A stretch of 64,000 nucleotides of DNA from an uncultured Thermoplasmatales archaeon (GTDB lineage Archaea; Thermoplasmatota; E2; DHVEG-1). The stretch covers positions 133,378 to 197,377 of the forward strand of contig CAYZTD010000002.1 of the NCBI GenBank assembly GCA_964481275.1. The letters run 5' to 3'. Positions 1 through 64,000 of this stretch are shown in pieces (positions within the stretch are counted from its first letter, which is position 1; every line of letters starts with the position of its first letter). The notes under the pieces are model-generated. The model searched no databases. It was not told where the DNA came from and saw only the letters and a program-made list of their open reading frames with translations. The translations under genes and the position numbers were made by a program.

Positions 1-2
1 AT

Positions 3-791
3 TTAGATATAAAAGAAATATCGATTGATAAAACAGGTAACCAGGTATATCTGAATCTGGAATTGGTTGAAGACGGTAAAATTTTAGATTCAGGCTTTAT
101 TGTTGCTTATTCTATTTATTTGACTACAAATAAGAATATGTATGAAGCAATGTACTCTTATTCTGAAGCAGATCTTGAAGAGTTAGGTTTAGAGGGAAAC
201 GGAGTAATTGTAACTGCATATGAAAATCAAGCTTCTATTGAAGATGGTGTTGAAGTTAATGTAAAATCTTATTCTGGAATCGGTACTAATAAATTAACTA
301 TATCATTTGATCTGTTAAATAGTTATGAGAGATGTTTGAGTATAGATGCTGTAACTATGTTTATGAGCGATATGGCGGGTACTAAAACTTATATCGATGA
401 ATTAGTAGCCGACAATTCTGATTTCCCTTCAATAGATGCTGGTGGAAAATATTATGGAGATGCAGGAGAAAAAATTACTTTTGAAGGGTCAATTGATGAA
501 GGAAGTGCTAGTTCATATAATTGGCTTTGGACAATAGATGGTACCAGTATCACTAAAGAAGGACAGACAGCTCAGCATACCTTTGTAACTCCGGGTACAT
601 ATACTGGAACTTTATATGTATATGATGGTCAGGGTCATTATTCAGATAAATCATTTACTGTACAAGTAAATGGTACTTCTAGTAATGGTGGTAATACTAA
701 CGGTGGTAGTAACAATCAACCAGGTTTTGAAATTCTTGCAATGTTTGCGGCAATTGCAATAGCTTTAATAATTCTTAAAAAGAAAAAATAA
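3..791 (+). CDS. C-terminal part of a secreted surface protein whose 5' end lies outside the window; PKD-like domain plus PGF-CTERM archaeosortase sorting signal
   Basis: The frame is open from the window edge, and the ORF-track start at 63 is an internal TTG. A PKD-type beta-sandwich motif (NWLWTIDGTS...GTYTGTLYVYDGQGHYSDKSFTVQV) is present. The tail PGFEILAMFAAIAIALIILKKKK is Pro-Gly-Phe, then a hydrophobic helix, then a Lys cluster. Confidence 0.75.
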   Translation, partial: LDIKEISIDKTGNQVYLNLELVEDGKILDSGFIVAYSIYLTTNKNMYEAMYSYSEADLEELGLEGNGVIVTAYENQASIEDGVEVNVKSYSGIGTNKLTISFDLLNSYERCLSIDAVTMFMSDMAGTKTYIDELVADNSDFPSIDAGGKYYGDAGEKITFEGSIDEGSASSYNWLWTIDGTSITKEGQTAQHTFVTPGTYTGTLYVYDGQGHYSDKSFTVQVNGTSSNGGNTNGGSNNQPGFEILAMFAAIAIALIILKKKK

Positions 792-862
792 TTTTTTTCT
801 TTTAGTTATCTTTTTATTCCTTTATACCATGACAGTATTAGATCAATAGAGGAGAATTGTTT

Positions 863-2224
863 ATGTCTGCTAAGAAAAATAATGACAAAAAGAAGAGTAA
901 ATATGCATATAAAAAAAAGACAGCATATGAGATTTTTAGTAAAACTCAAATTGAAAAAGCATTTAGTTTTTGTAATGATTATAAAATTTTTTTAGATTCT
1001 TCTAAGACAGAAAGAGAAGCAATTTTTAATATAGATGTGCAAGCTAAACAATCAGGTAAAAAAATTATTATTAATCATGGTAAATCAGCAGCAATACTAG
1101 TTAAAGGAAAAAAACCAATTAAAGATGGTCTAAAAATTGTTATTTCTCATATTGATTCACCAAGACTTGATCTAAAACAAATTCCACTTTATGAAGAATC
1201 AAATAGTAATGTAGCATTACTAGAGACTCATTATTATGGCGGTATCAAAAAATTTCATTGGGTTGTAATACCACTTTCTCTTCATGGTGTAATATATACA
1301 AAAGATGGTAAAAAAATAGATTTTAATATCGGTGAAAATGAAAAAGATCCTGTTTTTTCTGTACCTGATTTGTTGCCTCATCTCTCTCATGAAGTACAAG
1401 ATAATAAAAAAATTGCAAAAGCAATATCTGGCGAGAGTTTAGATATAATTGTGGGAAACAAACCTGAAGATGGAAATTTTGATGATAAAATAAAGACTGC
1501 GATAATTGAAAAACTTCACAAAGATTATGGTATTTCTGAAGAAGATTTTATATCTGCAGAGCTTGAAGCAGTACCATCCTTTAAAGCAAGAGATGTTGGT
1601 TTTGACCGCTCTCTTATTGGATCTTATGGTCAAGATGATAGAGCTTGTGCTTATTCTTCTTTAAAAGCAGTTCTTGATATTAAAAATCCAAACTATTCTG
1701 TAATTTCATTATTTGTAGATAAAGAAGAAGTTGGAAGTGAAGGAAATAGTGCTGCACAAGTAACAACATTTCTAAGAAGTGTAATAAAAGAGTTTGATCC
1801 AAAAGTAGATGTTGATTCAGTTATGCTTAAATCAAAAGTTATTTCTGCTGATGTTAACGCAGCTGTGACACCAAATTATACTGATGTTTTTGAATTAAAA
1901 AACGCTTCAACTCTTGGTCATGGTGTTGTGATGAGTAAGTTTACAGGCCATGGTGGTAAATACTCTGCAAATGATGCATCAGCAGAATTTGTATCCGAAA
2001 TTAGAAATCTTTTAAACAAAGAAAAAATACCCTGGCAGACTGCTGAACTTGGAAAAGTAGATAAAGGCGGTGGTGGGACAGTTGCAAAATATTTTTCTAG
2101 ACTTGGCATGGATGTAGTAGATTTAGGTCCTGCTGTTATGAGTATGCACAGTCCATATGAAATTACAAGTAAAGTAGATATATATTCAACTTACTTAGCG
2201 TATCTTTCTTTTATGAAATCATAA
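863..2224 (+). CDS. M18-family (aspartyl/ApeA-like) aminopeptidase, cytoplasmic
   Basis: 455 aa. Motifs VISHIDSPRLDLK, FVDKEEVGSEG and SMHSPYE fit the M18/M42 metallo-aminopeptidase fold. No signal peptide. The likely ATG is at 863; the track start at 857 is TTG. Confidence 0.7.
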   Translation: MSAKKNNDKKKSKYAYKKKTAYEIFSKTQIEKAFSFCNDYKIFLDSSKTEREAIFNIDVQAKQSGKKIIINHGKSAAILVKGKKPIKDGLKIVISHIDSPRLDLKQIPLYEESNSNVALLETHYYGGIKKFHWVVIPLSLHGVIYTKDGKKIDFNIGENEKDPVFSVPDLLPHLSHEVQDNKKIAKAISGESLDIIVGNKPEDGNFDDKIKTAIIEKLHKDYGISEEDFISAELEAVPSFKARDVGFDRSLIGSYGQDDRACAYSSLKAVLDIKNPNYSVISLFVDKEEVGSEGNSAAQVTTFLRSVIKEFDPKVDVDSVMLKSKVISADVNAAVTPNYTDVFELKNASTLGHGVVMSKFTGHGGKYSANDASAEFVSEIRNLLNKEKIPWQTAELGKVDKGGGGTVAKYFSRLGMDVVDLGPAVMSMHSPYEITSKVDIYSTYLAYLSFMKS

Positions 2225-3856
2225 AAATCTATTTTTTACTTGATCTATCATATTTTTAATGCTATTTCCATTACAATATTCGGGATTACATTTTTTATCT
2301 ATTTTTTGTGACACTGGAAACCCAGCAAGTCTCATTACAGGCCTTGTTGATTTTTTACCATGTTTCCAACGAGAATAAAACCAGTGTCCAAAGAAAAATA
2401 TTGGTCCTACAATTTTTTTCATATCTGGAGCCCAGAAATCAATATTATTTTTCCAGCATTTTGATAAAACTTCCCATTGAAGTTCTGTTAGATTATCAAG
2501 TTTTGTTCTTCTAGCATTTTTAAGTAATGCTTCTTTTAAAGGTATAAAAAGAACTGGTGTGTAAAACATTTTAGCGTTTTGAGAACGCAGTTTATCAATA
2601 AGATTTATTGTTTCTATTACATCTTCTTCTGTTTCTTCAGGTTGTCCAGTCATTATAGTACATAGTGGATACCAATCATGATCATTTAATTTTCCTATTG
2701 CTTGACTTACTATTTCAGGCCAGTTATCAACACTGTATGGTAGTGCTTTTCCTTTCATATATTTGTTCATTAATCTTATGCTACCTGTTTCAATACCCAT
2801 TTCAACTGAGACGAATGGTTTTTTATAGCTATTGTGTTCACTTGGTCTCCACTTTGTTTTTTCAATTAAAATAGGAGTAAGTTCATCTAAAAGTTTATCG
2901 TCATATAATACTGGTGCAAATGATCCATGTGAAAGAAGTATATATTCTACACCAGGATAGTTAGCAATTTTTTTATAAAGCTTGACAACCTCGGAAGTAT
3001 TTGGAATAAAGTTTTTTTTACATTTATATAAAAATATGTCTTCAGTGACAGTAAAAATAGATTTTGAGCCACCTTTTATGTTTACTTCTACTTCTTTCAT
3101 AATTTGATCTATTGGAAAACTATGTCTATTTCTCATAGTAGGGCTACAAAATGCACAGCCTCTCCCGCAACCTCGCATTATTTCTACCATGCCATAACTT
3201 GCAGCGTTTTTTATAATTGGTATATTTGCTCTGTTTGTTTTTTTTGCTTGAAATGATTTGGTAACCTCTTTATCGTCTAATATTTGTTTAAATAGTTCTA
3301 TTAGATTGTTTTCTCCTTCTCCATGAAATAAAACATCTATTCCTAAAAAATCCTGCATTTTTGCTTCTGCAATCTGCCATGAACCTTGACCTCCAACTAC
3401 GACTTTTGGCTTGTATTTAATTATAGATGGATGGGTTACTAGCTTTTCAAACTCAAAAGCATTTAATGATTCTCCACCAAAACCAATAAGTGAGTTATAT
3501 GTTGTTGAAACATATGCAAGACCCATTGGATCCATTGTTGATATTCCTACAATTTTTGTGTTTTTTCCAACGAATTTAGAAAGATTTTTGTAATGTGTGC
3601 AGACAACATTTTTCTCTCCAAATTCATCTACAAGCATTGATTCTACTTTTCTAAGACCATATATTGTCCTTTTTGCAGAACCATCCAGGTTTGTTGGAAG
3701 ATTATTTAGGTGTTCTCTTAGAGCAAATCCTGAGAGTTTCTTTGGAAAAGTACATATAAATGCTGCAAAAGGATTGTTATCATATTCGTTTGCCTCAACT
3801 CTAGATGCGGCAAGAACTATTGGAATGCCAACTGTCTCTTTTCCCATATCTATCAT
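2219..3856 (-). CDS. B12-binding-domain radical SAM protein
   Basis: 545 aa. It has an N-terminal cobalamin-binding-like region and the CxxxCxxC cluster motif (GCGRGCAFCSPTM). Confidence 0.75.
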   Translation of the reverse strand: MIDMGKETVGIPIVLAASRVEANEYDNNPFAAFICTFPKKLSGFALREHLNNLPTNLDGSAKRTIYGLRKVESMLVDEFGEKNVVCTHYKNLSKFVGKNTKIVGISTMDPMGLAYVSTTYNSLIGFGGESLNAFEFEKLVTHPSIIKYKPKVVVGGQGSWQIAEAKMQDFLGIDVLFHGEGENNLIELFKQILDDKEVTKSFQAKKTNRANIPIIKNAASYGMVEIMRGCGRGCAFCSPTMRNRHSFPIDQIMKEVEVNIKGGSKSIFTVTEDIFLYKCKKNFIPNTSEVVKLYKKIANYPGVEYILLSHGSFAPVLYDDKLLDELTPILIEKTKWRPSEHNSYKKPFVSVEMGIETGSIRLMNKYMKGKALPYSVDNWPEIVSQAIGKLNDHDWYPLCTIMTGQPEETEEDVIETINLIDKLRSQNAKMFYTPVLFIPLKEALLKNARRTKLDNLTELQWEVLSKCWKNNIDFWAPDMKKIVGPIFFFGHWFYSRWKHGKKSTRPVMRLAGFPVSQKIDKKCNPEYCNGNSIKNMIDQVKNRFL

Positions 3857-4182
3857 ATGCCTTTTTTTGATAGCAGTATTTTCTTGAAAACAGGGTCTTT
3901 TATTGTATCTTGTATCTTAAGTAGAAAATCTTTCCATGAAAGTGTATCCCATGACCATTTAATCATGTCTTTTTTGTGTAAGGCTAGTATTCTTAGAAAA
4001 ATCTGCCAGTTATACCCTTCTTTTTTAAGATGTTTTCCCCAACCTGCTTCTTTCCATAGGTAACTTGGAAGTCTGTTTCCAAGCCACATGGTTAGTGATT
4101 CTATTTTAAGTTCAAGTGTTTTTCTTTTTGAGCTTAATTGTTTTTTCAATATTTTTGGTTCAGGTGGTATTTCTAATTTCAT
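3853..4182 (-). CDS. hypothetical protein, Trp/Lys-rich, co-transcribed upstream of the radical SAM gene
   Basis: 109-aa ORF on the same strand, overlapping the downstream gene by 4 nt. No recognisable family. Confidence 0.4.
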   Translation of the reverse strand: MKLEIPPEPKILKKQLSSKRKTLELKIESLTMWLGNRLPSYLWKEAGWGKHLKKEGYNWQIFLRILALHKKDMIKWSWDTLSWKDFLLKIQDTIKDPVFKKILLSKKGI

Positions 4183-4342
4183 TTTATATAACCCCTATGT
4201 ACTATGTACATGGGGCATAACGTAAAGCAGGTATTTATATTTTTATAAGTATAACAAATGTAACACATTCATTACAAAAGTTTTAAATTAATATAACACA
4301 TCGCTCTTTTATAAAATCTTATTTTCAGAGGGAGGAAAAAAA

Positions 4343-5647
4343 ATGAATAGGAAAATAATTGGTATTTTAGTATGTATGCTTTTGATTGCAACTGCACTTC
4401 CTGTTTTTGGATTTGCAGAAAAAAATGAACAAAACAAATCATCTTTTACAATTGTTGAAAAGCAATCAGTTACAACATCAATGGGGGATGCCGTAGATCA
4501 ACAACAAACAACATATACTGGATCTGAAAGAATCCAGCTTTTATCTGGAGGACTTGCTCAATCTTTTCAACCTGCTACTTCACCATTAACAAAAGTAGCA
4601 ATTTTGTTGACAAAAACTTCGGGGGTTCCAGAATATGCAAATTATTATATTGAAATTAGACCAGATATTAACAGTCCGACATATTATAGGAAAATCAGCA
4701 TTCCTGGATCTGAATTTACATCTTATACCTTATTCTGGCTTATTTATGATATCTCTGATTTATCTGTTGTACCTGGAAATGACTATTGGATTGTTTGTTA
4801 TGCCGATACTCCAACAATATATTCAACGCAAGTTAAATGGTGTTATGGAAGCCCTGGTTATGATCCTTATCCAAATGGAAATTCTATGATAAATGGAACT
4901 CTTGGATGGAGCCCATATGATCTATTAGGTGATTTTTGTTTTGTATCATTTAAACCAGGAGGATCTTCAAATAATCCACCCAATACACCTACTACTCCAT
5001 TTGGACCAACAATTGGGACTGTCGGAGTATCCTATACATATACTACCATAGCAACGGATCCTGATGGAGATGATATAAAATACGGATGGGATTGGAATGG
5101 TGATAGCATAATAGATGAATATAGTAGCTTTTATTCCTCTGGGGAGACATGTACAATGACACATACCTGGGAAAGTCCTGGGATTTATAATGTAAAAGTA
5201 AAAGCAAAGGATGAACATAATGCTTTTAGTGGTTTTTCACCTGCTCTGACAGTTACCATATCTGTTGCAAATAATCCACCGAATAAACCAAGTACACCTT
5301 CTGGTCCTACATCAGGAAAAGCTGGTATTTCTTATACATATTCAACATCAGCAATTGATTCTGAGGGTGATCAAGTTTATTATCAATGGGATTGGGGCGA
5401 CGAAGTAAGTACTTGGGATGGCCCATATAACTCGGGAGATGCAGCTGTAGCTTCACATATATGGAATAATGATGGAACATTTCCAGTTAAAGTAAAAGCT
5501 AAAGATGCAAGTGATGCTGAAAGTGTATGGTCTGATCCATTGTCTGTAAGTATGCCAAAAAATAAAGGTATTAAAAATACATTTTTTGATTTCTTACAGC
5601 AATACCCAGGGATATTTGAATTTATTCAACGTATTCTAAAATTTTAA
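4343..5647 (+). CDS. secreted protein with two PKD domains and a conserved C-terminal amphipathic tail
   Basis: N-terminal signal peptide (MNRKIIGILVCMLLIATALPVFGFA). Two repeats (NNPPN[TK]P..P.GPT.G..G.SYTY.T.A.D.[DE]GD...Y.WDW...KVKAKD) match PKD-type domains. The tail KNKGIKNTFFDFLQQYPGIFEFIQRILKF is shared with other secreted proteins in the window. Confidence 0.8.
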   Translation: MNRKIIGILVCMLLIATALPVFGFAEKNEQNKSSFTIVEKQSVTTSMGDAVDQQQTTYTGSERIQLLSGGLAQSFQPATSPLTKVAILLTKTSGVPEYANYYIEIRPDINSPTYYRKISIPGSEFTSYTLFWLIYDISDLSVVPGNDYWIVCYADTPTIYSTQVKWCYGSPGYDPYPNGNSMINGTLGWSPYDLLGDFCFVSFKPGGSSNNPPNTPTTPFGPTIGTVGVSYTYTTIATDPDGDDIKYGWDWNGDSIIDEYSSFYSSGETCTMTHTWESPGIYNVKVKAKDEHNAFSGFSPALTVTISVANNPPNKPSTPSGPTSGKAGISYTYSTSAIDSEGDQVYYQWDWGDEVSTWDGPYNSGDAAVASHIWNNDGTFPVKVKAKDASDAESVWSDPLSVSMPKNKGIKNTFFDFLQQYPGIFEFIQRILKF

Positions 5648-5832
5648 ACTTTTTTCTTTTATTCTGTTTTTTTAAATTTACACTTTTAACTCTATACTAT
5701 TTACTTCTTCAGTTTATATTTAATAAATCTTGTTCATTAAGATAATTTTTAAAATTGGATCATTTTTATTTTTTTATATTGGTAACAATCGTTCAATATC
5801 ATAAAACTATTTTTATAAAATTATAATGGGGA

Positions 5833-7206
5833 TCAATATTTTAATAGGTATTCTATTATACTTGATATCATTGGATAATTTCTTAAAATTTTATTCGGTC
5901 CGATTTTGTGTAATGATTTCTGTTTTGCTGTACTTGCTACAACATTTATTGTACAAAAGTCATTTTCATTGTCTTTGTTAATGATTTTTATTTTTCCTTC
6001 AAATGAACTACTTTTTTTATTTGGCATTACAACATTTACTTCCACTTTTTTTCTCCCATCTTCAGGTTTTAAATTACTGCCATTTATAGGGGTAAAAATC
6101 CAGTTCCCCCAATCGGGATAATTAGATATTTCCCAATTCAGATTGGTATTTGGATCTCCAATGTTTTCTATTATAAATCTTCCTGATACATTAGAACCAG
6201 GTTTTTTTTCTTCCCATTTTATAGATCCTGAACAATCCAGATTAGAAAATTCGAAAGTATTGGTATGAAAAAAAGATAAAAATTTATCTCCGCCAAAACC
6301 AAAATATGATAATATTTCACCTTCTTTACTTGTATCAAAAGTTATTCCTTCATATGGGCCATTTTCCTGATTTGATAATATTTGAAGATTTTGCTTACCT
6401 AGTTTATTTGTATCCCAAGTATTTGTGTCTATCCAGTATACATTTGGATCACTACCATGAGCGCGAATAAAATAGCATTTTTCATCTAATATTTCTATTC
6501 CTTGGACTTCTGTTTTTCCTAAACTATGAGTTTCTTCGTAACTAAATCCAATATCTGGATTAAAGGAAAATTTGTATATTTGTGATTCTTTCCCAATTCC
6601 TTCATTATAAGTTGAAAAATAATAATATCCGTCATAATAGGCACCTGAACTGGCACCTGGTATATATTTACCATATTTTTTTAAACCATATGGACTGCGT
6701 GGTAATTCTGATAAATTATCAAGATAAAACACACGACACTCTGCTTTATCGGGAACTGGATTGTGTATGTTCCAATCACTTTTTGGAACTATCAAATAAT
6801 TATCATCACAAAATGGATCACCAATATGCCATCCAATATTAAGTTCACTAATTCCGTTAATATCTATTTCAACAAAAGAATTCCAAGTTTTTCTTTCTGC
6901 AACTGTTATTTTTCCTTTATTTGGCCACCTTGCTGTACTAATAAAAAAAGTTCCTTTGTCATTGCTTGCAATACCTTCTTGAGTTATCATTCCAAAGAAA
7001 TACCTTATACTTGTCTCATATTCAAAGGGGCCAAATATATTGTCATTATTTCCATTTGATAGATAATTTTGTTCTATATTGGGATTTATCTGTTTATCGA
7101 TAGATTTTGCTTTAGTTATATTATCTTCTATTACAATTGTTGATGTAGCACATAATAAAACTAAAATTATAAGAGTTATTTCTTTTCTTATTAATCTATT
7201 ATTCAT
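5833..7206 (-). CDS. secreted hypothetical protein (457 aa)
   Basis: Signal peptide (MNNRLIRKEITLIILVLLCATSTIV). Trp/Tyr/Asn-rich, possibly beta-propeller-like. The C-terminal tail KSLHKIGPNKILRNYPMISSIIEYLLKY loosely resembles the shared tail. Confidence 0.6.
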   Translation of the reverse strand: MNNRLIRKEITLIILVLLCATSTIVIEDNITKAKSIDKQINPNIEQNYLSNGNNDNIFGPFEYETSIRYFFGMITQEGIASNDKGTFFISTARWPNKGKITVAERKTWNSFVEIDINGISELNIGWHIGDPFCDDNYLIVPKSDWNIHNPVPDKAECRVFYLDNLSELPRSPYGLKKYGKYIPGASSGAYYDGYYYFSTYNEGIGKESQIYKFSFNPDIGFSYEETHSLGKTEVQGIEILDEKCYFIRAHGSDPNVYWIDTNTWDTNKLGKQNLQILSNQENGPYEGITFDTSKEGEILSYFGFGGDKFLSFFHTNTFEFSNLDCSGSIKWEEKKPGSNVSGRFIIENIGDPNTNLNWEISNYPDWGNWIFTPINGSNLKPEDGRKKVEVNVVMPNKKSSSFEGKIKIINKDNENDFCTINVVASTAKQKSLHKIGPNKILRNYPMISSIIEYLLKY

Positions 7207-7607
7207 TATTTGTCACATCATTTTTTATATTTAATTATATTTATAAATAAAAATATATAAAGTTTGTGGAACTTTGATACTTGAAAAGAACGTTTTGCAA
7301 AATAATTAGATTAACTTATCACTAATAACTTTGTATAGTAATAAGTATATGAGTTATTATTAACAATCTATTTAGCTGATAAGTCGTCTACAAAAAGACC
7401 TACTGACTTTCTACCAGAATTCTTATAGATTATTTTTCGATTCTTTCTTAGTTTAACCATTTCTTTAAGTTCTTGAGTTATATCTTTCATTGTATATCAC
7501 CTCCGGTATATATAACAATTATTTTTCTTATACTATAGTAAGAAATCATTGTTGTTTAGTTATTGCATGTATTGAATCAATGCAAATTTATTTTTAAACA
7601 ACCAATT

Positions 7608-7808
7608 TTATGCGTTTTCTAATTTCTTTACGTTTGCAGCTCTCTGACCTTTGTCTGATTCTTCGAGCTCGTATTCAACTGGATCTCCTTCATTGAGATT
7701 TATTTCTATTGGTATGGCTGTTCTGTGGACAAAGACTTCTTTTCCATCTTCGCCTTCTATAAAGCCGTAACCTTTCATAGCGTTGTACCATTTTACATTT
7801 CCTTTCAT
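7608..7808 (-). CDS. cspA: cold-shock protein (CspA family, OB-fold)
   Basis: 66 aa. MKGNVKWYNAMKGYGFIEGEDGKEVFVH carries the canonical RNP1/RNP2 cold-shock-domain motifs. Confidence 0.9.
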   Translation of the reverse strand: MKGNVKWYNAMKGYGFIEGEDGKEVFVHRTAIPIEINLNEGDPVEYELEESDKGQRAANVKKLENA

Positions 7809-8096
7809 TTTTTTGTCACCTCCTCAGACTGTTATGTCTAAAGTGATAAAAAGAGCAAATAATAAAAAAATTCCAAAAAATTCGCAAAAAACGAAATTGT
7901 AATACTTTTATCTTTATTCTTTTCTATGCCTATATACACTCTACTTTCTTAAATAGTTATGCATTATAGAGTTATTGTGCAAAACTGAATAAACGTGCAA
8001 AGCCCCACACTACGGCTTTGCCCTAAAAGTCGATTTTGACTCAAAAGTCTAAGATTTGACCTAAAAGCAAAATAATTTAAAAAAAGAAGAAAGTTT

Positions 8097-8660
8097 TTAG
8101 AGATTTAATAATCTACTAAAAATTGGTCGTTGTAAAATTCTTTGTAAGAGCACAAATATTGGATGTGTAAACATTTGTTTGGAATGAGAATCTGGTATTG
8201 GTTCTGGAGATGTAATTAAAATCTCACCAGCATATCCATCTATTTTTGTTATACGAGAGTATAATATTTTATCAGTTCCACTATATGAAATATCTCCTCC
8301 AATCATTGTGAAATCAAAAGAAACTGAACATCCAGGACCAAGTTCTATTTCACCATATTGTTTTGTATTAAGAATTAACTTACCTTGTTGTATACCTGTT
8401 TTTGTTGCGCCTTCAAATTCAAGACCATCTTGTATCCAGATAGCTAGTGTGTTAATAACTTCGGTCTTTATCATTCCTATTGCTTCAAAATCTTCACTTG
8501 TGTAAATTTCTGCAAAGACAATATAATACATATATGGGTCATCAGTAGGTTCTACATCAACTTGTTCCTCAATTTTTTTTGTTATGCCAAGACCACTTGA
8601 GACAAAACTTGCGCCAACTAACAATAGGACTAGTCCAAAAATTACTATAATTTTTCTCAT
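8097..8660 (-). CDS. small secreted protein with the shared C-terminal amphipathic tail
   Basis: Signal peptide (MRKIIVIFGLVLLLVGASFVSSG). The C-terminus is KQMFTHPIFVLLQRILQRPIFSRLLNL. Confidence 0.6.
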   Translation of the reverse strand: MRKIIVIFGLVLLLVGASFVSSGLGITKKIEEQVDVEPTDDPYMYYIVFAEIYTSEDFEAIGMIKTEVINTLAIWIQDGLEFEGATKTGIQQGKLILNTKQYGEIELGPGCSVSFDFTMIGGDISYSGTDKILYSRITKIDGYAGEILITSPEPIPDSHSKQMFTHPIFVLLQRILQRPIFSRLLNL

Positions 8661-8782
8661 AATTTTACCTCGCTCTAATATTAGAATACCCCCCCCCTAT
8701 TTAAAAGTTTTAGTGCAACATTCGAACAAAAAAAACAAGATATATTGCAACTTATCAGACATTTTTTAAAAATCTATTGGAA

Positions 8783-8971
8783 TTATTTTTTTATATGCCG
8801 TAATTTAAGAATAAGATCGTCCGCCTCTTTGTCTATCTCCCAACGTAGGATATCGCCTTTCTTAAGACCGAGCTGACTTATTGCAAAAGCTGGAACAGTA
8901 GTTCGTAAAGATGATCCTGTTGAAGTAGCTGCATGAAGTACTGTTTCATCTGCACGTGAATTCTTTGACAT
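8783..8971 (-). CDS. small AbrB/SpoVT-like (swapped-hairpin) DNA-binding protein
   Basis: 62 aa. The segment PAFAISQLGLKKGDILRWEIDKEADDLILKL resembles AbrB/MazE-type domains. Confidence 0.4.
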   Translation of the reverse strand: MSKNSRADETVLHAATSTGSSLRTTVPAFAISQLGLKKGDILRWEIDKEADDLILKLRHIKK

Positions 8972-9086
8972 AATTCAAATAATACACTTTGTTATATATA
9001 ACATTTTTTACCTATAGAATTACCTTATTATTTACCGTTATATTTATATATTAATACTATTTATAGGTAAATAAATAGGTAATAAA

Positions 9087-10286
9087 ATGTTAAATTCAGA
9101 AGAAAACAGACTTCAAAAAGCCCTTGCAATTCTATCACAAAAAGACGCTATACAGAGGATAGAAAACGGATTATACACAGTTAGATCACAGTCTGGAGTT
9201 GGAGTTTATAGACTTGAGGGACATGGACGAATTTGGTCATGTAATTGTCCAGATTTTATTAAAAATGGAAACATGAGACCATGTAAACATATCCTTGCAT
9301 TAAGACTTCATCTTGACATCGATTTCAAAGTTGAAAAAGGAGAAGAAAAACAACTTATTCCAATAACTTATTCACAAAATTGGACAGAATATAACAAAGC
9401 ACAATGTAACGAAATTGAACTGTTCGATAAACTATTATATGAATTAGTAGGAAGTTTGCCTGAATCTTTACAATCTTTAGGTCGACCAAGACATCAAATA
9501 AGAGACATTATTTTTTGTTCAATTCTTAAAGTATATAGCCAACTCAGTAGTCGTAGAGCGCAATGCTTGTTCAAACAAGCAGTTGAAGACAATCATATTT
9601 CTAAAAATATCCATTATAATGCAATTTCTCGAACTCTCTTAAAAAAAGAAATAACACCACTACTTTATGATTTGGTTAGATATTCTGCTAGACCTCTTGC
9701 TAGTGTTGAAACTGATTTTGCAATAGATAGCAGTGGTTTTAGATGTTCAACATTTGGAGAATATTGTAACTATGCACATGGAACTGCAAAGACTCATAAT
9801 TGGTTAAAAGTCCATATTTGCACAGGTGTAAAAACAAATATTATTGCAGATGTTGTAATAACAGATGAACATGGAGCTGACAGCCCACAGTTTAAAAAAT
9901 TAGTCCAGAGAACTGCTGACAATTTCCAAGTTAAAAAAATCGTTGCTGATGCTGCATATTCATCAAGCCTGAATCATGAAATTGTTGATAGACTTGGAGC
10001 AAAAGCATACATTCCTTTTAAAAAGAATGCAACAGGTGAATCCAAAGATTCAAAGATATGGACACATGCATATCATTATTTCCAGCTTAAAAGAGAAGAA
10101 TTTCTAGAGCATTATCATAAAAGAAGTAATGCAGAAACAACATTTTCTGCAATAAAAGCAAAATTTGGAGAGACAATAAAATCTAAAAATAGAACAGCAC
10201 AAATCAATGAGATGCTTTGTAAAATCATTGCATACAATATTACTGTTGTTATCCGGGAAATGATTGAATTTGGTTTTTATCTCTAA
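9087..10286 (+). CDS. DDE transposase (IS4/IS5-like DDE_Tnp_1) with an N-terminal SWIM zinc finger
   Basis: A SWIM-type CxCx(n)CxH motif is present (WSCNCPDF...RPCKHIL). The C-terminal DDE region (AIDSSGF..., IADVVITDEHGADS, YHKRSNAETTFSAIK) is typical of IS4/IS5 transposases. Confidence 0.75.
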   Translation: MLNSEENRLQKALAILSQKDAIQRIENGLYTVRSQSGVGVYRLEGHGRIWSCNCPDFIKNGNMRPCKHILALRLHLDIDFKVEKGEEKQLIPITYSQNWTEYNKAQCNEIELFDKLLYELVGSLPESLQSLGRPRHQIRDIIFCSILKVYSQLSSRRAQCLFKQAVEDNHISKNIHYNAISRTLLKKEITPLLYDLVRYSARPLASVETDFAIDSSGFRCSTFGEYCNYAHGTAKTHNWLKVHICTGVKTNIIADVVITDEHGADSPQFKKLVQRTADNFQVKKIVADAAYSSSLNHEIVDRLGAKAYIPFKKNATGESKDSKIWTHAYHYFQLKREEFLEHYHKRSNAETTFSAIKAKFGETIKSKNRTAQINEMLCKIIAYNITVVIREMIEFGFYL

Positions 10287-10517
10287 AAGAAATTAATGAA
10301 GGAAAGTATAGTTCTTCTTTATATTTTACAATCTTTTGACTTAAAAAGTTCTATTTTGACCTAAAAGTCTGACTTATAAGTTAGTTTTGAGGCAAAGCCC
10401 CACACTACCCTTAGACCCCTAGGTTTATACCTAATAACAGCAGAAATATTTATATATAAGTTCTTTAATCACATTTAAAAGCATATCGCAAACTATAAAA
10501 AACTTTTTGGGGAATAA

Positions 10518-11468
10518 TTGATGATAAAAAAAGCTAAGAAAAAAGAAAAACCAAATATTGAAGAGATAACTAGATGTCCTTCTTGTGGAAGCACACATCT
10601 TACAAAAGACTATTCTCGCGCTGAACTTGTATGTGAGGACTGTGGACTTGTAATAGATGAAGATTTCATAGATCATGGACCAGAATGGCGAGCATTTGAC
10701 TCTGAGCAACGTGAAAAACGTGCTCGTGTGGGTGCTCCTATGACATATACAATTCATGATAAAGGTCTTTCAACTATGATTGGTTGGAAAAACCGTGATT
10801 CATATGGAAAAAGCATCCCAACTAGAAACAGGGCTCAATTATATCGATTGAGAAAATGGCAAAGACGTATCAGAATTTCAGATGCAACCGAAAGAAACCT
10901 TGCTTTTGCATTATCAGAATTAGATCGTATGGCCTCTGGAATGGGTCTACCAAGAAACGTTAGAGAAACAGCTGCTATGATTTATCGTAAAGCTGTTCTT
11001 AAAAATCTTATACGTGGAAGAAGTATAGAAGGAGTTTCAGCAGCAGCATTATATGCAGCATGTAGACAATGTAACGTTCCAAGAACTCTTGATGAAATAG
11101 CAAATGCGAGTAGAGTTTCAAGAAAAGAAATAGGAAGAACATATAGATTTATAGCTAGAGAACTTGGATTAAAATTGATGCCTACATCACCACAGGATTA
11201 TATATCTCGTTTCTGCAGTATGTTAAAACTATCTGGAGATGTACAATCAAAAGCAATAGAAATTCTAAAAGATGCAGCAGACAAAGAACTTACAAGTGGT
11301 AGAGGACCTACTGGTGTTGCTGCAGCAAGTATCTATATTGCATCAATTCTTTGTGGAGAAAGAAGAACACAAAGAGAAGTAGCAGATGTCGCAGGTGTTA
11401 CTGAAGTTACAATCCGTAATCGTTACAAGGAACTTGCTGAAAGATTGGATATAGATATAATTCTATAA
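10518..11468 (+). CDS. tfb: transcription initiation factor IIB (TFB)
   Basis: N-terminal Zn ribbon (CPSCGS...CEDCG) followed by two cyclin-fold repeats. 316 aa, typical for archaeal TFB. Confidence 0.9.
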
Positions 11469-11489
11469 TCCATAATTTTTTTATTTTTT

Positions 11490-12098
11490 ATGACTCGCTG
11501 GTATTCTGAAAAAAAACGTGAACATTTTTACAAACAAGCAAAAAAAGAAGGATATCGTGCAAGATCAGCATATAAACTTAAACAGATCCAAAAAAAATTT
11601 AATATAATAAAAACTGGTGATTTAGTACTAGATCTAGGCTGTGCACCCGGCGGATGGAGTCAGGTTGCAAAAGAACTTGTTGGAAAAAATGGTAAAGTTA
11701 TCGGTGTTGATATTTTACCTGTTAAAAAAATAGATGATATCACTTTTATCAAAGGTGATATGACTAAAGATAACACAATAAATAATATCAAAGAAATTAT
11801 TTGTGAAAATAAAGTTGATACTGTTCTTTCTGATATGAGCCCTGACATATCTGGTAACTATGATATGGATCAAGCTCGTAGTATATATCTATGTACTAAA
11901 GCATTAGAAACTGCTGAAATTTTTTTAAAAAAAGATGGTATTTTTGTTTGTAAAGCGTTTGAAGGAAGAGACATTAATGACTTTATCGAAAAGTTAAAAA
12001 CTAAATTTAAATCAATTAAAAGATTTAGTCCTAAAGCATCTCGAAAAAGTAGTAGTGAAATATATATAATAGCTAAAGATAGATTGTATCAAAAGTAA
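11490..12098 (+). CDS. rlmE: 23S rRNA (uridine-2'-O)-methyltransferase RlmE/FtsJ
   Basis: RARSAYKL...DLGCAPGGWSQV is the FtsJ/RrmJ SAM-binding signature. 202 aa. Confidence 0.85.
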   Translation: MTRWYSEKKREHFYKQAKKEGYRARSAYKLKQIQKKFNIIKTGDLVLDLGCAPGGWSQVAKELVGKNGKVIGVDILPVKKIDDITFIKGDMTKDNTINNIKEIICENKVDTVLSDMSPDISGNYDMDQARSIYLCTKALETAEIFLKKDGIFVCKAFEGRDINDFIEKLKTKFKSIKRFSPKASRKSSSEIYIIAKDRLYQK

Positions 12099-12270
12099 TA
12101 TAAATTAAGAACCTATTAACGCCCATTAATATCAAAAAATTCGACAATATGTAAAAAAACAACCGAAAGTAATATGAAGTATTGTCTATAGATATTATAG
12201 ATAGAATTAAATATTACATACCAATTAAAATTTTATCTCGCCTGAAAAATTATGGAGGGAGGCATAAAAG

Positions 12271-13227
12271 ATGAAAGAAAATTCAAATCAATTAGAAAAT
12301 TTCTTCGATTTGTCCTACAATGATGTAGAAAATAAGATCACCACAATGATTGATGATGATGAAATGAGAACAATTCTTCAAGGTGGTAAACGCCTTCGTT
12401 CAGTATTAGGTCATTTGTCCTTTAAAGCTTGTACAAAAGGAAAAGAAGATGAAGGTCATTATGAAAAAATGCTTGAAGGTGCAGTAAGTATTGAACTGGC
12501 ACATGGGGCATCTCTTGTGCATGATGATATAATAGATAAAGATGCGGAACGAAGAGGAAAACCAGCATTTCATATTAAAGAAGGATTAGGAAATGCTATT
12601 CTTATGGGGCATAAGATGCTTACTAAAGGCTTCGATATAGCTTTATCACATGGGCAAGAAGTAGCAAAACTATATGTTGATTCGTGGAATGAAGTAGTAA
12701 ATGGTGAAATTGACGAAGTAAATTTTAATAAAAAAGATTCAAATGAAAATCTATCAAAAGATAAATTATTTGATTCATATAACAAGATAATTGATTTAAA
12801 AACAGCTGCTCTTTTTGCATCTGCCTGTAAAGCAGGTGTACTTGAAGCAAATATGAGTGGTGATATACTAAAAGTTTTTAGTAACTACGGAAGAGAAATT
12901 GGTCTTGCATATCAACTTGCAGATGATTTAGTAGATCTTGTAAAAGGAGAAATGCTTGATAGTGTTATACTTCCATTGTTAAATCAAATTCAAACAAAAA
13001 AATCAAAAATAGGTTTTCTTAAAAAAAGAGAAACTAAAAAGATATTTGAAAAAAATAAAGACAAAATACAGAAATTTTATTTTGAAGAAATTAAAAAACA
13101 TATCAAAAATGCAGAGGAACTTAGTAAATCAAAAGATATACCTGATTCAGAATATAAGATACTATTAAACGAAGCACCATCTTATATTATAGATAGAATG
13201 CTTAAAGAAATCAACCTTACAATATAA
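12271..13227 (+). CDS. short-chain polyprenyl diphosphate synthase (GGPP/FPP synthase family)
   Basis: First Asp-rich motif LVHDDIIDKDAERRGKP and second motif YQLADDLVD of the trans-isoprenyl diphosphate synthase family. Confidence 0.75.
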   Translation: MKENSNQLENFFDLSYNDVENKITTMIDDDEMRTILQGGKRLRSVLGHLSFKACTKGKEDEGHYEKMLEGAVSIELAHGASLVHDDIIDKDAERRGKPAFHIKEGLGNAILMGHKMLTKGFDIALSHGQEVAKLYVDSWNEVVNGEIDEVNFNKKDSNENLSKDKLFDSYNKIIDLKTAALFASACKAGVLEANMSGDILKVFSNYGREIGLAYQLADDLVDLVKGEMLDSVILPLLNQIQTKKSKIGFLKKRETKKIFEKNKDKIQKFYFEEIKKHIKNAEELSKSKDIPDSEYKILLNEAPSYIIDRMLKEINLTI

Positions 13228-13243
13228 TCTAAATAATTTTTTG

Positions 13244-13711
13244 TTAGGGAAAATATAGCTTATTTTTAGGTCTAGTAAGAAAGAATATTATTCCTAAATC
13301 AATTAAGAAGGTAACAATTGTTGTAACGAGACCCAAAACTGAAAATCTACTAAAATAAGTTAGTACATTTATTATAAAAGAAGCTAACATTAATCCAAAG
13401 ATTGCAAGAAAAATTGTGGAGATAATAAGGCTTGTAGTCCAGACCCATCTATCAGGTTTAAGTGTACCATACGCGATAATAACAAAGATAGACGAAAAGA
13501 CAAGCCAAACAATAGCAGACATAGTATAACCAAAATGAATCATAGGTATTATTGTTTCAACATAGTCAGGATATGTCCACTCAGACATATTAATTAAGAC
13601 ACCAAGAGAATACCCGCCCCAAACAAGAAACATAGCACTCATCATAGCCCAAAGTATTACTAATATGATTATTTGTTTAGGCCTTTCTGTCAATTTTATT
13701 CCCCCGGACAT
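13244..13711 (-). CDS. integral membrane protein (4 TM), unknown function
   Basis: 155 aa, highly hydrophobic with four predicted helices. Confidence 0.5.
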   Translation of the reverse strand: MSGGIKLTERPKQIIILVILWAMMSAMFLVWGGYSLGVLINMSEWTYPDYVETIIPMIHFGYTMSAIVWLVFSSIFVIIAYGTLKPDRWVWTTSLIISTIFLAIFGLMLASFIINVLTYFSRFSVLGLVTTIVTFLIDLGIIFFLTRPKNKLYFP

Positions 13712-13739
13712 AGATTAATGGTAAAACAAGTTTATAATT

Positions 13740-16700
13740 TTATTGTTTTATATAAACCACTTTTAATCTTTTCTCTAAAAATGTTTTTAGTCTGTATACA
13801 AAAATAAATAATAATATTAAAGTACTTATTACCATCAGATAAAATCCTGAATTTAAACCCCAACTTCCATTAATAAAATTACAACTGTTATTTCCCGGAT
13901 CATTAACACAAATATCGCCAGAACCAATTAAACTTCCAATAAACACCTGGGAGAAATTTGACATAGAAATAAAAAATGTAAATAATGATGCAATAAACAT
14001 AAACAAACTCAAGATTAAAAATAAAGAAGATAACTTTTTGTAATATTTATTTCTAAATAAAATGTTCAAAAATAAAAACAAAACGCCAAGAGAAATTAAA
14101 ATAGGAATTAGGTTTATAACAAAATCAAATGTTTCATCAAGAGATGCAAATTCGCCATAAAACATTTCATCAGAACTTGTAAATATAATCAGATCTGATG
14201 GAGCCAGATACATATTTGATGAATTTTCAACTATTTTATTGGGGTCATCTGTGTTAAGTGACCACCAGGGTAAAACGATACTAGAGATCGCAATAAAAAC
14301 AATTAAAATTTTTATAAAAAAGAGTGTTTTTCTTTTTTTGTAACTATAAAGGCCAAGTACAAAAATCATAGAGATACAGGCTACTAGAACAATAAATTGA
14401 ATCCTAGATTCTTCTTTTGTAACAATAGATAACTTTTTATCTGATAAAACATCCACTTCTTTTTTTGCAATTAATTCATTATCTTTAGATATATTAATTT
14501 TATATTTTCCTGGTGGTACCATAAAAAAACTTTTTCCATTTTCATCTGTTTTTTTTATTTTTCTGATGTTATCTCTAGAAATTACTATTTCTGCGTTTGC
14601 TAAAGGATAACCTTGTATATCGTAAATCTTTGAAGATAGATTAAATAGGGTTTGGAAATTAAAAGTTATATCATTATCATCAGTTGGAATTTCTATTATT
14701 TCATTATTGATGATTGTTTTATAAGCTACCTTAAGATTATAGGTTCCAGGGAAAAGCTCTTCAAATAAATATTTTTGATCATCTATTTTTGATCCATATA
14801 GTAATATCTCTTCTTTGAAATCTAAACTTGTAAGAGTAACATCTAATGTTGCTTCTGATGTAAGATTCCATTTATCTAAAATTTTTACTTTTAAATCATA
14901 AAAATCCAAAGATAATGATTTATTTTCAGATATTTCAATTGGTTTTTCTATTCTAAAACTGTTATATCTTAAATTTATTAAGTAATCTGACGGAATCAGA
15001 TTTACAAACCTAAAATTATTTTCAGATTTTTCATTTGGTTCTATTCTTTTTTCTTCTTTCATATTGGGGCTTTTTAGATATAATTCTGGTTTGAAAATAG
15101 AAGAAAAACCATTATTTTTTTCAAGTTTTATATCTAAATTATATAGATCTATTTCAACCTCTTTTTTATAAGGAATGATACTTCTTATATCCATTAGTTT
15201 AATTTGATCTTTTTCAACTAAAAATCCTTTATAAAATATCTCAAGATTATATTTTTTTTCAAAACTACAAGGTAGACCAATTCTTGTTTCCTCTTCTTTA
15301 GTACTTTTCTTACTTTCAATTATGGTATCGTCTTCTATAATTCTTGTTTCTACATCTCCTATTGTATTGTTATTTTGGTCTTTAAAATATAGTAAGATAT
15401 ATCCTTCTCTTTTACATTCGATAATAGTACTCATGTCTTCATTTAAATCGACTATTTCATATCCAACAAATTCTTTATTGTTTTTTTTAAGCACATTATT
15501 TATACAAATCTTTACTAGATATTTTCCTTGTTCTAGATTTTTAAAAATTACTTTGCTAAAAAGCGATGTGTTTTTCCAGTCTATACGAAAATCTTCGTTT
15601 AATTTTATCCACCCTACTCTACCTACCGCTATCAAATTGTTTTTATGATATAACTCAGCATAGACATATGGTCTTTTAAAAAGAAAAAGTGACAGATATA
15701 TTTTTGAATAAATTGAGCTAGGTATATATGGGTATACCTTAAGAGAATAGGTTGTTTTCTCCTTCTCGTTATCCTTATATTCTTCTTCATATTCTGCTTG
15801 GTAATCTATTAAATTTTTATACATGGAAGCCTCTTTTTCAACTTGTTTATATCCTCCATTTCTAGTGGAAAAAAAGTTAGCATTGTATTCAACAGCAAAG
15901 TCCTGTGGTATTTTTTCATTATATCCTTTATCTGGTTCAAATCTATTTCTCATAAGATAGATATACGAAAATTTCGCGTTAAGATTAGGTAGATTTACAA
16001 GATTTGATTCTAATAAACCAATTTGTATTCCATTGTATTCATCTAAACCTTGTTTTACTACCTGGTTTGTATCAAAAATTATAGCTTGGGCTTCCCCTTT
16101 TTCCCCATGATCTGCAGAAAGCCAACTAAAATCCCCTAAATCATAATCATCTTCAGCTCCAATAATTTCCTGCCATTCAATATTTTCTGGATTGGTATCA
16201 AGGGCATAGGTGACAACACGATTTTTTTCACTATAAAAATGAAGATAAGGTGGTATATCTCCTGAGTTTAGTTCATCTATAGGGCTTTTAATTTCTATAT
16301 TACTCATTAAACCAAAACTAGCCGGGATTTCATCTCCATCTGGTAATTCTTTTACAAGTTCATGTTTAACATTAACATAAATTCTTTTATGCTCTGTTGG
16401 GCAATAATAGTATTTATAGATGTTAGTAGATCTTATTTCACCATTTTCTGATTCGCTTATTATTACAAATTTTAACATTAAATTACCATTAACTAAAATC
16501 TCTTTTGAAACTAGTTTTTGACTTGTGGAAAGAAATGTTTGTTTATCTCCTTTATTTATCCAAATATTAAAATTAAAACATGATACATGCTCAGTATTTT
16601 CTGGATAAAAATCTTTTGAATCTTTTTTAAACTTGGTTACCTGCTGACTTATAGGAATGTTAAGCGCCTTTCCCTTTTGAGAAACAGCATATTGAATACA

Positions 16701-17201
16701 TTCATCCTGAATTATTTTGTAAAACCATGATTCAAAATAGAAACCACGTATTGGTTCGTATCTATAATATGAATCTTCGATATCTACATGATCTTTATAA
16801 TCGGGATTATTTTTCTTTTGATCATCATAATAAATATAATATTTTTCACTACCATCTGCATCTTCTGGTACTAAAAAAACTATATTACAACTATCAATAA
16901 AATTATTTTTTGTGAAATTAAGATTATATATCTGGGATTCAATTTCTATAAAACGTCCACCTTTTTGATAAATTAATCTTAAGGAATGTTCATTTTCATT
17001 TTTTGCCCAGCACGGATTTTCAAAATTTACTTTTATATCAACTGGCTGAAACTCAGCTTGGTCTTTACTTGTATCTATTGGAAGTATTATCTGTTTATCA
17101 AAAGAATAACCTTTATTCCATCTGGGTTTTTCATTTTCTGATGATATATTGGGGGTTAATATTGTAAAAGATAAACTTAAGATTATAAGAATTGTAACCA
17201 T
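13740..17201 (-). CDS. very large envelope protein: signal peptide, ~900-aa extracellular region, C-terminal polytopic membrane domain
   Basis: 1153-aa uninterrupted ORF. N-terminal signal (MVTILIILSLSFTILTPNISS). The C-terminal ~250 aa holds at least six hydrophobic helices. No enzymatic motif recognised. Confidence 0.65.
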   Translation of the reverse strand: MVTILIILSLSFTILTPNISSENEKPRWNKGYSFDKQIILPIDTSKDQAEFQPVDIKVNFENPCWAKNENEHSLRLIYQKGGRFIEIESQIYNLNFTKNNFIDSCNIVFLVPEDADGSEKYYIYYDDQKKNNPDYKDHVDIEDSYYRYEPIRGFYFESWFYKIIQDECIQYAVSQKGKALNIPISQQVTKFKKDSKDFYPENTEHVSCFNFNIWINKGDKQTFLSTSQKLVSKEILVNGNLMLKFVIISESENGEIRSTNIYKYYYCPTEHKRIYVNVKHELVKELPDGDEIPASFGLMSNIEIKSPIDELNSGDIPPYLHFYSEKNRVVTYALDTNPENIEWQEIIGAEDDYDLGDFSWLSADHGEKGEAQAIIFDTNQVVKQGLDEYNGIQIGLLESNLVNLPNLNAKFSYIYLMRNRFEPDKGYNEKIPQDFAVEYNANFFSTRNGGYKQVEKEASMYKNLIDYQAEYEEEYKDNEKEKTTYSLKVYPYIPSSIYSKIYLSLFLFKRPYVYAELYHKNNLIAVGRVGWIKLNEDFRIDWKNTSLFSKVIFKNLEQGKYLVKICINNVLKKNNKEFVGYEIVDLNEDMSTIIECKREGYILLYFKDQNNNTIGDVETRIIEDDTIIESKKSTKEEETRIGLPCSFEKKYNLEIFYKGFLVEKDQIKLMDIRSIIPYKKEVEIDLYNLDIKLEKNNGFSSIFKPELYLKSPNMKEEKRIEPNEKSENNFRFVNLIPSDYLINLRYNSFRIEKPIEISENKSLSLDFYDLKVKILDKWNLTSEATLDVTLTSLDFKEEILLYGSKIDDQKYLFEELFPGTYNLKVAYKTIINNEIIEIPTDDNDITFNFQTLFNLSSKIYDIQGYPLANAEIVISRDNIRKIKKTDENGKSFFMVPPGKYKINISKDNELIAKKEVDVLSDKKLSIVTKEESRIQFIVLVACISMIFVLGLYSYKKRKTLFFIKILIVFIAISSIVLPWWSLNTDDPNKIVENSSNMYLAPSDLIIFTSSDEMFYGEFASLDETFDFVINLIPILISLGVLFLFLNILFRNKYYKKLSSLFLILSLFMFIASLFTFFISMSNFSQVFIGSLIGSGDICVNDPGNNSCNFINGSWGLNSGFYLMVISTLILLFIFVYRLKTFLEKRLKVVYIKQ

Positions 17202-17299
17202 TCTTTTTTTAATATGAATCTAAAATCCCCCAATAATATTTACTCGTACAGTAAAAACAGTATTATAAATTAAAGATATATAAATATATTGATAAAAAA

Positions 17300-17965
17300 T
17301 TATTTCATTCTTTTTTTCCTATATGCATAAACCATTATACCAATTATAATAATTACTACAATAATTAACAAGCCATAGAGAAAGTTTTTTACAACTACAT
17401 TAAGAATAGCATTTGCAAAATATGCAATTAATAAACAGCCAGTTATCGAACCAATTGAGATAGCAAGAACAGTATTCATAGGTTTCATACCAATCAAACG
17501 CCCAAGTATTGATCCAACAAGACCTCCAGATCCCTGAAATGGAACCATAACAAACAAAACAATACCTATAAAACGAAGTGGTTTAATCCAACTATATTTT
17601 TTAGAACTACTTTTTCCAATGTTTTCTACTTTTTCCATAAAGTTTCCAATAAAAGGTATTTTTTTTGCAAGATCATAATTCCAAACAAGAAACAAAGCAA
17701 CAATAATATCAACAAAAGCAATAGATAAAGCAATTACTAATGGATTAATTCCAGCTAAAACACCTGTTGGAATAACAGATTCTTTACCAAGTGGTGGAAA
17801 AAAATATGCAGTTATGAGTGGAAAATATGTTAATCTTAAAGTTTCATCCATAAGAAAACCGACTGTACCAATTACAACTAAACCTACTATAACTGGTATA
17901 ATAAATTTTAAGAATCTTTCCATGTATTTTGAATTGATTTTAAATTCCATAATTTTTTTGTCCAT
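17300..17965 (-). CDS. polytopic membrane protein, unknown function
   Basis: 221 aa with multiple TM helices. The protein ends in a basic tail (YRKKRMK). Confidence 0.5.
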   Translation of the reverse strand: MDKKIMEFKINSKYMERFLKFIIPVIVGLVVIGTVGFLMDETLRLTYFPLITAYFFPPLGKESVIPTGVLAGINPLVIALSIAFVDIIVALFLVWNYDLAKKIPFIGNFMEKVENIGKSSSKKYSWIKPLRFIGIVLFVMVPFQGSGGLVGSILGRLIGMKPMNTVLAISIGSITGCLLIAYFANAILNVVVKNFLYGLLIIVVIIIIGIMVYAYRKKRMK

Positions 17966-17999
17966 AACAAATTTTAGTATAATTACTATTTCTTTTAAA

Positions 18000-18659
18000 T
18001 CAATTTTTTACAATAATTGCCGCATGATCTTTTTCAAAGGGCGACAAATCAACTATATCAAGGATTTCTAAACCTGAATCTTTAAGATTAGAACTAACTT
18101 TTTCATATACTTTTTTTGGTTTCATTGATACATCTATACTTCTTGATTTAACCATTATGATTGCTTTCTTATTTTTCTTTAGATATCTTTCTACATTTTC
18201 TATAAAAATTTTAGATTGATTTCTTTGAGATATATCTTGATATAAAAAATCAACCTTTGGAACAATTGATTGATATCTATCCGAATGAAAAGCATCCTCT
18301 AAAATAGGTATAACATTTTTTCTTTTTTTGCATAATTCCAATAATTTTTTCATTGAGACAGCTGAGTTTTCCACGGCATAAATTGTTCCATTTACTAAAA
18401 TATCTGATATATGACTGACAGTTGTACCTGTTGCTGCACCAAGGTATAAACTATTAAAATCTGGTTTGATTTCTAGATCTATTTTTTTTAATAACAGGGC
18501 AGATAGTTTACTTCTATATGGATTCCACGATCTGAATTGTTTATCTTTTATTTTTACTAATTTTTCTCCATATATTTTTTTGTTTTTACAATTATTTGGA
18601 TTTATTGTAAACAGCTGATTTCTATTTCTATAAATTCCCTTTATTTTTGTTTCTTTCAT
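18000..18659 (-). CDS. flpA: fibrillarin-like rRNA/tRNA 2'-O-methyltransferase
   Basis: The fibrillarin signature FRSWNPYRSKLSA is present, with a SAM-binding fold (LYLGAATGTTVSHISD). 219 aa. Confidence 0.9.
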   Translation of the reverse strand: MKETKIKGIYRNRNQLFTINPNNCKNKKIYGEKLVKIKDKQFRSWNPYRSKLSALLLKKIDLEIKPDFNSLYLGAATGTTVSHISDILVNGTIYAVENSAVSMKKLLELCKKRKNVIPILEDAFHSDRYQSIVPKVDFLYQDISQRNQSKIFIENVERYLKKNKKAIIMVKSRSIDVSMKPKKVYEKVSSNLKDSGLEILDIVDLSPFEKDHAAIIVKN

Positions 18660-18789
18660 ATATCACTATCGTATATAACTTCTTTTTATATTCATCTTTT
18701 TGTTTTTTGTATTTTCTATTCATAAATTTTTTAATTTTTGTCGAAACGTTTTACTATAGCAATTTGTATTCACGGTGGGGTTTTATTAT

Positions 18790-19896
18790 ATGGCTTTGAA
18801 TTCACCATTGAATGAAATACATAAAAAACTTGGAGCAAAATTTACACAATTTGCAGGTTTTGAAATGCCACTTCAATTCAGCTCTATTAAAGATGAACAT
18901 ATCACTGTTAGAAAAAAATTAGGTATTTTTGATGTTTCACATATGGGAAACGTATGGATTACTGGAAAAGACACTGAAAAGTTATTAACACTTACAACAA
19001 TGGAAGATGCATCCAACATTGGTGTTGGAAGAAGTCAATATACAGCAATACTTCGTGAAAATGGTACAATAATTGATGATACTATTTTTATGCATGTAGA
19101 TGAAAGATTTATGTTAATTCCGAATGCAGGCCAATCTAAAATTGTAGTTGATTGGCTTAATAAACAAGCTGAAAAACATAACCTTGATGTTAAAGCAGAA
19201 AATGTTTCACGTGAATATGTAATACTTGCTGTGCAAGGACCAAAATCTCGTGAAACACTTCAAAAACTTACAGATGAAGATTTAAGTAAAATTGGTTTTT
19301 TTGGATGTAAAAAAATAAAGTTTGCAGGAAATGATGTCATAATTTCTTTTACAGGGTATACTGGAGAACTTGGATATGAATTTCAAATTAATGATTTTGA
19401 TGTAGCAAAAAATCTATTCAATGAAATTCTTAAAGCAGGAAAAGAATTTGGAATAAAACCAATTGGTCTTGGCGCTCGTGATACACTTCGCCTGGAAAAG
19501 TTTTTTCTTCTTGCAGGAAATGAATTTGAGGGGGGTAGAACCCCTCTTGAAGCAAATATTTCTTTTTTTCTTAACTGGGATCATGATTTTATCGGTAAAA
19601 AGGCACTTGAAGAACAAAAAGAAAAAGGTGATTATGAACGTTTGACTGCTTTAGTCTGTACTGAAAAGGGTATTCCTCGCCATGGTTGTAGAGTTGAAAA
19701 AGACGGTAAGAATATAGGGGTTGTATCAAGTGGTACAATGTCCCCGTGTCTAAAAAAGGGTATTGCTATTTCATACATAAAACCAGATTATATAAAAATT
19801 GATAATGAAGTAGATATACTAATCAGGGAGAAAAAAGTTAAAGCAAAAATGATTAAACCTCCTTTTGTTTCAAAAGATTGGGCACAAAAAAATTAG
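18790..19896 (+). CDS. gcvT: glycine cleavage system T protein (aminomethyltransferase)
   Basis: N-terminus (PL...H..LGAK...FAGFEMPLQF) and overall length match the GcvT family. ATG at 18790 is preferred over the GTG at 18775. Confidence 0.85.
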   Translation: MALNSPLNEIHKKLGAKFTQFAGFEMPLQFSSIKDEHITVRKKLGIFDVSHMGNVWITGKDTEKLLTLTTMEDASNIGVGRSQYTAILRENGTIIDDTIFMHVDERFMLIPNAGQSKIVVDWLNKQAEKHNLDVKAENVSREYVILAVQGPKSRETLQKLTDEDLSKIGFFGCKKIKFAGNDVIISFTGYTGELGYEFQINDFDVAKNLFNEILKAGKEFGIKPIGLGARDTLRLEKFFLLAGNEFEGGRTPLEANISFFLNWDHDFIGKKALEEQKEKGDYERLTALVCTEKGIPRHGCRVEKDGKNIGVVSSGTMSPCLKKGIAISYIKPDYIKIDNEVDILIREKKVKAKMIKPPFVSKDWAQKN

Positions 19897-19968
19897 ATCT
19901 TTTTTCATTTTTTTTTAATCCTTGCAAAATGTTTATAATAGATTTGAAAATACTGATTCTTGATTTAT

Positions 19969-20349
19969 ATGAGTGATGAAGTAAGAGAGGATTTAAAATA
20001 TACAGATACACATGAGTGGTTGAAAATAGAAGGGGATAAAGCAAAAGTTGGAATAACAGATCATGCTCAAGAAGAACTTACAGATATTGTATTTGTTGAA
20101 TTACCTGAAGTCGGTAAAGAAGTTGGAAAAGGCGAAGAACTTTGTGTTGTTGAATCAGTAAAATCAGTATCTGAAATTTATTCACCTATTTCTGGAAAAA
20201 TTACAAATGTAAACCAGGATCTCGAAGACTCACCAGAAACTGTAAATGAAAGTCCTTATGATGACGGCTGGCTTGTAGAAATTCAGATATCTAATAAGTC
20301 AGAGATAGATGGTTTGTTAAGCTCAGAAGATTACAAAAAAAATATTTAA
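19969..20349 (+). CDS. gcvH: glycine cleavage system H protein (lipoyl carrier)
   Basis: Lipoyl-lysine motif ESVKSVSEIYSPISG. About 127 aa, adjacent to gcvT. Confidence 0.9.
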   Translation: MSDEVREDLKYTDTHEWLKIEGDKAKVGITDHAQEELTDIVFVELPEVGKEVGKGEELCVVESVKSVSEIYSPISGKITNVNQDLEDSPETVNESPYDDGWLVEIQISNKSEIDGLLSSEDYKKNI

Positions 20350-20572
20350 AAATCTATTTTCACTCCTTATTTTATTGGAGAATTTTTTTTCCGAAAATTT
20401 CTTATATTGTTTAACACATTCAAAGTATAGGCGGAGAGATGGGATTGCAAGTTAGTTCAATTTAGTTTTTTTTAAAGCGGTGTTAAACACCTCCGCCGCC
20501 TCCCCCATTTACTATTTTTTACTAATCACTATATTTAATAATAATTACTTGGTTTACAGGGTTTGATTCTGT

Positions 20573-22447
20573 ATGAAATTACTATTGATTCATAGCGACT
20601 TTATAGAATACGAAGTAAAAAATAAAGCAATAAAAAATCCAGAAGATACAGATAAAAAGAAAGATCGTTTTGATGAAGCATTAACATCTTTTACTGCCGT
20701 TGAAAAAATAGATGAAAAATCACCAAAAAAAGCAGTAAAACAAACAGTTAATGAAATAGTAAAGACAGCTGAGCGACTAAATGTCAAAAATATTATGTTG
20801 TATCCTTATGCTCATTTATCTTCTAATCTTGCAAGTCCAAAAAAAGCCCAAGAAATTTTAATTGAAATTGAATATGAACTTGCTCAAAAGAATTTTAATG
20901 TAAAGCGTTCGCCATTTGGTTGGTACAAAGCATTTAAAATTTCTTGTAAAGGGCATCCATTATCTGAACTTTCACGTGAAATTATTCCTGGTAAAGAAGA
21001 AACAGAGTCTTTGAAAAAGGAAAGAAAACTAAGCTCCTACTGGTACATACTTTCCGAAGATGGAAAATTACATGATGTCGGAAAATTTAATTTCAAGGGA
21101 TATGATAATTTAAAGAAATTTTCTTTTTATGAAAAAGAAAAATCAAGAGAGGTAAAAGGTGAACCTGCACATGTAAAACTCATGCAAAAACTAGAGATTG
21201 CTGATTATGAACCTGCATCTGATGTCGGAAATATGAGGTATTATCCCAAGGGAAGATTTATTAAAAAGTTAATTGAAGAATATGTGACAGATAGGGTAAT
21301 TGAATATGGTGGTTTGGAAGTAGAAACCCCAATTATGTATGATATGGAACATCCAACGTTATCAAAATATCTGGAGAGATTTCCAGCAAGACAATATCAA
21401 ATAGAATCAGATAAAAGAAATTTTTTCCTACGTTTTGCAGCATGTTTCGGGCAATTTTTAATGGCTCATGATGCAACTATAAGCTATAAAGCTCTACCGT
21501 TGAAGCTCTATGAACTTACTAAATATTCTTTTAGAAGAGAGCAATCTGGTGAACTTACTGGTCTCCGAAGACTTCGTGCTTTTACAATGCCTGATGTCCA
21601 TGCAATGGTTTCAGATATGGATATGGCAATAAATGAATTTAAGAAAAGATTTGATCTTAGTCTTTCAGTTCTAAAAAATATTGGAATTGAAAATTCTGAT
21701 ATAGAAATGGCTCTTAGAACAACTAAAGATTTCTATGAAAAAAATAAAGATTTTATACTTGATCTAGTAAAAAAACTTGGAAAACCAATTCTTGTTGAGA
21801 TGTGGGATGAAAGAATATTTTATTTTATTTTAAAATTTGAGTTTAACTTTGTTGATAACTCAGATAAAGCATCGGCATTAAGTACTGATCAGATTGATAT
21901 TGAAAATGGTGAAAGATATGATATTAATTTTACTGATAAAAATGGAGAACAAAAAAATCCTCTGATTCTTCATTGCAGTCCTTCTGGTGCTATTGAAAGA
22001 GTTATTTATGCACTTTTGGAAAAAGAAGCAATTAAAATGAATAAAGGAAAAAAACCAATGCTTCCAATTTGGCTTTCACCTACACAAATTCGTTTTATTC
22101 CTGTTGGTGATGACTTTGTATCTGATTGTGAGAAATTAGTTAATAAATTAAACATTTTGTCTGAATATCATATTGTTCGTTCAGATATAGATGATAGAGA
22201 AGAAAGCGTAGGAAGAAAAATACGAGATGCAGAAAAAGAATGGATTCCAATAATAATTGTTTTTGGAGATAATGAAAAACAAAGTAAAAAATTCAAACCA
22301 CGTTTTAGAAATAAAGATGTTGGAGAAGAAAAAGAATACAAAATTGAAGACATTCATAAAATTATACTTGAGAAAACAAGAAATTATCCACAGAAAAATC
22401 TACCTTTACCACTTTATCTATCAAAACGTCCAAAATTTAAAGGATAA
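20573..22447 (+). CDS. thrS: threonyl-tRNA synthetase, archaeal type
   Basis: 624 aa. It has an N-terminal archaeal-type editing domain and a class II core (motif 2/3 region FRREQSGELTGLRRLRAF...). The C-terminal anticodon-binding domain is present. Confidence 0.85.
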   Translation: MKLLLIHSDFIEYEVKNKAIKNPEDTDKKKDRFDEALTSFTAVEKIDEKSPKKAVKQTVNEIVKTAERLNVKNIMLYPYAHLSSNLASPKKAQEILIEIEYELAQKNFNVKRSPFGWYKAFKISCKGHPLSELSREIIPGKEETESLKKERKLSSYWYILSEDGKLHDVGKFNFKGYDNLKKFSFYEKEKSREVKGEPAHVKLMQKLEIADYEPASDVGNMRYYPKGRFIKKLIEEYVTDRVIEYGGLEVETPIMYDMEHPTLSKYLERFPARQYQIESDKRNFFLRFAACFGQFLMAHDATISYKALPLKLYELTKYSFRREQSGELTGLRRLRAFTMPDVHAMVSDMDMAINEFKKRFDLSLSVLKNIGIENSDIEMALRTTKDFYEKNKDFILDLVKKLGKPILVEMWDERIFYFILKFEFNFVDNSDKASALSTDQIDIENGERYDINFTDKNGEQKNPLILHCSPSGAIERVIYALLEKEAIKMNKGKKPMLPIWLSPTQIRFIPVGDDFVSDCEKLVNKLNILSEYHIVRSDIDDREESVGRKIRDAEKEWIPIIIVFGDNEKQSKKFKPRFRNKDVGEEKEYKIEDIHKIILEKTRNYPQKNLPLPLYLSKRPKFKG

Positions 22448-22533
22448 TTATTTTATCTCAATTTTATACCAAAAATTTTATATATAACTAGATATATCTT
22501 TATAGAAAACAATATTAATGGATGTGATAAAAT

Positions 22534-23310
22534 ATGAAAAAAATAATATGTCTGTTATTAGTAGGAACTCTGTTACTAATAGGTTTTTCCTCTGTTTTAG
22601 TAACAGGTTTAGAAGCAAGAAATGAAACAGATGATAAAACTGTTGAACCATCTGATTTTGAAATATCGGAAGTTAAATTAACCGAAGAAGAATTTGATGG
22701 AATATATAATTGGTGTGAAGATATTGAAGATGTTAATTTGAAAGAAGAAGTAAGACAAGCTTTGGACGACACAATCTCATCAGAACGTGTTTTATATGTA
22801 CAAAAATTGGAACAAAAATTGTCACAATTAGAATATAATCCATATACTGAAGAGGATTTAAGTACTCTAGGAATTCTTCCAGCTTTTACAATTATAAGGT
22901 GTGAATGGACAGTTTATGATGAAGGAGAAGCGGAAAGAACTATACATTTTTGGATTTTTGGTTGGGGTAGACATGAAATAACGTGGGATACTCTAGATGA
23001 TCATGATGGAGATGGAACATGGGATCTTGGTCCAGGAACTCCTTGGCGTTATGAATGGACTGCATTATTATTTCCACTAAGACACTATGATGATTGGTGT
23101 TATTGGAAGGGCTATCCTGCTGGTCAGGCAAGAGTTAAAGTAATGTATAGTGTGGATGGTGATTCAGATGAAAAAATATTTACAGAACCTGAAGATGAAA
23201 GCGATACAGTTTCAAAAGCACCACATATGCTTTTTAACCAACTAAAAACAATTCTATATAAATTGGAAAAATTTGCAAAAGTTTTGAAGATATTTGAAAA
23301 TATTTGGTAA
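22534..23310 (+). CDS. secreted hypothetical protein with the shared C-terminal tail
   Basis: Signal peptide (MKKIICLLLVGTLLLIGFSSVLV). Trp-rich. The tail is HMLFNQLKTILYKLEKFAKVLKIFENIW. Confidence 0.6.
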   Translation: MKKIICLLLVGTLLLIGFSSVLVTGLEARNETDDKTVEPSDFEISEVKLTEEEFDGIYNWCEDIEDVNLKEEVRQALDDTISSERVLYVQKLEQKLSQLEYNPYTEEDLSTLGILPAFTIIRCEWTVYDEGEAERTIHFWIFGWGRHEITWDTLDDHDGDGTWDLGPGTPWRYEWTALLFPLRHYDDWCYWKGYPAGQARVKVMYSVDGDSDEKIFTEPEDESDTVSKAPHMLFNQLKTILYKLEKFAKVLKIFENIW

Positions 23311-23850
23311 ATTTTTACCATTTTTTTTAATTAAATATAAGGATGTTTATAATTATTAGACTTTTAATTTATAATAAAACATGATTAAACATTTACAAAA
23401 ATGCATCTAATCCAAAGGATGCAAGTAGTTTTGTGTATTATTATGATTTGGTTCAGTTAGCTTTCTTTTTACATTTGATATATGCGGTAACATCGGATAT
23501 TATGTTGAAACTTATCTGGTCGATAATTGGAATTTTGGTATGTATATCTTAAAATTTGCAACAATGAAAATTCTCGTGCTTCAACTGACTATTTCTTAAA
23601 CGAAGTAACACCATAAGTAGGTATTATTAGTTTTAGAGCTGATAACTCTTATGATATTTCTCATAAGTAAACTCTACATAGATTATATAATCCTGGTTAA
23701 GTGATATATATAGAACAGATGAAAATAGCTATGTGACAATTAAAACAGATAAGTTATCGGAAATGAATACTATTTTGAGCTTTCTTCTAACAATCAAACT
23801 AAAGATTAGTTGTTGTACCATACAGATTGGCGGGGCTGTAATAACACAGG

Positions 23851-24011
23851 TTGGCTTGGTCCTTATCAATCAGGCGAAAATAAAACTACAAATCATACAT
23901 GTATTCGAGATGGAATATATAATAAAGGCAAAATCAACAGACGTATATGAGTATGAAAGTGATTGGAATCAATTAAATGTTGGAATGCCAAAAAAACAAA
24001 GATATATATGA
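23851..24011 (+). pseudogene. remnant of the 3' end of a PKD-domain protease gene (frameshifted fragment)
   Basis: A 37-nt exact match to 37299..37335 (encoding SDWNQLNVGMP) is present. Flanking similarity to the 3' end of the 35834..37429 gene is broken by frameshifts. The fragment lies in an 800-bp region with no other gene. Confidence 0.55.
23953..23989 (+). repeat. 37-nt exact repeat shared with 37299..37335
   Basis: atgaaagtgattggaatcaattaaatgttggaatgcc is identical at both loci. Confidence 0.85.
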
Positions 24012-24154
24012 TATCTTCAAAACTTTGCAAAATAATTATAAAAACATTTTTTTTATATTTCAATAGTTAATGAAACTATAAGATATTTTATCATGTTACC
24101 AATAGACATAAAAAAGATTTAATTATTTACCAAAACTAGGGGAAGTAACAATTT

Positions 24155-25285
24155 ATGATAAAAAGAGGAGAAATCCAAAAAATAGTGGATAATTACGATA
24201 AAAAAAATATTACTATTGGAGTTTTAGGTGGGCACTCAGGGCTTGATGTATCTCGCGGTGCAAAAAAACATGGGTTTAAAACTATAGCAGTATGTCAAAA
24301 AGGAAGAGAAAAAACCTATACTAACTACTATAAAACTAGAAAAGATGGTAGAGGATGTATTGATGAGACAATTGTATTGGATAAATTTTCAGATATTACA
24401 AAAAGAGAAGTTCAAGAAAAACTAAGGAAAAAAAATACAATATTTGTTCACAGTAGATATTTCTGGGTTTATTTTGATTTTAAAGATATTGAAAATAATT
24501 TCAAGGTCCCAATTTATGGTACACGTGGCATGGTAAAACTTGAAGAAAGAGATGTTCCTAAAAACCAGTATTATCTTCTTAAAAAAGCAGGGATAAGATA
24601 TCCAAAAATATACAAAAAACCAGAAGATATTGACAAACTTGTAATTGTAAAAGTAAATGAGGCAATGCGTGGATATGAAAGAGCTTTTTTCTTTGCAGCA
24701 AGTTTTGATGAATATACAAAAAAATCAGATGATATGCTTAAAAAGAAATTGATTACAAAAGAAGCACTTGAAAAAAGTGTTATAGAAGAATATATTGTAG
24801 GAGCTCAAATAAATTTTAATTATTTTTATAGTGTTATTGATGATGAACTAGAAATTATGGGTACAGATACACGTCGTCAGACTAATTTAGATGGTCTTTT
24901 AAGACTTCCAGCAAATGAACAACTTGAGGTTTTAAAATATCTTAAACCTAAAATGATTGAAACAGGACATATTGCAGCAACAACAAAAGAAAGCATTATT
25001 GAAAAAATCTTTAATCTTGGTGAAAAATTTGTAAGAGCAACTAAAAAAGAGGTTCCACCAGGAATAATTGGGCCTTTTGCCCTACAAGGTAGTATAGCTG
25101 CAGATAGAGGTAAAGAAGAGATGGTGGTATTTGATGTATCGATGCGCATTCCTGGAAGTCCTCTGACTCGTTTTACACCTCACAGCGGTTATCTTTACTG
25201 TGATAGCATTAGTTATGGTGAAAGAGTTGCAATGGAGATCAAAAAAGCAATTGAAACAGATAGATTAAAAGAAGTTGTTACATAA
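24155..25285 (+). CDS. purP: 5-formaminoimidazole-4-carboxamide ribonucleotide (FAICAR) synthetase PurP, ATP-grasp
   Basis: N-terminus NITIGVLGGHSGLDVSRGAKKHGFKT and a length of about 376 aa match archaeal PurP. Confidence 0.8.
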   Translation: MIKRGEIQKIVDNYDKKNITIGVLGGHSGLDVSRGAKKHGFKTIAVCQKGREKTYTNYYKTRKDGRGCIDETIVLDKFSDITKREVQEKLRKKNTIFVHSRYFWVYFDFKDIENNFKVPIYGTRGMVKLEERDVPKNQYYLLKKAGIRYPKIYKKPEDIDKLVIVKVNEAMRGYERAFFFAASFDEYTKKSDDMLKKKLITKEALEKSVIEEYIVGAQINFNYFYSVIDDELEIMGTDTRRQTNLDGLLRLPANEQLEVLKYLKPKMIETGHIAATTKESIIEKIFNLGEKFVRATKKEVPPGIIGPFALQGSIAADRGKEEMVVFDVSMRIPGSPLTRFTPHSGYLYCDSISYGERVAMEIKKAIETDRLKEVVT

Positions 25286-25332
25286 ATAACATTGACAAAA
25301 TTTATTTATATTTATAATATTATTCGATATTA

Positions 25333-26703
25333 ATGAAAAATAAGATACTAGTTGTTATTTTAGCATTGATAATATCTTTTTCTACAATTTCAATTGGAAA
25401 AACTATTGTAACAGAAAAGGAAAATAAAAAAAAATTTTTGAAACAAAATAATACTGTTAATTGGACTGTAATGTATTATTTATGTTGCGATTCTAATATG
25501 TATGATTATGGAGATATGATATTAGAAAATTTATCAAAATTCGGTTCAAAAGATGATTTCAATTTAGTAGCACTATATGATGGAATATACTATGGTGATT
25601 CAAAAGTAATATATTTTAATTATAAAGGTGAAAAAGTCATTTTAAATGATGTTATAGGATGGCCAGATGAAGTTGATTATAGTAACCCCATAGTTTTTGA
25701 AGAATACTGTAAAAAAGTAATCGAGCTTTACCCAGCAGAACATTATGCATTTATAACCTATGGTTCTGCTGGAACTGGATGGCAAATATATTGTGTTCAT
25801 GACAGAACTGATGGTAAAACTGGTTTTTCTATACCACGTCTTGGAAAGGCTTTTAAAAATATAACAAAAAATGGAGAAGAAAAAATAGATGTTATATTTA
25901 CCTCATGTGCAATGAATGCAATAGAACTTGCATATGAAATATCTTCATATGTGGATTACATTGTTGGAACTCAGGATTGTTTATCAAAAGATTTTCCCTA
26001 TAGATTCTATAAACCAATATGGTCTTTATATAATAATACAAGTTTAAACCCAGAAGAATTCGCAAAAATTGTACCAGAACAACTTAGACCCCTTTCATTT
26101 TTTTATAGAGAGTCATATGAAGGAAAATTACCTTTAATTAGTAAAATACTAAATAAATTACCATTTAAAGGACTTCATACAGTAATGCATCATGATAATA
26201 CCGGTGTTGTAAATAACTCGAATATTAATAGACTTATTCAATCTGTTGATGACTTATCAAGATATTTGGCTTTGGAAATTAAAGATAAAGAAATAATAAA
26301 TAATATAAAAACAGCAAGAGATAAAGTAAGAGAAAGCGGTAAATGTAATGTTAAATATAATTTTCTTCCAATTGTTTTAATTCAAAAAAATCTTTGTTTG
26401 GAATTTTTATCATATGATGCCTTTATTGATCTATATGATTTTTGTGAAATATTAAAAAATACAACAGAAAATGATTTTTTAAAAATATACTGTGGATATG
26501 TTATGAAAAACATGAATTTAACAGTTCCATATATTAAAACTACAGAAAATGATCCTTTACATGGATTAAATATTTATTTTCCAGAAAATAAAAGAATGTA
26601 TAATATGGATCTTTTAAATGGTCCACTTCCTTGTTTATATGAAGAATTATTTTTTTCAAAAGATACGTGTTGGGATGAATTTCTAAAAGCCTATTACAAC
26701 TAA
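25333..26703 (+). CDS. secreted clostripain-like (peptidase C11 family) protein, possibly lacking the catalytic His
   Basis: Signal peptide present. It aligns to the 35834..37429 C11 paralog. Catalytic-Cys context TSCAM matches DACLM, but the WDHGSGW His motif is replaced by YGSAGTGW. Confidence 0.65.
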   Translation: MKNKILVVILALIISFSTISIGKTIVTEKENKKKFLKQNNTVNWTVMYYLCCDSNMYDYGDMILENLSKFGSKDDFNLVALYDGIYYGDSKVIYFNYKGEKVILNDVIGWPDEVDYSNPIVFEEYCKKVIELYPAEHYAFITYGSAGTGWQIYCVHDRTDGKTGFSIPRLGKAFKNITKNGEEKIDVIFTSCAMNAIELAYEISSYVDYIVGTQDCLSKDFPYRFYKPIWSLYNNTSLNPEEFAKIVPEQLRPLSFFYRESYEGKLPLISKILNKLPFKGLHTVMHHDNTGVVNNSNINRLIQSVDDLSRYLALEIKDKEIINNIKTARDKVRESGKCNVKYNFLPIVLIQKNLCLEFLSYDAFIDLYDFCEILKNTTENDFLKIYCGYVMKNMNLTVPYIKTTENDPLHGLNIYFPENKRMYNMDLLNGPLPCLYEELFFSKDTCWDEFLKAYYN

Positions 26704-26830
26704 TTTTTTTTATCTCCAATCTTTTTTTCCATTTTAACTTAAACATAATTGTTTTTATAATAATGTTATAAAAATGCCAAAAGATTTATATATATTATAA
26801 ACTCTTTTTATAATTCTGATGTGATATAAT

Positions 26831-28687
26831 ATGGGGAATAAAGAAAGGGTATTTAGAACTATTTTAGTTGCATTTTTTATGCTGTCTATAGGAACAAGTA
26901 GTTTTTTTATAGAAAATAATGTTAAAGCCGATGAGGAAACAGATTTTCTATCCGGAAGAGATATAGAACTTCTTTGTGGATTTGTTCCACCAGATAACTG
27001 GTGGAAGGATGCAAATTTTTATTTTATGAAATCATCAGGGGGTCAACCATCAAGTTTTGACTGGCGTGATAAAGGGGGAGTAACCCCTGTTAAAGATCAG
27101 GGAAATTGCGGCAGTTGCTGGGCTTTTGGAACTGTGGCACCACTGGAAAGCGCTATAAAAATACGTGAAGGAATAACTGTTGATCTGTCAGAACAATGGC
27201 TTGTTAGCTGCAATCGTGATGGATGGGGTTGTGGTGGTGGCTGGTGGGCTCATAACTATCATCAATGGAAAACAGGTAAATGCGGAGGATTTGGAGCAGT
27301 ACTTGAGGATGATTTTCCATATAGCGCTTCAGATGAATCCTGTGGTGGTCCATATGATCATCCATATATAGTTGAGGATTGGGCTTTTATAGGTGGAGAA
27401 GGAAGTGTTCCTCCAACAGAGGATATAAAACAAGCAATAATTGACTATGGTCCAGTTTCAGCAGCCGTGCGGGTTACAAATGACTGGAATGGTTATGATG
27501 GAAGTTATGTTTATGACAATGACGCCTCTGGAAATGTAAATCATGCAATAACTATTGTTGGATGGGATGACAACATGGGATCTGACGGTGCGTGGATTAT
27601 CAAAAATAGCTGGGGTCCTAGATGGGGGGACAACGGTTACATGTACATCGAATATGAATGTAGCCGTGTTGGATATTCAGCTTGTTTCGTAAATGGCTAT
27701 CACGGACCTCCAATTGAAAGCAAGGAAAAAATAACATTTACTGTAGAAGAAATAACAAACGATCCAAATAGAGGAAATTTTGATCCCATCGAACCACCTT
27801 TTAATAAACCAGAATGGTATTATCGAGTCGGAACTGCAGTATCAGGTGAGACCAAACAGCAATTTAACTATAACATGTGGACTGAAAATCTTGGAAATTT
27901 TGGATATAATTCAGAATATACTTGGAAACCACAAGAAAATCATGTTTTTTATACAGGTGAACCAACAATTGATGTAACATTTAAGCTAATGGAAAATGAT
28001 AAATTTTTTGAAGAGGGAATAATTTTTAAAGATGATCTTGCTGATGTAAGTGCTTTTCCTGGTGGAGGAAAAGATAATGATATATCTGATTATAGACCTG
28101 CAATTTATCATGGAACATACAACCTTGTCACAGGTGAACTAACAGGTGATGATACATCTGGTCCTGACTCCCAAGGAAATTATATAACTTTGGGTGATGG
28201 AATCAATAATGCAAAGGTATGGTTTAAGATAACAGATAGTTACAATGAGGATTTGTATGAGCCAGATATCCATGTTTCACCATCAAAATTAAGTTTTGGA
28301 GAAGTGAATCAGGGTGAAAATCCATCAAAAACATTCTCGATTGAAAACCTAGCTAATTTTGATGAAAACGAATGGCAAAAGCTAGATTGGACTGCATCTG
28401 ATAACAAAAATTGGATAAGTCTTAGTAAAACATCTGGTTCTTTAAATGGTGGACAGAGTGACATAGTTGCAGTTACATTAGATACAGATCAACTTCAAAA
28501 AGGAAATGATTACTCTGGAACAATAACAGTAGATTCAAATGATGAAACAAAAACAATAAGCGTCAGTGTGACAATCAAAAAATCATCATCAATAGAAAAT
28601 CCATTTTACATCTTTTTACAGAATCTTTACCAAAAAGTCATTGAATTCTTACAGAGATTAATGCCAAACAACATTCTAAATCTGTAA
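26831..28687 (+). CDS. secreted papain-family (C1A) cysteine peptidase with C-terminal extension domains and the shared tail
   Basis: Catalytic triad contexts are present: QGNCGSCWAFG (Cys), NHAITIVGWDD (His) and IIKNSWGPRWG (Asn). Signal peptide present. A C-terminal ~160-aa domain is shared with 34039.. and 37419.. proteins. The tail is ENPFYIFLQNLYQKVIEFLQRLMPNNILNL. Confidence 0.85.
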   Translation: MGNKERVFRTILVAFFMLSIGTSSFFIENNVKADEETDFLSGRDIELLCGFVPPDNWWKDANFYFMKSSGGQPSSFDWRDKGGVTPVKDQGNCGSCWAFGTVAPLESAIKIREGITVDLSEQWLVSCNRDGWGCGGGWWAHNYHQWKTGKCGGFGAVLEDDFPYSASDESCGGPYDHPYIVEDWAFIGGEGSVPPTEDIKQAIIDYGPVSAAVRVTNDWNGYDGSYVYDNDASGNVNHAITIVGWDDNMGSDGAWIIKNSWGPRWGDNGYMYIEYECSRVGYSACFVNGYHGPPIESKEKITFTVEEITNDPNRGNFDPIEPPFNKPEWYYRVGTAVSGETKQQFNYNMWTENLGNFGYNSEYTWKPQENHVFYTGEPTIDVTFKLMENDKFFEEGIIFKDDLADVSAFPGGGKDNDISDYRPAIYHGTYNLVTGELTGDDTSGPDSQGNYITLGDGINNAKVWFKITDSYNEDLYEPDIHVSPSKLSFGEVNQGENPSKTFSIENLANFDENEWQKLDWTASDNKNWISLSKTSGSLNGGQSDIVAVTLDTDQLQKGNDYSGTITVDSNDETKTISVSVTIKKSSSIENPFYIFLQNLYQKVIEFLQRLMPNNILNL

Positions 28688-28702
28688 AACAAAAAATCTA
28701 AT

Positions 28703-29422
28703 TTATCTATTTTTTTTCTTAATTTCCTTAGCTGGAATCCCACCATATATCTTGCCCTTTTTTAGAATCTGGTCTTTTCTAACTACTGCTCCTGACGCCA
28801 ATTTAACATTATCTTGTATTATTGCACCAGGCATAATAACTGCACCTGCACCTATTACAACATTATTTCCAATTTTTACAGATTTCATAGTTATAGTTCC
28901 TTTTTCATAATCGTGAATATGACCATAAATTACAGAAAATAAACCCATAGTACAATTATCTCCAATCTCTGTTAAACAAGGATCCATAATTGTTCCACCA
29001 ACAAGACTGTTTTTACCGATTTTCATGCCAAGTAATCTATAATATCTATCTTTCATACCTCCCATAGAAAAAATTTCAAGTATTTTTCTCATAGGAGTAT
29101 ATAAAACACATATAATAATCCATTTTAGACTGTTTTTATTTTTATAGTTGTATTCATAAACACCTGGTTTGTACTTGATATTAAAAAGATGAATAAACAA
29201 TCCCGATATTAATAACTGAAAAAATAAAGTTATAAATATTCCTATATATATTAAAAAAGGAATTAAAAATAGTTGCCAATTTTTTGTAAATGTAAGAAAT
29301 AAAAATATAAATTTAACATATAAAACAAGAGGTGAAAATCCCATAGAAAAAATTACAAGCGCTATTATTGAAATTAATATTGGGCCAGTAATTTTACCTG
29401 ATTTTTTTTTCTTTTTAACCAT
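28703..29422 (-). CDS. membrane-anchored hexapeptide-repeat (LbH) acyl/acetyltransferase
   Basis: N-terminal TM helices. C-terminal left-handed beta-helix repeats (IGNNVVIGAGAVIMPGAIIQDNVKLASGAVV). Confidence 0.7.
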   Translation of the reverse strand: MVKKKKKSGKITGPILISIIALVIFSMGFSPLVLYVKFIFLFLTFTKNWQLFLIPFLIYIGIFITLFFQLLISGLFIHLFNIKYKPGVYEYNYKNKNSLKWIIICVLYTPMRKILEIFSMGGMKDRYYRLLGMKIGKNSLVGGTIMDPCLTEIGDNCTMGLFSVIYGHIHDYEKGTITMKSVKIGNNVVIGAGAVIMPGAIIQDNVKLASGAVVRKDQILKKGKIYGGIPAKEIKKKNR

Positions 29423-29431
29423 AAAAACCTC

Positions 29432-30700
29432 TTATAATTCTATTTTTTCGTATTCTTCATTTGCCATTTTAATAAAATTGTAATATTTTTCTGGGTTATT
29501 TCTGTTTAGATTATTTATAGCTTTTTTTTGAAAATTTATGGCATTTTTAAAAAAGATTTGATTTTTACAACTTAAATTCATTCCTAAATATCTTTGATAT
29601 TTATTAAAAGTAATTTTAGTATAGTTAAAACATCTGTCAGATAGATTTTTTTCAACTAATTTTTTTTCTTCAGTAAACATCTGTGATTTACTACCTTCTT
29701 TACAATCTATGTAATAAGGTCTGACATTGTTGTTTTCTATCCATATCCATCTTTCTTCTCCTTTCATTAATGGGAAAATATAATCTGTTTTTGTATCATT
29801 TTCGTCTTGTGGATAACATATACGATTAATTATCTGTCTTTTAGTTTCGTATGGAGTTTCACCTTTGGTTGTATCAAGTAAGACCCAGCCATAGTCTGGA
29901 ACATAGTATTCAACCATATAATGCATCTGAGTCCAAAAACCTTGATCATTATTTACAAGTAAAACTCTTGATGGAATGTTTTTGTTTCTTAAAAGTGCAC
30001 AGGCCAGATGAGACCTACCTACATTCTCTCCATTAATAAAAAGAGTAGTTAATGCATCTTGTGAAAAAAAGAGTCCTGTTCTTAATTGTATTAAAAACAA
30101 TATGGATCTATGGTTTTTAATAAAAGAAGAAACCCGATCTGCGTAACTAATCAGATTGTTATGAAATAATTTTATTTGCATAGCTTTTAATTTTATGAAG
30201 ATATTGTTAGTTTGAACTACATCTGTTTCAGATAGCCATTTCTTTGTGTTTTTTGGGAGGTTTTCTTTTTCTTGAAATTCAACTGTTTCAGGTAATTCAT
30301 TGAATTCCTTATTTTCAACTAATACCCATACTGTAAAATGAATAAGTTTTTTTTCATCTTTATACATTTTATTTACTGTAAAATTTACAAATTTATTAGG
30401 TTCTAAAGTGTCATTTATTATTCTATAATTTATTATATCTGCTGTACTGTCATTATATATTTCTAGCAGTATTGGTACTTGATAATTATAGATTGGTGGA
30501 AATGCATAGCTAATGTTAAAGACGTCTGTGTTTTCTTCGGCTAAAAGATCAAGATAGTGTTCAACTCTTAATAAAAATATTTCAGATTTAGTATTGATGT
30601 TTTTCTTTATATCTATTGAAGCAACTTTAGCATTATAAAAAAAACTAAGCGAGATAAGAAAAATAGTTATCAATATAACTAATTTTTTTTTCTTCGACAT
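29432..30700 (-). CDS. secreted transglutaminase-like cysteine protease-fold protein
   Basis: Signal peptide present. The transglutaminase-core Cys/His/Asp contexts are present (GRSHLACALL, QMHYMVEYYVPDYGWV, LLDTT). Confidence 0.6.
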   Translation of the reverse strand: MSKKKKLVILITIFLISLSFFYNAKVASIDIKKNINTKSEIFLLRVEHYLDLLAEENTDVFNISYAFPPIYNYQVPILLEIYNDSTADIINYRIINDTLEPNKFVNFTVNKMYKDEKKLIHFTVWVLVENKEFNELPETVEFQEKENLPKNTKKWLSETDVVQTNNIFIKLKAMQIKLFHNNLISYADRVSSFIKNHRSILFLIQLRTGLFFSQDALTTLFINGENVGRSHLACALLRNKNIPSRVLLVNNDQGFWTQMHYMVEYYVPDYGWVLLDTTKGETPYETKRQIINRICYPQDENDTKTDYIFPLMKGEERWIWIENNNVRPYYIDCKEGSKSQMFTEEKKLVEKNLSDRCFNYTKITFNKYQRYLGMNLSCKNQIFFKNAINFQKKAINNLNRNNPEKYYNFIKMANEEYEKIEL

Positions 30701-30765
30701 ATACTTTTATCATTCCATTTATTTAATTTTATAAAAAATTATATATATCATAGTATTTAAAAGGT

Positions 30766-32346
30766 TTATGTTGATTTTTTAGCAACTATAACAAATTTCC
30801 AATCTTCTTTACTAACTTGTTTATAAATTATCTCAAAATTTGATTTTTCAACTAATCTAGATGCATTATCAATTGTAAAGGCGGTTTTATAAGCATCAGT
30901 AAAATAACTAACAGTTTTAAAATCAGTTGTTTTAAAAATCCATTTCAATCTTAAAATAAATAACTTCCATTGCGGAAAATTTTTATTTAAAGCTTCAATT
31001 ATAAGCTTTCCTCCTGGTTTTAATATTCTATTAATTTCTTTTATGCTTGCAAGTGGTTTTTTCCAGTAAGAAAGACTAAAGCGACTTACCACAATATCTG
31101 CAAAATTGTTTTCGAATGGCATATTTTCAGAAGAAGCTAAAATTGTTTCTATATTAGCGTTTTTTCTTGCAAGTTCAAGCATATATTCTGATTTATCAAC
31201 ACCAACGACTTTTGCTTTAGGAATCAATTTATTAATTTCTTTAGCTAAAAGACCGGGACCTGTACCTAAATCAACAATGGTAGCTTGTTTAATCTTTTTA
31301 TCGATATTTTTTTTAACAATTTTTGCAAGATTTTGATAAAGATTAGAATATTTCATCATGTATTTTTCGAAACGATTACAAATTTTTTTATCTAATATTT
31401 TTTTTTCTTCTAATCTTTTTGTTTCATAAAATGTTACAAAAGATCCTATAACGCTAGGTGTAATCCATAATATTACATAACAAAACAAAGAAAAACTAAT
31501 CACTTGTTCTACTGAAATACTTGAATCATAAAAATTAAACATAGTAATAAGTGCTACTTCTCTTGTTCCTATACCATATATCGAAACTGGAATAGATGCA
31601 ATAACATCACTTACAGCTATAATCATAATAAAATAAAAAATAGGAATATTTATCAAAAATAATTTAGCAATAAAAAACAAAAGAATATACTTCAAAAACC
31701 AGTTAAATAGTGAAATTCCAAAAGGATATAGAACATCTCTAAATTTGGGTAGATCCTCATAAAAACTATCTACAGATTTCTCTAAACGATTTTTTATTGT
31801 ATTAAAAATTTGAGACTTTATTAATTTTGAAAATAAATTTTTAGATCTTTCTTTTTTAAAAAAAAACATGTATAATAGTATAATTATGACAAAAATAGCT
31901 AGAATTATAAGCAATAAATATGGATAAATGCTGCTAAGAACTATGGCACCAAGAGCACCAAAGACAAGCATGGCTGTGAATTCAACTGTATTAAATATTA
32001 TGATATTCGAAAGGCATTTTGGAAGCGGGGCACGACTTTCGTCTGATAGATATATAGATTTTGTATATGCACCAAATCCACCTGGTGTTATAAAACCATA
32101 AAAATATCCTATAAAAAAATTTTTTAGAGAATACCAAAAACTAACCTTAATCTTTTGTCTTTTTAAAAGAATCTGCCATTCAACATTTGCAATTAAAACC
32201 AAAGGAATTAAAACAAAAAAAGAAAAAAACGAATAAAATGGATTGATTTTTTGAAAAATTTCTAAAATCCTATTAAAATTCAATTGACTTAAAATTAATA
32301 TAAATATGATAATACCAATTAGAGGTAATAATTTTTTAATTTTCAT
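30766..32346 (-). CDS. fusion of a lysylphosphatidylglycerol-synthase-like/flippase-like TM domain with a class I SAM methyltransferase
   Basis: The N-terminal ~320 aa is polytopic, in the UPF0104/LPG_synthase_TM style. The C-terminus has SAM motif I (VDLGTGPGLLAKEI) and post-I (VVGVDKSEYMLELARKN). Confidence 0.65.
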   Translation of the reverse strand: MKIKKLLPLIGIIIFILILSQLNFNRILEIFQKINPFYSFFSFFVLIPLVLIANVEWQILLKRQKIKVSFWYSLKNFFIGYFYGFITPGGFGAYTKSIYLSDESRAPLPKCLSNIIIFNTVEFTAMLVFGALGAIVLSSIYPYLLLIILAIFVIIILLYMFFFKKERSKNLFSKLIKSQIFNTIKNRLEKSVDSFYEDLPKFRDVLYPFGISLFNWFLKYILLFFIAKLFLINIPIFYFIMIIAVSDVIASIPVSIYGIGTREVALITMFNFYDSSISVEQVISFSLFCYVILWITPSVIGSFVTFYETKRLEEKKILDKKICNRFEKYMMKYSNLYQNLAKIVKKNIDKKIKQATIVDLGTGPGLLAKEINKLIPKAKVVGVDKSEYMLELARKNANIETILASSENMPFENNFADIVVSRFSLSYWKKPLASIKEINRILKPGGKLIIEALNKNFPQWKLFILRLKWIFKTTDFKTVSYFTDAYKTAFTIDNASRLVEKSNFEIIYKQVSKEDWKFVIVAKKST

Positions 32347-32404
32347 TTTTTAAACAAATAAAATATACTATTTACATTAAAAACTTCTTTGAATTTTTAA
32401 AAAT

Positions 32405-33031
32405 CTACTTTTTCAAAAAATAATATGATATCCAAGAGGATGTAGGAAAGGGTTTATTTCCCATCTTTTTTATAATTTTTATGTCTTTATACTCTTCAGC
32501 GATTTTTAAAATTATTTTACTGATATCATCCTGTTCTCTAACAATTATTTTTGTATCTTTCTTAGATTTTTCAAAAATATTTTTTAATATCTTTGTTTTT
32601 GGTATCGAACAACCTGAAACAATTATCGTATCAAATTCTTCAATAGAAAAACTTGCGCCGTCTCCTTCTTTAATCACTATATTGTTATCAAGTTTTTTTT
32701 CAAAAATTATTTTTCTTGCTTTTTTTACAGCTTTTTTATTATTGTCAATTGCCACTATATTACTATCTTTTATTCTAGAAAAGGCAATAGCTGATATCGG
32801 ATAAGAACCACAGCCTATATGTAAAATATTCTTTGAATTATTTAAACCAAAATTATTTATTTCTTTTTCATATTCTTTAGAGATAGTTTTTTCATAAATT
32901 TTTCCAATTTTCTCATTCATAAAAGATAAATTATCAACAACTTTCCAGAATAAATTTGATTTTTTTATTCTATATCTATCTATAAAAGAATAAGTATTTT
33001 TTAAATTAACATTTTTTTTATCATTTGTCAT
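32405..33031 (-). CDS. class I SAM-dependent methyltransferase
   Basis: Gly-rich SAM motif ILHIGCGSYPISAIAF and an acidic loop VAIDNNKKAV. Confidence 0.55.
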   Translation of the reverse strand: MTNDKKNVNLKNTYSFIDRYRIKKSNLFWKVVDNLSFMNEKIGKIYEKTISKEYEKEINNFGLNNSKNILHIGCGSYPISAIAFSRIKDSNIVAIDNNKKAVKKARKIIFEKKLDNNIVIKEGDGASFSIEEFDTIIVSGCSIPKTKILKNIFEKSKKDTKIIVREQDDISKIILKIAEEYKDIKIIKKMGNKPFPTSSWISYYFLKK

Positions 33032-33110
33032 TATAGATTTTCTTCCGATTTTTTATGATAATATATTCTTTTAATACTAAATAAATTTCTCAAAAATGTA
33101 AATATCTATC

Positions 33111-33665
33111 TTAACAATTTATTATTCTTTTTTCAGTGACAATTATCTCAACTGGTTTGTCATGTTTATTTATTGGTATTTTATTTATTATCTGAAATTC
33201 AAAAGTAAGACCTATAGTTTTTGCATTTGTTTTTTTAAGTAATCTATCATAGTAACCTTTTCCGTGTCCAAGTCTATTTCCTTTTTTGTCAAATGCTAAT
33301 CCTGGAACTATTATTAAATCAATTTCATCAATTGATATTTCTTTTATACATTCTTTTTTTGGCTCTAAAATATTATGTGAACCAAGACATAGTTCTTCCC
33401 AACTTTTAAGATTTGATAAAGTAAGAGAACGGTCATTTTTGTTACTAACTGGTACAACAATATTTTTTTTATAAAGCAGTTCACAAATCATATCGTGAGT
33501 AAAAACCTCAGCGTCATAAGAAATATAAAAAAGAATAGTATCTGCATCCCTGAATTCTGTTAATCCAAACAATCTTTCTTTTATTTCTTTGCTTTTTTTT
33601 CTATTTTCTTCTTTTGAAAGTCCTCTTCTTTTTTCTTTTATTTCTTTTCTTATCTTTTCTTTCAT
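33111..33665 (-). CDS. 5-formyltetrahydrofolate cyclo-ligase (MTHFS) family protein
   Basis: C-terminal GLAFDKKGNRLGHGKGYYDR is the 5-FTHF cyclo-ligase signature. Confidence 0.75.
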   Translation of the reverse strand: MKEKIRKEIKEKRRGLSKEENRKKSKEIKERLFGLTEFRDADTILFYISYDAEVFTHDMICELLYKKNIVVPVSNKNDRSLTLSNLKSWEELCLGSHNILEPKKECIKEISIDEIDLIIVPGLAFDKKGNRLGHGKGYYDRLLKKTNAKTIGLTFEFQIINKIPINKHDKPVEIIVTEKRIINC

Positions 33666-34038
33666 TTATAAAAAAATTATCATGTCTTTGTCTTTTAATT
33701 TTTTTGATTTGGGCAAGAATTGTACAAAAGATTTTATATATCAGTAATAACAAAATGTTATATTGAGTAAGGAAAAAAAAGTTTCATATTTATCACATCC
33801 ATTTCGAAATCTTTTTTTATTTTTCCTTACTCTTTTATTTTTGTTAGTTTCTAATTTAATTGTTTTATTTATATGCCCTACTTTCTTTTTATATATGTCT
33901 CTGAAAAATATCTAAATGTTATATTATTCCTAAAAAAATAACTAATAAGTTATATATTTAGATAAATAAAATAATAAATTTAAAATATTAAAACTATATA
34001 TCATATATATAAAAATTACTGCTTTTAGGGGGAAAAAG

Positions 34039-35802
34039 ATGAGTTCAAATAAAAATACTAATAATCTTTTTGTAAAAAAGTTGATAGTAAAGAAAATATC
34101 TATATTAACTATAATTTTTTGTTTATTAACAATTTCATTTTTTAACCCTCTTACTATGGCATTACAATCAAAAAGTGAAATTTTAGAAAAAAATAGGGAA
34201 TTATCATTGGGAGATGGAATAGATTTTTCAATTGTTATACATAGGATAGAACAAATTGACGAAATAGATCCTTCTATACATGGTGAAGCTGATTGGACCT
34301 TAAGGATGTATGTAAACAACCAAAAACAAACTTTTGAATGTGAGGGGGATTCAGTTGTAGTTGATAAATGTTTTACTTGGGAAAAAATAATACAAGATGA
34401 CACAGAAGAATTAGATATAAAAATGGAACTAAAAGATAGAGATCCTTGGCCTGATGTTGATGATATAGCAGATATAAGTGCTTATCCTGATCTTTCTTAT
34501 GAAGATAAAGATTATGATGATACAACCGATTTTGAAAATAATAGACCTGCAGTTTTCAAAAGAACATATAATATACTAAATAAAACCTGGAAAGATGAAG
34601 ACGAAGAAAACGATTATTTAAAATGGGATGATGATTCAATTTTAGGGTGGTGGATTACTTCAGGTATTTTTGATGGGAGTACTAATAGAGACGAAAATGA
34701 TGCTCAGATATGGTTTAATATTTCTATAGAAAATAAACCTCCTTATCCACCAGAAAAACCTTCAGGTCCTACAATAGGATGGGAAAATACGGTATATGAA
34801 TTTAGCACAAAATCTCACGATCCAAATGGAGAAAAAATCCAATTTGGGTGGGATTGGGATTTTGATGGTGAAGTTGATGAAATAACTGGATTCTATGAAT
34901 CATGGGAAACCGCCAGTATTTATCATAGTTGGTCTAAAGCAAAAATTTACCATATACGTGTTTTAGCCATAGACTCACATGGTTTAACTAGTGAATGGTC
35001 TGAACCACTTAAAATTGAGATAAACGGCATTAATGGCAAATCAGGAATGGATATTCAAGATTGGAGTATGGGCCATGTTTATTCAATTTATTTTAATCAT
35101 CATGAAACCCAGGAAATAATAAGATCCCTAAGAAGTGGGGGAAATATTGTAGCAGCTGTTGCGACAATAATCACAACAATTGCAGCGATGAGTGGTGTAC
35201 CACTTGATATAAGCGCGGCGACAGCACTTGCTGGAGCTATAATACGTTTAGGAGTAGAAGTTATAAATTTAATGGATCATGGAATGGGAATATATGTCCG
35301 AATATATTTGGTTGAGATTGAAGGAGTGCCTATTGCATATTTTGCATATATATGGTCTCAATCTATGACTGCTAACGAGGGTGAATCTCCTGAAGGAAAT
35401 AAATCACCAGATGTCCCTTCTAAACCAGAATGCGATTCAAACTTTTTCTTAGTAGAAAATGAATATACTTTTACATGCCAAGCTACTGATCCAGATGGAG
35501 ATAAAGTTAATCTTCTTATTAGTTGGGGGGACGAAAATTACACTTGGACTGATTTAGTAAATTCAAATACTGAAATAACTGTTCACCATAAATGGAATAA
35601 AAAAGGATCCTATAATGTTAAAGTAAAAGCATTTGATGAATATGGAAATGAAAGCAGTTGGTCTGAATCTCTAACACTGAAAGTAAGTAAGGCTAAATCA
35701 AAATCAACAATTAATCTTAGTTTAAGAGAAAATTTATTTCTTACAATTTACAAAATATTAAATTTATTTGAGAAAAATTTTACAGATTTAATACCAAAAT
35801 AA
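34039..35802 (+). CDS. secreted PKD-domain protein carrying a shared ~160-aa unknown domain and the shared C-terminal tail; first gene of a three-gene secreted operon
   Basis: Signal/anchor sequence present. Unknown domain (ADWTLRMYVNN...DDIADISAYPD...NRDENDAQIWFNI). PKD domains (PPEKPSGPTIGWENTVYEF...FGWDWDFDG; LISWGDENYTW...VKVKAFDEYG). The tail is NLFLTIYKILNLFEKNFTDLIPK. Confidence 0.8.
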   Translation: MSSNKNTNNLFVKKLIVKKISILTIIFCLLTISFFNPLTMALQSKSEILEKNRELSLGDGIDFSIVIHRIEQIDEIDPSIHGEADWTLRMYVNNQKQTFECEGDSVVVDKCFTWEKIIQDDTEELDIKMELKDRDPWPDVDDIADISAYPDLSYEDKDYDDTTDFENNRPAVFKRTYNILNKTWKDEDEENDYLKWDDDSILGWWITSGIFDGSTNRDENDAQIWFNISIENKPPYPPEKPSGPTIGWENTVYEFSTKSHDPNGEKIQFGWDWDFDGEVDEITGFYESWETASIYHSWSKAKIYHIRVLAIDSHGLTSEWSEPLKIEINGINGKSGMDIQDWSMGHVYSIYFNHHETQEIIRSLRSGGNIVAAVATIITTIAAMSGVPLDISAATALAGAIIRLGVEVINLMDHGMGIYVRIYLVEIEGVPIAYFAYIWSQSMTANEGESPEGNKSPDVPSKPECDSNFFLVENEYTFTCQATDPDGDKVNLLISWGDENYTWTDLVNSNTEITVHHKWNKKGSYNVKVKAFDEYGNESSWSESLTLKVSKAKSKSTINLSLRENLFLTIYKILNLFEKNFTDLIPK

Positions 35803-35833
35803 ATAAAGCGGTGATGAAAGGAGATTAAAAGAT

Positions 35834-37429
35834 ATGAAAACTAATAAATTACTTTTAATAGCAATTTTTTTTATGCTGTTAAACACGTTAATAGCTAATG
35901 CAGGTTATGTACGAATTGGAGGAAATGAAAACAAATTTTTTGATAATTTAAAACTAGAGACTTCTTCTAATTCTAAATGGACTGTCATGGTTTATATGGA
36001 TGCAGATAATGATCTTGAACAATTTGCAATATATAATTTCTTACAGATGTCTGAAATAGGATCAACAGATGAAGTAAATATTGTTGTTCAACTTGATAGG
36101 ATTCCTGGCTATGATAACAGTTATGATGATTGGACCTCGGCTAAACGTTATTACATTCAGAAGAATATGGTACCAAACTCCAACAGTGCTTTAATGGATA
36201 TTGGGGAAGTAGATATGGGGGATTGGAATACATTAAAAGATTTTTACAATTGGGCTGTTTATAATTATCCTGCAGAAAAATATTGTCTCATTCTCTGGGA
36301 TCATGGTTCAGGCTGGAAAATGGGTGGAGAAACGACTTCTCCCTTTAAATGTATCTGTTCAGATTTTACAAATGGTGGAGTTATGTCTCTTCAGGATTTA
36401 AAAAATGGTTTAGATTCGATAACCCAACAAGGTAGAAATCCAATAGATTTAATATGTTTTGATGCTTGTTTAATGCAGATGATTGAAGTAGGATATGAAA
36501 TTAGATATTGTGCAGATTATATGACTGCCTCAGAGGAAGTTGAAACTGCTTATGGTTTAACCTATGATGATGCACTTTATCTATTAACTGAAGATGCTAA
36601 TGTTTCAGCTGATATCCTTGGAAGTTATTTTGTTAATTCTTATAAATATGAAACAATGTCAACAGTAGATCTACAAACTTTTGATTATCTAAAAGATGCG
36701 GTTAATAATTTAGGTAGCCACTTACAAGCTGAGGAATATAAGAGTTATATCAAGAATGCTATAAGGGATGTTGAGACCTATTACGATTATGATTTTGTGG
36801 ATTTATATGATTTTGCAAATCTATTAAAAAATTATATAGATGATTCAAATATCGATTATAAAGCAGATATGGTCATGGCTGGAGTAAATCAAGCTGTGCT
36901 TTATGAAAAACATGATTATAATCATCAAAGATCTCATGGTATCTCAATATATATGCCCTATAGAGAGTATGATTTTGCTTATGGTGATATTAGTTTTGCT
37001 ATGGATTCTTCATGGGATGAGTTTGTTATGTGGTATTTTGGCGGTAGTACAGGTAACGAACCAGAGATTCCTGAGATTGATGGTCCCGGATCTGGTAGTG
37101 TAGGGGTAGAATACGGCTATAGATTTCTTTCATCCGATCCTGATGATGACGATATATATTATTATGTTGAATGGAGTGATGGACAGAGTAGTGGTTTAAT
37201 TGGTCCTTATCCTTCAGGACAAGAAATTGTTTTATATCACAGCTGGGAAAATGAAGGATGGTATTTAGTTAGGGCAAAGGCAGTAGACGAGCATGGCCAT
37301 GAAAGTGATTGGAATCAATTAAATGTTGGAATGCCTAAGAAAAAATGTGTTTTTAAACAAAATACTATTCTGTTTTATTTATTTGAAAAATTTTTTGAAA
37401 AAATAACTGATTTATATTTTGGAGTGTGA
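35834..37429 (+). CDS. secreted clostripain-family (C11) cysteine peptidase with a C-terminal PKD domain and the shared tail
   Basis: Signal peptide present. Catalytic-dyad contexts LILWDHGSGW (His) and LICFDACLMQ (Cys). PKD domain (EIDGPGSGSVGVEYGYRF...YYYVEWSDG...RAKAVDEHG). The tail is NTILFYLFEKFFEKITDLYFGV. Confidence 0.85.
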   Translation: MKTNKLLLIAIFFMLLNTLIANAGYVRIGGNENKFFDNLKLETSSNSKWTVMVYMDADNDLEQFAIYNFLQMSEIGSTDEVNIVVQLDRIPGYDNSYDDWTSAKRYYIQKNMVPNSNSALMDIGEVDMGDWNTLKDFYNWAVYNYPAEKYCLILWDHGSGWKMGGETTSPFKCICSDFTNGGVMSLQDLKNGLDSITQQGRNPIDLICFDACLMQMIEVGYEIRYCADYMTASEEVETAYGLTYDDALYLLTEDANVSADILGSYFVNSYKYETMSTVDLQTFDYLKDAVNNLGSHLQAEEYKSYIKNAIRDVETYYDYDFVDLYDFANLLKNYIDDSNIDYKADMVMAGVNQAVLYEKHDYNHQRSHGISIYMPYREYDFAYGDISFAMDSSWDEFVMWYFGGSTGNEPEIPEIDGPGSGSVGVEYGYRFLSSDPDDDDIYYYVEWSDGQSSGLIGPYPSGQEIVLYHSWENEGWYLVRAKAVDEHGHESDWNQLNVGMPKKKCVFKQNTILFYLFEKFFEKITDLYFGV

Positions 37430-39803
37430 TTTATTGAAACTTGTAAAAATTTTGTTTGTAGTAGTTCTGTTGTTAACATGCAGTTCTTCAGTGGTATCAA
37501 TATATAACAAAAAAAATTTAGAAACAAACGACGTAGGATATGATACTTCAGCTGAATTACCTACATGGAATAAGGGTAACTATTGGAAATATGATATGGA
37601 TTTTGGTTTTATAGTTCGCAATAATGGTTTTAAAGAATTTTCTGTAGTTGCATCAATTAATAATATGAATGCTAGAGTAACAAATACCATTAATTACGAA
37701 GATGATGAAGTTTATGTTTTGTTGCTAGATGGTGATATTTCAGGTAAGATTTTTATTCTTGGCGAGATTGATTTAGCAGATATCGATGCAGACTTAGATG
37801 GAGTTGCATATATTTCTACTTCAACACTTGGCATTAAATATTTTAATTTCGATGTTGAAGGCAAAGTTAATTTGGTTGGTTGGCGGGATATAGATTTTGA
37901 TATGGTTATGAATTTTGTTCCTGAGTTTAACTTCTTTGATTTTCCTATAAATGTAAAAGAGGATCCATGGGAGGTTTATATTGATGAAGCATCTCTTTCT
38001 GCAGATGTTTATGTTGATCTTCCAGGGCCTTTTGATTTTAGAGATAGTTATTCCTCCTCGATGGTTTTTAATGATAACATGTCGATTAATAGAACTGAAA
38101 CTATAGATATTCCTGCAGGTATTTTCGAAACCATTGTCATAGATGGAAGTTGGGGTTATTATTCTAACCTTTATTATTCTGATTGTGTTGGTTATTTGGC
38201 AAAAATTGTAGAAAGATTATATTGGCCAGAAAATGAAGGGCAAATCGAATCGATTTTTAATTTAGAATTAATTGAAACAAATTTTGATGGAGGTAATATT
38301 CCTCCTAATAAACCAGATCGACCCTATGGGCAAACTGATGGTATAGCTGAAGAAGAATATCAATACAGAAGTGAGACTACTGATCCTGAAAATGAAAAAA
38401 TATATTACCTTTTTGATTGGGGTGATGGTACAGATAGTGGATGGGTTGGCCCTTACAATTCGGGGGATCAAGTTATAGTCTCTAATAGATGGTATAATAA
38501 AGGCATTTATTCAGTAATTGTTAAAGCAAAAGACGAAACGGGTATCGAAAGTTTATGGTCTGATCCCTTAATTGTAAAAATAATGGGGGATCCAAATGTA
38601 GATGTATTTGTTTGTAATGTAACAAATTCTGGAATGGATGATATTGATGTGGGATCAGATCCTGAATGGTATTATATGGTTCATGCAGAAAGTAGTGGTT
38701 TAAGTTCTCCTCCTGAATTTAATTATAATACAGATGATGGAACTGAAAATGGGAACTGGATTAGTGAAAAAACTTGGGAGGCCAAAAAGAACCATAGATT
38801 TAAAGGTTACAGTCGTAATGTTACAATAAAGCTAAAGCTTATGGATCATGATGACAGATGGGAAGATCCTATCTATGCAGCAGATGATCTTGCAGATGTA
38901 AGTGGATGTATTGGAGGTGGGGTTGATCAAGATACTCCCAATAAACGTGGAGCTATGTATTATGGGACATATGATTTGGTTGAAAATAAATTAAAAGATT
39001 TTCAGACTGGAGATCCTTTGGAAAATGCAGATTACGTTTACAAAAAAAATGATTATTACATTACAGCTGGAGATCATATACCAGATGAAAGTTATAACGA
39101 GGATGAAAATGATGCTAAGATTTGCTTTAAGCTTTTTAACGATTATGAAAAACCAATTGTGAATGCTAGAATTTTAAATGAACCTGAAAGAATCAGACCA
39201 ATGCAAAATCTTCAATTTGTAGGATCAGTTCAAAATGGTGCTCCTGAGTATAAATGGTCCTGGGATTTTGATGATGGAACAATTTTAAAAGATGATCAAA
39301 AACCAGAACATAGTTTCCAAAATAAAGGAACTTATGATGTAACATTAACATTGACAGATGGATTCAATATAGATAGCATTTTTAAGCTAAATGTAAAAGT
39401 AGAAAACTATGATCCAGTTCTTACAGATGACAAAGTAAAATTTGATGGAAAAGGAGATTTAGACGATACATTTACTTTTTCGGTGAATTACCAAGATTTG
39501 GATGGAGATGATCCTGATGTAAAAACAGTTGTTATAAATGGGAAATCATGGAATCTAAATGGTTTTGGAGCAAATTCTGAATATAGTTTGGCCCTAAAAG
39601 GTAGAGACATTGGTCAGGGTAGTCATGAATTTTATTTTTATTTTGAGGATGGTCATGGTGGTAGTGCACAAACTGAACCTAAAAACTTAGAGGTAAGTAA
39701 AACAAAAGTAAAAACAGATACTTTCTTTCTGAAATTAATGACTTTCTTCAAAGAAAACATTCTTTCTAAAATTGTGAATCTCAATCATATCACATTAGGT
39801 TGA
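37419..39803 (+). CDS. large secreted multi-domain protein (PKD domains, shared ~160-aa unknown domain, shared tail)
   Basis: The ORF overlaps the upstream gene, and the track start is TTG. Signal peptide-like N-terminus. PKD domains (PPNKPDRPYGQTDGIAEEEY...LFDWGDGTDSGW...VKAKDETG; a second near SWDFDDGT). Unknown domain (PEWYYMVHAE...DDLADVSGCIGGG...NEDENDAKICFKLF). The tail is TFFLKLMTFFKENILSKIVNL. Confidence 0.8.
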   Translation: MECDLLKLVKILFVVVLLLTCSSSVVSIYNKKNLETNDVGYDTSAELPTWNKGNYWKYDMDFGFIVRNNGFKEFSVVASINNMNARVTNTINYEDDEVYVLLLDGDISGKIFILGEIDLADIDADLDGVAYISTSTLGIKYFNFDVEGKVNLVGWRDIDFDMVMNFVPEFNFFDFPINVKEDPWEVYIDEASLSADVYVDLPGPFDFRDSYSSSMVFNDNMSINRTETIDIPAGIFETIVIDGSWGYYSNLYYSDCVGYLAKIVERLYWPENEGQIESIFNLELIETNFDGGNIPPNKPDRPYGQTDGIAEEEYQYRSETTDPENEKIYYLFDWGDGTDSGWVGPYNSGDQVIVSNRWYNKGIYSVIVKAKDETGIESLWSDPLIVKIMGDPNVDVFVCNVTNSGMDDIDVGSDPEWYYMVHAESSGLSSPPEFNYNTDDGTENGNWISEKTWEAKKNHRFKGYSRNVTIKLKLMDHDDRWEDPIYAADDLADVSGCIGGGVDQDTPNKRGAMYYGTYDLVENKLKDFQTGDPLENADYVYKKNDYYITAGDHIPDESYNEDENDAKICFKLFNDYEKPIVNARILNEPERIRPMQNLQFVGSVQNGAPEYKWSWDFDDGTILKDDQKPEHSFQNKGTYDVTLTLTDGFNIDSIFKLNVKVENYDPVLTDDKVKFDGKGDLDDTFTFSVNYQDLDGDDPDVKTVVINGKSWNLNGFGANSEYSLALKGRDIGQGSHEFYFYFEDGHGGSAQTEPKNLEVSKTKVKTDTFFLKLMTFFKENILSKIVNLNHITLG

Positions 39804-39948
39804 TCTTAACATTTTTTTCTTTTGTTTACGATTATAGCAAATAGTTTTACCAATAATCATAAAAAAGATAAACATGTTATTGTATTCCAGTATAAAAAAA
39901 CAAAGGAATTTTAAAAAACATGAATCAAAGAATCTTTAAGTGATATAA

Positions 39949-40896
39949 ATGTCGGGCGAGGGCATAGGTTTTGGGAAAGCTATTTTGTTTAATGAACACT
40001 TTGTTGTGTATGGAGTACCTGCAATAGTATCTGCAATTGGAAATTATACTGTTGCAAAAGTAGAATCAAAAGATACACCGGGATGGAAAATAAATGATCA
40101 ACGAAGAGCAACTCCAAACTATAAGGAAGATAAAACAGATCAACAAAAAGACTCAATAAATTATATGATTAAAAGACTAGGTTTAAATCTATCAAAACAG
40201 GGAATAGAAATCACTCTTAATGGTAATCTATATGCAGCAAGTGGGATTGGAGCTAGCGCAGCATCTTGCGTTTCAATTGCTAGAGCACTATCAAAACACT
40301 TTAATCTAAATCTCTCTGATGAAGAGATAAATGAAGTTGGATATGAAGGAGAAAAAGGATATCATGGAACGCCTTCAGGTATAGATAACACAGCATCTAC
40401 ATATGGTGGGCTATTATGGTTTCAAAAAGGTGAAGAAAAAGTAATTGATATGATCGATATACAAAATCCTATAGGTATTGTTATGGGTAACACAGGAAAA
40501 GTAGCAGATACTACAAAAGCTGTTGAAGGTGTAAGACAGAGAAAAGAAAAAAATCCTGAAAAATATCAACAAATTTTTAATCGTGCAGAAAACATAGCCT
40601 ATTTAGCAAAAGATGCATTGCAAGATGAAGATTATCGCGAACTTGGGAAACTTATGGATGAAAACCATAGATTATTGCAACAAATAGAGGTTTCAAGTAG
40701 AGAACTTGATTTTCTTGTAAAACTTGCCCGTAATCAAGGAGCAATTGGTGCAAAACTTACTGGCGGCGGTCTTGGTGGAAATATGATAGCTTTAACACCA
40801 AAAAAAGAAATTCAGGAAAGAGTTGCAACTGCAATTGAAAAAGAAGGATTTCAAACAGTAAGAACAGTTATAGGTGCAAAAAGAATTGGGGAGTAA
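39949..40896 (+). CDS. mvk: mevalonate kinase (GHMP kinase)
   Basis: GHMP motifs LYAASGIGASAASCVSIARAL and KLTGGGLGGNMIAL. 315 aa. It is the first gene of the isoprenoid operon. Confidence 0.85.
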   Translation: MSGEGIGFGKAILFNEHFVVYGVPAIVSAIGNYTVAKVESKDTPGWKINDQRRATPNYKEDKTDQQKDSINYMIKRLGLNLSKQGIEITLNGNLYAASGIGASAASCVSIARALSKHFNLNLSDEEINEVGYEGEKGYHGTPSGIDNTASTYGGLLWFQKGEEKVIDMIDIQNPIGIVMGNTGKVADTTKAVEGVRQRKEKNPEKYQQIFNRAENIAYLAKDALQDEDYRELGKLMDENHRLLQQIEVSSRELDFLVKLARNQGAIGAKLTGGGLGGNMIALTPKKEIQERVATAIEKEGFQTVRTVIGAKRIGE

Positions 40897-40902
40897 TATT
40901 TT

Positions 40903-42213
40903 ATGAATCTTAGAAACTTTCTTTCTAAACTAGAAAAAGAAGGTAAACTTAAAAGAATAAAAAAACAAGTATCAATAGATAAAGAGATAGCAAATATTAT
41001 TTATACTCTAAACGAACAACCAGTTATTTTTGAAAATGTAAAAGATTACAATATTTCTGTATTTGCAGGTATAACATCAAATCGTGATATAATAGCAGAA
41101 GGACTTGAAACAACTAAAGAAAAACTTTTATTTAAATTAGTTGAAGCTCTCTCTAATCCAAAAGAGCCAAAAATAGTAAAAAACGCTCCATGTCAAGAAG
41201 TAATAATGAAAGATGTTGATCTTAAAAAAATACCAATACTTTTTCATCTTGATGGTGATGGTGGAAGATATGGCTCTGCTACAGTTGCAACTATTAAAGA
41301 CCCGGAAACAGGAAGAAATGTATCCTATCATAGAATAATGGAGATTGGTAAAAATAAATTTACAGCACGTCTTATTAAAAAAAGACAGACGAGAACAACC
41401 TATGATAAAATTGATGAGGATTTGGAAATGGCTGTATGTATTGGAAGTTCAGTAGCTGTTATGGTTGCTGCATCTCTTGGTCCTCCCTCAGGTGTTGATG
41501 AGTTTTCTATTGCAAATGCACTTGATAAAACAGATTTAGTAAAATGTGTCACAAAAGATTTAGAAGTACCTGCTGAATCAGAATTTGTAATAGAGGGAAG
41601 GCTTACTAGAGATCTTGATCGCGAAGGACCTTTTGTAGATCTGACTGAAACTCGTGATTTTGAAAGACAAGAACCTGTTTTTGTTGTTGATTGTATTACA
41701 CATAGAAAAGATGCTATGTATCAAGCTCTTATCCCTGGTAGACTTGAACATAAGACACTTATGGGTATGCCAAAGGAACCAACAATATATAGTGAAGTAT
41801 CTAAAGTTGTAGATTGCAAAAATGTCTATGTAACAATGGGTGGCGGTTCTTGGCTTCATGGTATTGTTCAAATAAAAAAGAAACATCCTGATGATGGTAA
41901 AAAAGCAATAGAAGCAGCGTTTAATGGACATAAAAGCATGAAACATGTAATCGTTGTAGATGAGGATGTAGATATCTATAATCCTCTCTCTGTTGAATGG
42001 GCAATTGCCACTAGATTTCAAGGTGATAAAAATCTAGTTATAAACCATAATCAACCTGGTAGCAGTCTTGATCCGTCTGGAAAACATATACCTGGTCAAA
42101 AAACACGTACAACAAAAGTAGGTGTTGATGCAACAATCCCATCTGATGTAAGTAAAGAAAAATATGAAACTGTAACTTATAAAAAAGTTGATTTAGATGA
42201 TTATCTCAGGTAA
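40903..42213 (+). CDS. UbiD-family prFMN-dependent decarboxylase, likely trans-anhydromevalonate-5-phosphate decarboxylase of the archaeal mevalonate pathway
   Basis: 436 aa with the UbiD fold. The gene sits between mvk and the AcnX-type dehydratase genes. Confidence 0.7.
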   Translation: MNLRNFLSKLEKEGKLKRIKKQVSIDKEIANIIYTLNEQPVIFENVKDYNISVFAGITSNRDIIAEGLETTKEKLLFKLVEALSNPKEPKIVKNAPCQEVIMKDVDLKKIPILFHLDGDGGRYGSATVATIKDPETGRNVSYHRIMEIGKNKFTARLIKKRQTRTTYDKIDEDLEMAVCIGSSVAVMVAASLGPPSGVDEFSIANALDKTDLVKCVTKDLEVPAESEFVIEGRLTRDLDREGPFVDLTETRDFERQEPVFVVDCITHRKDAMYQALIPGRLEHKTLMGMPKEPTIYSEVSKVVDCKNVYVTMGGGSWLHGIVQIKKKHPDDGKKAIEAAFNGHKSMKHVIVVDEDVDIYNPLSVEWAIATRFQGDKNLVINHNQPGSSLDPSGKHIPGQKTRTTKVGVDATIPSDVSKEKYETVTYKKVDLDDYLR

Positions 42214-42514
42214 AGGAAAATATAAGGTTTTTTTAGAAAAAAAAGAACTTGATGATGATTTAGTTTTTATTTTAGGTGGCGGTGAAAAATCCCATGTTGG
42301 TGGAGTAGTTATTTGTGAACCAGAAAAAAAACCAACTGTAATAAAGTTAGGTACTCACCATGATTATATTGTTTTAACGCCGATTGCCGAAAGAGCATGT
42401 GAAAAATATAATAAAACTGTAGCTGTAATTGGTGGTATACATATAGATAATGCAACCAAGGAAGAAATCAGTATAATTGTTAAAAATTGTACGGAGTTAT
42501 TAAAATGCATTTAA
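42197..42514 (+). CDS. small conserved hypothetical protein embedded in the mevalonate operon
   Basis: 105-aa ORF overlapping both neighbours in an operon-like arrangement. No recognisable family. Confidence 0.45.
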   Translation: MIISGKGKYKVFLEKKELDDDLVFILGGGEKSHVGGVVICEPEKKPTVIKLGTHHDYIVLTPIAERACEKYNKTVAVIGGIHIDNATKEEISIIVKNCTELLKCI

Positions 42515-43689
42515 CAAGAAAAGAGGAAAAAATCTTAGATGGGGAGAAAGGAGAAGTTGCAGAAAGACTTTTTAGGTTACTTGTAAGACTTGGTGATATA
42601 TATGGTGCAGATAAAATGATTCCTGTAGGATCAGTACAGGTTGCAGGTGTGTCATATAAATCAATTAGTGAACCTGGAACCGCTTTTCTTGAAGATATGG
42701 CAAATAAAGGAGCAAAAGTACAGGTTTTAACCTATTTAAATCCTGCTGGAATGGATCTAGAAAATTGGAAAAGTTTGGGTTTTCCAAAAGATTTTGCTAA
42801 AAATCAACTTAGAATTATGGATGCTTTTAAAAAAATGGGTATAGTTGTAACAAGTACTTGCACACCTTACTTAGCAGGAAATCTTCCTAGGTTTAGAGAA
42901 CATATTGCTTGGTCTGAATCTTCTGCTGTGTCTTTTTCTAATAGTGTTATAGGTGCTAGAACCAACCGTGAGGGAGGCCCTTCTGCACTTGCTGCTGCTA
43001 TATGTGGTGTTACACCAAATTATGGTCTTCATCTCTGGGGAAACCGTCAGCCTGGTTATGAGATTAAAGTAAATGCAGACCTAAATTTTAATTCAGATTT
43101 TGGTGCACTTGGTCATATTGTTGGAAAGATAGTGAAAAATAAAATACCATATTTTTCTGGTATAAAAAATGCCGATATTGATCAACTAAAAAGCCTTGGT
43201 GCTGCAATGGCTGCAAGTGGTGCTGTAGCAATATATCATGTAGAAAACTTAACACCAGAAGCAGATAGTGTCGAAAAGAATAATTTAGAAAAAGTAACTA
43301 TTAATCAAAGTGATATTGATAATGCGTATAAGGAACTTAGCACTGGTAAAGAACCTGATATTGTTATACTTGGTTGTCCTCATGCGTCTCTAAAAGAGAT
43401 ATCTAAATTATCAGATAAAGTTGAAGGTAAAAAACTAAGAAAACCAGTATGGATATGCACATCTCGTATGGTTAAAGAGGCTGCAGAACGTATGGGTTAT
43501 AATGAAATAATTGCAAAAGCAGGTGGATCTGTTGTTGCAGATACATGTATGGTGGTAAGTCCAATTGAAAATATGGGATATAAGACAACTGGTGTAAATT
43601 CTGGTAAAGCTGCTAATTATCTACCTGGTTTTTGTAAACAAAAAGTATGTTTTGCAAATATTGATGATCTTGTGGAGGGTCAACTATGA
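42505..43689 (+). CDS. aconitase X (AcnX) large subunit-type phosphomevalonate dehydratase
   Basis: About 395 aa, AcnX/DUF521-like (TSTCTPYLAGN..., GCPHASLKEI). It is immediately followed by the DUF126-type small subunit. ATG at 42505 is preferred over the TTG at 42487. Confidence 0.7.
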   Translation: MHLTRKEEKILDGEKGEVAERLFRLLVRLGDIYGADKMIPVGSVQVAGVSYKSISEPGTAFLEDMANKGAKVQVLTYLNPAGMDLENWKSLGFPKDFAKNQLRIMDAFKKMGIVVTSTCTPYLAGNLPRFREHIAWSESSAVSFSNSVIGARTNREGGPSALAAAICGVTPNYGLHLWGNRQPGYEIKVNADLNFNSDFGALGHIVGKIVKNKIPYFSGIKNADIDQLKSLGAAMAASGAVAIYHVENLTPEADSVEKNNLEKVTINQSDIDNAYKELSTGKEPDIVILGCPHASLKEISKLSDKVEGKKLRKPVWICTSRMVKEAAERMGYNEIIAKAGGSVVADTCMVVSPIENMGYKTTGVNSGKAANYLPGFCKQKVCFANIDDLVEGQL

Positions 43690-44069
43690 AAGGAAGAATG
43701 ATTTCTCCTGGAAAAGCAAAAGGGAAAGCTCTTGTGTCATCTGAACCAATTGGTTTTTATGGTAATGTAGATATCAACACAGGTAAAGTTATTGAGAAAG
43801 GTCATCCCTTGGAAGGGAAAAAAGTTACAGATAAGATACTTGTTTTTCCATGTGGTAAGGGTTCTACTGTAGGATCTTATGTTATATATGGCCTTAAGAA
43901 AAATAATGTTGCTCCTGCTGGAATTATTAATAAAGAAACAGAAACAATTGTTGCAACAGGTGTTATACTTGCTGGTATTCCATGTGTTGATAAAATAGAT
44001 ATAAGTAAAATAAAAGATGGAGATACAATTGAAATCGATGCAGATAACTCTATAGTTAGTATAAAATAA
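43686..44069 (+). CDS. AcnX small subunit (DUF126)-type phosphomevalonate dehydratase small subunit
   Basis: 127 aa. It overlaps the large-subunit stop, and the motif FPCGKGSTVGSYVIYGL is present. Confidence 0.65.
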   Translation: MKGRMISPGKAKGKALVSSEPIGFYGNVDINTGKVIEKGHPLEGKKVTDKILVFPCGKGSTVGSYVIYGLKKNNVAPAGIINKETETIVATGVILAGIPCVDKIDISKIKDGDTIEIDADNSIVSIK

Positions 44070-44074
44070 TTTTT

Positions 44075-45523
44075 TTAGTGTCTCATATTCCAGATGGTTC
44101 CAACACCTTTTAGATTTATTTCATGGTTTACATTATTATCTTCCCATGTAATTTTACCATTTATATTAGACATACCTATCTTCATTCCTACATGAGCAAA
44201 ACGTTTCCATGTTTGATCTAAAGTGTTTTGTGATTCAATATCTAAGTTTAGTTGTATGTTATTTTCTGAAAGTAAAATTTGAGTTACAGCAGTTTTTGAG
44301 GATATACTAATTTTATTAGGCATATTTAAAAGTAAAAATATTTTTTCTGAATCAGTTATTTTTACTTCTGTTTTTTGTAAAAGAGTTATTGTTTCTCCTT
44401 GATCTGATGTTATAATTATATTAGCAAATGGATTTATTTTGTATGTTTTTGTTGATTTAAACTCTGGAGTAAAATAATAATTGCTATAGTAAATATTCCA
44501 GCCGTTTTCAAGAGTCATGTGGCACCAATCCCATCCTCTTAATAATCCCGATGTTAGAAGACCTGATATCCATGTATGTTCATGATGTCCTATTCCCTTT
44601 ACTTCGGCTTCCATGCCATTAAGTTTTACTTTTCCTTTTACATTACATCCCATAAAAACATAACTTGCGATATTTCCTTTTGATTTATCAATTGGTCTAC
44701 TGCTATATGTCCAAATTGGAGGAGACTCAGCTTCATATGTCAAATCCATTTCTATGTCATCTTCACCTATTTTACCATCTATATGTATGTACCAGTTTGG
44801 AGCTCTACCTTGTACATATGAATCTTCAAATGAGACCTTAAACATTTTTTCAGATGATGAGGTTTGAAGGGTTGGTTCTGAAAGAAAACTATAATCTCCA
44901 AGAAGTGGTCTTTTTCTTTCTTCTATACCGCCGTATTCTTTTCCATCTGGGCTGTGTAGTGTTACAATTAATAAATCTGGTTTTGTGACAAATAAATCTC
45001 CTCTTGCCATATGATTAAAACTTATTGTCGCTGTCCAACCTGCAAGAGCGCTGTTTTTGCTAAAAACAACTGTATAATACCACCATTCTCTATTTATTAA
45101 AATTTGGCTTTTATAATGAGCTCCTTCGTTTTCTGGTGATACAACTCTTTGTTCTGGTAACATTATTGATGTAGGTAGTTTTTTTTCTTTTGTAAAAATC
45201 CATGAGCCATAATCAATACCTGTTTTTATATGAGTTATTGTAATTGTACCATAACAACCTGTTATTTCATCTCCTTCTACAACATTTTTTCCAAGTTTTG
45301 ATGTATCACAATTACCTGTTATTATTAGTTCATCCCATCTAACTTCTTTAGATACATATGTCACCTCAAGTTTTTTGTTTGCATCATCTTGTATAAAATG
45401 AATCTCCGGTGGTTTAGGTGCTCTTGGGTCTTCTATAATTTTTGCTCTAAATAAAACTATTGTGGATACAATTAATAGTATTACTATGATCACGACATCG
45501 ATTTTTTTAAGCTTTTTTTTCAT
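44075..45523 (-). CDS. membrane-anchored extracytoplasmic protein, unknown function (possibly lipocalin/AttH-CrtC-like hydrolase fold)
   Basis: 482 aa with an N-terminal signal-anchor (KIDVVIIVILLIVSTIVLF). Trp-rich. It converges on the mevalonate operon. The family assignment is uncertain. Confidence 0.55.
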   Translation of the reverse strand: MKKKLKKIDVVIIVILLIVSTIVLFRAKIIEDPRAPKPPEIHFIQDDANKKLEVTYVSKEVRWDELIITGNCDTSKLGKNVVEGDEITGCYGTITITHIKTGIDYGSWIFTKEKKLPTSIMLPEQRVVSPENEGAHYKSQILINREWWYYTVVFSKNSALAGWTATISFNHMARGDLFVTKPDLLIVTLHSPDGKEYGGIEERKRPLLGDYSFLSEPTLQTSSSEKMFKVSFEDSYVQGRAPNWYIHIDGKIGEDDIEMDLTYEAESPPIWTYSSRPIDKSKGNIASYVFMGCNVKGKVKLNGMEAEVKGIGHHEHTWISGLLTSGLLRGWDWCHMTLENGWNIYYSNYYFTPEFKSTKTYKINPFANIIITSDQGETITLLQKTEVKITDSEKIFLLLNMPNKISISSKTAVTQILLSENNIQLNLDIESQNTLDQTWKRFAHVGMKIGMSNINGKITWEDNNVNHEINLKGVGTIWNMRH

Positions 45524-46134
45524 TTCTCACCAGCCTACATAAGCACTTATTTTATACAGCTAATTAAATATTTACTGTTATTATTATTAAATCTTCTTTT
45601 ACAATTATTATCAAAAATTGAAAATTTTACAAAAAATTTCGAATTTGGACTTTTTAGTGTATATAGTCTGTGAAGTGCACACATATATACATATACAGCT
45701 GCGAAAAAGGCACTTAAAAGGGATAATAATTCTTAAGGTTAAGGTTAGATGGAAAGGGATTGAGCCAATTTTTCGGTTGAAAAATACCCATCCAATTACC
45801 CCTCTAAATCACCTCTTTACCCTTTCCATTGCTTTTCTTCCATTTCTAAATTTTAGTTGTTTATCTTACAGTCTGTAATACTTACACAAAACATTTAAAT
45901 AATATTATTTACAAAGTATAACATGAAGGTTGGTGAATTAAAAAATGAGAATTGTAAGTGATTTAAACTCCAAACAAGAACTCAAGGAAATGAAATCTGT
46001 AATGGAAATTTTTGTTGTAAACACCAGAATAAAACAATTAGCAGTAAATGCATAGATAACAACCTTCTTATTATCAATATATAGCCTCTAATTCCTCCTT
46101 TTTACTCTATACCTTTATTCTTACCTATAGGGGA

Positions 46135-46710
46135 ATGTTAATAACAGAGTTTTTTATTACAAAAGAACATTGGGGGCAATTTATGGTAGATAGAAAAGAT
46201 ATCCAAAACATTTTTTCAGAAGAATTAGAATGGATAGAAGACAAAGATTTAAGAGAAAAAGTAATAGATGTATGGCATAAAGCATCTCAACTAGGAAAAT
46301 GGGATGATCTAAAAAAGATACCATTTACCCTTCTTTTTGAAGGTTCAGGATTGTTAGTAGATCATACCAAAAGAGTAACTCATCTTGCAAAAGCAGTATA
46401 TGACAATAGAGATGAAAAATTAAACAAAGATTATCTAATAGCAGGAATCCTTTTACATGATGTAGGTAAACTTTTAGAATATGATGAAGTAAATGGAAAA
46501 ATTATAAAAGGAGAATACGGAAAAAAATTTAGACACCCAGTGTCTGGATCTATGCTTGCAAAAAATCTTGCCCTTCCAGATGAAATAGTACATATTATTT
46601 TTGCTCATTCACATGAGGGGGACAAAACAGAAAGATCACCTGAAGCTGTAATAGTACATCACGTCGATTTTATAGATTTTCATATTAAGAAAGGTTTGGT
46701 GAAAAGTTGA
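46135..46710 (+). CDS. HD-domain phosphohydrolase
   Basis: Metal-binding His/Asp motifs LLHDVGK and AHSHEGD. It is the first gene of a six-gene operon. Confidence 0.7.
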   Translation: MLITEFFITKEHWGQFMVDRKDIQNIFSEELEWIEDKDLREKVIDVWHKASQLGKWDDLKKIPFTLLFEGSGLLVDHTKRVTHLAKAVYDNRDEKLNKDYLIAGILLHDVGKLLEYDEVNGKIIKGEYGKKFRHPVSGSMLAKNLALPDEIVHIIFAHSHEGDKTERSPEAVIVHHVDFIDFHIKKGLVKS

Positions 46711-48203
46711 AAGTAACAAACGCTGCAGGAAAAAAAATTGAAACAAAAATTAATAACAGAATTTTTAAACCATATGCTGGAGGAAAAAAACATAGCGGAA
46801 AATCAAAAGTTGAAAAAGATATACCTACTGCTCTTAAAAAAGCAGGTATAACAAATGGTATGACACTTTCTTTTCATCATCAACTGCGTAATGGTGACTT
46901 TGTAATAAACAACACACTAGAATCAGTAAAAGATTTAGGTGTTAAAGATATTAGACTAGCACAAACAGCTCTTTTTGATGTACATGACCCAGTTATAGAT
47001 TTTATAAAAGATGGCATTGTAACAAGTATTGAGGGTAGTGTAAACGGAGCTGTTGGAGATTTTATATCAAAGAATAATCCATTAAAATCACCAGTAATAC
47101 TTCGTTCCCATGGGGGACGCTGGGCTGCAGTAAAATCAGGTGAACTTCATCCAGATATTGCAATAATTGCTGCATCTGGAGCAGATATAAGAGGAAATGC
47201 AACGGGCCTTCTAGGCGAAAGTGCTTTTGGGAATATAGCATATTCACAGGTTGATGCCTGGCATGCAGATAAAGTAATAATTGTTACAGATAATCTAACA
47301 GATTATCCCTGCCCATATAGAGAAATATATGAAGGACTTGTAGACTATGTAGTTAACATAGATAGAATTGGTAATCCAGATAAAATCGTCAGCGGTTCAC
47401 TTAAAATAACTAAAAATCCTATGAAACTTGAAATAGGTAAAAAATGTGTAGATCTTATGGATGCAACAGGGATTATAAAAAATGATATGATTTTCCAGGG
47501 GGGCGCAGGAGGTATATCGCTTGCCGCATTAAAATATCTGGGAGAAAGATTAAAAGAAAAAAATATGGTTGCAGCTTGTTCCACAGGTGGTCTTACAGAA
47601 TTCATAGTTAATATGTACAAATCTGGTGTTTTAAAACAAGTAAACACCTGTCAGTGCTTTGATACAACAGCAGTAGATTTTGTAAGAAAGCATTTAGAAT
47701 CTGCATCAACAATTGGTGAATATTCAGATCATACAATGAAAGGAAGAAATACAGATCGTTTGGATACCGTAGTTCTTGGTGCAACAGAAGTTGATACAGA
47801 TTTTAATGTAAATGTAAACACACATAGTGATGGAAGAATGCTTCATGGTATAGGTGGACACCAAGATGTGTCTTCTACTGCAAATCTAACAATAATTACT
47901 GTTCCGATTTTTAGAGGTAAAAACCCAATTGTTCGTGATGTTGTTACAACTATTACAACCCCTGGAGATATTATAGATGCAATTGTCACTAATGAAGGAA
48001 TAGCTATAAATCCAAAACGAAAAGATTTAATAGATTCATGTAAGGGGAAAATTGATTTAATAGATATAGAAGAACTCAAAAATATGGCATATGATGAAAC
48101 AGGAGGGCCTGTTGAACCAAAATCAGGAGAAGAAATAATTGGTATGACCAAATATTTTGATGGTACAGTACTTGATAACATTTATCAAGTTTTGGAGGAT
48201 TAA
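46707..48203 (+). CDS. citF: citrate lyase alpha-subunit homologue (CitF-type citrate CoA-transferase)
   Basis: Conserved blocks GMTLSFHH, LRSHGGRWAAVKSGEL and DRIGNPDKI align with CitF (for example E. coli GMTVSFHH / IHSHGGR / VQSGEL). 498 aa. Confidence 0.75.
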   Translation: MKVTNAAGKKIETKINNRIFKPYAGGKKHSGKSKVEKDIPTALKKAGITNGMTLSFHHQLRNGDFVINNTLESVKDLGVKDIRLAQTALFDVHDPVIDFIKDGIVTSIEGSVNGAVGDFISKNNPLKSPVILRSHGGRWAAVKSGELHPDIAIIAASGADIRGNATGLLGESAFGNIAYSQVDAWHADKVIIVTDNLTDYPCPYREIYEGLVDYVVNIDRIGNPDKIVSGSLKITKNPMKLEIGKKCVDLMDATGIIKNDMIFQGGAGGISLAALKYLGERLKEKNMVAACSTGGLTEFIVNMYKSGVLKQVNTCQCFDTTAVDFVRKHLESASTIGEYSDHTMKGRNTDRLDTVVLGATEVDTDFNVNVNTHSDGRMLHGIGGHQDVSSTANLTIITVPIFRGKNPIVRDVVTTITTPGDIIDAIVTNEGIAINPKRKDLIDSCKGKIDLIDIEELKNMAYDETGGPVEPKSGEEIIGMTKYFDGTVLDNIYQVLED

Positions 48204-48206
48204 AAA

Positions 48207-48977
48207 ATGAATTGGAAAACAAAAATTACAAAAGTAGAGCCAAATCATCTTATAACACGTGGTTATAGGCAGGAAGATCTTATTGGAAATATACCTTTTT
48301 CACATGTAGTATATCTTTTATTAAAAGGAGAGCTTCCAACAAAAGAACATGGAAAAATGGTGGATGCGATACTTACAGCATGTATGGACCATGGTGTTAC
48401 ACCACCTTCGTCAATGGCATCAAGAATTGTAGCATCAGGAGAAGTACCTCTTCCTACTGCAGTTGCTGCAGGAATACTTTCTATTGGAGATTCACATGGA
48501 GGAGCAATAGAAAAAGGTGCAAAGTTTTTACAAGATGGAATTAAAAAAATGAAAGATGAAAATATGGATATTCAAAAAATAGCAGAAACTTTAGTTTCAG
48601 AATCAAGAGAAAAAAAGAGGCGCATACTTGGTTTTGGACACAGAGTTCATACCTCTGATCCTCGTACTAAAAGATTATTCAAACTTTCTGATGAGTTAAA
48701 TATCTCTGGTGATCATATAGATTTATCAAAAAAAATTGAAAAAGAACTTGAAACAAATATTGGGAAAAAACTTCCAATAAATGTTGATGGTGCAATCGCA
48801 GCAATTATTTCTGATATGAATTTTGATTGGAGGCTTGGAAAAGCTTTCTTTTTACTTGGAAGAGTAGCAGGTATTACTGCTCATGTATATGAAGAACAAA
48901 CTGAATTTAAACCAATGAGAAAAATTTTTGATACAGATGTAGAATATGATGGAGAAAAAGAAAAAGATTTACCATAA
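48207..48977 (+). CDS. citrate-synthase-family short protein, citryl-CoA lyase (CCL)-like
   Basis: 256 aa with the citrate synthase catalytic signature GFGHRVHTSDPR. The length matches CCL rather than full-length citrate synthase. Confidence 0.7.
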   Translation: MNWKTKITKVEPNHLITRGYRQEDLIGNIPFSHVVYLLLKGELPTKEHGKMVDAILTACMDHGVTPPSSMASRIVASGEVPLPTAVAAGILSIGDSHGGAIEKGAKFLQDGIKKMKDENMDIQKIAETLVSESREKKRRILGFGHRVHTSDPRTKRLFKLSDELNISGDHIDLSKKIEKELETNIGKKLPINVDGAIAAIISDMNFDWRLGKAFFLLGRVAGITAHVYEEQTEFKPMRKIFDTDVEYDGEKEKDLP

Positions 48978-48996
48978 CATTTTGAGGTGAATTATT

Positions 48997-50751
48997 TTGG
49001 GAAAAACAATTATTCAAAAAATTTTTGAGAGTCATTCAAAGCAAGTTGCAAATGTTGGAGATATAATTGATATAGATATAGATGTTAGAGTAGCTCGTGA
49101 TTTTGGTGGAGCAAACGTTGTAAAAAACCTTGAAGAAAACAATCTATCAATTGATGATCCAAAAAAAACTTTTTTTACATTTGACTGTAATCCTGGAGGA
49201 TGTGATCAGAAATATGCAGCAAATCAACATATCTGCAGGCAGTTTGCAAGAAAAAATGGAATAAAAGTTTTTGATATAGACCAAGGTATTGGAACACATA
49301 TTGTAATAGATAAGGATATTGTAAAACCAGGTGGGACTATAGTTTCAACAGATTCACATGCAAATATACTTGGTGCTTATGGAGCATTTGGCCAGGGTAT
49401 GGGTGATAAAGATATGGCTCATGCATGGGCATATGGTAAAATATGGTTCAAGGTTCCACCTACAATAAAAATAGTTTTAAAGGGAATGCCTGGAAAAAAT
49501 GCTACACCTAAAGATGTCGTTTTGAAAATGTTACAAGATCTTGGTGCTAATGGCCTACTTGGTTATGCCTCTGAAATATATGGAACATATGTTGATCAGT
49601 TGTCTATCGATGGGAGAATCACTATTGCATCTATGGCAACTGAGATGGGCGGAATAATACTTCTATTTCCAAACAAAGATGGGTTTTCTGCTGATCCTGA
49701 TTGTACATATGAAAAAACAATAGAAGTAGATATATCTGGTATTGAACCAATGATCTCTAAACCTGGTCACCCTGAAGATGTAGTCAAAGTATCTAGTTTA
49801 AAAGACGTAAAAGTTGATTCTGGGATTATTGCATCTTGTACTAATGGTAGAATGGATGACATGAGAGCTGCTGCAAGAATACTTAAAGGTAAAAAAATAG
49901 CTCCCGGGAGGGTTTTAAAGATAGTTCCATCTACTAATAAGATATGGAAACAATGCCTCGATGAAGGGCTTATTAAAATCTTTAAAGATGCAGGAGCACT
50001 TGTTGGGAGTGCAGGCTGTGCTAGTTGTGCTGCAGGGCAAATCGGTCAAACAGGTAAAGAAGAAGTAGAAGTTTCAACTGGTAACAGAAATTATGTTGGA
50101 AAACAAGGCAAAGGTGATGTTTACCTGACTAGCCCTGAAACGGTTGCTGCAAGTCTAGTAGCTGGATATATTACAAAAAAAGATAGTATTCCTAAAAATC
50201 CTATTGAACTACAAATAAAAAAAGAAAAAAACTTTGAAAGTAAAAAAGAAGAAACTAATAAAGAATCTCCTTTAAAACTTGAGGGCCGTGCATGGGTTAT
50301 TAAAAAAGATAATATTGATACAGATATGATATATCACAATAGATATCTATCTATCACTGATATTTCAGAGATGGGGCAATACGCATTTGATAATCTAAAA
50401 GGCTATGAAGACTTTGCTAAAAAGGCAAAACCTGGAGACATTGTTGTTACTGGTAAAAACTTTGGCTGTGGAAGTAGCAGACAGCAGGCAGTTGATTGCT
50501 TCAAAAGCCTTGGAATAAGCTTGATTATTGCTGAATCCTTTGGTTCGATTTATGAAAGAAACGCAATCAATAATGCAATGCCTATAATGATTGCAGAAGA
50601 TATTACTGATAAGATAGATGATAAGGATATAATTACTGTTGATTTAAAAAATGGTAAAATTTTTGATAAATCCAAAAATAAAGAAATCAAAGGCAAACCT
50701 TTTTCAAAATCTCAACTTGAAATCTATAAACGTGGTGGTCTTTTAGCATAA
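48997..50751 (+). CDS. fused large+small subunit aconitase-family dehydratase (LeuC-LeuD type)
   Basis: The LeuC-like N-terminal part has DSHANILGAY, ASCTNGRMDD and GCASCAAGQIG. The LeuD-like C-terminal part has GKNFGCGSSRQQA. 584 aa. Confidence 0.75.
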   Translation: MGKTIIQKIFESHSKQVANVGDIIDIDIDVRVARDFGGANVVKNLEENNLSIDDPKKTFFTFDCNPGGCDQKYAANQHICRQFARKNGIKVFDIDQGIGTHIVIDKDIVKPGGTIVSTDSHANILGAYGAFGQGMGDKDMAHAWAYGKIWFKVPPTIKIVLKGMPGKNATPKDVVLKMLQDLGANGLLGYASEIYGTYVDQLSIDGRITIASMATEMGGIILLFPNKDGFSADPDCTYEKTIEVDISGIEPMISKPGHPEDVVKVSSLKDVKVDSGIIASCTNGRMDDMRAAARILKGKKIAPGRVLKIVPSTNKIWKQCLDEGLIKIFKDAGALVGSAGCASCAAGQIGQTGKEEVEVSTGNRNYVGKQGKGDVYLTSPETVAASLVAGYITKKDSIPKNPIELQIKKEKNFESKKEETNKESPLKLEGRAWVIKKDNIDTDMIYHNRYLSITDISEMGQYAFDNLKGYEDFAKKAKPGDIVVTGKNFGCGSSRQQAVDCFKSLGISLIIAESFGSIYERNAINNAMPIMIAEDITDKIDDKDIITVDLKNGKIFDKSKNKEIKGKPFSKSQLEIYKRGGLLA

Positions 50752-50823
50752 AAGTTTTATTATTTTAGTAAAACTCTTTTAACCTCTTTTTACATTTCAT
50801 AAAATGCATTTGGGGGTTTTTGG

Positions 50824-52053
50824 ATGATTGTAAATGCTGATCTTCATATACATTCGCGTTTTTCTGGTGCTACAAGTAATAAGATGAATATCAAAACTAT
50901 TTCAAAAGAAGCTCCTAGAAAAGGTATTGATATTGTAGGAACCGGTGATTGCCTTCATAGTGGTTGGCTAAAAGAGATTAAACAATGTAATCTTGTTGAG
51001 GAAGGAACATTTGAATTAAACAACACTCGTTTTATTCTTAGTACTGAAATTGAAGCTATACAACGTGTTCATCATTTAGTTTATTTTCCAAGTTTTCCAT
51101 CTGTATTGGATTTCAAAGAACGTATAAAATCAAAATCCAAGAATCTGGAATCTGATGGTAGACCAAATGTTAAAATGTCTGGTGAAGAACTAGCTGAAAT
51201 CGCTAGAGATGTCGATGCATTAATTGGTCCTGCTCATGCTTTTACTCCTTATACTGCAATTTATGCTCATTATGATTCATTAAAAGATTGTTATGGTGAT
51301 ATGGCTGATTATGTAAGTTTTGTCGAGCTTGGTCTTAGTGCTGATAGTTATTTTGCTGATAAAATAAGAGAACTTCATAGACTTACTTTTCTTACAAACT
51401 CTGATTGTCATAGCCCACATCCAGTTCGTCTCGGTCGTGAATTTAATCGTTTTAAAGTAAAAGATGCAACTTTTAATGAAATTAAAAAAGCAATTCTTAG
51501 AGAAGACGGTAATAAATCTATTCTAAATGTAGGTCTTCCACCTCAAGAAGGAAAGTATCACGAAACAGCTTGTCGTAAATGTTTCACTCATTATGATATA
51601 GAGGAGGCAAAAAGAAGACGTTTTAAATGTAGTTGTGGTGGAAGAATAAAGAAAGGTGTAAAAGATAATATAAATGAAAAAGCTGATTTTTCAGAACCTC
51701 AGCACCCTGATCATAGACCAGAATATGTGCATCTTATTCCCATGGCTGAAATTATTACAAAGGCAATCGGTCAGAGAAATCCTTTTACTAATACTGTTAC
51801 AAAACGTTTTGATGAACTTATAGATGTATTTGGTAGTGAAATAAATGTTTTACTTGAGGCTGATATACGCAAGATTGCAAAGGTTACAGCTCCTGTAATA
51901 ACAGAGGCTATTCAATCATTCAGGGATAAAAAAGTTGTGATTATTCCTGGTGGAGGCGGAGAATATGGTAAAATTGAACTTCCAAAAGAAGATATAGTTA
52001 CTATCCCTAATCTTGGTCCAAAAGATAGACAAACTATTCTTACTGATTATTAA
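50824..52053 (+). CDS. PHP-domain (polymerase/histidinol phosphatase-like) metal-dependent hydrolase with a C-terminal Cys-rich region
   Basis: The N-terminal ADLHIHSRFSGATS motif is typical of PHP domains. A CxxC...CxC cluster is present (CRKCF...CSCGG). Confidence 0.65.
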   Translation: MIVNADLHIHSRFSGATSNKMNIKTISKEAPRKGIDIVGTGDCLHSGWLKEIKQCNLVEEGTFELNNTRFILSTEIEAIQRVHHLVYFPSFPSVLDFKERIKSKSKNLESDGRPNVKMSGEELAEIARDVDALIGPAHAFTPYTAIYAHYDSLKDCYGDMADYVSFVELGLSADSYFADKIRELHRLTFLTNSDCHSPHPVRLGREFNRFKVKDATFNEIKKAILREDGNKSILNVGLPPQEGKYHETACRKCFTHYDIEEAKRRRFKCSCGGRIKKGVKDNINEKADFSEPQHPDHRPEYVHLIPMAEIITKAIGQRNPFTNTVTKRFDELIDVFGSEINVLLEADIRKIAKVTAPVITEAIQSFRDKKVVIIPGGGGEYGKIELPKEDIVTIPNLGPKDRQTILTDY

Positions 52054-52055
52054 AA

Positions 52056-52508
52056 TTGGTGATAATTTTGAACTATGATATAGCACTTAAAAAGATAAAA
52101 AATATGATTGTTTCTTCAAATAATGTTTTAGATGAAGTTGTATTGTTTCTTTATGAAAACTTTGATCACTATACTTGGATTGGAGTCTATTTAGTTGAGG
52201 GAGAACATCTAATTTTAGGTCCATGGAAAGGTCCAAATGCTACAGAACATACTAAAATCCCAATAGGACAAGGTGTGTGTGGTGCTGCAGCAGAAAGTGG
52301 AAAAACAGAGATTGTTGATGATGTAAGAAAGGACGATAGATATTTGGCTTGTTTTTTATCAACTAAATCTGAAATTGTTGTTCCAATAAAAAAAGAAGAT
52401 AAAATTATTGGTGAAATAGATATAGATTCAGATAAACCCGCTGCTTTTACAAAAAATGATAAACTATTTTTAGAAAAAGTTGCAGATATGCTCTCCAAGC
52501 ATATCTAA
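52056..52508 (+). CDS. GAF-domain protein (free Met-R-sulfoxide reductase-like)
   Basis: About 150 aa with GAF-like conserved blocks WIGVYLVEGEHLILGPWKG and GQGVCGAAAESG. The start is uncertain (TTG at 52056). Confidence 0.6.
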   Translation: MVIILNYDIALKKIKNMIVSSNNVLDEVVLFLYENFDHYTWIGVYLVEGEHLILGPWKGPNATEHTKIPIGQGVCGAAAESGKTEIVDDVRKDDRYLACFLSTKSEIVVPIKKEDKIIGEIDIDSDKPAAFTKNDKLFLEKVADMLSKHI

Positions 52509-52537
52509 AAAATATTTTCTGTGTTCAAGACTCTTGT

Positions 52538-53566
52538 TCATAATCCAAATAAATTTTTAATGTTTTTCAGATAAGGTGATGATGCTAGATTAATATTGCT
52601 AAGTATATTTTCTAATGTAAAAATTTTAGATTTAGCGTTACTAATTTTAAATTCATATGTTATTTTATCTGATTTACAATAATCATCTGTATTTTCACAG
52701 GTTATTTCAACATAAATCCCATCACCTTTTGCTGCCGGGGTTGTATCTATTTCAACATCTATATCTATTTTTCCATCTTCTGGAATTAAGTCTTCACCAT
52801 TCTTTGGTCTTATTTCTATATCCAGACTCGGTAAATCATTCCCAATTCTTGTACTTCTCACTTCAGCAATCCCTTTTAATCGCCAATCTAGTTTTGAACC
52901 GTCTTGACCTATATTTTCTAAACTAACTGTTCCTTGAATAATAGATCCTACTTTTACATTATCCCAGTCTAAATTACTTGTTAATCTAATTTCAGGTTCA
53001 TAAGAAAACTCAAAATCGATATGAACTGTTTTCCATTTATAATCTGTTTGACACCAGACCCATGTAAAGTTTTCGCCTATAGGTTTATATTCTGAATGTT
53101 CTCCTTGTAAGTAAATTTCTACAGGATTATAAAATAATTCTTCTGCCTTGACTTCTACATATAGCGTTCTGCTATCTTCATCTATGCTCCAATCATTATC
53201 ACTAAAGCTTTTAGAATCATTTCCTTTGATATCTGTATCAGATACATCTTTATCTATACTAAATTCCCATTTCTCTTCCCATGTGTTTAATGCCCCTTCT
53301 TTAAAATCACAATCAACAGTTAACTTATATAAATCATCTATGTCATAACTTACAATACTGATTGGATTTTCTTTGAGATTAATTTTAACTATACCATCAT
53401 AGATTGTTATTTTACCTAAATTTATAGTATCGGTATATTCTTCGTAGCTTAATTTGTTATTTTTAATTTTATTTACCTTTTTATTTATTGAAATTCCATT
53501 TATTGATGGTATCAATATCACTAATGCTATAACTAATATTAAGGTTATATTTACTATTTTATTCAT
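52538..53566 (-). CDS. secreted hypothetical protein with the shared C-terminal tail
   Basis: Signal peptide (MNKIVNITLILVIALVILIPSING). The tail is KSKIFTLENILSNINLASSPYLKNIKNLFGL. Confidence 0.6.
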   Translation of the reverse strand: MNKIVNITLILVIALVILIPSINGISINKKVNKIKNNKLSYEEYTDTINLGKITIYDGIVKINLKENPISIVSYDIDDLYKLTVDCDFKEGALNTWEEKWEFSIDKDVSDTDIKGNDSKSFSDNDWSIDEDSRTLYVEVKAEELFYNPVEIYLQGEHSEYKPIGENFTWVWCQTDYKWKTVHIDFEFSYEPEIRLTSNLDWDNVKVGSIIQGTVSLENIGQDGSKLDWRLKGIAEVRSTRIGNDLPSLDIEIRPKNGEDLIPEDGKIDIDVEIDTTPAAKGDGIYVEITCENTDDYCKSDKITYEFKISNAKSKIFTLENILSNINLASSPYLKNIKNLFGL

Positions 53567-53816
53567 AATTATTGCCGTTTAATTTAGAACATCTTATCTA
53601 AGATAAAATATTTAAACTTTTTTATTTATATATTAGTATAGATTTAATGTAAAAATGATTTTTTCATTTAAATTTTATTAATTAAAAAATAATAGATATG
53701 CTCAGTGAGCATATCTGATCAGCACTCAAGATCTTCATCACAGGCTAGAAAGCCTCAGAAAGGGTTCGTTCATCACTGTTTAATGAAATATATCTTCAAA
53801 GATTTAATAGTTATGA

Positions 53817-54035
53817 TTATATCATTTCTCCAATTTCTACTTCGTCATCTTCTGAAAGAAAATAATCGTCTATTTCTTCCGAGATATCATCTTCAGAGAT
53901 TTCTTCGTCTGAATTATAACCGTATTGATCTTCACTAGTATCAAATTGATTAAATGTAACAAAAACAACAGTTGCAGATATTACTACCATCAAAAGAATA
54001 AAAGTTGATATAATTTTTTTATTCATTCTTGTCAT
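53817..54035 (-). CDS. small single-pass membrane protein with a highly acidic C-terminal region
   Basis: 72 aa. A TM helix (IISTFILLMVVISATVVFVTF) is followed by a D/E/S-rich tail. Confidence 0.45.
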   Translation of the reverse strand: MTRMNKKIISTFILLMVVISATVVFVTFNQFDTSEDQYGYNSDEEISEDDISEEIDDYFLSEDDEVEIGEMI

Positions 54036-54045
54036 CTCCTCAATT

Positions 54046-54990
54046 TTAGTTACTATTTCCTTTCCTGTTTCCTTGTCCTAATCCTGGGTTATTATTCCAT
54101 GGTTCGTTTGGTATATCCTGATTATTAGTAATTTTGTTTTGAATAAATTCTTTTAATTTCTCATTACTGGTATTATTTATCTTTTCTAGTCGATCTTGCA
54201 ATCTTTCTTGTTTACTTTGTATAAAATTATTTGTTACTTTATTTGCAATTGAATTCGCGTTTGCTTTAGTATGGATTTTTTCCTTTCTTAACTGTGAAAA
54301 TATTTCGTTTTTCTTTTCCTTTGCTTTCATGCTTATAATTTTACCTAATTGTAACTTAACTTGATTTATAGACATAGTTCCATTCATATATTGGTTTACT
54401 AATGAGTTATTTCCTTGTCCAACCATTTCATATAGTTTGTAAATTTGGTTTCTATTAAACTGTTTAATACGATTTCTTATTTTTTTACTATAGTTTTGTA
54501 GGTCGCTAGCATTTTCTCTTATTTGTTCTCTTATTTGATTATATTTTGAATCACTAAGTAAATCCTTTATTGTATCTCTAAATTGTGTTGTAAGATTCTT
54601 TGCATCGCTTTTAAGTCCAACAAAAATTTCAACTGAATCATTTGATCCCGGATCTGTGGAATTAACTTCTTCTAAAATAAGTCTCATTTCATCTATTATT
54701 AGTTCTAAGTCTGATGTATTATAATCCAATCCTTGTAAAACATCGAGTATCATTTCACCTTTCAAAATATTTTTTGTAATTGCTTTTTCAAGTTGTAAGA
54801 GTCTTATTTCAGAACCAAGAGAATAATTCATTATTTCTATTTCTTCTATTGTTTCATTATCAACAGGATCTTCTGTTTCATTTTCTACTTCTTGGTTAGA
54901 AGAACCATTTTCAGCTTCATCTGCTAATGCTAAAGAAGTAACAGAAATCGTTAGCATTAGCACCATTATTATACTCATCATTTTTTTCAT
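54046..54990 (-). CDS. secreted coiled-coil / low-complexity protein
   Basis: Signal peptide (MKKMMSIIMVLMLTISVTSLALA). It is Asn/Glu/Lys/Gln-rich with heptad-like repeats. ATG at 54990 is preferred over the upstream start. Confidence 0.55.
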   Translation of the reverse strand: MKKMMSIIMVLMLTISVTSLALADEAENGSSNQEVENETEDPVDNETIEEIEIMNYSLGSEIRLLQLEKAITKNILKGEMILDVLQGLDYNTSDLELIIDEMRLILEEVNSTDPGSNDSVEIFVGLKSDAKNLTTQFRDTIKDLLSDSKYNQIREQIRENASDLQNYSKKIRNRIKQFNRNQIYKLYEMVGQGNNSLVNQYMNGTMSINQVKLQLGKIISMKAKEKKNEIFSQLRKEKIHTKANANSIANKVTNNFIQSKQERLQDRLEKINNTSNEKLKEFIQNKITNNQDIPNEPWNNNPGLGQGNRKGNSN

Positions 54991-55094
54991 ATTAAATACA
55001 CCTCGGATTTTTCCGATTACAATCAACTATTGGATGAAACAACATATATAATCTAACCGGAACAAAGCGGAACAAGCTGGAAAAAACACAAAAA

Positions 55095-55913
55095 TTATTG
55101 TTTTTTTAAACGAATAAGATTTGACATACCTATTTTTTCAATTTCAATTAAGTCTTTAATTTCTAATGAATGTATATTTCTTGATACGGCTGCCTTAGGA
55201 ATATCCAACTCTTTTTGAATCTCAGTTTGTGTTAAAGGCCTTTTTTTATTATCTAAAAGTCTAATTATGTCTTTCTGCCTACTATTAAGTCCTCTTAAGT
55301 CGTATTCTATTTTTGAAGCTTTTTTCTTTTCAGATTTAGTATTATCTCTTTTATCTTGATATATAAAATATGTCAACAAAATTGTTAGAACTATTATTAG
55401 TAATAAAAGCAATCCTAAAATAATAGTATTTATTGAAAACTCTTCCAAAGTTTTGTTTAATTGATATTGAACAATTATTGATAATTTTTCATTATTTCCA
55501 GAACCTATAATAATTAATCTTCCAGATTCTTCTTCAATTCCGTTAAAACCAGATGCATTAATATAATTTATTTTAGCCCCATCTGGAAGATTTAAAACAT
55601 AGATATAATCTGAAAAAACTTCTTCTTTTGTTATATTAAGTAGCCAAAAACTTTGTTTTTTATAAGTATATCTCTCAGTATTTTGAACTAATAGATCAGG
55701 ATGATTTGATATACCTTCTATATCAACAACACCTGCTTCATTTACAGTTATTTCTATATCGGCATAGTAGCTTTCTGCACAACTTAAAGGAGTAAAAAAC
55801 ATTAAAAATATGAAAAGAACTACTACAACTATATGTATTTTTTTGTTCTTTACTATCATTTTTTCTCCTATAATAGTAGTTATCCCATTAAATCCCAAAT
55901 AGTATTCTTCCAA
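55095..55913 (-). CDS. membrane-anchored winged-helix (MarR/TrmB-like) transcription regulator with an extracytoplasmic N-terminal domain
   Basis: Domain order is N-terminal hydrophobic segment, a ~150-aa domain, a TM helix (IILGLLLLLIIVLTILLTYFIY), then a C-terminal wHTH (LNSRQKDIIRLLDNKKRPLTQTEIQKELDIPKAAVSRNIHSLEIKDLIEI). Confidence 0.6.
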   Translation of the reverse strand: MEEYYLGFNGITTIIGEKMIVKNKKIHIVVVVLFIFLMFFTPLSCAESYYADIEITVNEAGVVDIEGISNHPDLLVQNTERYTYKKQSFWLLNITKEEVFSDYIYVLNLPDGAKINYINASGFNGIEEESGRLIIIGSGNNEKLSIIVQYQLNKTLEEFSINTIILGLLLLLIIVLTILLTYFIYQDKRDNTKSEKKKASKIEYDLRGLNSRQKDIIRLLDNKKRPLTQTEIQKELDIPKAAVSRNIHSLEIKDLIEIEKIGMSNLIRLKKQ

Positions 55914-58234
55914 ATTTTACATAACTTATTGATTTTTTGATCTATTAACTTACAATCCTTATCTTTTATTATTAACTTATCTTTTATAATTTTTCCAATC
56001 CTTAAATAAGGAGTTTTTAAATTAGTTAGCTTTTTTTCAAATTCTTTTACTTTATCTTTTTTTACTTCTACAATCCATCTTGTGTTTGATTCTGAGAAAA
56101 GTTTGAAATCAGATCTTAAATCTGTTGAAGTTTTAGATATATCAATCTCTGCACCAATGTTTCCTCCAATAGCCATCTCAGAAAGACAGACTGCAATTCC
56201 TCCTTCACTAACATCATGGCAGGATTCAATTAGATTTTTATCAATTGCCGAGAGAATTCCTTTCATACAATTTTTTAAAATTTTAGGATCAGATCTAGGA
56301 ACAATGCCCCCTTCAGCATTCATAACGTTATAATACTCAGATCCACTCATCTCTTTTTCAGTTTTTTTACCAATAAGATAAACATAATTTCCTTCTGATT
56401 TAAAATCAGAAGTAACACATTTATGGATATCATCTACAAGTCCAATACCCATAATCTCAGGGGTAGGTGGAACAGATGTTTTAATTGATTCATTGTAAAA
56501 ACTAACGTTACCTGACATAAAAGGAAGTTTTAATTCTCTTGCAATATTTCCAAGACCACGACATGCTTCATAAAACTCTCCCATTCTCTCTGGTTTTTCA
56601 GGGTTACCAAAATTAAGACAATCACAAACAGAATCTGGTTTCGCGCCAACAGAAACAAGATTTCTACATGTTTCATCTATTGCAGAGCATGCTCCGTTAT
56701 ATGGATCTCTTTCCATAAAACGCGGGTTAATATTTGCTGTGACTGCAAGACCTCTAAATGAGTTTTCCAATGGTTTTAAAACAGTTGCATCGCCATGTCC
56801 TTCAAAGTTTATTTTTCCCTGAAGAGGTTTAATTACTGTATTTCCACGTACTTCATGGTCATATTGACGAATGACCCATTCTTTTGATGCTATATTATGG
56901 CTCTTTAGAAGTTTCTTTAAAGTATTATTTAGATCAGGTAATTCAAAATCAGGATCTTTTTTATCATATTTTTTAGGTTTTACAAACGGTCTTTCACATG
57001 TATCATAAACAGGTCCACCTGTAAAAAAATCCATATCCATTTCAAGGATTTTTTCTCCTTTATAAAATACTCTTGTTATTTTTTCAGGAATAACTTTTCC
57101 TACAACAACTGCTGTGACATCCCATTGTTTACAGATGTGGAGTACCTTATCAACATTTTCAGGAGAAACAAGAAACATCATACGTTCCTGGCTTTCTGAT
57201 ACCCATATCTCCCATGGTTTAAGTCCTTCTTCTTTTAATGGAACATTGTCCAAATGTATTTCAGCGCCAAAACCTGCATCATATGCAAGTTCACCGCATA
57301 CACAAGATAGTCCTCCTCCTCCAAAATCTTTTAATCCTTCAAGGAGCCTTTTTCTGTTACATTCAAGTGTTACATGAATAACAGGTTCTTTTGTAATAGG
57401 ATCTCCTACTTGTACTGCAGAGCGGCTACTTTCTTCACTATCATCAGTTAGTTCTGCACTTGCAAATGTTACACCATGTATACCATCTCGACCTGTTTTT
57501 CCACCCACATATATGTAGACATTACCTGGTGCTTTTGCGCGACTGTGTATCATTTCTTCTTTTTTCATTACACCAATGCAGCCAACATTTACAAGGCAAT
57601 TTCCAGTATATCCTTTATGAAAATATACTTGACCAGATAGAGTAGGTATTCCTATTCTATTTCCATAATCTCGTATTCCATCTACTACTCCTTTAAATAA
57701 AAAGCGAGGGTGTTTTGTTCCTTTTGGAACATCTTTTTGTGGTAAATCAAGTGGTCCAAAAAATAAAGGATCAACATATGCAATAGGTTGAGAACCCATG
57801 CAAACGATATCTCTCACGATACCTCCAACACCTGTTGCAGCACCACCATACGGCTCGACTGCTGATGGATGATTATGTGATTCAAGTGCTGCACAGTAAT
57901 AATGATCTTTATCAAACTCTACAACACCTGCATCTTCACGTGCGATAATTTTATCTTCTTCTATTCCAAAAACATGTTGTTTTAATGGAACTTTACTTGA
58001 TTTATAACAGCAATGTTCACTCCAGGCTTGACCAAGAGCTTCAAGCTCAATATCTGTTGGATTTCTGTTTTTTTCTTTAAAATATTTTTTTATTCTTTTC
58101 ATTTCAGATAAATTTAGTGCTATACCCATTTTTTCTGAAATTGAAACTAGTTCTTCATCTGATGCATAAAGAATATTTATTTCATAACAATCAAATTTAT
58201 CTGTCTTTTTTTTAAACAGTTTTTCTAATTCCAC
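55880..58234 (-). CDS. purL: phosphoribosylformylglycinamidine synthase II (FGAM synthase large subunit)
   Basis: 784 aa with PurL-type duplicated AIRS-like domains. It is adjacent to purS. Confidence 0.85.
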   Translation of the reverse strand: MELEKLFKKKTDKFDCYEINILYASDEELVSISEKMGIALNLSEMKRIKKYFKEKNRNPTDIELEALGQAWSEHCCYKSSKVPLKQHVFGIEEDKIIAREDAGVVEFDKDHYYCAALESHNHPSAVEPYGGAATGVGGIVRDIVCMGSQPIAYVDPLFFGPLDLPQKDVPKGTKHPRFLFKGVVDGIRDYGNRIGIPTLSGQVYFHKGYTGNCLVNVGCIGVMKKEEMIHSRAKAPGNVYIYVGGKTGRDGIHGVTFASAELTDDSEESSRSAVQVGDPITKEPVIHVTLECNRKRLLEGLKDFGGGGLSCVCGELAYDAGFGAEIHLDNVPLKEEGLKPWEIWVSESQERMMFLVSPENVDKVLHICKQWDVTAVVVGKVIPEKITRVFYKGEKILEMDMDFFTGGPVYDTCERPFVKPKKYDKKDPDFELPDLNNTLKKLLKSHNIASKEWVIRQYDHEVRGNTVIKPLQGKINFEGHGDATVLKPLENSFRGLAVTANINPRFMERDPYNGACSAIDETCRNLVSVGAKPDSVCDCLNFGNPEKPERMGEFYEACRGLGNIARELKLPFMSGNVSFYNESIKTSVPPTPEIMGIGLVDDIHKCVTSDFKSEGNYVYLIGKKTEKEMSGSEYYNVMNAEGGIVPRSDPKILKNCMKGILSAIDKNLIESCHDVSEGGIAVCLSEMAIGGNIGAEIDISKTSTDLRSDFKLFSESNTRWIVEVKKDKVKEFEKKLTNLKTPYLRIGKIIKDKLIIKDKDCKLIDQKINKLCKIWKNTIWDLMG

Positions 58235-58247
58235 TAAAACTCCCCAA

Positions 58248-58496
58248 CTATTTTTTGTTTATTTGAATTTCATATTTATGAATAACTGGATTGATAAGAA
58301 GTCTTTGACACATTTGTTCTACTTCTTTTCTTACTTTTTTTTCATTATTCGAATCAATTAAAAGATCAAAAGTACGTGTAGTTTTTGCATCTTTTACATT
58401 TTCAAAACCAAGTAATTTTAATGCTTTTAAGGTATTAACACCTTCTGGGTCAGACACTCCTTTTTTTAATCCAACTTTTACTTTTGCTTCAAACAT
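58248..58496 (-). CDS. purS: phosphoribosylformylglycinamidine synthase PurS subunit
   Basis: 82 aa, immediately upstream of purL. The GVSDPEGVNTLKAL motif is PurS-like. Confidence 0.8.
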   Translation of the reverse strand: MFEAKVKVGLKKGVSDPEGVNTLKALKLLGFENVKDAKTTRTFDLLIDSNNEKKVRKEVEQMCQRLLINPVIHKYEIQINKK

Positions 58497-58557
58497 AATA
58501 TATCAGCAGGCGGACATAAGAAATTATATAGATAAGATTATCGTTTTCAGAAAAATT

Positions 58558-59100
58558 TTATATTTTATTAAAAATCTTTTTTATTTCTTCTCTAAAACTA
58601 TTTATGTCTTTTTCATTTGAAATAATAATATCTGAGGAAGCAATTACACTTCCAAGTCCCCAACCTAGCTCACGTTTATCTCTTTTTTTTATTTTTTCCA
58701 AATCTTTACTATCATCTTCTCTATTTCTATTCATAGCTCTCTTATATCTTGTTTTATCAGATACTTCAATACCTATTAAAATAAAATCAGCGTTTAGTTT
58801 TTCTTTGAAAGTTTCAACTTCTTCTAAGTTTCTAATCCCATCTACTACAAGATATCTTGTGTCTTTTATATCTTTTATTTTATCAATTGTTTTTTTTGCC
58901 CAGATGTCTTTTCCGTGTTTTTTTCTCATTTCATTTGCTACATATCCTACGTTTTTATCATTTATTTCTAAATCTCTTTTTTTTACTTCTTGCCAAACCA
59001 TATCTCCCATTCTTATAACTGGAATTTTCATTTCTTTTGCTATTTTTACTGCTTCACTTTTTCCTGAAAAAGGCATTCCTGCAAATGCTAAAATTTTCAC
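58558..59100 (-). CDS. P-loop nucleotide kinase (UPF0200 / adenylate-kinase-like family)
   Basis: Walker A motif FAGMPFSGKSEA. About 180 aa. Confidence 0.6.
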   Translation of the reverse strand: MKILAFAGMPFSGKSEAVKIAKEMKIPVIRMGDMVWQEVKKRDLEINDKNVGYVANEMRKKHGKDIWAKKTIDKIKDIKDTRYLVVDGIRNLEEVETFKEKLNADFILIGIEVSDKTRYKRAMNRNREDDSKDLEKIKKRDKRELGWGLGSVIASSDIIISNEKDINSFREEIKKIFNKI

Positions 59101-59115
59101 TTATTCACCATATTT

Positions 59116-59343
59116 TTATTTTTTTGATTTTTTATATCTTGATTTATAAAGTGAGAATGTTGCAATAGGAAATACAATTATAAAAAAGACTATCCAGACC
59201 CAAATTGATATCTCTTCTTCATAGTAACCTAATAGTAAAATTATTGGAACTTCAATTAAGAGAGTTATTGCAAGTCCCCAAACTATCGAACCTATTAGTG
59301 ATGTATCTTTTCCTTTCCAAATTAAACCCCATGCATAAGACAT
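59116..59343 (-). CDS. small 2-TM membrane protein
   Basis: 75-aa hydrophobic ORF just upstream of the kinase gene on the same strand. Confidence 0.4.
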   Translation of the reverse strand: MSYAWGLIWKGKDTSLIGSIVWGLAITLLIEVPIILLLGYYEEEISIWVWIVFFIIVFPIATFSLYKSRYKKSKK

Positions 59344-59406
59344 AATATCATCTTTATAAACATATATTTTGTTTTAATGTTTTTGAAATTACAAAAATTG
59401 TTTTAG

Positions 59407-59508
59407 TGCAGGGGGAGCGATTCGAACGCTCGAAGACCTACGTCACAGGGTATCTTAATGCTTAGGCATTCCTAAGCCCTGCCCCTTTGACCGCTCGGGT
59501 ACCCCTGC
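59407..59508 (-). tRNA. tRNA-Leu (anticodon UAG) with a 19-nt intron at the canonical 37/38 position
   Basis: Reverse-complement reading shows acceptor GCAGGGG/CCCCUGC with discriminator A, a D arm, anticodon stem CAGGG/CCCUG, loop CU-UAG-G, a long variable arm (GAC-GUAG-GUC) and T arm GAGCG-UUCGAAU-CGCUC. The intron AAUGCCUAAGCAUUAAGAU pairs with the anticodon region in a BHB-like helix. Confidence 0.8.
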
Positions 59509-59577
59509 AGAATAGAAACTTCTAATAGAAAAGATACTCAAAAATGTTTTTACGATTTTTTTTGAGAATAAAGATTA

Positions 59578-59781
59578 TCATTTTTCTTTTACTAGTAGTT
59601 TTTTTTCACCATATTTGCCATAACAGTTATAACAAAATTTTCTTGCGATAAGTGAATGAAGATGTTCTTCAACACCCTCTTCTAAATGATATGTTTCTCC
59701 TTTTAAGATTTGTTGATTACAATTTGTGCAAACCTTTGAGCTATTTGCAACTTTCTTAATGAGATGAGTTTGAATATTCAT
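59578..59781 (-). CDS. small zinc-ribbon protein
   Basis: 67 aa with a CxxC...CxxC arrangement (CTNCNQQ...CYNCYG). Confidence 0.4.
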   Translation of the reverse strand: MNIQTHLIKKVANSSKVCTNCNQQILKGETYHLEEGVEEHLHSLIARKFCYNCYGKYGEKKLLVKEK

Positions 59782-59908
59782 AAATCAAAACCCTCTATAT
59801 CAATAAAATATATGGTTAATAAACATTTTTCTTAAAAATCTAAGAATACTTTCGGTTTACTATATACTAATTTATTATATCATCTCATAGTTTTTATATT
59901 AATTCCTT

Positions 59909-60571
59909 ATGAATGCGAAAAAAATAGATTTAGATGCTATAGATATAAAAGAAAAAGCATATCTAATTGGTATCATAGTTGGAGATGGGTATTTATATCA
60001 TGATAATTGGAGGCATTACAAGGTTAATATTTACTTAAATCCAAATAAAGATAAAGACGTAGCTAATTTTGTTCTATTTTTACTAAAGAAAGTAGGTCTT
60101 AATCCATATGAAATGCATCATCATGGATGTTTAGTTATAAGATTTAATTCAAAATCATTTTTTAATTTTATTGAAAAAGAATTAAAAAGAATTAAAAACA
60201 TCGATATTAAAAATAAGGATTTTATGATTGGTTTTATATCAGGATTTATAGATTCTGATGGCTATGTATCTTATGGAGATATTGTTATTTCAAATAAAAA
60301 AAAAGAATTGATAGAAAAGACAAATAATTTTTGTAAAAATTTGAAAATATATTCTAAAATTTGGAGTCAACATAATCTATTCCGTGGTAAAATTTTTGAT
60401 ATATGGAGATTGAGAATAGGTACTAGTTTTAAGTATGAGGAACATTATTCCCAAAAATTAAATCGGATATATGGCGGGGCGCTGCCCATCATAGCGAGTA
60501 TTAATTCAGAAATGGATGATACCTATAAGGGTGGGGTAGCCAGGAAATCCCGACGGGCCCATAACCCGTAG
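59909..60571 (+). CDS. LAGLIDADG-family homing endonuclease (double-motif); 3' end reads into the tRNA-Met 5' exon
   Basis: Two LAGLIDADG-type motifs are present (LIGIIVGDGYL and IGFISGFIDSDGYV). The true stop is uncertain because the reading frame continues through the tRNA gene. Confidence 0.7.
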   Translation: MNAKKIDLDAIDIKEKAYLIGIIVGDGYLYHDNWRHYKVNIYLNPNKDKDVANFVLFLLKKVGLNPYEMHHHGCLVIRFNSKSFFNFIEKELKRIKNIDIKNKDFMIGFISGFIDSDGYVSYGDIVISNKKKELIEKTNNFCKNLKIYSKIWSQHNLFRGKIFDIWRLRIGTSFKYEEHYSQKLNRIYGGALPIIASINSEMDDTYKGGVARKSRRAHNP

Positions 60572-60599
60572 ATCAGTGGTTCAAATCCACTCCCCGCTA
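60473..60599 (+). tRNA. initiator-type tRNA-Met (anticodon CAU) interrupted by a ~52-nt non-canonical intron between the acceptor stem and D arm
   Basis: The contiguous 3' part has D arm GGGG-UAGCCAGGAAA-UCCC, anticodon arm ACGGG-CCCAUAA-CCCGU with three G-C pairs, T arm AGUGG-UUCAAAU-CCACU and 3' acceptor CCCCGCU-A. The only complementary 5' acceptor strand (GGCG/GGG) lies about 52 nt upstream at 60473. Confidence 0.6.
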
Positions 60600-60740
60600 T
60601 CTTTTTTGATTAATTAAAAACCAAATATTTTTAATTGATATTTTGATTTTTATATTGCTTTATTTGGGAGGTAGACTTGTATTTATGGTAAAATCCGTAT
60701 TAATTCTTCAAAATCGCCTCTAAATTTATTAAAAGATAGA

Positions 60741-61085
60741 TTGAAAAAGAATAACATTGAAAAAAAACAAGAAGAAAGATCAAAGAATATAGAAAAAATT
60801 AATGAACAGATTAAGAAAATGAATGATTTATTTGATGACGAAGAGAATGTATCTATAAAATATGAACCAAGTCCTATGCAAAATAGGTTATTGAAAATGA
60901 TTTATCTTGATGATGTAGATGCAGATCATGTTAAAAAGAATCTTAAAATTTCTAATAATGAATTAGAAAATCTTGTAAATCAATTAGTAGAAGTTGGTTT
61001 AGTTGAATATACATCAGATAATGAAGTGGAATTAACAAATGAAGGTATTTATTATATCGTCAATAGAAATCTAGATTTATTTTAG
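60741..61085 (+). CDS. small hypothetical protein, possible winged-helix fold
   Basis: 114 aa. The C-terminal LENLVNQLVEVGLVEYTSDNEVELTNEG resembles a wHTH recognition helix and wing. Confidence 0.4.
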   Translation: MKKNNIEKKQEERSKNIEKINEQIKKMNDLFDDEENVSIKYEPSPMQNRLLKMIYLDDVDADHVKKNLKISNNELENLVNQLVEVGLVEYTSDNEVELTNEGIYYIVNRNLDLF

Positions 61086-61144
61086 TTGATTAATTTTTAA
61101 ACAATCTTTTTAAAAGAAAACATTTTGTTTACTATTGAATTTAT

Positions 61145-61888
61145 GTGTTAGAACATCATCATAGATATTGGGAGATAGATCTTTTACGTGGTATAGCAAT
61201 TATTATGATGATAATATATCATATATTTTATGATATCAATTTTTTAAATGTCTATAATTTTGATTTTCAATTTTTTTCTTTTAAACTTTTTTTGTATCCT
61301 ATTGGTACAATTTTTCTTTTACTTGTTGGTATTTCTTTAACTTTGAGTTATAATAAATCTAAAAAAGATTTAACCAAAAATAGCTTGATTAAAAAATTTG
61401 TTTTTAGAGGATTGAAAATCTTTTTTCTAGGTTTGATAATCACTATTGTAACTTTTTTGTGTTTAGGTCAAGGTTTTGTAATTTTTGGGGTTTTACATTG
61501 TATAGGGATTTCGATTATTTTATCAATTATATTTCTTAGGTTTCGTTTTCTAAATTTGTTTCTTGGCATAATTTTTGTTATTTTTGGTATTGTTTTAAGT
61601 TCTATGACTTTTGATTTTAACTTTCTTTTATTTTTGGGGTTTAGACCTATAGATCTTTACACTGTAGATTATTTTCCTATTTTACCTTGGTTTGGAGTAG
61701 TTCTTTTTGGTATAGGTCTTGGTAATATTTTTTATAAAGATTATAAAAGAAATTTTAATTTACCTGATTTGTCTAAATTAATAATTGTAAAATTTTTGGA
61801 TTTTCTTGGTAGAAATTCACTTATAATTTATTTTCTACATCAACCTATCTTAATTTTTTTAATTCAACTTTTTAGTACTTTAAATTAA
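61145..61888 (+). CDS. polytopic membrane protein, DUF1624/acyltransferase-3-like (heparan-alpha-glucosaminide N-acetyltransferase-like)
   Basis: N-terminus WEIDLLRGIAIIMMIIYHIFYD and eight or more TM helices. Confidence 0.6.
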   Translation: MLEHHHRYWEIDLLRGIAIIMMIIYHIFYDINFLNVYNFDFQFFSFKLFLYPIGTIFLLLVGISLTLSYNKSKKDLTKNSLIKKFVFRGLKIFFLGLIITIVTFLCLGQGFVIFGVLHCIGISIILSIIFLRFRFLNLFLGIIFVIFGIVLSSMTFDFNFLLFLGFRPIDLYTVDYFPILPWFGVVLFGIGLGNIFYKDYKRNFNLPDLSKLIIVKFLDFLGRNSLIIYFLHQPILIFLIQLFSTLN

Positions 61889-62897
61889 GATTCTTAAGTT
61901 CTACTCCTTTTCCTTTAGAAATCTTGCCTACTTTTTTTACTTCTACTTTGGAGTGTTTTTTAAGTATTTTTAATGCTTTTTCTTCATCTTTTTTATCTAA
62001 AATTATTGCAAGACCCATTCCCATGTTAAATGTCTTATACATTTCTTTGTCTTCGATATTTCCTTTTTTTTGTAAAAACTTAAAGATATCTTGCGGTTCA
62101 AAAGGATTATCGATAACATATTTTACATTTTTATTTAATCTTTTAAGATTAAGTAATCCTCCACCTGTTATATGTGCTATTCCATGTGGTGTTATTTTTT
62201 TAAGTAGTTCTATTGTTTCTTTTACATAGATTTGAGTAGGTGTGAGAAGAATCTCTCCTATTTTTTTATTTTTATATACATTTTCTGGAAAAGAATCTGT
62301 ATATGATAATTTTGTTTTCTCTATTACTCTTCTTGCAAGTGTGTATCCATTTGAGTGTATACCACTGCTTTTCAAACCTATTATTACATCTTCTGGTTTT
62401 ATTTTTTCACCTGTTATAATGTCTTTTTTCTTAAGATATGCAAGACACGTTCCAGCAAGATCAAATCCATTTATAATTTCTGGAAGAGATGCAGTTTCAC
62501 CACCTATTATTGAAATGTTTGCTTGTTTTGCGCCTTCTGAGAGTCCTTTTCCTATTTCTTTTGTAATTTTTGGTTTTGGGTCATCTATTGCTAGATAATC
62601 TACAAATGATAATGGCTCTGCACCAACACATATTGCATCGTTTACATTCATAGCAATGCAATCTATTCCTACTGTATCATATTTTTTTAGTTTCTCTGCG
62701 ATTTTTACTTTACTTCCAACTCCGTCTGTACATAGCACTAGTGCATAGTCGCCAAATTCGATCATTCCTGCATAGTGTCCACCTAGAGGTTTTCCTATTC
62801 CTTTTCTTGTTGATTTTATACTTGATAGTATTTCTTTTATTGCTTTTTCTTCTTTTTTTATGTCTACTCCACTTTCTCTATATGTCATTTTCTTCAA
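61872..62897 (-). CDS. purM: phosphoribosylformylglycinamidine cyclo-ligase (AIR synthetase)
   Basis: 341 aa. Motifs SGVDIKKEEKAIKEI, DGVGSKVKIAEKL and the AIRS C-terminal domain are present. Confidence 0.85.
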   Translation of the reverse strand: MKKMTYRESGVDIKKEEKAIKEILSSIKSTRKGIGKPLGGHYAGMIEFGDYALVLCTDGVGSKVKIAEKLKKYDTVGIDCIAMNVNDAICVGAEPLSFVDYLAIDDPKPKITKEIGKGLSEGAKQANISIIGGETASLPEIINGFDLAGTCLAYLKKKDIITGEKIKPEDVIIGLKSSGIHSNGYTLARRVIEKTKLSYTDSFPENVYKNKKIGEILLTPTQIYVKETIELLKKITPHGIAHITGGGLLNLKRLNKNVKYVIDNPFEPQDIFKFLQKKGNIEDKEMYKTFNMGMGLAIILDKKDEEKALKILKKHSKVEVKKVGKISKGKGVELKNLNLKY

Positions 62898-63032
62898 ATT
62901 AATCGCCTTTCAAATCAGGTATATTTAATGTGTATCATAATTGTTTTGATTAAATTTTTTTATAAAATAGGAAATGTTTGTTAAATAACCTTTATAAACA
63001 ATTAGTTATAGAATATTTAGTTGGAAGTGTAT

Positions 63033-64000
63033 ATGAATAAAAAATTATTAACTTTGATAGTATTTATCTTTGTATTAGTTCCGTTTCTATCAGGATGTTT
63101 TGAGGAAGAGAGATCTTTTAATAAAAAACCTGTTGTAAAAATTAATCATCCTAAAAATTATGATACTGTTTCTAAGATTGTTACTATTTCAGGTGAAGCT
63201 TCTGATCCTAATGGTGTTCAAACAATTAAATCTGTGGAGATTATGATTAATGACAGCTGGATTGCTGTCGATGGTACTGATAAGTGGATTTATAGTTGGA
63301 ATGTCTATGATTTGGAGGATGGATCTTATATTATTCATGCTCGTGCTTGGGATGGAGATCTTTATTCTGATATTGATGAAGTTTCTGTAACAGTTAATAA
63401 TCCTGAGGTAGTTGAATCCGATGAGCATAAATGGGCTGTTTTTAGTTTTGTTGGTAATTTTCCAGAGGATAATGAAAGCAAGCTTGGTAATGGTGGTTTG
63501 TATCTGGCTGAAGAAATGGCTTCTTATCTTATTGAAGAAAAAAATTATCCTACTTCTAATGTTTATATTCTCTTTGACGATGGTTATATAAGAAAGGATA
63601 ACGGTCTTGGAAAAAGACTTTTGTCTCTTCAAGAACGCATTCATGAATATGATGTTTTTTATGCTGCTGCAACTAAAGATAATTTTAATTCTGTTATAGA
63701 TGATGTAGTACAATCTTCAAATAAGTTTGATGATAGTGAGGTTTTTTTGTGGTTTTCAGGTCATGGAGTTGGTGATAGTGGAAATCCTATAACTGGTGGT
63801 AAACTATTTGAAAGGAGTGCTTTGTATCTGTGGGATAATATGATTAATGATAATGAATTAGGTGTTCTTCTTCAGAATTTAAAATCTAAAAAGACTTGTA
63901 TTATTATTGATGCTTGTTATAGTGGTGGTTTTGTAGATAAAACAATTTTTAATCTTCCTGAATTGTTTTTGTTTAATTCAAAGATTCCTGCTAATGGTAG
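63033..64000 (+). CDS. secreted (lipobox-like Cys) caspase-fold clan-CD cysteine peptidase, legumain (C13)-like; 3' end outside window
   Basis: The frame is open from ATG 63033 to the window end and is not in the ORF track because it lacks a stop. Signal ending LSGC is present. An Ig-like domain precedes His context LWFSGHGVGD and Cys context IIIDACYSGGF, arranged as in clan-CD peptidases. Confidence 0.7.
   Translation, partial: MNKKLLTLIVFIFVLVPFLSGCFEEERSFNKKPVVKINHPKNYDTVSKIVTISGEASDPNGVQTIKSVEIMINDSWIAVDGTDKWIYSWNVYDLEDGSYIIHARAWDGDLYSDIDEVSVTVNNPEVVESDEHKWAVFSFVGNFPEDNESKLGNGGLYLAEEMASYLIEEKNYPTSNVYILFDDGYIRKDNGLGKRLLSLQERIHEYDVFYAAATKDNFNSVIDDVVQSSNKFDDSEVFLWFSGHGVGDSGNPITGGKLFERSALYLWDNMINDNELGVLLQNLKSKKTCIIIDACYSGGFVDKTIFNLPELFLFNSKIPANG

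Follow-up and report, generated by a model that had tools for sequence, protein, structure and literature searches.

LpdD of L. plantarum binds prFMN in its reduced form only, activates apo-Fdc1 and E. coli UbiD, is pulled down together with UbiD, and acts sub-stoichiometrically and independently of any specific UbiD; the LpdD family and its mechanism are already known (Gahloth et al. 2024, PMC10865409). The archaeal mevalonate route combines a prFMN-dependent decarboxylase of the UbiD family with a two-subunit phosphomevalonate dehydratase (PMDh) of the AcnX type that requires an oxygen-labile [4Fe-4S] cluster (PMC10040528).

Here we describe a member of the LpdD family encoded within a mevalonate operon in a 64-kb stretch of archaeal DNA (the window; 64,000 nt). 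What appears to be new is the fixed place of such a gene in this operon, for which no published description was found. Based on the gene identities, the fold, the conserved ligands, the conserved synteny and the co-occurrence of ubiX, the most likely role of the 105-aa product is that of a prFMNH2-binding chaperone dedicated to anhydromevalonate phosphate decarboxylase (AMPD) within the lower archaeal mevalonate operon, a reading that we hold with good though not full confidence. Three properties are predicted: binding of prFMNH2 by this protein, handover of the cofactor to its client, and the action of that client as an AMPD.

Gene organization of the locus

Five tightly packed genes follow each other on one strand, in the order MVK, UbiD-family gene, 105-aa ORF, AcnX large subunit (AcnX-L) and AcnX small subunit (AcnX-S) (Table 1). 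This cluster had been described in an earlier note on the same DNA, and all five ORFs were recovered at the same coordinates and on the plus strand, with family matches well outside what chance would give. The stops and starts, described there as overlapping, do overlap at three junctions: the UbiD-family gene and the 105-aa ORF share 17 nt in different frames, the 105-aa ORF and AcnX-L share 10 nt when AcnX-L is counted from ATG 42505, and AcnX-L and AcnX-S share 4 nt. At the remaining junction, MVK and the UbiD-family gene are separated by a 6-nt spacer. The ORF list gives TTG 42487 as an alternative start of AcnX-L; ATG 42505, which opens with MHLTRKEE..., corresponds in alignment to residue 1 of the T. 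kodakarensis protein, and in relatives the gene callers place the start at the equivalent position. A convergent neighbour gene terminates at 44075, 5 nt past AcnX-S.

Table 1. Features of the mevalonate locus, in coordinates of the window
Coordinates	Strand	Feature	Basis
39804..39948	+	Upstream AT-rich intergenic region, 145 nt; presumed operon promoter (putative)	TATA-like A/T-rich stretches on reading
39949..40896	+	Mevalonate kinase (MVK), 315 aa	TIGR00549; GHMP kinase N and C domains
40903..42213	+	UbiD-family decarboxylase	UbiD_N, UbiD, UbiD_C domains
42197..42514	+	LpdD-family protein, putative prFMNH2-binding chaperone, 105 aa, ATG start	PF21758
42505..43689	+	AcnX type II large subunit (phosphomevalonate dehydratase), 394 aa from ATG	PF04412
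43686..44069	+	AcnX swivel-domain (DUF126) small subunit of phosphomevalonate dehydratase, 127 aa	PF01989, NF003046

Enzymes of the mevalonate pathway

The first gene product scores 250 bits with the mevalonate kinase equivalog (cut-off 163); the models for phosphomevalonate kinase and diphosphomevalonate decarboxylase were also tried on it and both stayed far under their cut-offs. The two adjacent AcnX genes encode a large subunit matching PF04412 (E 1e-156) and a small swivel-domain subunit matching PF01989 (E 8e-33) and NF003046 (175.6 bits, cut-off 163). AcnX-L scores 373 bits with the type-II AcnX of T. kodakarensis (PDB 7cnr), compared with 191-196 bits for the type-I cis-3-hydroxy-L-proline dehydratases (7cnp, 7cnq, 7d2r). 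Its C125, C297 and C354 (numbered from the TTG start) align with C110, C283 and C342 of TkAcnX, the known [4Fe-4S] ligands of TkAcnX/PMDh (PMC8184944, PMC10040528), and the residues from C354 onward read C-M-V, so that the type-I C-x-C motif is missing. Assignment as a C3LHyp dehydratase was rejected (NF051439, 275 bits, under the 700-bit cut-off). Judged by its sequence, the pair is of the PMDh type, as the earlier note had proposed in preference to the hydroxyproline type.

The UbiD-family protein matches all three Pfam domains of the family and TIGR00148 (360 bits), and it carries the catalytic motif R-Xn-E-X4-(E/D), as defined in PMC5818171, in the form R144...E241-GPFV-D246, plus N139. 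Its best PDB match is 6h6x/6h6v (262 bits), E. coli UbiD scores 128 bits, and no AMPD structure is found among its PDB matches. Several curated assignments were rejected: ubiquinone UbiD (NF008175, 147 bits, cut-off 788), menaquinone decarboxylase (TIGR03701, 171 bits, cut-off 496), VdcC (206 bits, cut-off 650), and phenylphosphate carboxylase (97-107 bits, cut-offs 469-565). None of these scores reaches its cut-off, and the protein belongs to none of the curated equivalogs for ubiquinone, menaquinone or aromatic-acid decarboxylases. It is best read as AMPD, an assignment that rests on the conserved MVK-UbiD-PMDh synteny: the UbiD gene is flanked by MVK and the PMDh genes in 80 species, and metagenomes add further loci of this kind. 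Together with the type-II scores and cysteines of AcnX, the failure of the other UbiD equivalogs supports the view, put forward in the earlier note, that the cluster encodes the lower steps of the mevalonate route of archaea (AcnX/UbiD type).

The window was also searched for the remaining pathway genes. Among about 50 scanned ORFs of at least 110 aa, none matched UbiX (PF02441) or isopentenyl phosphate kinase (PF00696), and four UbiX queries gave no tblastn match anywhere in the 64 kb, in agreement with what had been noted from the sequence. Classical PMK and DMD were likewise not found in the window.

Family, fold and predicted ligand site of the 105-aa protein

No family had been recognised for the 105-aa ORF in the earlier note; it is nevertheless clearly a member of the LpdD family, for which crystal structures and a published function exist, by score, predicted fold and ligands alike. 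Residues 6-103 match positions 2-108 of the 115-position PF21758 model with 87 bits (E 1e-24, cut-off 27), about equal to the 88.9 bits of L. plantarum LpdD itself. The public collection now labels PF21758 as LpdD_chaperone; its older name was PAC_bac and its older description 'Bacterial proteasome assembling chaperone-like protein', and the bacterial members are named 'prenylated flavin chaperone LpdD' by NCBI and UniRef. A profile built from the archaeal clade of the protein matches LpdD in PDB (E 8e-6), and pairwise identity to LpdD is about 19-20%.

Structure prediction, suggested as a check in the earlier note, yielded a single-chain AF2 model with pLDDT 96.1. In a Foldseek search, the top six matches of this model were LpdD chains (8p4w/8pzh/8po5; TM 0.85-0.88, rmsd 1.9-2.3 A, E 3e-7), whose fold is a PAC3/4-like beta-sandwich with flanking helices, and the next-best fold was that of PAC3/PAC4/Pba3-4 (TM 0.45-0.57). 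H33, H54 and D56 align with H35, H61 and D63, the Mn2+ ligands of LpdD (PMC10865409). All three are invariant among 24 clade members; among 136 family members, H33 and H54 are 96-98% conserved and D56 65%, and G28, G29, H33, G35, H54, G80 and H82 are each conserved in at least 96%.

Conservation of the operon

Synteny was compared in 80 species-level genomes carrying the gene, mostly Thermoplasmatota. Orthologues follow UbiD directly in every locus (80/80). The 17-nt overlap is exactly the same in 78, and UbiD is preceded by MVK in 71, the other nine loci ending at a contig edge. The position between UbiD-like and AcnX genes that was described for the window is therefore constant on the UbiD side, but not on the AcnX side: the stop of the LpdD-family gene overlaps the AcnX-L start in 58 of 76 loci, whereas in 18 loci the two genes are split by 0.2-3 kb of inserted DNA, in most cases a TruD gene in antisense orientation, and AcnX is missing downstream in three loci with continuing contigs, where MVK-UbiD-LpdD is intact. 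The ubiX gene is found inside the operon in 7/80 loci, and also at two metagenome loci (L129 and L166). Outside this clade, five of seven distant family members adjoin UbiD and/or UbiX; many members of the family adjoin UbiX alone or stand alone, and none of those elsewhere accompanies AcnX.

A second sample was anchored on AcnX and comprised 40 UbiD-AcnX operons. Since 33 of them lack an LpdD-family gene, the gene is a clade-specific insertion and the protein is not generally required. The related AMPD operons without the gene include ones with UbiD 40-61% identical, and no LpdD-family ORF was found in Thermococcales-like AcnX loci.

Possible functions of the LpdD-family protein

In the proposed pathway, (i) MVK would phosphorylate mevalonate, (ii) the two-subunit AcnX enzyme would dehydrate mevalonate 5-phosphate to trans-anhydromevalonate 5-phosphate, and (iii) AMPD, using prFMN, would decarboxylate the latter to isopentenyl phosphate. 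The prFMNH2 would be made by a UbiX encoded elsewhere in the genome and, by homology, be bound by the 105-aa protein at its conserved surface patch with the His-His-Asp metal site; the loaded protein would then dock on apo-AMPD and pass on the cofactor, so that more of the enzyme becomes active holo-enzyme. Through the invariant 17-nt overlap, which lies in another frame at the end of UbiD, synthesis of the 105-aa protein would be coupled to that of its client. On this reading, the protein loads the cofactor into a decarboxylase that makes lipid precursors. The earlier guess of a prFMN-handling factor agrees with the homology to LpdD. Several observations count against a chaperone, namely the low identity to LpdD, the lack of ubiX in the window, the absence of the gene from 33 of the 40 AcnX-anchored operons, the little or no role of LpdD in gallate decarboxylation by L. 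plantarum (PMC10865409), and the operation of the M. mazei pathway in E. coli with AMPD and UbiX alone (PMC12547664). The hosts, uncultured Thermoplasmatota, are probably anaerobic, which also counts against this role, since prFMN maturation, as known, needs an oxidant.

The same overlap, kept in 78 of 80 species, points to the UbiD-family and 105-aa proteins being made in matched amounts, and LpdD is pulled down with E. coli UbiD; the 105-aa protein might thus be an obligate structural subunit of AMPD in a stable AMPD-LpdD hetero-oligomer rather than a transient carrier, on the precedent of VdcD for VdcC (VdcCD is cited in PMC10865409). We regard this as unlikely: the protein has the fold and ligand patch of LpdD, and LpdD is sub-stoichiometric and independent of a specific UbiD; related AMPD operons do without the gene, and many family members occur with UbiX alone or on their own. 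A structural subunit and a chaperone are compatible roles. Somewhat more doubtful still is the proposal that the LpdD-like protein is an obligatory stoichiometric partner of AMPD enabling oxygen-independent loading or maturation of prFMN in a presumably anaerobic clade. In that case, all membrane-lipid synthesis of the clade would depend on it, and an autocatalytic loop would be closed, because the precursor of prFMN, dimethylallyl phosphate, itself comes from the pathway in which AMPD acts; keeping that pathway primed would call for a carrier of high affinity. A catalytic maturase that generates the active iminium form from prFMNH2 or from the prFMN radical, with no need of oxygen, would likewise suit presumed anaerobes, and among the 136 family members residues besides the metal ligands are near-invariant (H82 99%, G80 98%; D84 less so, 74%). 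Bacteria also have a separate maturase, PhdC (PMC13040415). However, evidence that LpdD is itself catalytic was not found (PMC13040415); LpdD binds the reduced form only (PMC10865409), no redox cofactor motif was seen in the 105 residues, and we consider a maturase improbable.

The two remaining explanations leave AMPD aside. The first makes the protein either a factor that assembles the downstream PMDh or inserts its Fe-S cluster, or else a third PMDh subunit; this would fit the overlap with the AcnX-L start, in the window as in 58 of 76 loci, and the oxygen-labile cluster of that enzyme. It has very little likelihood, as the AcnX link is broken by inserts or by loss of AcnX, family members elsewhere keep company with UbiD or UbiX, Thermococcales-like AcnX loci lack the ORF, and the crystal structure of T. 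kodakarensis PMDh shows a heterodimer, one large and one small AcnX subunit, for which a third protein is not described. The dehydratase-assembly role offered in the earlier note is thereby disfavoured: in many genomes the gene stays joined to UbiD where its link to AcnX is broken. Still less credible, and in our estimate almost certainly wrong, is a proteasome-assembly chaperone homologue placed in the operon by chance; the older Pfam name and description and a distant fold likeness to PAC3/PAC4 and Pba3/4 speak for it, but the TM values are far higher for LpdD than for the PAC proteins, UbiD synteny is kept across 80 species, and PF21758 has been renamed.

Comparison with known systems

The small subunits VdcD/BsdD of the hydroxyarylic acid decarboxylases are, like the 105-aa protein, small proteins beside a UbiD-family enzyme. 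The fold and family of VdcD are unrelated to the LpdD type. Eukaryotic PAC3/PAC4 (Pba3/Pba4) share the same general alpha/beta sandwich (TM about 0.5), but lack the context of the conserved His/Asp patch, have another genomic context, and show no sequence-level relation that would extend to their function. The prFMN maturases PhdC/YclD (PMC13040415) are also accessory proteins encoded in UbiD/UbiX operons and make UbiD enzymes more active, whereas their HpaC-like flavin reductase fold is unrelated to that of LpdD and their role is catalytic and oxidative.

The same set of MVK, UbiD-type decarboxylase and two-subunit AcnX is known from M. mazei (MM_1526 AMPD, MM_1525/1524 PMDh, MM_1762 MVK, with MM_1871 UbiX) and A. 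pernix (APE_2078 AMPD, APE_2087.1/APE_2089 PMDh), with the same order of AMPD, PMDh-L and PMDh-S. In M. mazei these three genes are consecutive and MVK is encoded away from the operon (PMC12547664), whereas in the window MVK belongs to the operon and an LpdD-family gene separates the UbiD-family gene from AcnX-L.

L. plantarum LpdD (lp_0272; PDB 8p4w, 8pzh, 8pzo, 8po5; PMC10865409) shares with the window protein the Pfam family at equal score, the fold, the His-His-Asp metal site, the GG-x3-H-x-G and G-I-H motifs, and the genomic association with UbiD/UbiX. It is longer (about 130 aa), and ahead of its second His it has a loop insert of 5 residues, which the window protein, only about 20% identical, lacks. 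LpdD is co-transcribed with ubiX, whereas the archaeal gene overlaps UbiD, and its predicted client is an aliphatic-acid decarboxylase of essential biosynthesis instead of an aromatic-acid catabolic enzyme.

Structure of the mevalonate operon

The five genes that the earlier note described as lying on one strand, encoding mevalonate kinase (MVK), a UbiD-family protein, a 105-aa protein, and the large and small AcnX subunits (AcnX-L and AcnX-S), are all present in the ORF list, consecutively on the plus strand (see the table). MVK is separated from the UbiD-family gene by a 6-nt spacer, the UbiD-family gene overlaps the 105-aa ORF by 17 nt, and AcnX-L overlaps AcnX-S by 4 nt. The overlap between the 105-aa ORF and AcnX-L is 10 nt if AcnX-L starts at the ATG and 28 nt if it starts at the TTG; the ATG is level with residue 1 of Thermococcus kodakarensis AcnX and is also the start chosen by gene callers in relatives. 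A scan for bacterial-type promoters and terminators returned counts at the shuffle level, and these consensus types may not suit an archaeon.

A convergent gene ends 5 nt past the last stop of the operon. The sole match of its 482-aa product is a sub-threshold CrtC lipocalin domain (carotenoid hydratase family), and the protein may be isoprenoid-related. A 482-aa gene occupies the equivalent position in the comparison locus L084.

Features of the mevalonate operon and of the remaining window
Feature	Coordinates	Strand	Size or comment	Source
MVK	39949-40896	+	315 aa	ORF list
UbiD-family gene	40903-42213	+	436 aa	ORF list
105-aa ORF	42197-42514	+	105 aa	ORF list
AcnX-L	42487 (TTG) or 42505 (ATG) to 43689	+	400 or 394 aa by start	
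AcnX-S	43686-44069	+	127 aa	ORF list
Convergent gene	44075-45523	-	482 aa	
Citrate-related gene set	46135-50751	+	four genes	
Homing-endonuclease-like ORF	59909-60571	+	220 aa, LAGLIDADG-type	
tRNA-Met(CAT)	60530-60599	+	only tRNA gene of the window	
PKD-domain proteins, C11 and C1 peptidases	63-791, 4343-5647, 25333-28687, 34039-39803		directly upstream of the operon	
DDE_Tnp_1 transposase with SWIM zinc finger	9087-10286	+		
Polyprenyl synthetase	12271-13227	+	~27 kb upstream of the operon	

Functional assignment of the four enzymes

The first gene product matches the mevalonate kinase equivalog (250 bits against a cut-off of 163) and falls below the phosphomevalonate kinase and diphosphomevalonate decarboxylase models. 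AcnX-L was assigned to the phosphomevalonate dehydratase (PMDh) type because (i) it scores 373 bits to the type-II AcnX of T. kodakarensis (7cnr), versus 191-196 bits to type-I cis-3-hydroxy-L-proline dehydratases, (ii) its C125, C297, and C354 are the aligned counterparts of C110, C283, and C342, the cluster ligands of the T. kodakarensis enzyme (PMC8184944, PMC10040528), and (iii) of the two cysteines in the type-I C-x-C motif, it lacks the second. AcnX-S passes NF003046.

The UbiD-family protein contains all three UbiD domains and the R-Xn-E-X4-(E/D) motif (R144, E241, and D246), and its scores on the equivalogs for ubiquinone, menaquinone, VdcC, and phenylphosphate carboxylase are all far under the respective cut-offs. 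Among solved structures, the best match is 6h6x/6h6v (262 bits, against 128 bits for Escherichia coli UbiD), and a PDB search with this protein found no structure of an anhydromevalonate phosphate decarboxylase (AMPD). The top 120 homologues are close relatives throughout, which, where named, are called UbiD family decarboxylase, apart from one 2,5-furandicarboxylate decarboxylase 1. From the conserved synteny with MVK and PMDh, we infer that the protein is AMPD. [quoted passage not shown]

The 105-aa protein belongs to the LpdD family

The 105-aa ORF had seemed to belong to no recognisable family, but its Pfam match, profile, and fold place it in the family of LpdD, the chaperone of Lactobacillus plantarum that binds reduced prenylated FMN (prFMNH2). 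The protein matches PF21758 with an E-value of 1e-24 (87 bits); for L. plantarum LpdD, the portion recoverable from a PDB alignment gives 88.9 bits with PF21758. This model is named PAC_bac in the model library copy and LpdD_chaperone in the precomputed table of the collection; some of its bacterial members are annotated in NCBI and UniRef as prenylated flavin chaperone LpdD. No NCBIfam model matched the ORF. A profile built from 24 clade members retrieves LpdD from the PDB at an E-value of 8e-6. The AlphaFold2 model of the protein (pLDDT 96.1) has LpdD chains as its six top Foldseek matches in the PDB, with TM-scores of 0.85-0.88 and rmsd of 1.9-2.3 A.

LpdD residues H35, H61, and D63 correspond in the alignment to H33, H54, and D56 in the 105-aa protein, which are invariant in the clade. 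Among 136 family members, conservation reaches at least 96% at G28, G29, H33, G35, H54, G80, and H82. The family comprises 939 clusters at 50% identity among 1.84 billion representatives (E-value of 1e-3 or better). The assignment corrects the inconsistent public names of the archaeal orthologues, which include hypothetical, metal-dependent hydrolase (beta-lactamase superfamily II), ribosomal protein L24, and gallate decarboxylase subunit D (protein records P0004, P0020, P0041, P0060, and the P0099 cluster).

Genomic context of the LpdD-like gene

Scanning one genome per species yielded 80 loci with an LpdD-like gene, mostly from Thermoplasmatota; other labels are Theionarchaea, Methanomassiliicoccales, Methanomicrobia, Conexivisphaerales, Nitrososphaerota, Iainarchaeum, and 'Thermococci'. 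The UbiD gene is directly upstream in all 80 loci, with an identical 17-nt overlap in 78. MVK precedes UbiD in 71 loci, and the remaining nine end at a contig edge. In 58 of 76 loci, AcnX-L starts at most 30 nt after the LpdD-like gene. Another 18 loci have 0.2-3 kb of inserted DNA ahead of AcnX-L, and in three others AcnX is absent and the contig runs on with unrelated genes. UbiD is constant and the link to AcnX is often broken; therefore, the LpdD-like gene tracks UbiD, not AcnX. Its mean identity to the window protein across related loci is 62%, versus 78% for UbiD and AcnX, so it evolves faster than the enzymes while keeping the key residues.

Most often the insert is an antisense gene for the pseudouridine synthase TruD, which in a sub-clade lies exactly between the LpdD-like gene and AcnX-L and leaves the UbiD-LpdD overlap intact (L036, L042, L050, L061, L063, L064, L066, L067, L069, L072, L079, L086, and others). 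TruD was identified by PF01142 in L086, and the remaining loci have the same ~390-aa antisense ORF. We looked in the 0.2-3 kb inserts for ubiX and ipk and found neither; the contents are antisense TruD, peptidases, an acetyltransferase-like ORF, and others. The five-gene operon also occurs in MAGs labelled Conexivisphaerales or Nitrososphaerota (L065 and L074) and Iainarchaeum (L078), with UbiD 67-70% identical to that of the window and AcnX-L 69% (L065 and L074) or 49% (L078) identical. This suggests either inter-phylum transfer of the whole operon or mis-binned contigs.

For a sample unselected for LpdD, we used T. kodakarensis PMDh-L, rebuilt from a PDB alignment, to collect 80 metagenome loci, 40 of which contain both UbiD and AcnX-L. 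An LpdD-family ORF lies between these genes in seven of the 40, whose UbiD is 67-77% identical to that of the window; it is missing from the other 33, where UbiD identity is 40-61%. The distance from the UbiD stop to the AcnX-L start is -26 to +14 nt in 31 of the 33, leaving no space for a gene. About 20 Thermococcales-like loci contain AcnX-L and AcnX-S with neither UbiD or MVK nearby nor an LpdD-family ORF. In Methanosarcina mazei, AMPD, PMDh-L, and PMDh-S have consecutive locus tags, and the pathway functions in E. coli with UbiX alone (PMC12547664). The 33 loci and the M. mazei arrangement thus show that the MVK-AMPD-PMDh operon is widespread and that the LpdD-like gene is a clade-specific insertion into it. 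UbiD identity separates the two groups cleanly, as would fit one single acquisition. Among the LpdD-less archaeal operons, L135 (5156-5686) has the order MVK-UbiX-UbiD-AcnXL-AcnXS, and L140 (2171-4830) has ubiX beside UbiD and a radical-SAM-like ORF (CxxxCxxC) between UbiD and AcnX-L.

UbiX-like genes adjoining bacterial LpdD homologues served as tblastn queries for ubiX. None was found in the 64-kb window, in agreement with the earlier note. Among the 80 archaeal loci, seven carry ubiX within the operon, either right after AcnX-S (L040, L041, L053, L070, L073, and L080) or between MVK and UbiD (L078); the metagenome loci L129 and L166 also have it. Of seven distant LpdD-family members viewed in context, one belongs to the same mevalonate operon, two to UbiD-LpdD-UbiX-type clusters, and two to pairs with UbiX only, and two have neither gene close by.

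HD-domain phosphohydrolases flank bacterial LpdD-UbiX pairs (L088, 4811-6950; L090, 4407-6135), and an HD-domain protein lies between UbiD and AcnX-L in the archaeal metagenome locus L124 (851-1447). We considered whether these and the window's HD protein form one family that might supply dimethylallyl phosphate for prFMN synthesis; they have no mutual similarity, and the idea was dropped.

Other features of the window

The window (G+C ~30%) is archaeal, as its genes for TFIIB, fibrillarin, and an archaeal ThrRS editing domain show, and its closest relatives are uncultured Thermoplasmatota MAGs. Four tightly packed genes lie downstream of the operon. The first, whose end runs into the start of the second, encodes an HD-domain protein; the others encode a CitF-type alpha subunit of citrate lyase (a CoA-transferase), a 256-aa citryl-CoA-lyase-like protein that matches citrate synthase in its C-terminal part only, and an aconitase. 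The set may form a module for ATP-independent citrate cleavage or synthesis. Its first three genes recur downstream of the operon in L084, and ~28 of the 80 related loci have an HD homologue no more than a few kb away. The homing-endonuclease-like ORF overlaps the 5' part of tRNA-Met by 42 nt. The many large secreted PKD-domain proteins and the accompanying peptidases of the clostripain (C11) and papain (C1) types suggest an extracellular protein-degrading lifestyle.

Predicted role of the LpdD-like protein

The best-supported reading is that the 105-aa protein binds prFMNH2 and serves AMPD as a dedicated chaperone. UbiX would pass it the reduced cofactor, which is labile to oxygen; the His-His-Asp patch would retain this cofactor, possibly via the phosphate, until its delivery to apo-AMPD. 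Translational coupling would set chaperone output to match its client. Many AMPD operons manage without the gene. That the protein is instead an obligate AMPD subunit is compatible with a chaperone role and, in our view, unlikely; a catalytic prFMN maturase is less probable still. An assembly factor for PMDh, a role that the earlier note had suggested beside prFMN handling, is very improbable, since the gene tracks UbiD rather than AcnX. The Foldseek matches next after LpdD are the proteasome chaperones PAC3/PAC4 and Pba3/4 (TM-score ~0.5), and a proteasome chaperone is hardly credible.

Our literature search found no publication joining LpdD or the PF21758 family to the mevalonate pathway, and none on AMPD maturation in work on anhydromevalonate together with prFMN. 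The sister operons with and without LpdD offer a natural comparison for the question of what makes certain UbiD enzymes depend on a chaperone for their cofactor. The finding also bears on how strict anaerobes load and mature prFMN and is useful for research on UbiD maturation. Where the ATP-saving archaeal mevalonate pathway is engineered in E. coli, the gene is an addition that can be tested.

The characterized LpdD forms a dimer. It binds prFMN in the reduced state only, helps to activate apo-Fdc1 and E. coli UbiD, and pulls down with UbiD; its conserved surface patch contains a Mn2+ site with H35, H61, and D63 as ligands, and LpdD is of little or no importance for gallate decarboxylase in L. 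plantarum (Gahloth et al., PMC10865409). That paper names neither archaea nor mevalonate, and LpdD has so far been studied with bacterial aromatic-acid decarboxylases only. The 2024 account described LpdD as "only rarely present alongside UbiD"; here, in at least 80 species, a 17-nt overlap ties an LpdD-family gene firmly to the UbiD-type decarboxylase of the archaeal mevalonate pathway. Pathway, enzyme families, and LpdD family were all known already; the archaeal mevalonate context of the LpdD family appears to be new.

Follow-up and report, generated by a model that had tools for sequence, protein, structure and literature searches.

A candidate archaeal citrate lyase formed by a CitF-type CoA-transferase and a stand-alone citryl-CoA lyase

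The DNA analyzed here, a window of 64 kb, contains a conserved unit of three genes coding for an HD-domain protein, a CitF-family CoA-transferase and a small protein with the citrate synthase (CS) fold that resembles citryl-CoA lyase (CCL), followed in this window by a divergent paralogue of the aconitase family. Judging from the sequences, the unit fairly likely encodes a citrate lyase that would use free CoA thioesters and not the prosthetic group of an acyl carrier protein (ACP). The reaction would proceed in three steps, the first two being those predicted for the proteins themselves: (i) CitF would move the CoA of acetyl-CoA onto citrate, with (3S)-citryl-CoA and acetate as products; (ii) the CS-fold lyase would split citryl-CoA into acetyl-CoA and oxaloacetate; (iii) and finally, the acetyl-CoA would be recycled, with the net conversion of citrate into acetate and oxaloacetate.

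The original prediction had described an operon of six genes between positions 46135 and 52508. All six ORFs are present on the plus strand, with spacings of −4, +3, +19, +72 and +2 nt between consecutive ORFs, but conservation is limited to the first four:

46135..46710, plus strand: HD-domain metal-dependent hydrolase (PF01966, HDIG)
46707..48203, plus strand: CitF-family CoA-transferase (PF04223)
48207..48977, plus strand: stand-alone CS-fold citryl-CoA lyase, CCL, 256 aa (NF004866, 6hxp)
48997..50751, plus strand: fused LeuC/LeuD-type aconitase-superfamily protein, 584 aa (PF00330 + PF00694)

This four-gene core is far beyond chance: the HD-CitF-CCL arrangement is found again in some 55 species representatives of GTDB, at median gaps of 2–3 nt. 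The other two genes, taken at first for PHP and GAF partners of the system, are unrelated housekeeping genes and are found beside CitF in none of 80 related loci. Gene 5 is endonuclease Q (residues 1–391 match PDB 5zb8, E 2e-123, and 7k30, E ~1e-123; the score against TIGR00375 is 350, above the cutoff of 327), and gene 6 belongs to the GAF family of free methionine-R-sulfoxide reductases (matches to 3ksf, 4mmn, 3mmh and 1vhm). Nor does the cluster lie directly downstream of the mevalonate operon, since a minus-strand gene (44075–45523) and some 600 nt intervene; the arrangement of mevalonate operon, minus-strand gene and cluster is itself conserved in relatives. No citrate transporter is found near the locus.

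The principal evidence comes from comparison of the 80 related loci, each of up to 21 kb, grouped into types A, B and C; type A loci are those with CitDE, type B those with a CS-like protein, and CCL-type loci form another class. The close packing of HD-CitF-CCL, with median gaps of 2–3 nt, was seen in about 55 species of Thermoplasmatota, named Thermoprofundales (MBG-D) genomes among them. Some relatives carry beside CitF either a fusion of CitD (the ACP) with CitE (HpcH) or separate CitD and CitE; in one of these, L079, the gene order is MVK-UbiD-AcnX-(minus-strand gene)-HD-CitDE-CitF, with the same flanks as in the window. The two types of lyase occur together in none of the 80 loci. Since the CitD-CitE fusion stands with HD and CitF between these flanking genes in basal relatives, and since the lyases never co-occur, the CS-fold lyase appears to have replaced the carrier protein and the TIM-barrel lyase in place. 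A neighbor-joining tree places the CitFs linked to CS-fold lyases in a single clade nested among the CitDE-linked ones.

Profiles for CitD and CitE were built from the related loci. The CitD profile recovers every type A locus and has no match in the six-frame translation of the 64-kb window or in any type B or C locus; the CitE profile matches type A only (to E 1e-160), with nothing in the window or in the CCL-type loci. The pairing of a CitF transferase with a CS-fold lyase, with CitD and CitE absent from the window, thus stands as first described. Among the Pfam-annotated neighbours of the loci there is no citC, citG or citX, and no gene for a citryl-CoA synthetase (CCS) or similar to succinyl-CoA synthetase was found near any CCL (60 loci, and the recurrent neighbour families of the 80), its place being taken by CitF, which agrees with the view that CCS is not the partner. 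The proposal of ACP-independent citrate cleavage therefore gains strong comparative support, both from sister loci such as L079, with CitDE in the same flanks, and from the mutual exclusivity of the two lyases. CitE-type and CS-fold lyases have no class of substrate in common other than citryl thioesters; citrate and citryl-CoA would accordingly be the substrates, and with a CS-fold protein in the lyase step and no CitD, the thioester carrier would have to be free CoA.

The CitF homologue matches PF04223 over residues 34–495 (E 5e-127) and PDB 1xr4 and 2hj0 (E 1e-100), but its score of 466 bits against the NCBIfam citF model falls short of the equivalog cutoff (501), and it could therefore have another substrate. 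CCL scores 304 bits against the citryl-CoA lyase model NF004866 (cutoff 245) and 300 against NF004869 (cutoff 212), remains far under the cutoff of every NCBIfam citrate synthase model, and is 48% identical to PDB 6hxp, annotated as “citryl-CoA lyase” (E 4e-70). It bears the signature GFGHRVH..DPR and, in the alignment with 6hxp and relatives, keeps the motifs SHGGA, GFGHRVH, DPR, NVDG and GRVAG, which we take to hold the equivalents of His274, His320, Asp375, Arg329 and Arg401 of citrate synthase; CCL and the type-B CS-like proteins alike retain the motifs in which the residues for catalysis and for oxaloacetate binding lie. CCL is some 100 residues shorter than even these type-B relatives, and in 50 loci it comes immediately 3′ of CitF, separated by a median of 3 nt. 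It is a full-length and highly conserved gene, not the truncated pseudogene of a citrate synthase.

An alternative explanation is that CCL is the small citrate synthase of the host, and that CitF is an independent CoA-transferase, acting on citramalate or some other acid, which shares the operon. This would agree with KEGG and arCOG, which assign CCL to citrate synthase (K01647) in Thermoprofundales metagenome-assembled genomes (MAGs), with the trace citrate synthase activity of the Hydrogenobacter CCL, and with the position of CitF under the citF cutoff. However, we consider it very unlikely, firstly, because CCL passes the citryl-CoA lyase cutoffs while remaining far below those of citrate synthase and is shorter by about 100 residues than even the type-B proteins, and secondly, because it stands next to CitF where otherwise identical loci have CitDE, and a linkage at a 3-nt gap is conserved in 50 loci.

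Published Thermoprofundales MAGs list CCL under “citrate synthase”, and in seven of eight it is the only such entry. The hosts are archaea that live heterotrophically by degrading peptides and possess 2-oxoglutarate:ferredoxin oxidoreductase and aminotransferases; an aconitase of the AcnA type and an isocitrate/isopropylmalate dehydrogenase are encoded elsewhere in their MAGs, from which aclAB and frdAB are absent. Citrate could plausibly be supplied from 2-oxoglutarate or glutamate by isocitrate dehydrogenase and the AcnA-type aconitase encoded elsewhere in related genomes, and from textbook free energies we infer that the system would run toward cleavage, from citrate to oxaloacetate and acetate.

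The opposite direction would give a split citrate synthase conserving the thioester, in which CCL would condense acetyl-CoA with oxaloacetate to citryl-CoA, CitF would pass the CoA to acetate, and the citrate released would serve the synthesis of 2-oxoglutarate and glutamate. Both reactions are chemically reversible, no other protein of the citrate synthase family is found in those seven MAGs, and in one locus (L060) the module has canonical genes of the LeuC/LeuD type and an Iso_dh gene beside it, an order as expected for a path from oxaloacetate to 2-oxoglutarate. However, by an estimate from textbook values the standard free energy of forming citrate from oxaloacetate and acetate is roughly zero, in such a way that micromolar oxaloacetate would yield sub-micromolar citrate; moreover, these hosts have other routes to 2-oxoglutarate, through the oxidoreductase and the aminotransferases mentioned above. 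The biosynthetic direction is thus improbable, though a little less so than the small citrate synthase, and the energy-conserving split synthase of the original prediction is, by the same estimate, implausible on thermodynamic grounds at physiological concentrations. If acetyl-CoA donates the CoA and acetate and oxaloacetate are the net products, there would be no net gain of acetyl-CoA, and therefore the module would not by itself feed isoprenoid synthesis, as had been suggested.

The fourth gene requires separate consideration. Its product joins the Aconitase and Aconitase_C domains in one 584-aa chain, has its best structural-sequence matches in 4kp1, 4kp2, 3vba and 2pkp (E 1e-63 to 1e-67), and keeps the three Cys ligands of the cluster together with the DSH and GSSR motifs; CTNGR and CxxC are kept in all orthologues. 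However, the conserved His of FDH(N/Q), which presumably corresponds to His101, the general acid in pig aconitase, is replaced (FDC in the window; C, T, L or Y at this position among the orthologues), NM..EMG has become SM..EMG, NRNFxGR has become NRNYxGK (NRNYVGK in the window), and HD has become RD, whereas the pattern of His (second position), Asn and Arg is present in most of the top 150 aconitase-family representatives. The specificity loop of the small domain reads YLSIT, against YLVY in isopropylmalate isomerase (IPMI) and YLRT in homoaconitase (HACN). The protein falls under all the NCBIfam large-subunit cutoffs (best PRK00402, 366 against 385; hacA_fam, 342 against 386; IPMI_arch, 333 against 410) and passes a single model, that of the small subunit LEUD_arch, while the canonical paralogues of related loci pass the large-subunit models easily. 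By its sequence, it is a divergent paralogue of the aconitase superfamily, of a subfamily that we call class 2: the fusion of large and small subunit domains noted at the outset is real, and neither leuA nor leuB adjoins the gene, but with four otherwise conserved active-site positions altered the protein is neither a standard LeuCD nor a standard aconitase. Its supposed role as citrate/isocitrate isomerase is doubtful, both for the loss of the conserved His, so that this gene does not fit a simple scheme in which an aconitase supplies the lyase with citrate, and for the separate AcnA-type aconitase annotated in related genomes.

Roughly one in two CCL-type loci has a class-2 gene 3′ of CCL (29 loci, median gap 17 nt), while in some 16 others an unrelated radical SAM gene stands next to CCL and the class-2 gene is absent there; thus, the core can work without it in cis. 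In these loci class-2 paralogues occur only beside CS-fold lyases, and CitDE-type loci carry canonical ones. This distribution could mean that lyase and aconitase partner shifted specificity together, the module acting on a citrate analogue, such as 2-methylcitrate or another substituted hydroxy-tricarboxylate, and it would accord with a YLSIT loop lacking an arginine of the kind that marks the tricarboxylate-type homoaconitase, and with CitF and the fused protein both being under their equivalog cutoffs. We give this possibility as little credence as the small citrate synthase: to our knowledge, all CS-fold enzymes use oxaloacetate, the oxaloacetate-binding motifs of CCL are intact, and the 16 or so loci with the radical SAM gene dispense with a neighbouring class-2 gene. 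Cleavage of citrate itself remains the preferred reading.

The HD protein (PF01966, E 3e-12; the HDIG domain is also matched) probably begins at M17, position 46183, as its orthologues have about 173 aa. It adjoins CitF in 56 of the 80 loci, among which all three types (A, B and C) are represented; the median distance between the two genes is 2 nt. It is co-inherited with CitF in CitDE-type and CCL-type loci alike, two bacterial loci included. The AlphaFold2 model (pLDDT 93) has the HD domain of YhaM as its top fold match, followed by generic HD phosphohydrolases only. The mechanism proposed above gives this conserved partner no part.

We found no published description of a carrier-free citrate lyase made of CitF and CCL. 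A broader reading, which we put forward tentatively and hold less likely than the lyase function itself, is that CitF and CCL would form a third, undescribed kind of citrate-cleaving system, a hybrid of the fermentative citrate lyase and the CCL/ATP-citrate lyase lineage, and that nothing else in Thermoprofundales would connect citrate with oxaloacetate/acetyl units. The system would close a reductive route, and HD and the His-less paralogue would bring chemistry new to their families. The route could run from glutamate or 2-oxoglutarate through isocitrate and citrate to oxaloacetate and acetate, and could serve as an electron-sinking branch of fermentation or, with re-activation of acetate, as a variant of the reductive TCA cycle independent of aclAB. 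Metagenomic reconstructions use the enzymes of citrate cleavage and synthesis as diagnostic markers for which way the TCA cycle runs, and Thermoprofundales, peptide degraders, are among the most abundant archaeal groups of sediments; as their “citrate synthase” is a CCL joined to a CitF transferase, published oxidative TCA models may be wrong at that step. The series from CitDE to CS-like to CCL in identical flanks offers a natural case in which non-orthologous displacement took place within an enzyme of several subunits, and is relevant to the proposal that citrate synthase descended from CCL-type lyases. If confirmed, a two-protein, carrier-free citrate lyase would offer metabolic engineering a tool with fewer complications than CitCDEFXG.

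Compared with the bacterial ATP-independent citrate lyase CitDEF (EC 4.1.3.6), the archaeal system shares the CitF-family alpha subunit (PF04223), the net reaction and the two predicted steps, in which an acyl exchange onto citrate precedes a retro-aldol cleavage, and its basal relatives still pair CitD-CitE with CitF; it differs in lacking, at its loci, the CitD carrier and the TIM-barrel CitE, whose lyase step would be carried out by the CS-fold protein, in having no citC, citG or citX nearby, and in its conserved HD protein, foreign to the classical system. With the Hydrogenobacter-type CCS/CCL pair it has in common a stand-alone CS-fold lyase of about 256 aa with the same catalytic motifs, but its citryl-CoA is predicted to come from an ATP-independent CoA-transferase and not from an ATP-dependent CCS resembling succinyl-CoA synthetase, and its hosts, unlike those of the CCS/CCL reductive TCA cycle, are heterotrophs degrading peptides without aclAB or frdAB. 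ATP-citrate lyase (ACLY/AclAB) has a C-terminal CCL module homologous to the archaeal CCL (6hxn, 6hxj, E ~1e-20) and cleaves the same citryl-CoA intermediate into acetyl-CoA and oxaloacetate; in contrast, the archaeal system has neither ATP-grasp nor CoA-ligase domains, and would yield no net acetyl-CoA unless acetate were separately re-activated. Finally, the class-2 protein shares with LeuCD/HacAB (4kp1, 4kp2, 3vba, 2pkp) the Cys ligands, DSH and GSSR, and departs from them in its fused subunits, in the changes of His to Cys, Asn to Ser, Arg to Lys and His to Arg, and in the YLSIT loop.

The six plus-strand open reading frames predicted at 46135-52508 were confirmed at exactly these coordinates, in a window with a G+C of ~30% and with successive spacings of -4, +3, +19, +72 and +2 nt, and the families originally assigned to them were borne out by the Pfam, NCBIfam and PDB sequence searches from which these identities derive:

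Gene 1, + strand, HD/HDIG domain protein
Gene 2, + strand, CitF homologue (PF04223, E 5e-127; PDB 1xr4 and 2hj0, E 1e-100)
Gene 3, + strand, citryl-CoA lyase (CCL) homologue of 256 aa, passing two NCBIfam citryl-CoA-lyase models (304, cutoff 245; 300, cutoff 212)
Gene 4, + strand, 584-aa protein with fused Aconitase and Aconitase_C domains (ACN)
Gene 5, 50824-52053, + strand, endonuclease Q (EndoQ), a PHP and Zn-finger DNA repair nuclease (5zb8, E 2e-123; TIGR00375 over cutoff)
Gene 6, 52056-52508, + strand, GAF protein of the free methionine-R-sulfoxide reductase (fRMsr) family (3ksf, 4mmn, 3mmh, 1vhm)

CitF scores 466 bits with the NCBIfam citF equivalog, under its cutoff of 501; gene 3 lies far under all the NCBIfam citrate-synthase cutoffs, and its closest solved relative in the PDB sequence search is 6hxp, 'citryl-CoA lyase' (E 4e-70). 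Automatic annotation already gives single genes the names 'citrate lyase subunit alpha' and 'citryl-CoA lyase'; a full-text literature search found no paper on the CitF and CCL pairing, the displacement of CitDE by CCL, the link to HD or the aconitase subfamily, described below, that lacks the histidine, and no description of an HD-citrate lyase link or of citrate metabolism in Thermoprofundales was found in the literature searched.

Homologues of CitF, CCL and the HD protein are plentiful in metagenomes, the named ones being from Thermoplasmata or Thermoplasmatota, and when GTDB species representatives were scanned with an alignment of CitF, 80 loci were obtained, nearly all in Thermoplasmatota MAGs. 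They include SG8-52-3, SM1-50, M11B2D and 3300003432D, which are Thermoprofundales/MBG-D as defined by Zhou et al. (PMC6461988). When all the loci are searched by tblastn with the six proteins of the window and the neighbouring ORFs are clustered, the following layouts emerge:

Type A, 7 loci and 1 with a CitE fragment, CitF beside a CitD(ACP)-CitE(HpcH) fusion or separate CitD and CitE
Type B, 5 loci, HD-CitF followed by a citrate-synthase (CS)-like protein of 350-360 aa
Type C, 55 loci, HD-CitF-CCL
Further 11 loci, only a pair of CitF and a canonical aconitase large subunit

Type A loci usually carry the same HD gene as the other types, and two of them are bacterial (Acetothermia and Thermotogae); the top NCBIfam matches of the type B CS-like proteins are likewise citryl-CoA lyase models. 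In type C, HD and CitF are separated by a median of 2 nt (n=41), CitF and CCL by 3 nt (n=50) and CCL and ACN by 17 nt (n=29), and the gene after CCL encodes the fused aconitase-family protein in ~29 loci and a B12-binding radical SAM protein in ~16. What recurs in related MAGs of the proposed six-gene operon is HD-CitF-CCL(-ACN), but EndoQ and the GAF gene stand beside CitF in 0 of the 80 loci; these two, having ordinary unrelated functions, are ruled out as module genes. They lie 2 nt apart, a stress/repair pair peculiar to this genome's locus, and the 72-nt spacer 5' of EndoQ is AT-rich and contains the TATA-like CATAAAAT.

Two MAGs with HD-CitF-CCL encode a further CitF paralogue (57-58% identity) that stands alone, at L055 1806-3296 and L057 3654-5150; neither HD nor a lyase or aconitase gene lies beside it, and it adjoins sulfotransferase or papain-like genes. 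In L065-L072 and L082 a 392-aa canonical aconitase/HacA-type large subunit follows directly 3' of CitF, a small subunit and a lyase being absent from its side, and in L066 HD and CitDE genes lie ~2 kb upstream.

The distribution of the lyases is mutually exclusive. CitD- and CitE-derived profiles match every type A locus, and they have no match in the 64-kb window and none in the type B and type C loci, so that the absence of citD and citE from the cluster, as first read, stands; conversely, tblastn with the window proteins and profile searches place a CS-fold gene in no type A locus. The CitDE-type locus L079 reads MVK-UbiD-AcnX_L-AcnX_S-(minus-strand 470-aa gene)-HD-CitDE-CitF, and the window MVK-UbiD-PAC-AcnX_L-AcnX_S-(the same minus-strand gene)-HD-CitF-CCL-ACN; since the flanks are alike and the lyase genes different, the lyase was exchanged within an otherwise unaltered neighbourhood. 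When CitF is placed in a neighbour-joining tree, the CitDE-linked sequences branch at the base, the bacterial ones serving as outgroup, and the CS-fold-linked sequences form a single derived clade with type B at its base, a topology that is indicative only because the tree carries no bootstrap values. The window CCL shares 48% identity with 6hxp and 40-45% with the type B proteins, which have an insert of ~100 aa relative to it, and all of them keep the motifs SHGGA, GFGHRVH, DPR, NVDG and GRVAG, which hold the catalytic His/His/Asp of citrate synthase and its oxaloacetate-binding arginines. At L060 7770-15296 (MAG Thermoplasmata AUK202), eight genes encode a LeuC-like protein of the second aconitase class defined below, a LeuD-like protein, HD, CitF, a CS-like protein of 349 aa, a canonical LeuC-like protein, a LeuD-like protein and Iso_dh; both aconitase classes flank the lyase module there, and the cluster looks like an evolutionary intermediate.

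The HD gene is linked to CitF in 56 loci spanning types A, B and C, and it has outlasted the carrier protein, which speaks against a role bound to that carrier. The predicted model of the HD protein (pLDDT 93) retrieved only generic HD phosphohydrolases among solved structures, with the YhaM HD domain best, and this fold search gave no functional clue beyond that.

As to the chemistry, the only substrate class known to be common to CitE-type and CS-fold lyases is, by the established enzymology of EC 4.1.3.6, 4.1.3.34 and 2.8.3.10, the (3S)-citryl thioester, which suggests that the acid on which CitF acts is citrate. CitD being fused to CitE in the ancestral layout, the loss of CitDE therefore also removes the carrier protein, and CitF shows no increase in length in type C. 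In the simplest reading, CitF would use free acetyl-CoA and pass citryl-CoA to CCL, the net reaction being citrate -> acetate + oxaloacetate with acetyl-CoA acting catalytically. The reverse operation, a 'split citrate synthase' in the original prediction, would form citrate from oxaloacetate and acetate, a reaction about thermoneutral at 1 M but strongly unfavourable at micromolar oxaloacetate; by our own estimate from textbook free energies this reading is therefore of low likelihood, and citrate cleavage is the direction that we favour.

The neighbouring fused protein had been expected to interconvert citrate and isocitrate or a homologous hydroxy-acid. In HMMER alignments that took in HacA and LeuC of M. 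jannaschii, pig aconitase, all the locus paralogues and 150 library representatives, the proteins fall into two classes. The canonical class (HD, FDH, CHQ, DSHT, NM..EMG, CGPC, NRNFxGR) includes the paralogues of type A loci, those of the CitF-ACN pairs and those that lie 3' of the L060/L061 modules; the second (RD, FD(C/T/L/Y), G(T/S/Q)H, DSH(A/L/M)N, SM..EMG, CxxC, NRNFxGK) comprises the window protein, all its type C orthologues, the upstream copy of L060 and ~25 library representatives, both fused and split. The histidine missing from the second class corresponds to the general acid His101 of aconitase, and the residue in its place varies (C/T/L/Y), so no other one there fills its role. 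In the small-domain loop the window protein has YLSIT, where IPMI has YLVY and homoaconitase has YLRT, and the protein falls under every NCBIfam large-subunit cutoff, which canonical paralogues pass. It fits none of IPMI, HACN or aconitase, the loop and active-site changes being confined to a small subfamily, and from these sequence features citrate/isocitrate isomerase activity should not be assumed.

The genes 5' of the cluster (GHMP mevalonate kinase, UbiD-type decarboxylase, aconitase-X large and small subunits) are the archaeal mevalonate route, and the synteny extends to 22-30 type C loci and to L079; it may be inherited gene order. The suggestion that the module feeds acetyl-CoA to isoprenoid synthesis does not hold with acetyl-CoA as donor, since this yields acetate and no extra acetyl-CoA; another CoA donor or re-activation of acetate would have to be assumed in addition. 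Recurrent neighbours are mevalonate genes, peptidases, an ABC-2 exporter, carbamoyl-phosphate synthase, the B12-radical SAM protein and UbiA prenyltransferase; no CCS-like ligase, leuA/leuB, citrate transporter or citC/G/X is among them. In the ~16 CCL-type loci where a B12-binding radical SAM protein with DUF4070 replaces the fused aconitase gene (including L018, L025, L028, L033, L036, L040 and L041), a methyltransferase, an NAD-epimerase and the UbiA prenyltransferase lie nearby; taken together with the mevalonate genes 5' of it, the region resembles a lipid or isoprenoid gene neighbourhood. Other features of the window are:

34039-39803, + strand, three large genes, two for PKD-domain proteins with a clostripain-family (C11) peptidase between
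42197-42514, + strand, 105-aa PAC_bac (proteasome-assembly-chaperone-like, PF21758) in the mevalonate operon between UbiD-type decarboxylase and aconitase X, a position kept in ~25 related loci
44075-45523, - strand, 482 aa, no significant Pfam family, weak match to the CrtC (carotenoid hydratase) lipocalin domain (E 5e-4); homologues in ~36 loci including L079, always on the opposite strand between aconitase-X small subunit and HD
45945-46055, + strand, 36-codon ORF in the 600-nt spacer 5' of the HD gene; several related loci have small ORFs of ~78-89 aa in a comparable place
59909-60599, + strand, 220-aa LAGLIDADG homing-endonuclease-like ORF, its 3' end overlapping tRNA-Met CAT (60530-60599), the only tRNA in the window

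The PKD/C11 genes fit the degradation of extracellular protein that has been described as the lifestyle of MBG-D archaea. The main text of Zhou et al. does not mention citrate, and their supplementary table lists K01647 'citrate synthase' in 8/8 Thermoprofundales MAGs, with best nr matches named citryl-CoA lyase, a second CS-like gene in only 1/8, a separate AcnA-type aconitase in six, and isocitrate/isopropylmalate dehydrogenase (PMC6461988). The K01647 proteins of these eight MAGs are the CCL of the CitF-CCL loci (3300003432D_scaffold_3_22 falls in L018 and M11B2D_scaffold_138_6 in L028); thus CitF-CCL is apparently the sole enzyme linking citrate and oxaloacetate in these peptide fermenters, and a putative route glutamate -> 2-oxoglutarate -> isocitrate -> citrate -> oxaloacetate + acetate is plausible. 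The module affects the reading of TCA-cycle direction in an archaeal group that is abundant worldwide. The Hydrogenobacter CCS/CCL system differs in having an ATP-dependent citryl-CoA synthetase, a gene found near no CCL in the related loci; the CitF-CCL module is therefore neither that system nor ACL, and it pairs its lyase with CitF instead.

What the first reader, a model, noticed from the sequence alone, without database searches (positions are those of the whole stretch)
59909..60599. Initiator tRNA-Met apparently split by a non-canonical intron near the acceptor/D-arm junction, with a LAGLIDADG homing-endonuclease ORF running into its 5' exon
From 60531 to 60599 the sequence folds as a textbook initiator tRNA-Met body: D arm GGGG/UCCC, anticodon stem with three consecutive G-C pairs, CAU anticodon, T arm AGUGG-UUCAAAU-CCACU, acceptor 3' strand CCCCGCU plus discriminator A. 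The 7-nt 5' acceptor strand is missing where it should be, where the sequence reads AUAAGGG. A matching GGCGGGG is found 52 nt upstream (60473..60479). This implies an intron of about 52 nt inserted between nucleotides 4-7 of the tRNA, a non-canonical position for archaeal BHB introns. Immediately upstream, and reading through the 5' exon, is a 220-aa ORF with two LAGLIDADG motifs (LIGIIVGDGYL, IGFISGFIDSDGYV). This is a homing endonuclease, a class usually found inside archaeal rRNA introns or inteins rather than beside a tRNA gene. The arrangement suggests intron and homing-endonuclease invasion of the tRNA-Met locus.
Basis: partly seen in the sequence, partly recalled or inferred. Interest (0 to 1): 0.65.

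Follow-up and report, generated by a model that had tools for sequence, protein, structure and literature searches.

The report
Split initiator tRNA beside homing endonuclease
The archaeal initiator tRNA gene here is interrupted four bases from its start by a 32-base protein-spliced intron and sits directly behind a selfish DNA-cutting enzyme gene, a pairing that recurs in many archaeal lineages and may show how such odd tRNA introns arise and spread.

Summary
The tRNA-iMet body (60529-60599) and the 220-aa LAGLIDADG ORF (59909-60571) are real. The true 5' exon is AGCG at 60493-60496. The intron is 32 nt (60497-60528), between tRNA positions 4 and 5, and lies in a full helix-bulge-helix-bulge-helix (BHB) motif. 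Across 51 distinct relatives, 92.9% of cells pair against 34-47% in slid controls, and 10 pairs show compensatory changes. Splicing gives a perfect 75-nt cloverleaf with A1-U72.

The endonuclease is I-DmoI-like and free-standing. Every homolog locus examined, in at least five archaeal phylum-level groups, abuts a tRNA-iMet gene, nearly always with an intron in its first ~18 nt. In an endonuclease-blind sample of this lineage, two thirds of iMet genes carry the 4/5 intron. Most retain only the 3' ~25 codons of the endonuclease gene, which coincide with a TATA-like box for the tRNA.

Best reading: a selfish endonuclease cassette that homes to the iMet locus, linked to an intron splitting its likely target. 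That last link is inferred, not shown.

The parts
59909..60478 (+). Free-standing LAGLIDADG homing endonuclease, conserved core (residues 1-190); catalytic D26 and D117 present
   Evidence: Pfam LAGLIDADG_3 5e-14. 42 homologs. D26 and the D/E at 117 are kept in all 17 aligned sequences. I-DmoI is the best solved relative by sequence (8e-6) and by fold (E 3.6e-11, TM 0.70). AF2 pLDDT is about 94 over residues 1-190.
60479..60571 (+). Read-through tail of the ORF across the leader, 5' exon, intron and 3' exon; stop is the TAA in the anticodon loop. Probably not a functional part of the protein
   Evidence: The tail differs or is absent in homologs. L003 stops at the TAG of AT-AG-CG. pLDDT is below 50 for residues 191-220.
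60428..60435 (+). TATA-like box TTTAAGTA, identical with codons F174-K175-Y176 of the endonuclease; inferred promoter of the tRNA (start of transcription predicted near 60455-60460)
   Evidence: The block GTACTAGnTTTAAGTATGAGAAACATTATTCCC is conserved at DNA level in relatives that have lost the rest of the endonuclease gene. The FKY codons read TTTAAATA or TTTAAGTA at -45 to -75 from A1 in most loci of all phyla. Promoter function is inferred, not shown.
60473..60479 (+).
   Evidence: NGCGG[GT]G with at least 6/7 complementarity to C66-U72 occurs in 44/46 intron-bearing loci and 1/19 intronless loci. The minimum-energy fold pairs it with CCCCGCU. Its role is unexplained.
60481..60490 (+). Outer BHB helix, leader strand GCTGCCCATC, pairing with tRNA nt 6-16 (60530-60540)
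   Evidence: Helix 1: 91.4% of cells paired, 4 pairs with changes on both sides. Predicted in the minimum-energy folds of most relatives.
60491..60494 (+). Central 4-bp BHB helix, 5' strand ATAG (leader -2, -1 plus tRNA A1, G2)
   Evidence: Pairs with CTAT at 60523-60526. 98% of cells paired across 51 sequences. GCAG/CTGC in L018 is compensatory at two pairs.
60493..60496 (+). 5' exon AGCG (tRNA positions 1-4); 5' splice site after 60496, in bulge C-G|A
   Evidence: Invariant A13-G14-C15-G16-A17 in alignment A2. Splicing restores AGCGGGG with A1-U72.
60497..60528 (+). 32-nt BHB intron at tRNA position 4/5. Contains inner hairpin 60498-60522, central-helix strand CTAT 60523-60526 and bulge A-A|G 60527-60529
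   Evidence: All four inner-helix closing pairs covary (GTAT/ATAC, GCAA/TTGC, ACAT/ATGT, GAAG/CTTC...). Intron lengths in relatives are 14-59 nt, with the mode at 32.
60529..60599 (+). 3' exon: tRNA-iMet positions 5-73 (CAU anticodon, three G-C pairs closing the anticodon stem, discriminator A)
   Evidence: ARAGORN and Rfam calls. The spliced 75-nt product folds as a perfect cloverleaf.

Best explanation
The locus holds two linked things.

(1) A functional initiator tRNA gene whose first four bases (AGCG, 60493-60496) are separated from the rest (60529-60599) by a 32-nt intron. In the precursor, a roughly 35-nt leader pairs with tRNA nt 6-16. Leader -2/-1 plus A1-G2 (ATAG) pair with the intron's CTAT. 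The intron interior forms a hairpin. Together these make a strict helix-bulge-helix-bulge-helix motif, with the two splice sites in the 3-nt bulges CG|A and AA|G. The archaeal splicing endonuclease should cut there and the RNA ligase should join AGCG to GGG. RNase P should then remove the leader, giving a 75-nt tRNA with A1-U72.

(2) Immediately upstream sits a free-standing I-DmoI-like LAGLIDADG homing endonuclease gene. Its last ~25 codons double as the tRNA's promoter and leader (the TATA-like box is codons F-K-Y).

I read the endonuclease as a selfish element specialised on the iMet locus. It moves by cutting endonuclease-free iMet alleles and being copied in by repair, together with its built-in promoter, leader, 4-nt exon and intron. 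The intron splits the conserved 5' end of the tRNA gene, which I infer to be the enzyme's recognition site, and so protects carrier genomes. This would be the BHB-intron counterpart of 'collaborative homing'.

Shown: the intron, its BHB and covariation; the protein family and fold; the universal adjacency to iMet; and the presence/remnant/absence polymorphism. Inferred: splicing in vivo, the internal promoter, the target site, and the protective role of the intron.
For: Intron and BHB.
- The conserved junction is seen in the window and 60+ relatives.
- Covariation count: 92.9% of cells paired against 34-47% when partners are slid; 10 pairs changed on both sides; 0/500 shuffles reach the observed values.
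- The spliced product is a perfect cloverleaf.
- The A5:U68 compensatory change spans the splice junction.

Endonuclease.
- Pfam match. I-DmoI is the nearest by sequence and fold. Catalytic acidic residues are kept.

Site specificity.
- All 32 valid genome loci and L001-L010 have tRNA-iMet within about 0-100 nt of the ORF end (directly abutting in most; ~100 nt in L030), in Thermoplasmatales-labelled, Nanoarchaeota/Woesearchaeota, Aenigmatarchaeota, Altiarchaeota and Hadarchaeota MAGs.
- In two loci the tRNA is inverted yet still abuts the ORF.

Selfish-element life cycle. In 78 classifiable iMet loci found with a tRNA-only probe:
- 52 carry the 4/5 intron and 26 do not.
- Among intron-bearing loci with at least 750 nt upstream there are 3 full endonuclease genes, 22 3'-end remnants and 10 with nothing.
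- Among intronless loci there are 0 full, 4 remnants and 15 with nothing and a different promoter-like region.
- Fisher p = 5.6e-4, not corrected for relatedness.

Link to introns.
- 30 of 32 endonuclease-adjacent iMet genes carry an intron within tRNA nt 4-18.
- Every full-length endonuclease in the window's lineage sits beside the 4/5 intron.
Against: - There are no RNA data, so splicing is inferred from conservation only.
- No cleavage data exist. The target site is a guess.
- L017 and L041 have the endonuclease beside an iMet gene with no 5'-region intron. Some intronless loci keep endonuclease remnants. So the intron is not strictly required alongside the gene.
- DPANN tRNAs may be intron-rich in general.
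- TATA-like words are common in AT-rich DNA.
- The association statistics ignore shared ancestry.
- A second, intact iMet gene elsewhere in this genome cannot be excluded from a 64-kb window. None is found in it.
Confidence: 0.7

Rival explanations
1. One reading: the 5' exon is GGCGGGG at 60473-60479 and a 52-nt intron (60480-60531) is removed from between positions 7 and 8 (or anywhere in 4-7).
For: The word exists. RGCGGGG occurs 4 times in the window against 0.72 expected. It is conserved in intron-bearing relatives, and the minimum-energy fold pairs it with the 3' acceptor strand. ARAGORN accepts the resulting 75-mer with a G+U first pair.
Against: By hand inspection of the four possible junctions (after tRNA positions 4, 5, 6 and 7, read off the sequence), none gives a full BHB. 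It gives G1 rather than A1 opposite U72. In many relatives the word is GGCGGTG, TGCGGGG or CGCGGGG, which mispairs. In the A5:U68 variants only AGCG+AGG restores the stem. The BHB that does covary sits 20 nt downstream.
Confidence: 0.04
2. A decayed tRNA pseudogene left beside an endonuclease insertion. The 'intron' is junk and the cell uses another iMet gene.
For: Standard tRNA finders give only a distorted 70-nt call. Only 64 kb of the genome is visible.
Against: The tRNA body, junctions and BHB are conserved with compensatory changes across 50+ divergent sequences and several phyla. Acceptor-stem covariation spans the splice site. The locus is syntenic and is the only iMet seen in every relative's contig.
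Confidence: 0.04
3. A classical mobile archaeal intron: the endonuclease ORF lies inside a long BHB intron whose 5' exon is upstream of 59909.
For: This is the usual home of I-DmoI-type enzymes, in rRNA introns (established knowledge; I-DmoI and I-Tsp061I are among the fold matches).
Against: There is no AGCG or BHB half-site in 59782-59908. A complete BHB with its own 5' exon lies downstream of the ORF. Relatives that lack the ORF keep the same short intron.
Confidence: 0.02
4. The LAGLIDADG protein is domesticated: a host DNA-binding factor (WhiA-like) serving iMet expression. It is inherited vertically, and the intron is unrelated to it.
For: Adjacency is conserved in distant phyla. The ORF overlaps the tRNA's promoter and leader. 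WhiA appears among distant fold matches, and one source labels a homolog WhiA.
Against: Most close relatives have deleted the gene, keeping only its last ~25 codons. Both catalytic acidic residues are retained. The distribution is sporadic, with 34 of 185,579 species hit by the pattern scan, which is a lower bound. The best fold matches are active endonucleases.
Confidence: 0.1
5. The endonuclease does home to the iMet locus, but the intron is incidental. It was present or gained independently and gives no protection.
For: L017 and L041 lack 5' introns. Intronless loci with remnants exist. The intron persists widely without the endonuclease.
Against: Endonuclease evidence is enriched beside the intron (odds ratio 9.4, p = 5.6e-4). 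30 of 32 endonuclease-adjacent genes have an intron in nt 4-18 at five or more different positions. The 4/5 junction sequence ATAG-CG|A...CTAT-AA|G is shared among phyla whose tRNA bodies differ, as expected if it travels with the cassette.
Confidence: 0.2

Closest known systems
Non-canonical BHB introns of archaeal tRNAs (e.g. position 3/4 in Thermoproteales; Sugahara et al. 2008 as cited in PMC4090602)
   Same: A protein-spliced intron defined only by a bulge-helix-bulge at the exon-intron junctions, at a place other than 37/38. It lies in the acceptor stem close to the 5' end.
   Different: Position 4/5 is not in the list of positions given in PMC4090602. The host is the initiator tRNA of a Thermoplasmatales-labelled sediment lineage and several DPANN groups, not Crenarchaeota. 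The outer helix is built from the 5' leader, not from the mature tRNA. It is physically linked to an endonuclease gene.
I-DmoI and other LAGLIDADG endonucleases encoded in archaeal rRNA BHB introns
   Same: A monomeric two-motif LAGLIDADG fold of about 190 aa with catalytic acidic residues in both motifs. An archaeal host and association with a BHB intron.
   Different: The ORF is outside the intron, upstream of a 4-nt exon. The host gene is a tRNA. Sequence identity to I-DmoI is about 23%. Activity and target are untested.
[quoted passage not shown]
   Same: The endonuclease gene lies beside, not inside, an ORF-less intron in a highly conserved gene. The proposed logic is the same: the intron interrupts the enzyme's target and both move together.
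   Different: Here the intron is a protein-spliced BHB intron, not a ribozyme. The hosts are cellular archaea, not phages (no viral hits). The cassette also appears to carry a replacement promoter and leader. That the target equals the intron insertion site is not demonstrated here.
tRNA gene disruption as protection against mobile elements (Randau and Soll 2008, as cited in PMC4090602 and PMC4033280)
   Same: The idea that introns or splits in tRNA genes destroy sites used by invading DNA.
   Different: That proposal concerned integrase-mediated virus and plasmid integration at tRNA 3' parts. Here the candidate aggressor is a homing endonuclease at the 5' part, and it sits next to the disrupted gene.

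Membership tests
Archaeal BHB (splicing-endonuclease) tRNA intron | Two 3-nt bulges on opposite strands separated by a 4-bp helix, each bulge 3' of its central-helix strand, with the splice sites in the bulges | tested here: met
   ATAG/CTAT central helix, bulges CG|A and AA|G. Present in all 51 distinct relatives, with 98% of central-helix cells paired.
Archaeal BHB (splicing-endonuclease) tRNA intron | Flanking helices (strict hBHBh' form) | tested here: met
   Outer helix of leader 60481-90 with nt 6-16 (91.4% paired). Inner hairpin (91.7% paired, all 4 closing pairs covary). Both are predicted in the minimum-energy folds of the window and most relatives.
Archaeal BHB (splicing-endonuclease) tRNA intron | Removal restores a functional tRNA | tested here: met
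   The in-silico spliced 75-mer is a perfect cloverleaf with a 7-bp acceptor stem and A1-U72. A5:U68 covaries across the junction.
Archaeal BHB (splicing-endonuclease) tRNA intron | Cleavage by EndA and ligation in vivo or in vitro | not testable with these tools
   No RNA data or enzyme assay available.
Archaeal initiator tRNA | CAU anticodon, three consecutive G-C pairs closing the anticodon stem, A1:U72 (established knowledge of archaeal initiators) | tested here: met
   ACGGG-CCCAUAA-CCCGU stem-loop. A1-U72 appears only after splicing at 4/5.
LAGLIDADG homing endonuclease, monomeric two-domain (I-DmoI type) | Two LAGLIDADG motifs, each ending in a catalytic acidic residue | tested here: met
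   LIGIIVGDG (D26) and SGFIDSDG (D117). D26 is invariant and position 117 is D or E in 17 homologs.
LAGLIDADG homing endonuclease, monomeric two-domain (I-DmoI type) | Tandem alpha-beta-beta-alpha-beta-beta-alpha fold | tested here: met
   AF2 model with pLDDT about 94 over residues 1-190 and the expected order of elements. Foldseek top 34 hits are all I-DmoI, E 3.6e-11, TM 0.70.
LAGLIDADG homing endonuclease, monomeric two-domain (I-DmoI type) | Site-specific double-strand cleavage of an allele lacking the element | not testable with these tools
   Only indirect evidence: strict adjacency to iMet and presence/remnant/absence polymorphism.
Collaborative homing pair (free-standing endonuclease + ORF-less intron) | Endonuclease gene outside but adjacent to an ORF-less intron in the same conserved gene | tested here: met
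   The conserved protein core ends 15 nt before A1. The intron is 32 nt with no ORF.
Collaborative homing pair (free-standing endonuclease + ORF-less intron) | The endonuclease target coincides with the intron insertion site, so the intron confers immunity | not testable with these tools
   Suggestive only: 30 of 32 adjacent iMet genes have an intron within nt 4-18. The exceptions are L017 and L041.
Group I / group II self-splicing intron | Ribozyme core recognisable by covariance models | tested here: not met
   An Rfam scan of 59300-61000 at E<=1 returns only tRNA and a weak tmRNA-model hit that is really tRNA-Leu. 32 nt is far too short.
Integrase att-site duplication of a tRNA 3' part | A second copy of the tRNA segment bounding an integrated element with an integrase | tested here: not met
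   No second copy of the 3' 22 nt (up to 3 mismatches) or of the anticodon arm in the window. Neighbours are housekeeping-type genes in conserved synteny.

The most novel reading that the evidence does not exclude
A composite selfish cassette in archaea. A free-standing LAGLIDADG endonuclease gene homes to the initiator-tRNA gene and carries three things in its own 3' end: a replacement TATA box (its F-K-Y codons), a leader, and a 4-nt exon with a BHB mini-intron. The mini-intron splits the enzyme's recognition site.

On this reading, endonuclease attack and co-conversion are a mechanism by which non-canonical BHB introns are created, kept and spread horizontally between archaeal phyla. The scatter of intron positions (4/5, 7/8, 10/11, 14/15) in endonuclease-adjacent iMet genes would be the trace of an arms race over one target site.
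Probability: 0.35. Interest if true: 0.85.

Novelty: new variant of a known kind. Interest (0 to 1): 0.68.

Why it matters
How archaeal tRNA introns are gained and moved is an open question. [quoted passage not shown] The idea that tRNA disruption protects against mobile DNA has stayed a hypothesis.

This locus puts a candidate aggressor (a homing endonuclease) and a candidate defence (an intron four bases into the gene) side by side. Natural alleles represent the main states: empty, endonuclease plus intron, intron with an endonuclease remnant, and intronless with a remnant. That makes the question testable with one protein, two DNA substrates and one RNA substrate.

There is also a practical point. 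Standard tRNA finders mis-annotate this essential gene as a 70-nt tRNA lacking a proper D arm, or miss it. Genomes of a widespread sediment lineage and of DPANN archaea will therefore appear to lack a normal initiator tRNA.

Finally, the enzyme family would be a new set of natural LAGLIDADG scaffolds with a predictable, highly conserved target.

Tried and rejected
1. I inspected by hand the junctions after tRNA positions 4, 5, 6 and 7 for a BHB. None is formed, and the word is variable in relatives. Rejected as an exon and kept as a leader element.
2. A 5' exon upstream of the ORF, with the endonuclease inside a long intron. There is no AGCG or half-BHB in 59782-59908.
3. A split or trans-spliced tRNA with its 5' half elsewhere. 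The only other AGCGGGG (32024) lies in ordinary AT-rich sequence with no flanking complementarity. This became unnecessary once the local exon was found.
4. A group I/II intron or another known RNA family: none found.
5. An integrase att duplication: no repeat of the tRNA and no integrase.
6. A viral origin: no relative of the endonuclease in 2.9 million viral contigs.
7. Looking up the window's own contig by exact protein failed twice, so the organism is named only through its relatives.
8. My first tblastn screen for the endonuclease in the metagenome loci looked like a failure, with 4 hits. A profile search on six-frame fragments showed the result was real: most loci hold only a 3' remnant.
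9. My splice-aware aligner mis-placed the 4-nt exon in L018, L022, L023 and L030 by picking distant AGCG words. These were corrected by the BHB parse.
10. Minimum-energy folding does not draw the A/U-rich central helix in most sequences. I treat that as a limit of the energy model for two bulges and rely on covariation instead.
11. A neighbour-joining tree of the endonucleases shows only a loose grouping by intron position and has no support values. It is not used as evidence.
12. Six literature searches found no description of a LAGLIDADG gene beside archaeal iMet. The library is incomplete, so this is not proof of absence.
Full report
**What is in the sequence**

ARAGORN and the Rfam tRNA model both call a tRNA-Met(CAU) at 60530-60599. 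The call is distorted: it uses GGTGGGG as the 5' acceptor strand and loses the D arm. Read by eye, the body is a textbook archaeal initiator from position 5 onward. It has the anticodon arm ACGGG-CCCAUAA-CCCGU, the T arm AGUGG-UUCAAAU-CCACU, and the 3' acceptor strand CCCCGCU plus A. The seven bases where the 5' acceptor strand should sit read ATAAGGG.

The ORF 59909-60571 (220 aa) matches Pfam LAGLIDADG_3 (5e-14). It reads through into the tRNA and stops at the TAA of the anticodon loop.

**Where the 5' exon really is**

I fetched loci encoding homologs of the ORF. The stretch between ORF and tRNA shows one conserved pattern..CCCATC-ATAG-CG|A-(hairpin)-CTAT-AA|G-GGTGGGGTAG..

In the window this gives:
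- 5' exon AGCG at 60493-60496;
- a 32-nt intron at 60497-60528;
- a 3' exon at 60529-60599.

The geometry is a strict hBHBh' motif.
- Leader 60481-60490 pairs with tRNA nt 6-16.
- ATAG (60491-94: leader -2, -1 plus A1, G2) pairs with CTAT (60523-26).
- The bulges are C-G|A and A-A|G.
- The intron interior (60498-60522) is a hairpin.

Each bulge lies 3' of its central-helix strand. The same holds for the canonical intron I found in the neighbouring tRNA-Leu on the minus strand, which served as an internal check of the geometry.

**Is the motif more than chance?**

I collected 51 distinct sequences of this junction from genome and metagenome loci, reduced them to fixed-length strings and counted pairs.
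- 92.9% of cells pair, against 34-47% when partners are slid by 1-3 columns.
- 10 of 18 pairs change on both sides.
- None of 500 shuffles reaches any observed measure.
- The inner-helix closing pairs run through GTAT/ATAC, GCAA/TTGC, ACAT/ATGT, GAAG/CTTC, GAAC/GTTC and ATAA/TTAT.
- The central helix is GCAG/CTGC in L018.

Splicing in silico gives a 75-nt cloverleaf with a 7-bp acceptor stem and A1-U72. In L015, L047, L059, L061 and L030 the first base of the 3' exon is A and position 68 is U. So the acceptor stem covaries across the splice junction.

Minimum-energy folding finds the outer and inner helices in the window and most relatives. It draws the A/U-rich central helix in only four of sixteen sequences. 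I take this as a limit of the energy model.

It is codons Y-G-G at the conserved end of the endonuclease (..RIYGG). As an exon it fails for four reasons.
- It gives G1.
- By my hand inspection of the junctions after positions 4-7, it has no BHB.
- It is GGCGGTG, TGCGGGG or CGCGGGG in many relatives.
- It cannot pair in the A5:U68 variants.

It is not meaningless, though. An NGCGG[GT]G word with at least 6/7 complementarity to the 3' acceptor strand sits in the leader of 44 of 46 intron-bearing loci. Most of these have lost the ORF, so there is no coding constraint on it there. Only 1 of 19 intronless loci has such a word. The minimum-energy fold of the window precursor pairs it with CCCCGCU.

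It may act as a stand-in acceptor strand in the precursor, or it may be a relic of the original 5' end. I leave this unexplained.

**The protein**

The conserved core is residues 1-190. D26 is invariant and position 117 is D or E in 17 homologs. I-DmoI, the endonuclease of an archaeal rRNA BHB intron, is the best solved relative by sequence (8e-6).

An AlphaFold model has pLDDT about 94 over residues 1-190 and below 50 over the read-through tail 191-220. Its top 34 Foldseek hits in the PDB are all I-DmoI (E 3.6e-11, TM 0.70). The tail is therefore an accident of reading into the tRNA. In L003 the stop codon is the TAG of AT-AG-CG.

**The association with iMet**

A scan of one genome per species with the homolog alignment returned 34 loci.
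- The closest are MAGs labelled uncultured Thermoplasmatales archaeon (up to 75% identity).
- The rest are Nanoarchaeota/Woesearchaeota, Aenigmatarchaeota, Altiarchaeota, Hadarchaeota and unclassified archaea (30-42% identity).
- Two of the 34 are partial matches without a real homolog.

A splice-aware alignment of an iMet consensus shows an iMet gene beside the ORF in all 32 others, and in L008-L010. In most it directly abuts the ORF end; in L030 the ORF ended about 100 nt upstream. In L020 and L029 the tRNA is inverted yet still abuts the ORF. Both ends of the gene read TAGCG(G/A)GG inward. No relative was found in viral contigs.

Thirty of the 32 tRNA genes carry an intron within nt 4-18, at 4/5, 7/8, 10/11, 14/15 and near 16-18. 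Most have a strict or relaxed BHB. L017 has only an anticodon-loop intron, and L041 has none.

**An endonuclease-blind sample**

I probed metagenome contigs with tRNA positions 11-44 only, so that any 5' state would be caught. Of the 78 that could be classified, 52 carry the 4/5 intron and 26 have a contiguous AGCGGGGTGG.

A profile search of six-frame fragments gave the following for loci with at least 750 nt upstream:

| 5' state | Full endonuclease gene | 3'-end remnant only (about the last 25 codons) | Nothing |
|---|---|---|---|
| Intron 4/5 | 3 (L063 interrupted, L100, L115) | 22 | 10 |
| Intronless | 0 | 4 | 15 |

The odds ratio for endonuclease evidence beside the intron is 9.4 (Fisher p = 5.6e-4, not corrected for shared ancestry).

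In the endonuclease-free loci, the 67-aa gene that lies upstream of the endonuclease in the window sits only about 150-200 nt from the tRNA. Many of the intronless loci without a remnant have a different promoter-like AAACTTTATAAG at about -55.

This is the pattern expected of a homing endonuclease gene that invades, becomes fixed, decays and is deleted.

**Why the 3' end survives**

In endonuclease-free loci the block GTACTAGnTTTAAGTATGAGAAACATTATTCCC is conserved at the DNA level, while everything upstream of it is unrelated. TTTAAGTA is codons F174-K175-Y176 (window 60428-60435). In most loci of all phyla these codons read TTTAAATA or TTTAAGTA, 45-75 nt before A1. This matches the archaeal TATA consensus TTTAWATA (established knowledge).

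A start about 26 nt downstream would give a leader of roughly 35 nt, containing the GGCGGGG word and the outer-helix strand. I infer that the endonuclease gene carries the tRNA's promoter in its last codons, so its insertion does not silence an essential gene. This is inference. TATA-like words are common in AT-rich DNA, and GC-richer members (L010, L018, L028) fit less well.

**Mechanism proposed**

Steps supported by sequence and comparative evidence:
- the intron, its BHB and the restored tRNA;
- the I-DmoI-type protein;
- its strict adjacency to iMet;
- its presence/remnant/absence polymorphism.

Steps inferred:
- The precursor starts inside the ORF's 3' end.
- The archaeal splicing endonuclease cuts the two bulges. 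A strict hBHBh' should be a substrate for any EndA type, since these enzymes recognise the motif regardless of context (established knowledge; compare PMC5829648).
- Ligase joins AGCG to GGG, and RNase P removes the leader.
- The LAGLIDADG enzyme cuts iMet alleles that lack it.
- Repair copies in the whole cassette.
- The intron protects carriers by splitting the conserved 5' end of the gene.

The last step is the BHB counterpart of collaborative homing, described for free-standing endonucleases and ORF-less group I introns in phages (PMC3984707, section 12).

Points against the protective role:
- L017 and L041 lack a 5'-region intron.
- Some intronless loci keep endonuclease remnants.
- I have no matched control for DPANN iMet genes without the endonuclease.

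**Comparison with what is known**

Non-canonical BHB introns are well known. The review PMC4090602 lists many positions and in Thermoproteales an extreme case. Position 4/5 is not in that list. [quoted passage not shown] PMC4033280 gives three as the maximum number of introns per archaeal tRNA.

Six full-text searches found no report of a LAGLIDADG gene beside archaeal iMet. The library is incomplete.

I therefore class the intron as a new member of a known kind. I class the endonuclease-plus-intron-plus-promoter arrangement as a new variant of a known kind.

**Verdict**

The finding is real and more interesting than first written, but its key detail (which bases form the 5' exon) was wrong.

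| Claim | Confidence |
|---|---|
| Intron model (AGCG exon, 32-nt BHB intron at 4/5) | ~0.9 |
| Endonuclease is a selfish, iMet-specific element | ~0.75 |
| Intron serves as its immunity or travels with it | ~0.35-0.4 |

Noticed in passing
window 59407-59508, minus strand (intron 59452-59470): A tRNA-Leu(UAG) with a canonical 37/38 BHB intron of 19 nt. ARAGORN missed it and it is below the Rfam gathering score; it surfaced only as a weak tmRNA-model hit. The same tRNA-Leu is intronless (84 nt) in relatives L001, L003 and L013, so this intron too is polymorphic.
   Followed up: partly
L008 3557-3906 (GCA_053537055.1, 491-kb contig); L020 2076-2223: iMet genes next to endonuclease homologs that appear cut by five introns (L008, the last 152 nt long and ending under the called start of an AMMECR1 gene) and by four introns (L020, gene inverted). 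Reviews give three as the known maximum per archaeal tRNA. A BHB check gave relaxed motifs for most of these introns and none for some.
   Followed up: partly
window 60473-60479 and the same place in L047-L124: The leader word NGCGG[GT]G, complementary to the 3' acceptor strand, is kept in 44/46 intron-bearing loci even where the ORF is gone, and in 1/19 intronless loci. It is either a possible surrogate acceptor strand in the precursor or a relic of the original 5' end.
   Followed up: partly
L020 and L029 (about 2060-2235 in each): The iMet gene is in the opposite orientation, with its 3' end abutting the end of the endonuclease ORF. Both ends of the gene read TAGCG(G/A)GG inward, which could explain insertion next to either end.
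   Followed up: no
L045 1008-1838: The AAA_17/18 kinase-like gene conserved upstream in this synteny looks truncated to 65 aa. Beside it lies a 186-aa ORF containing ..IIDEGAIGADG.., possibly another LAGLIDADG-like insertion.
   Followed up: no
L081, about 4700-4790 (oriented): A local duplication of the intron 3' part plus GGGTGGGGTAGC inside the iMet 5' region. It is either an assembly artefact or a real tandem duplication.
   Followed up: no
window 59578-59781, minus strand: A 67-aa protein with CxxC...CxxC spacing and no Pfam match. It is a constant neighbour of this iMet locus in all relatives of the lineage, with or without the endonuclease.
   Followed up: no
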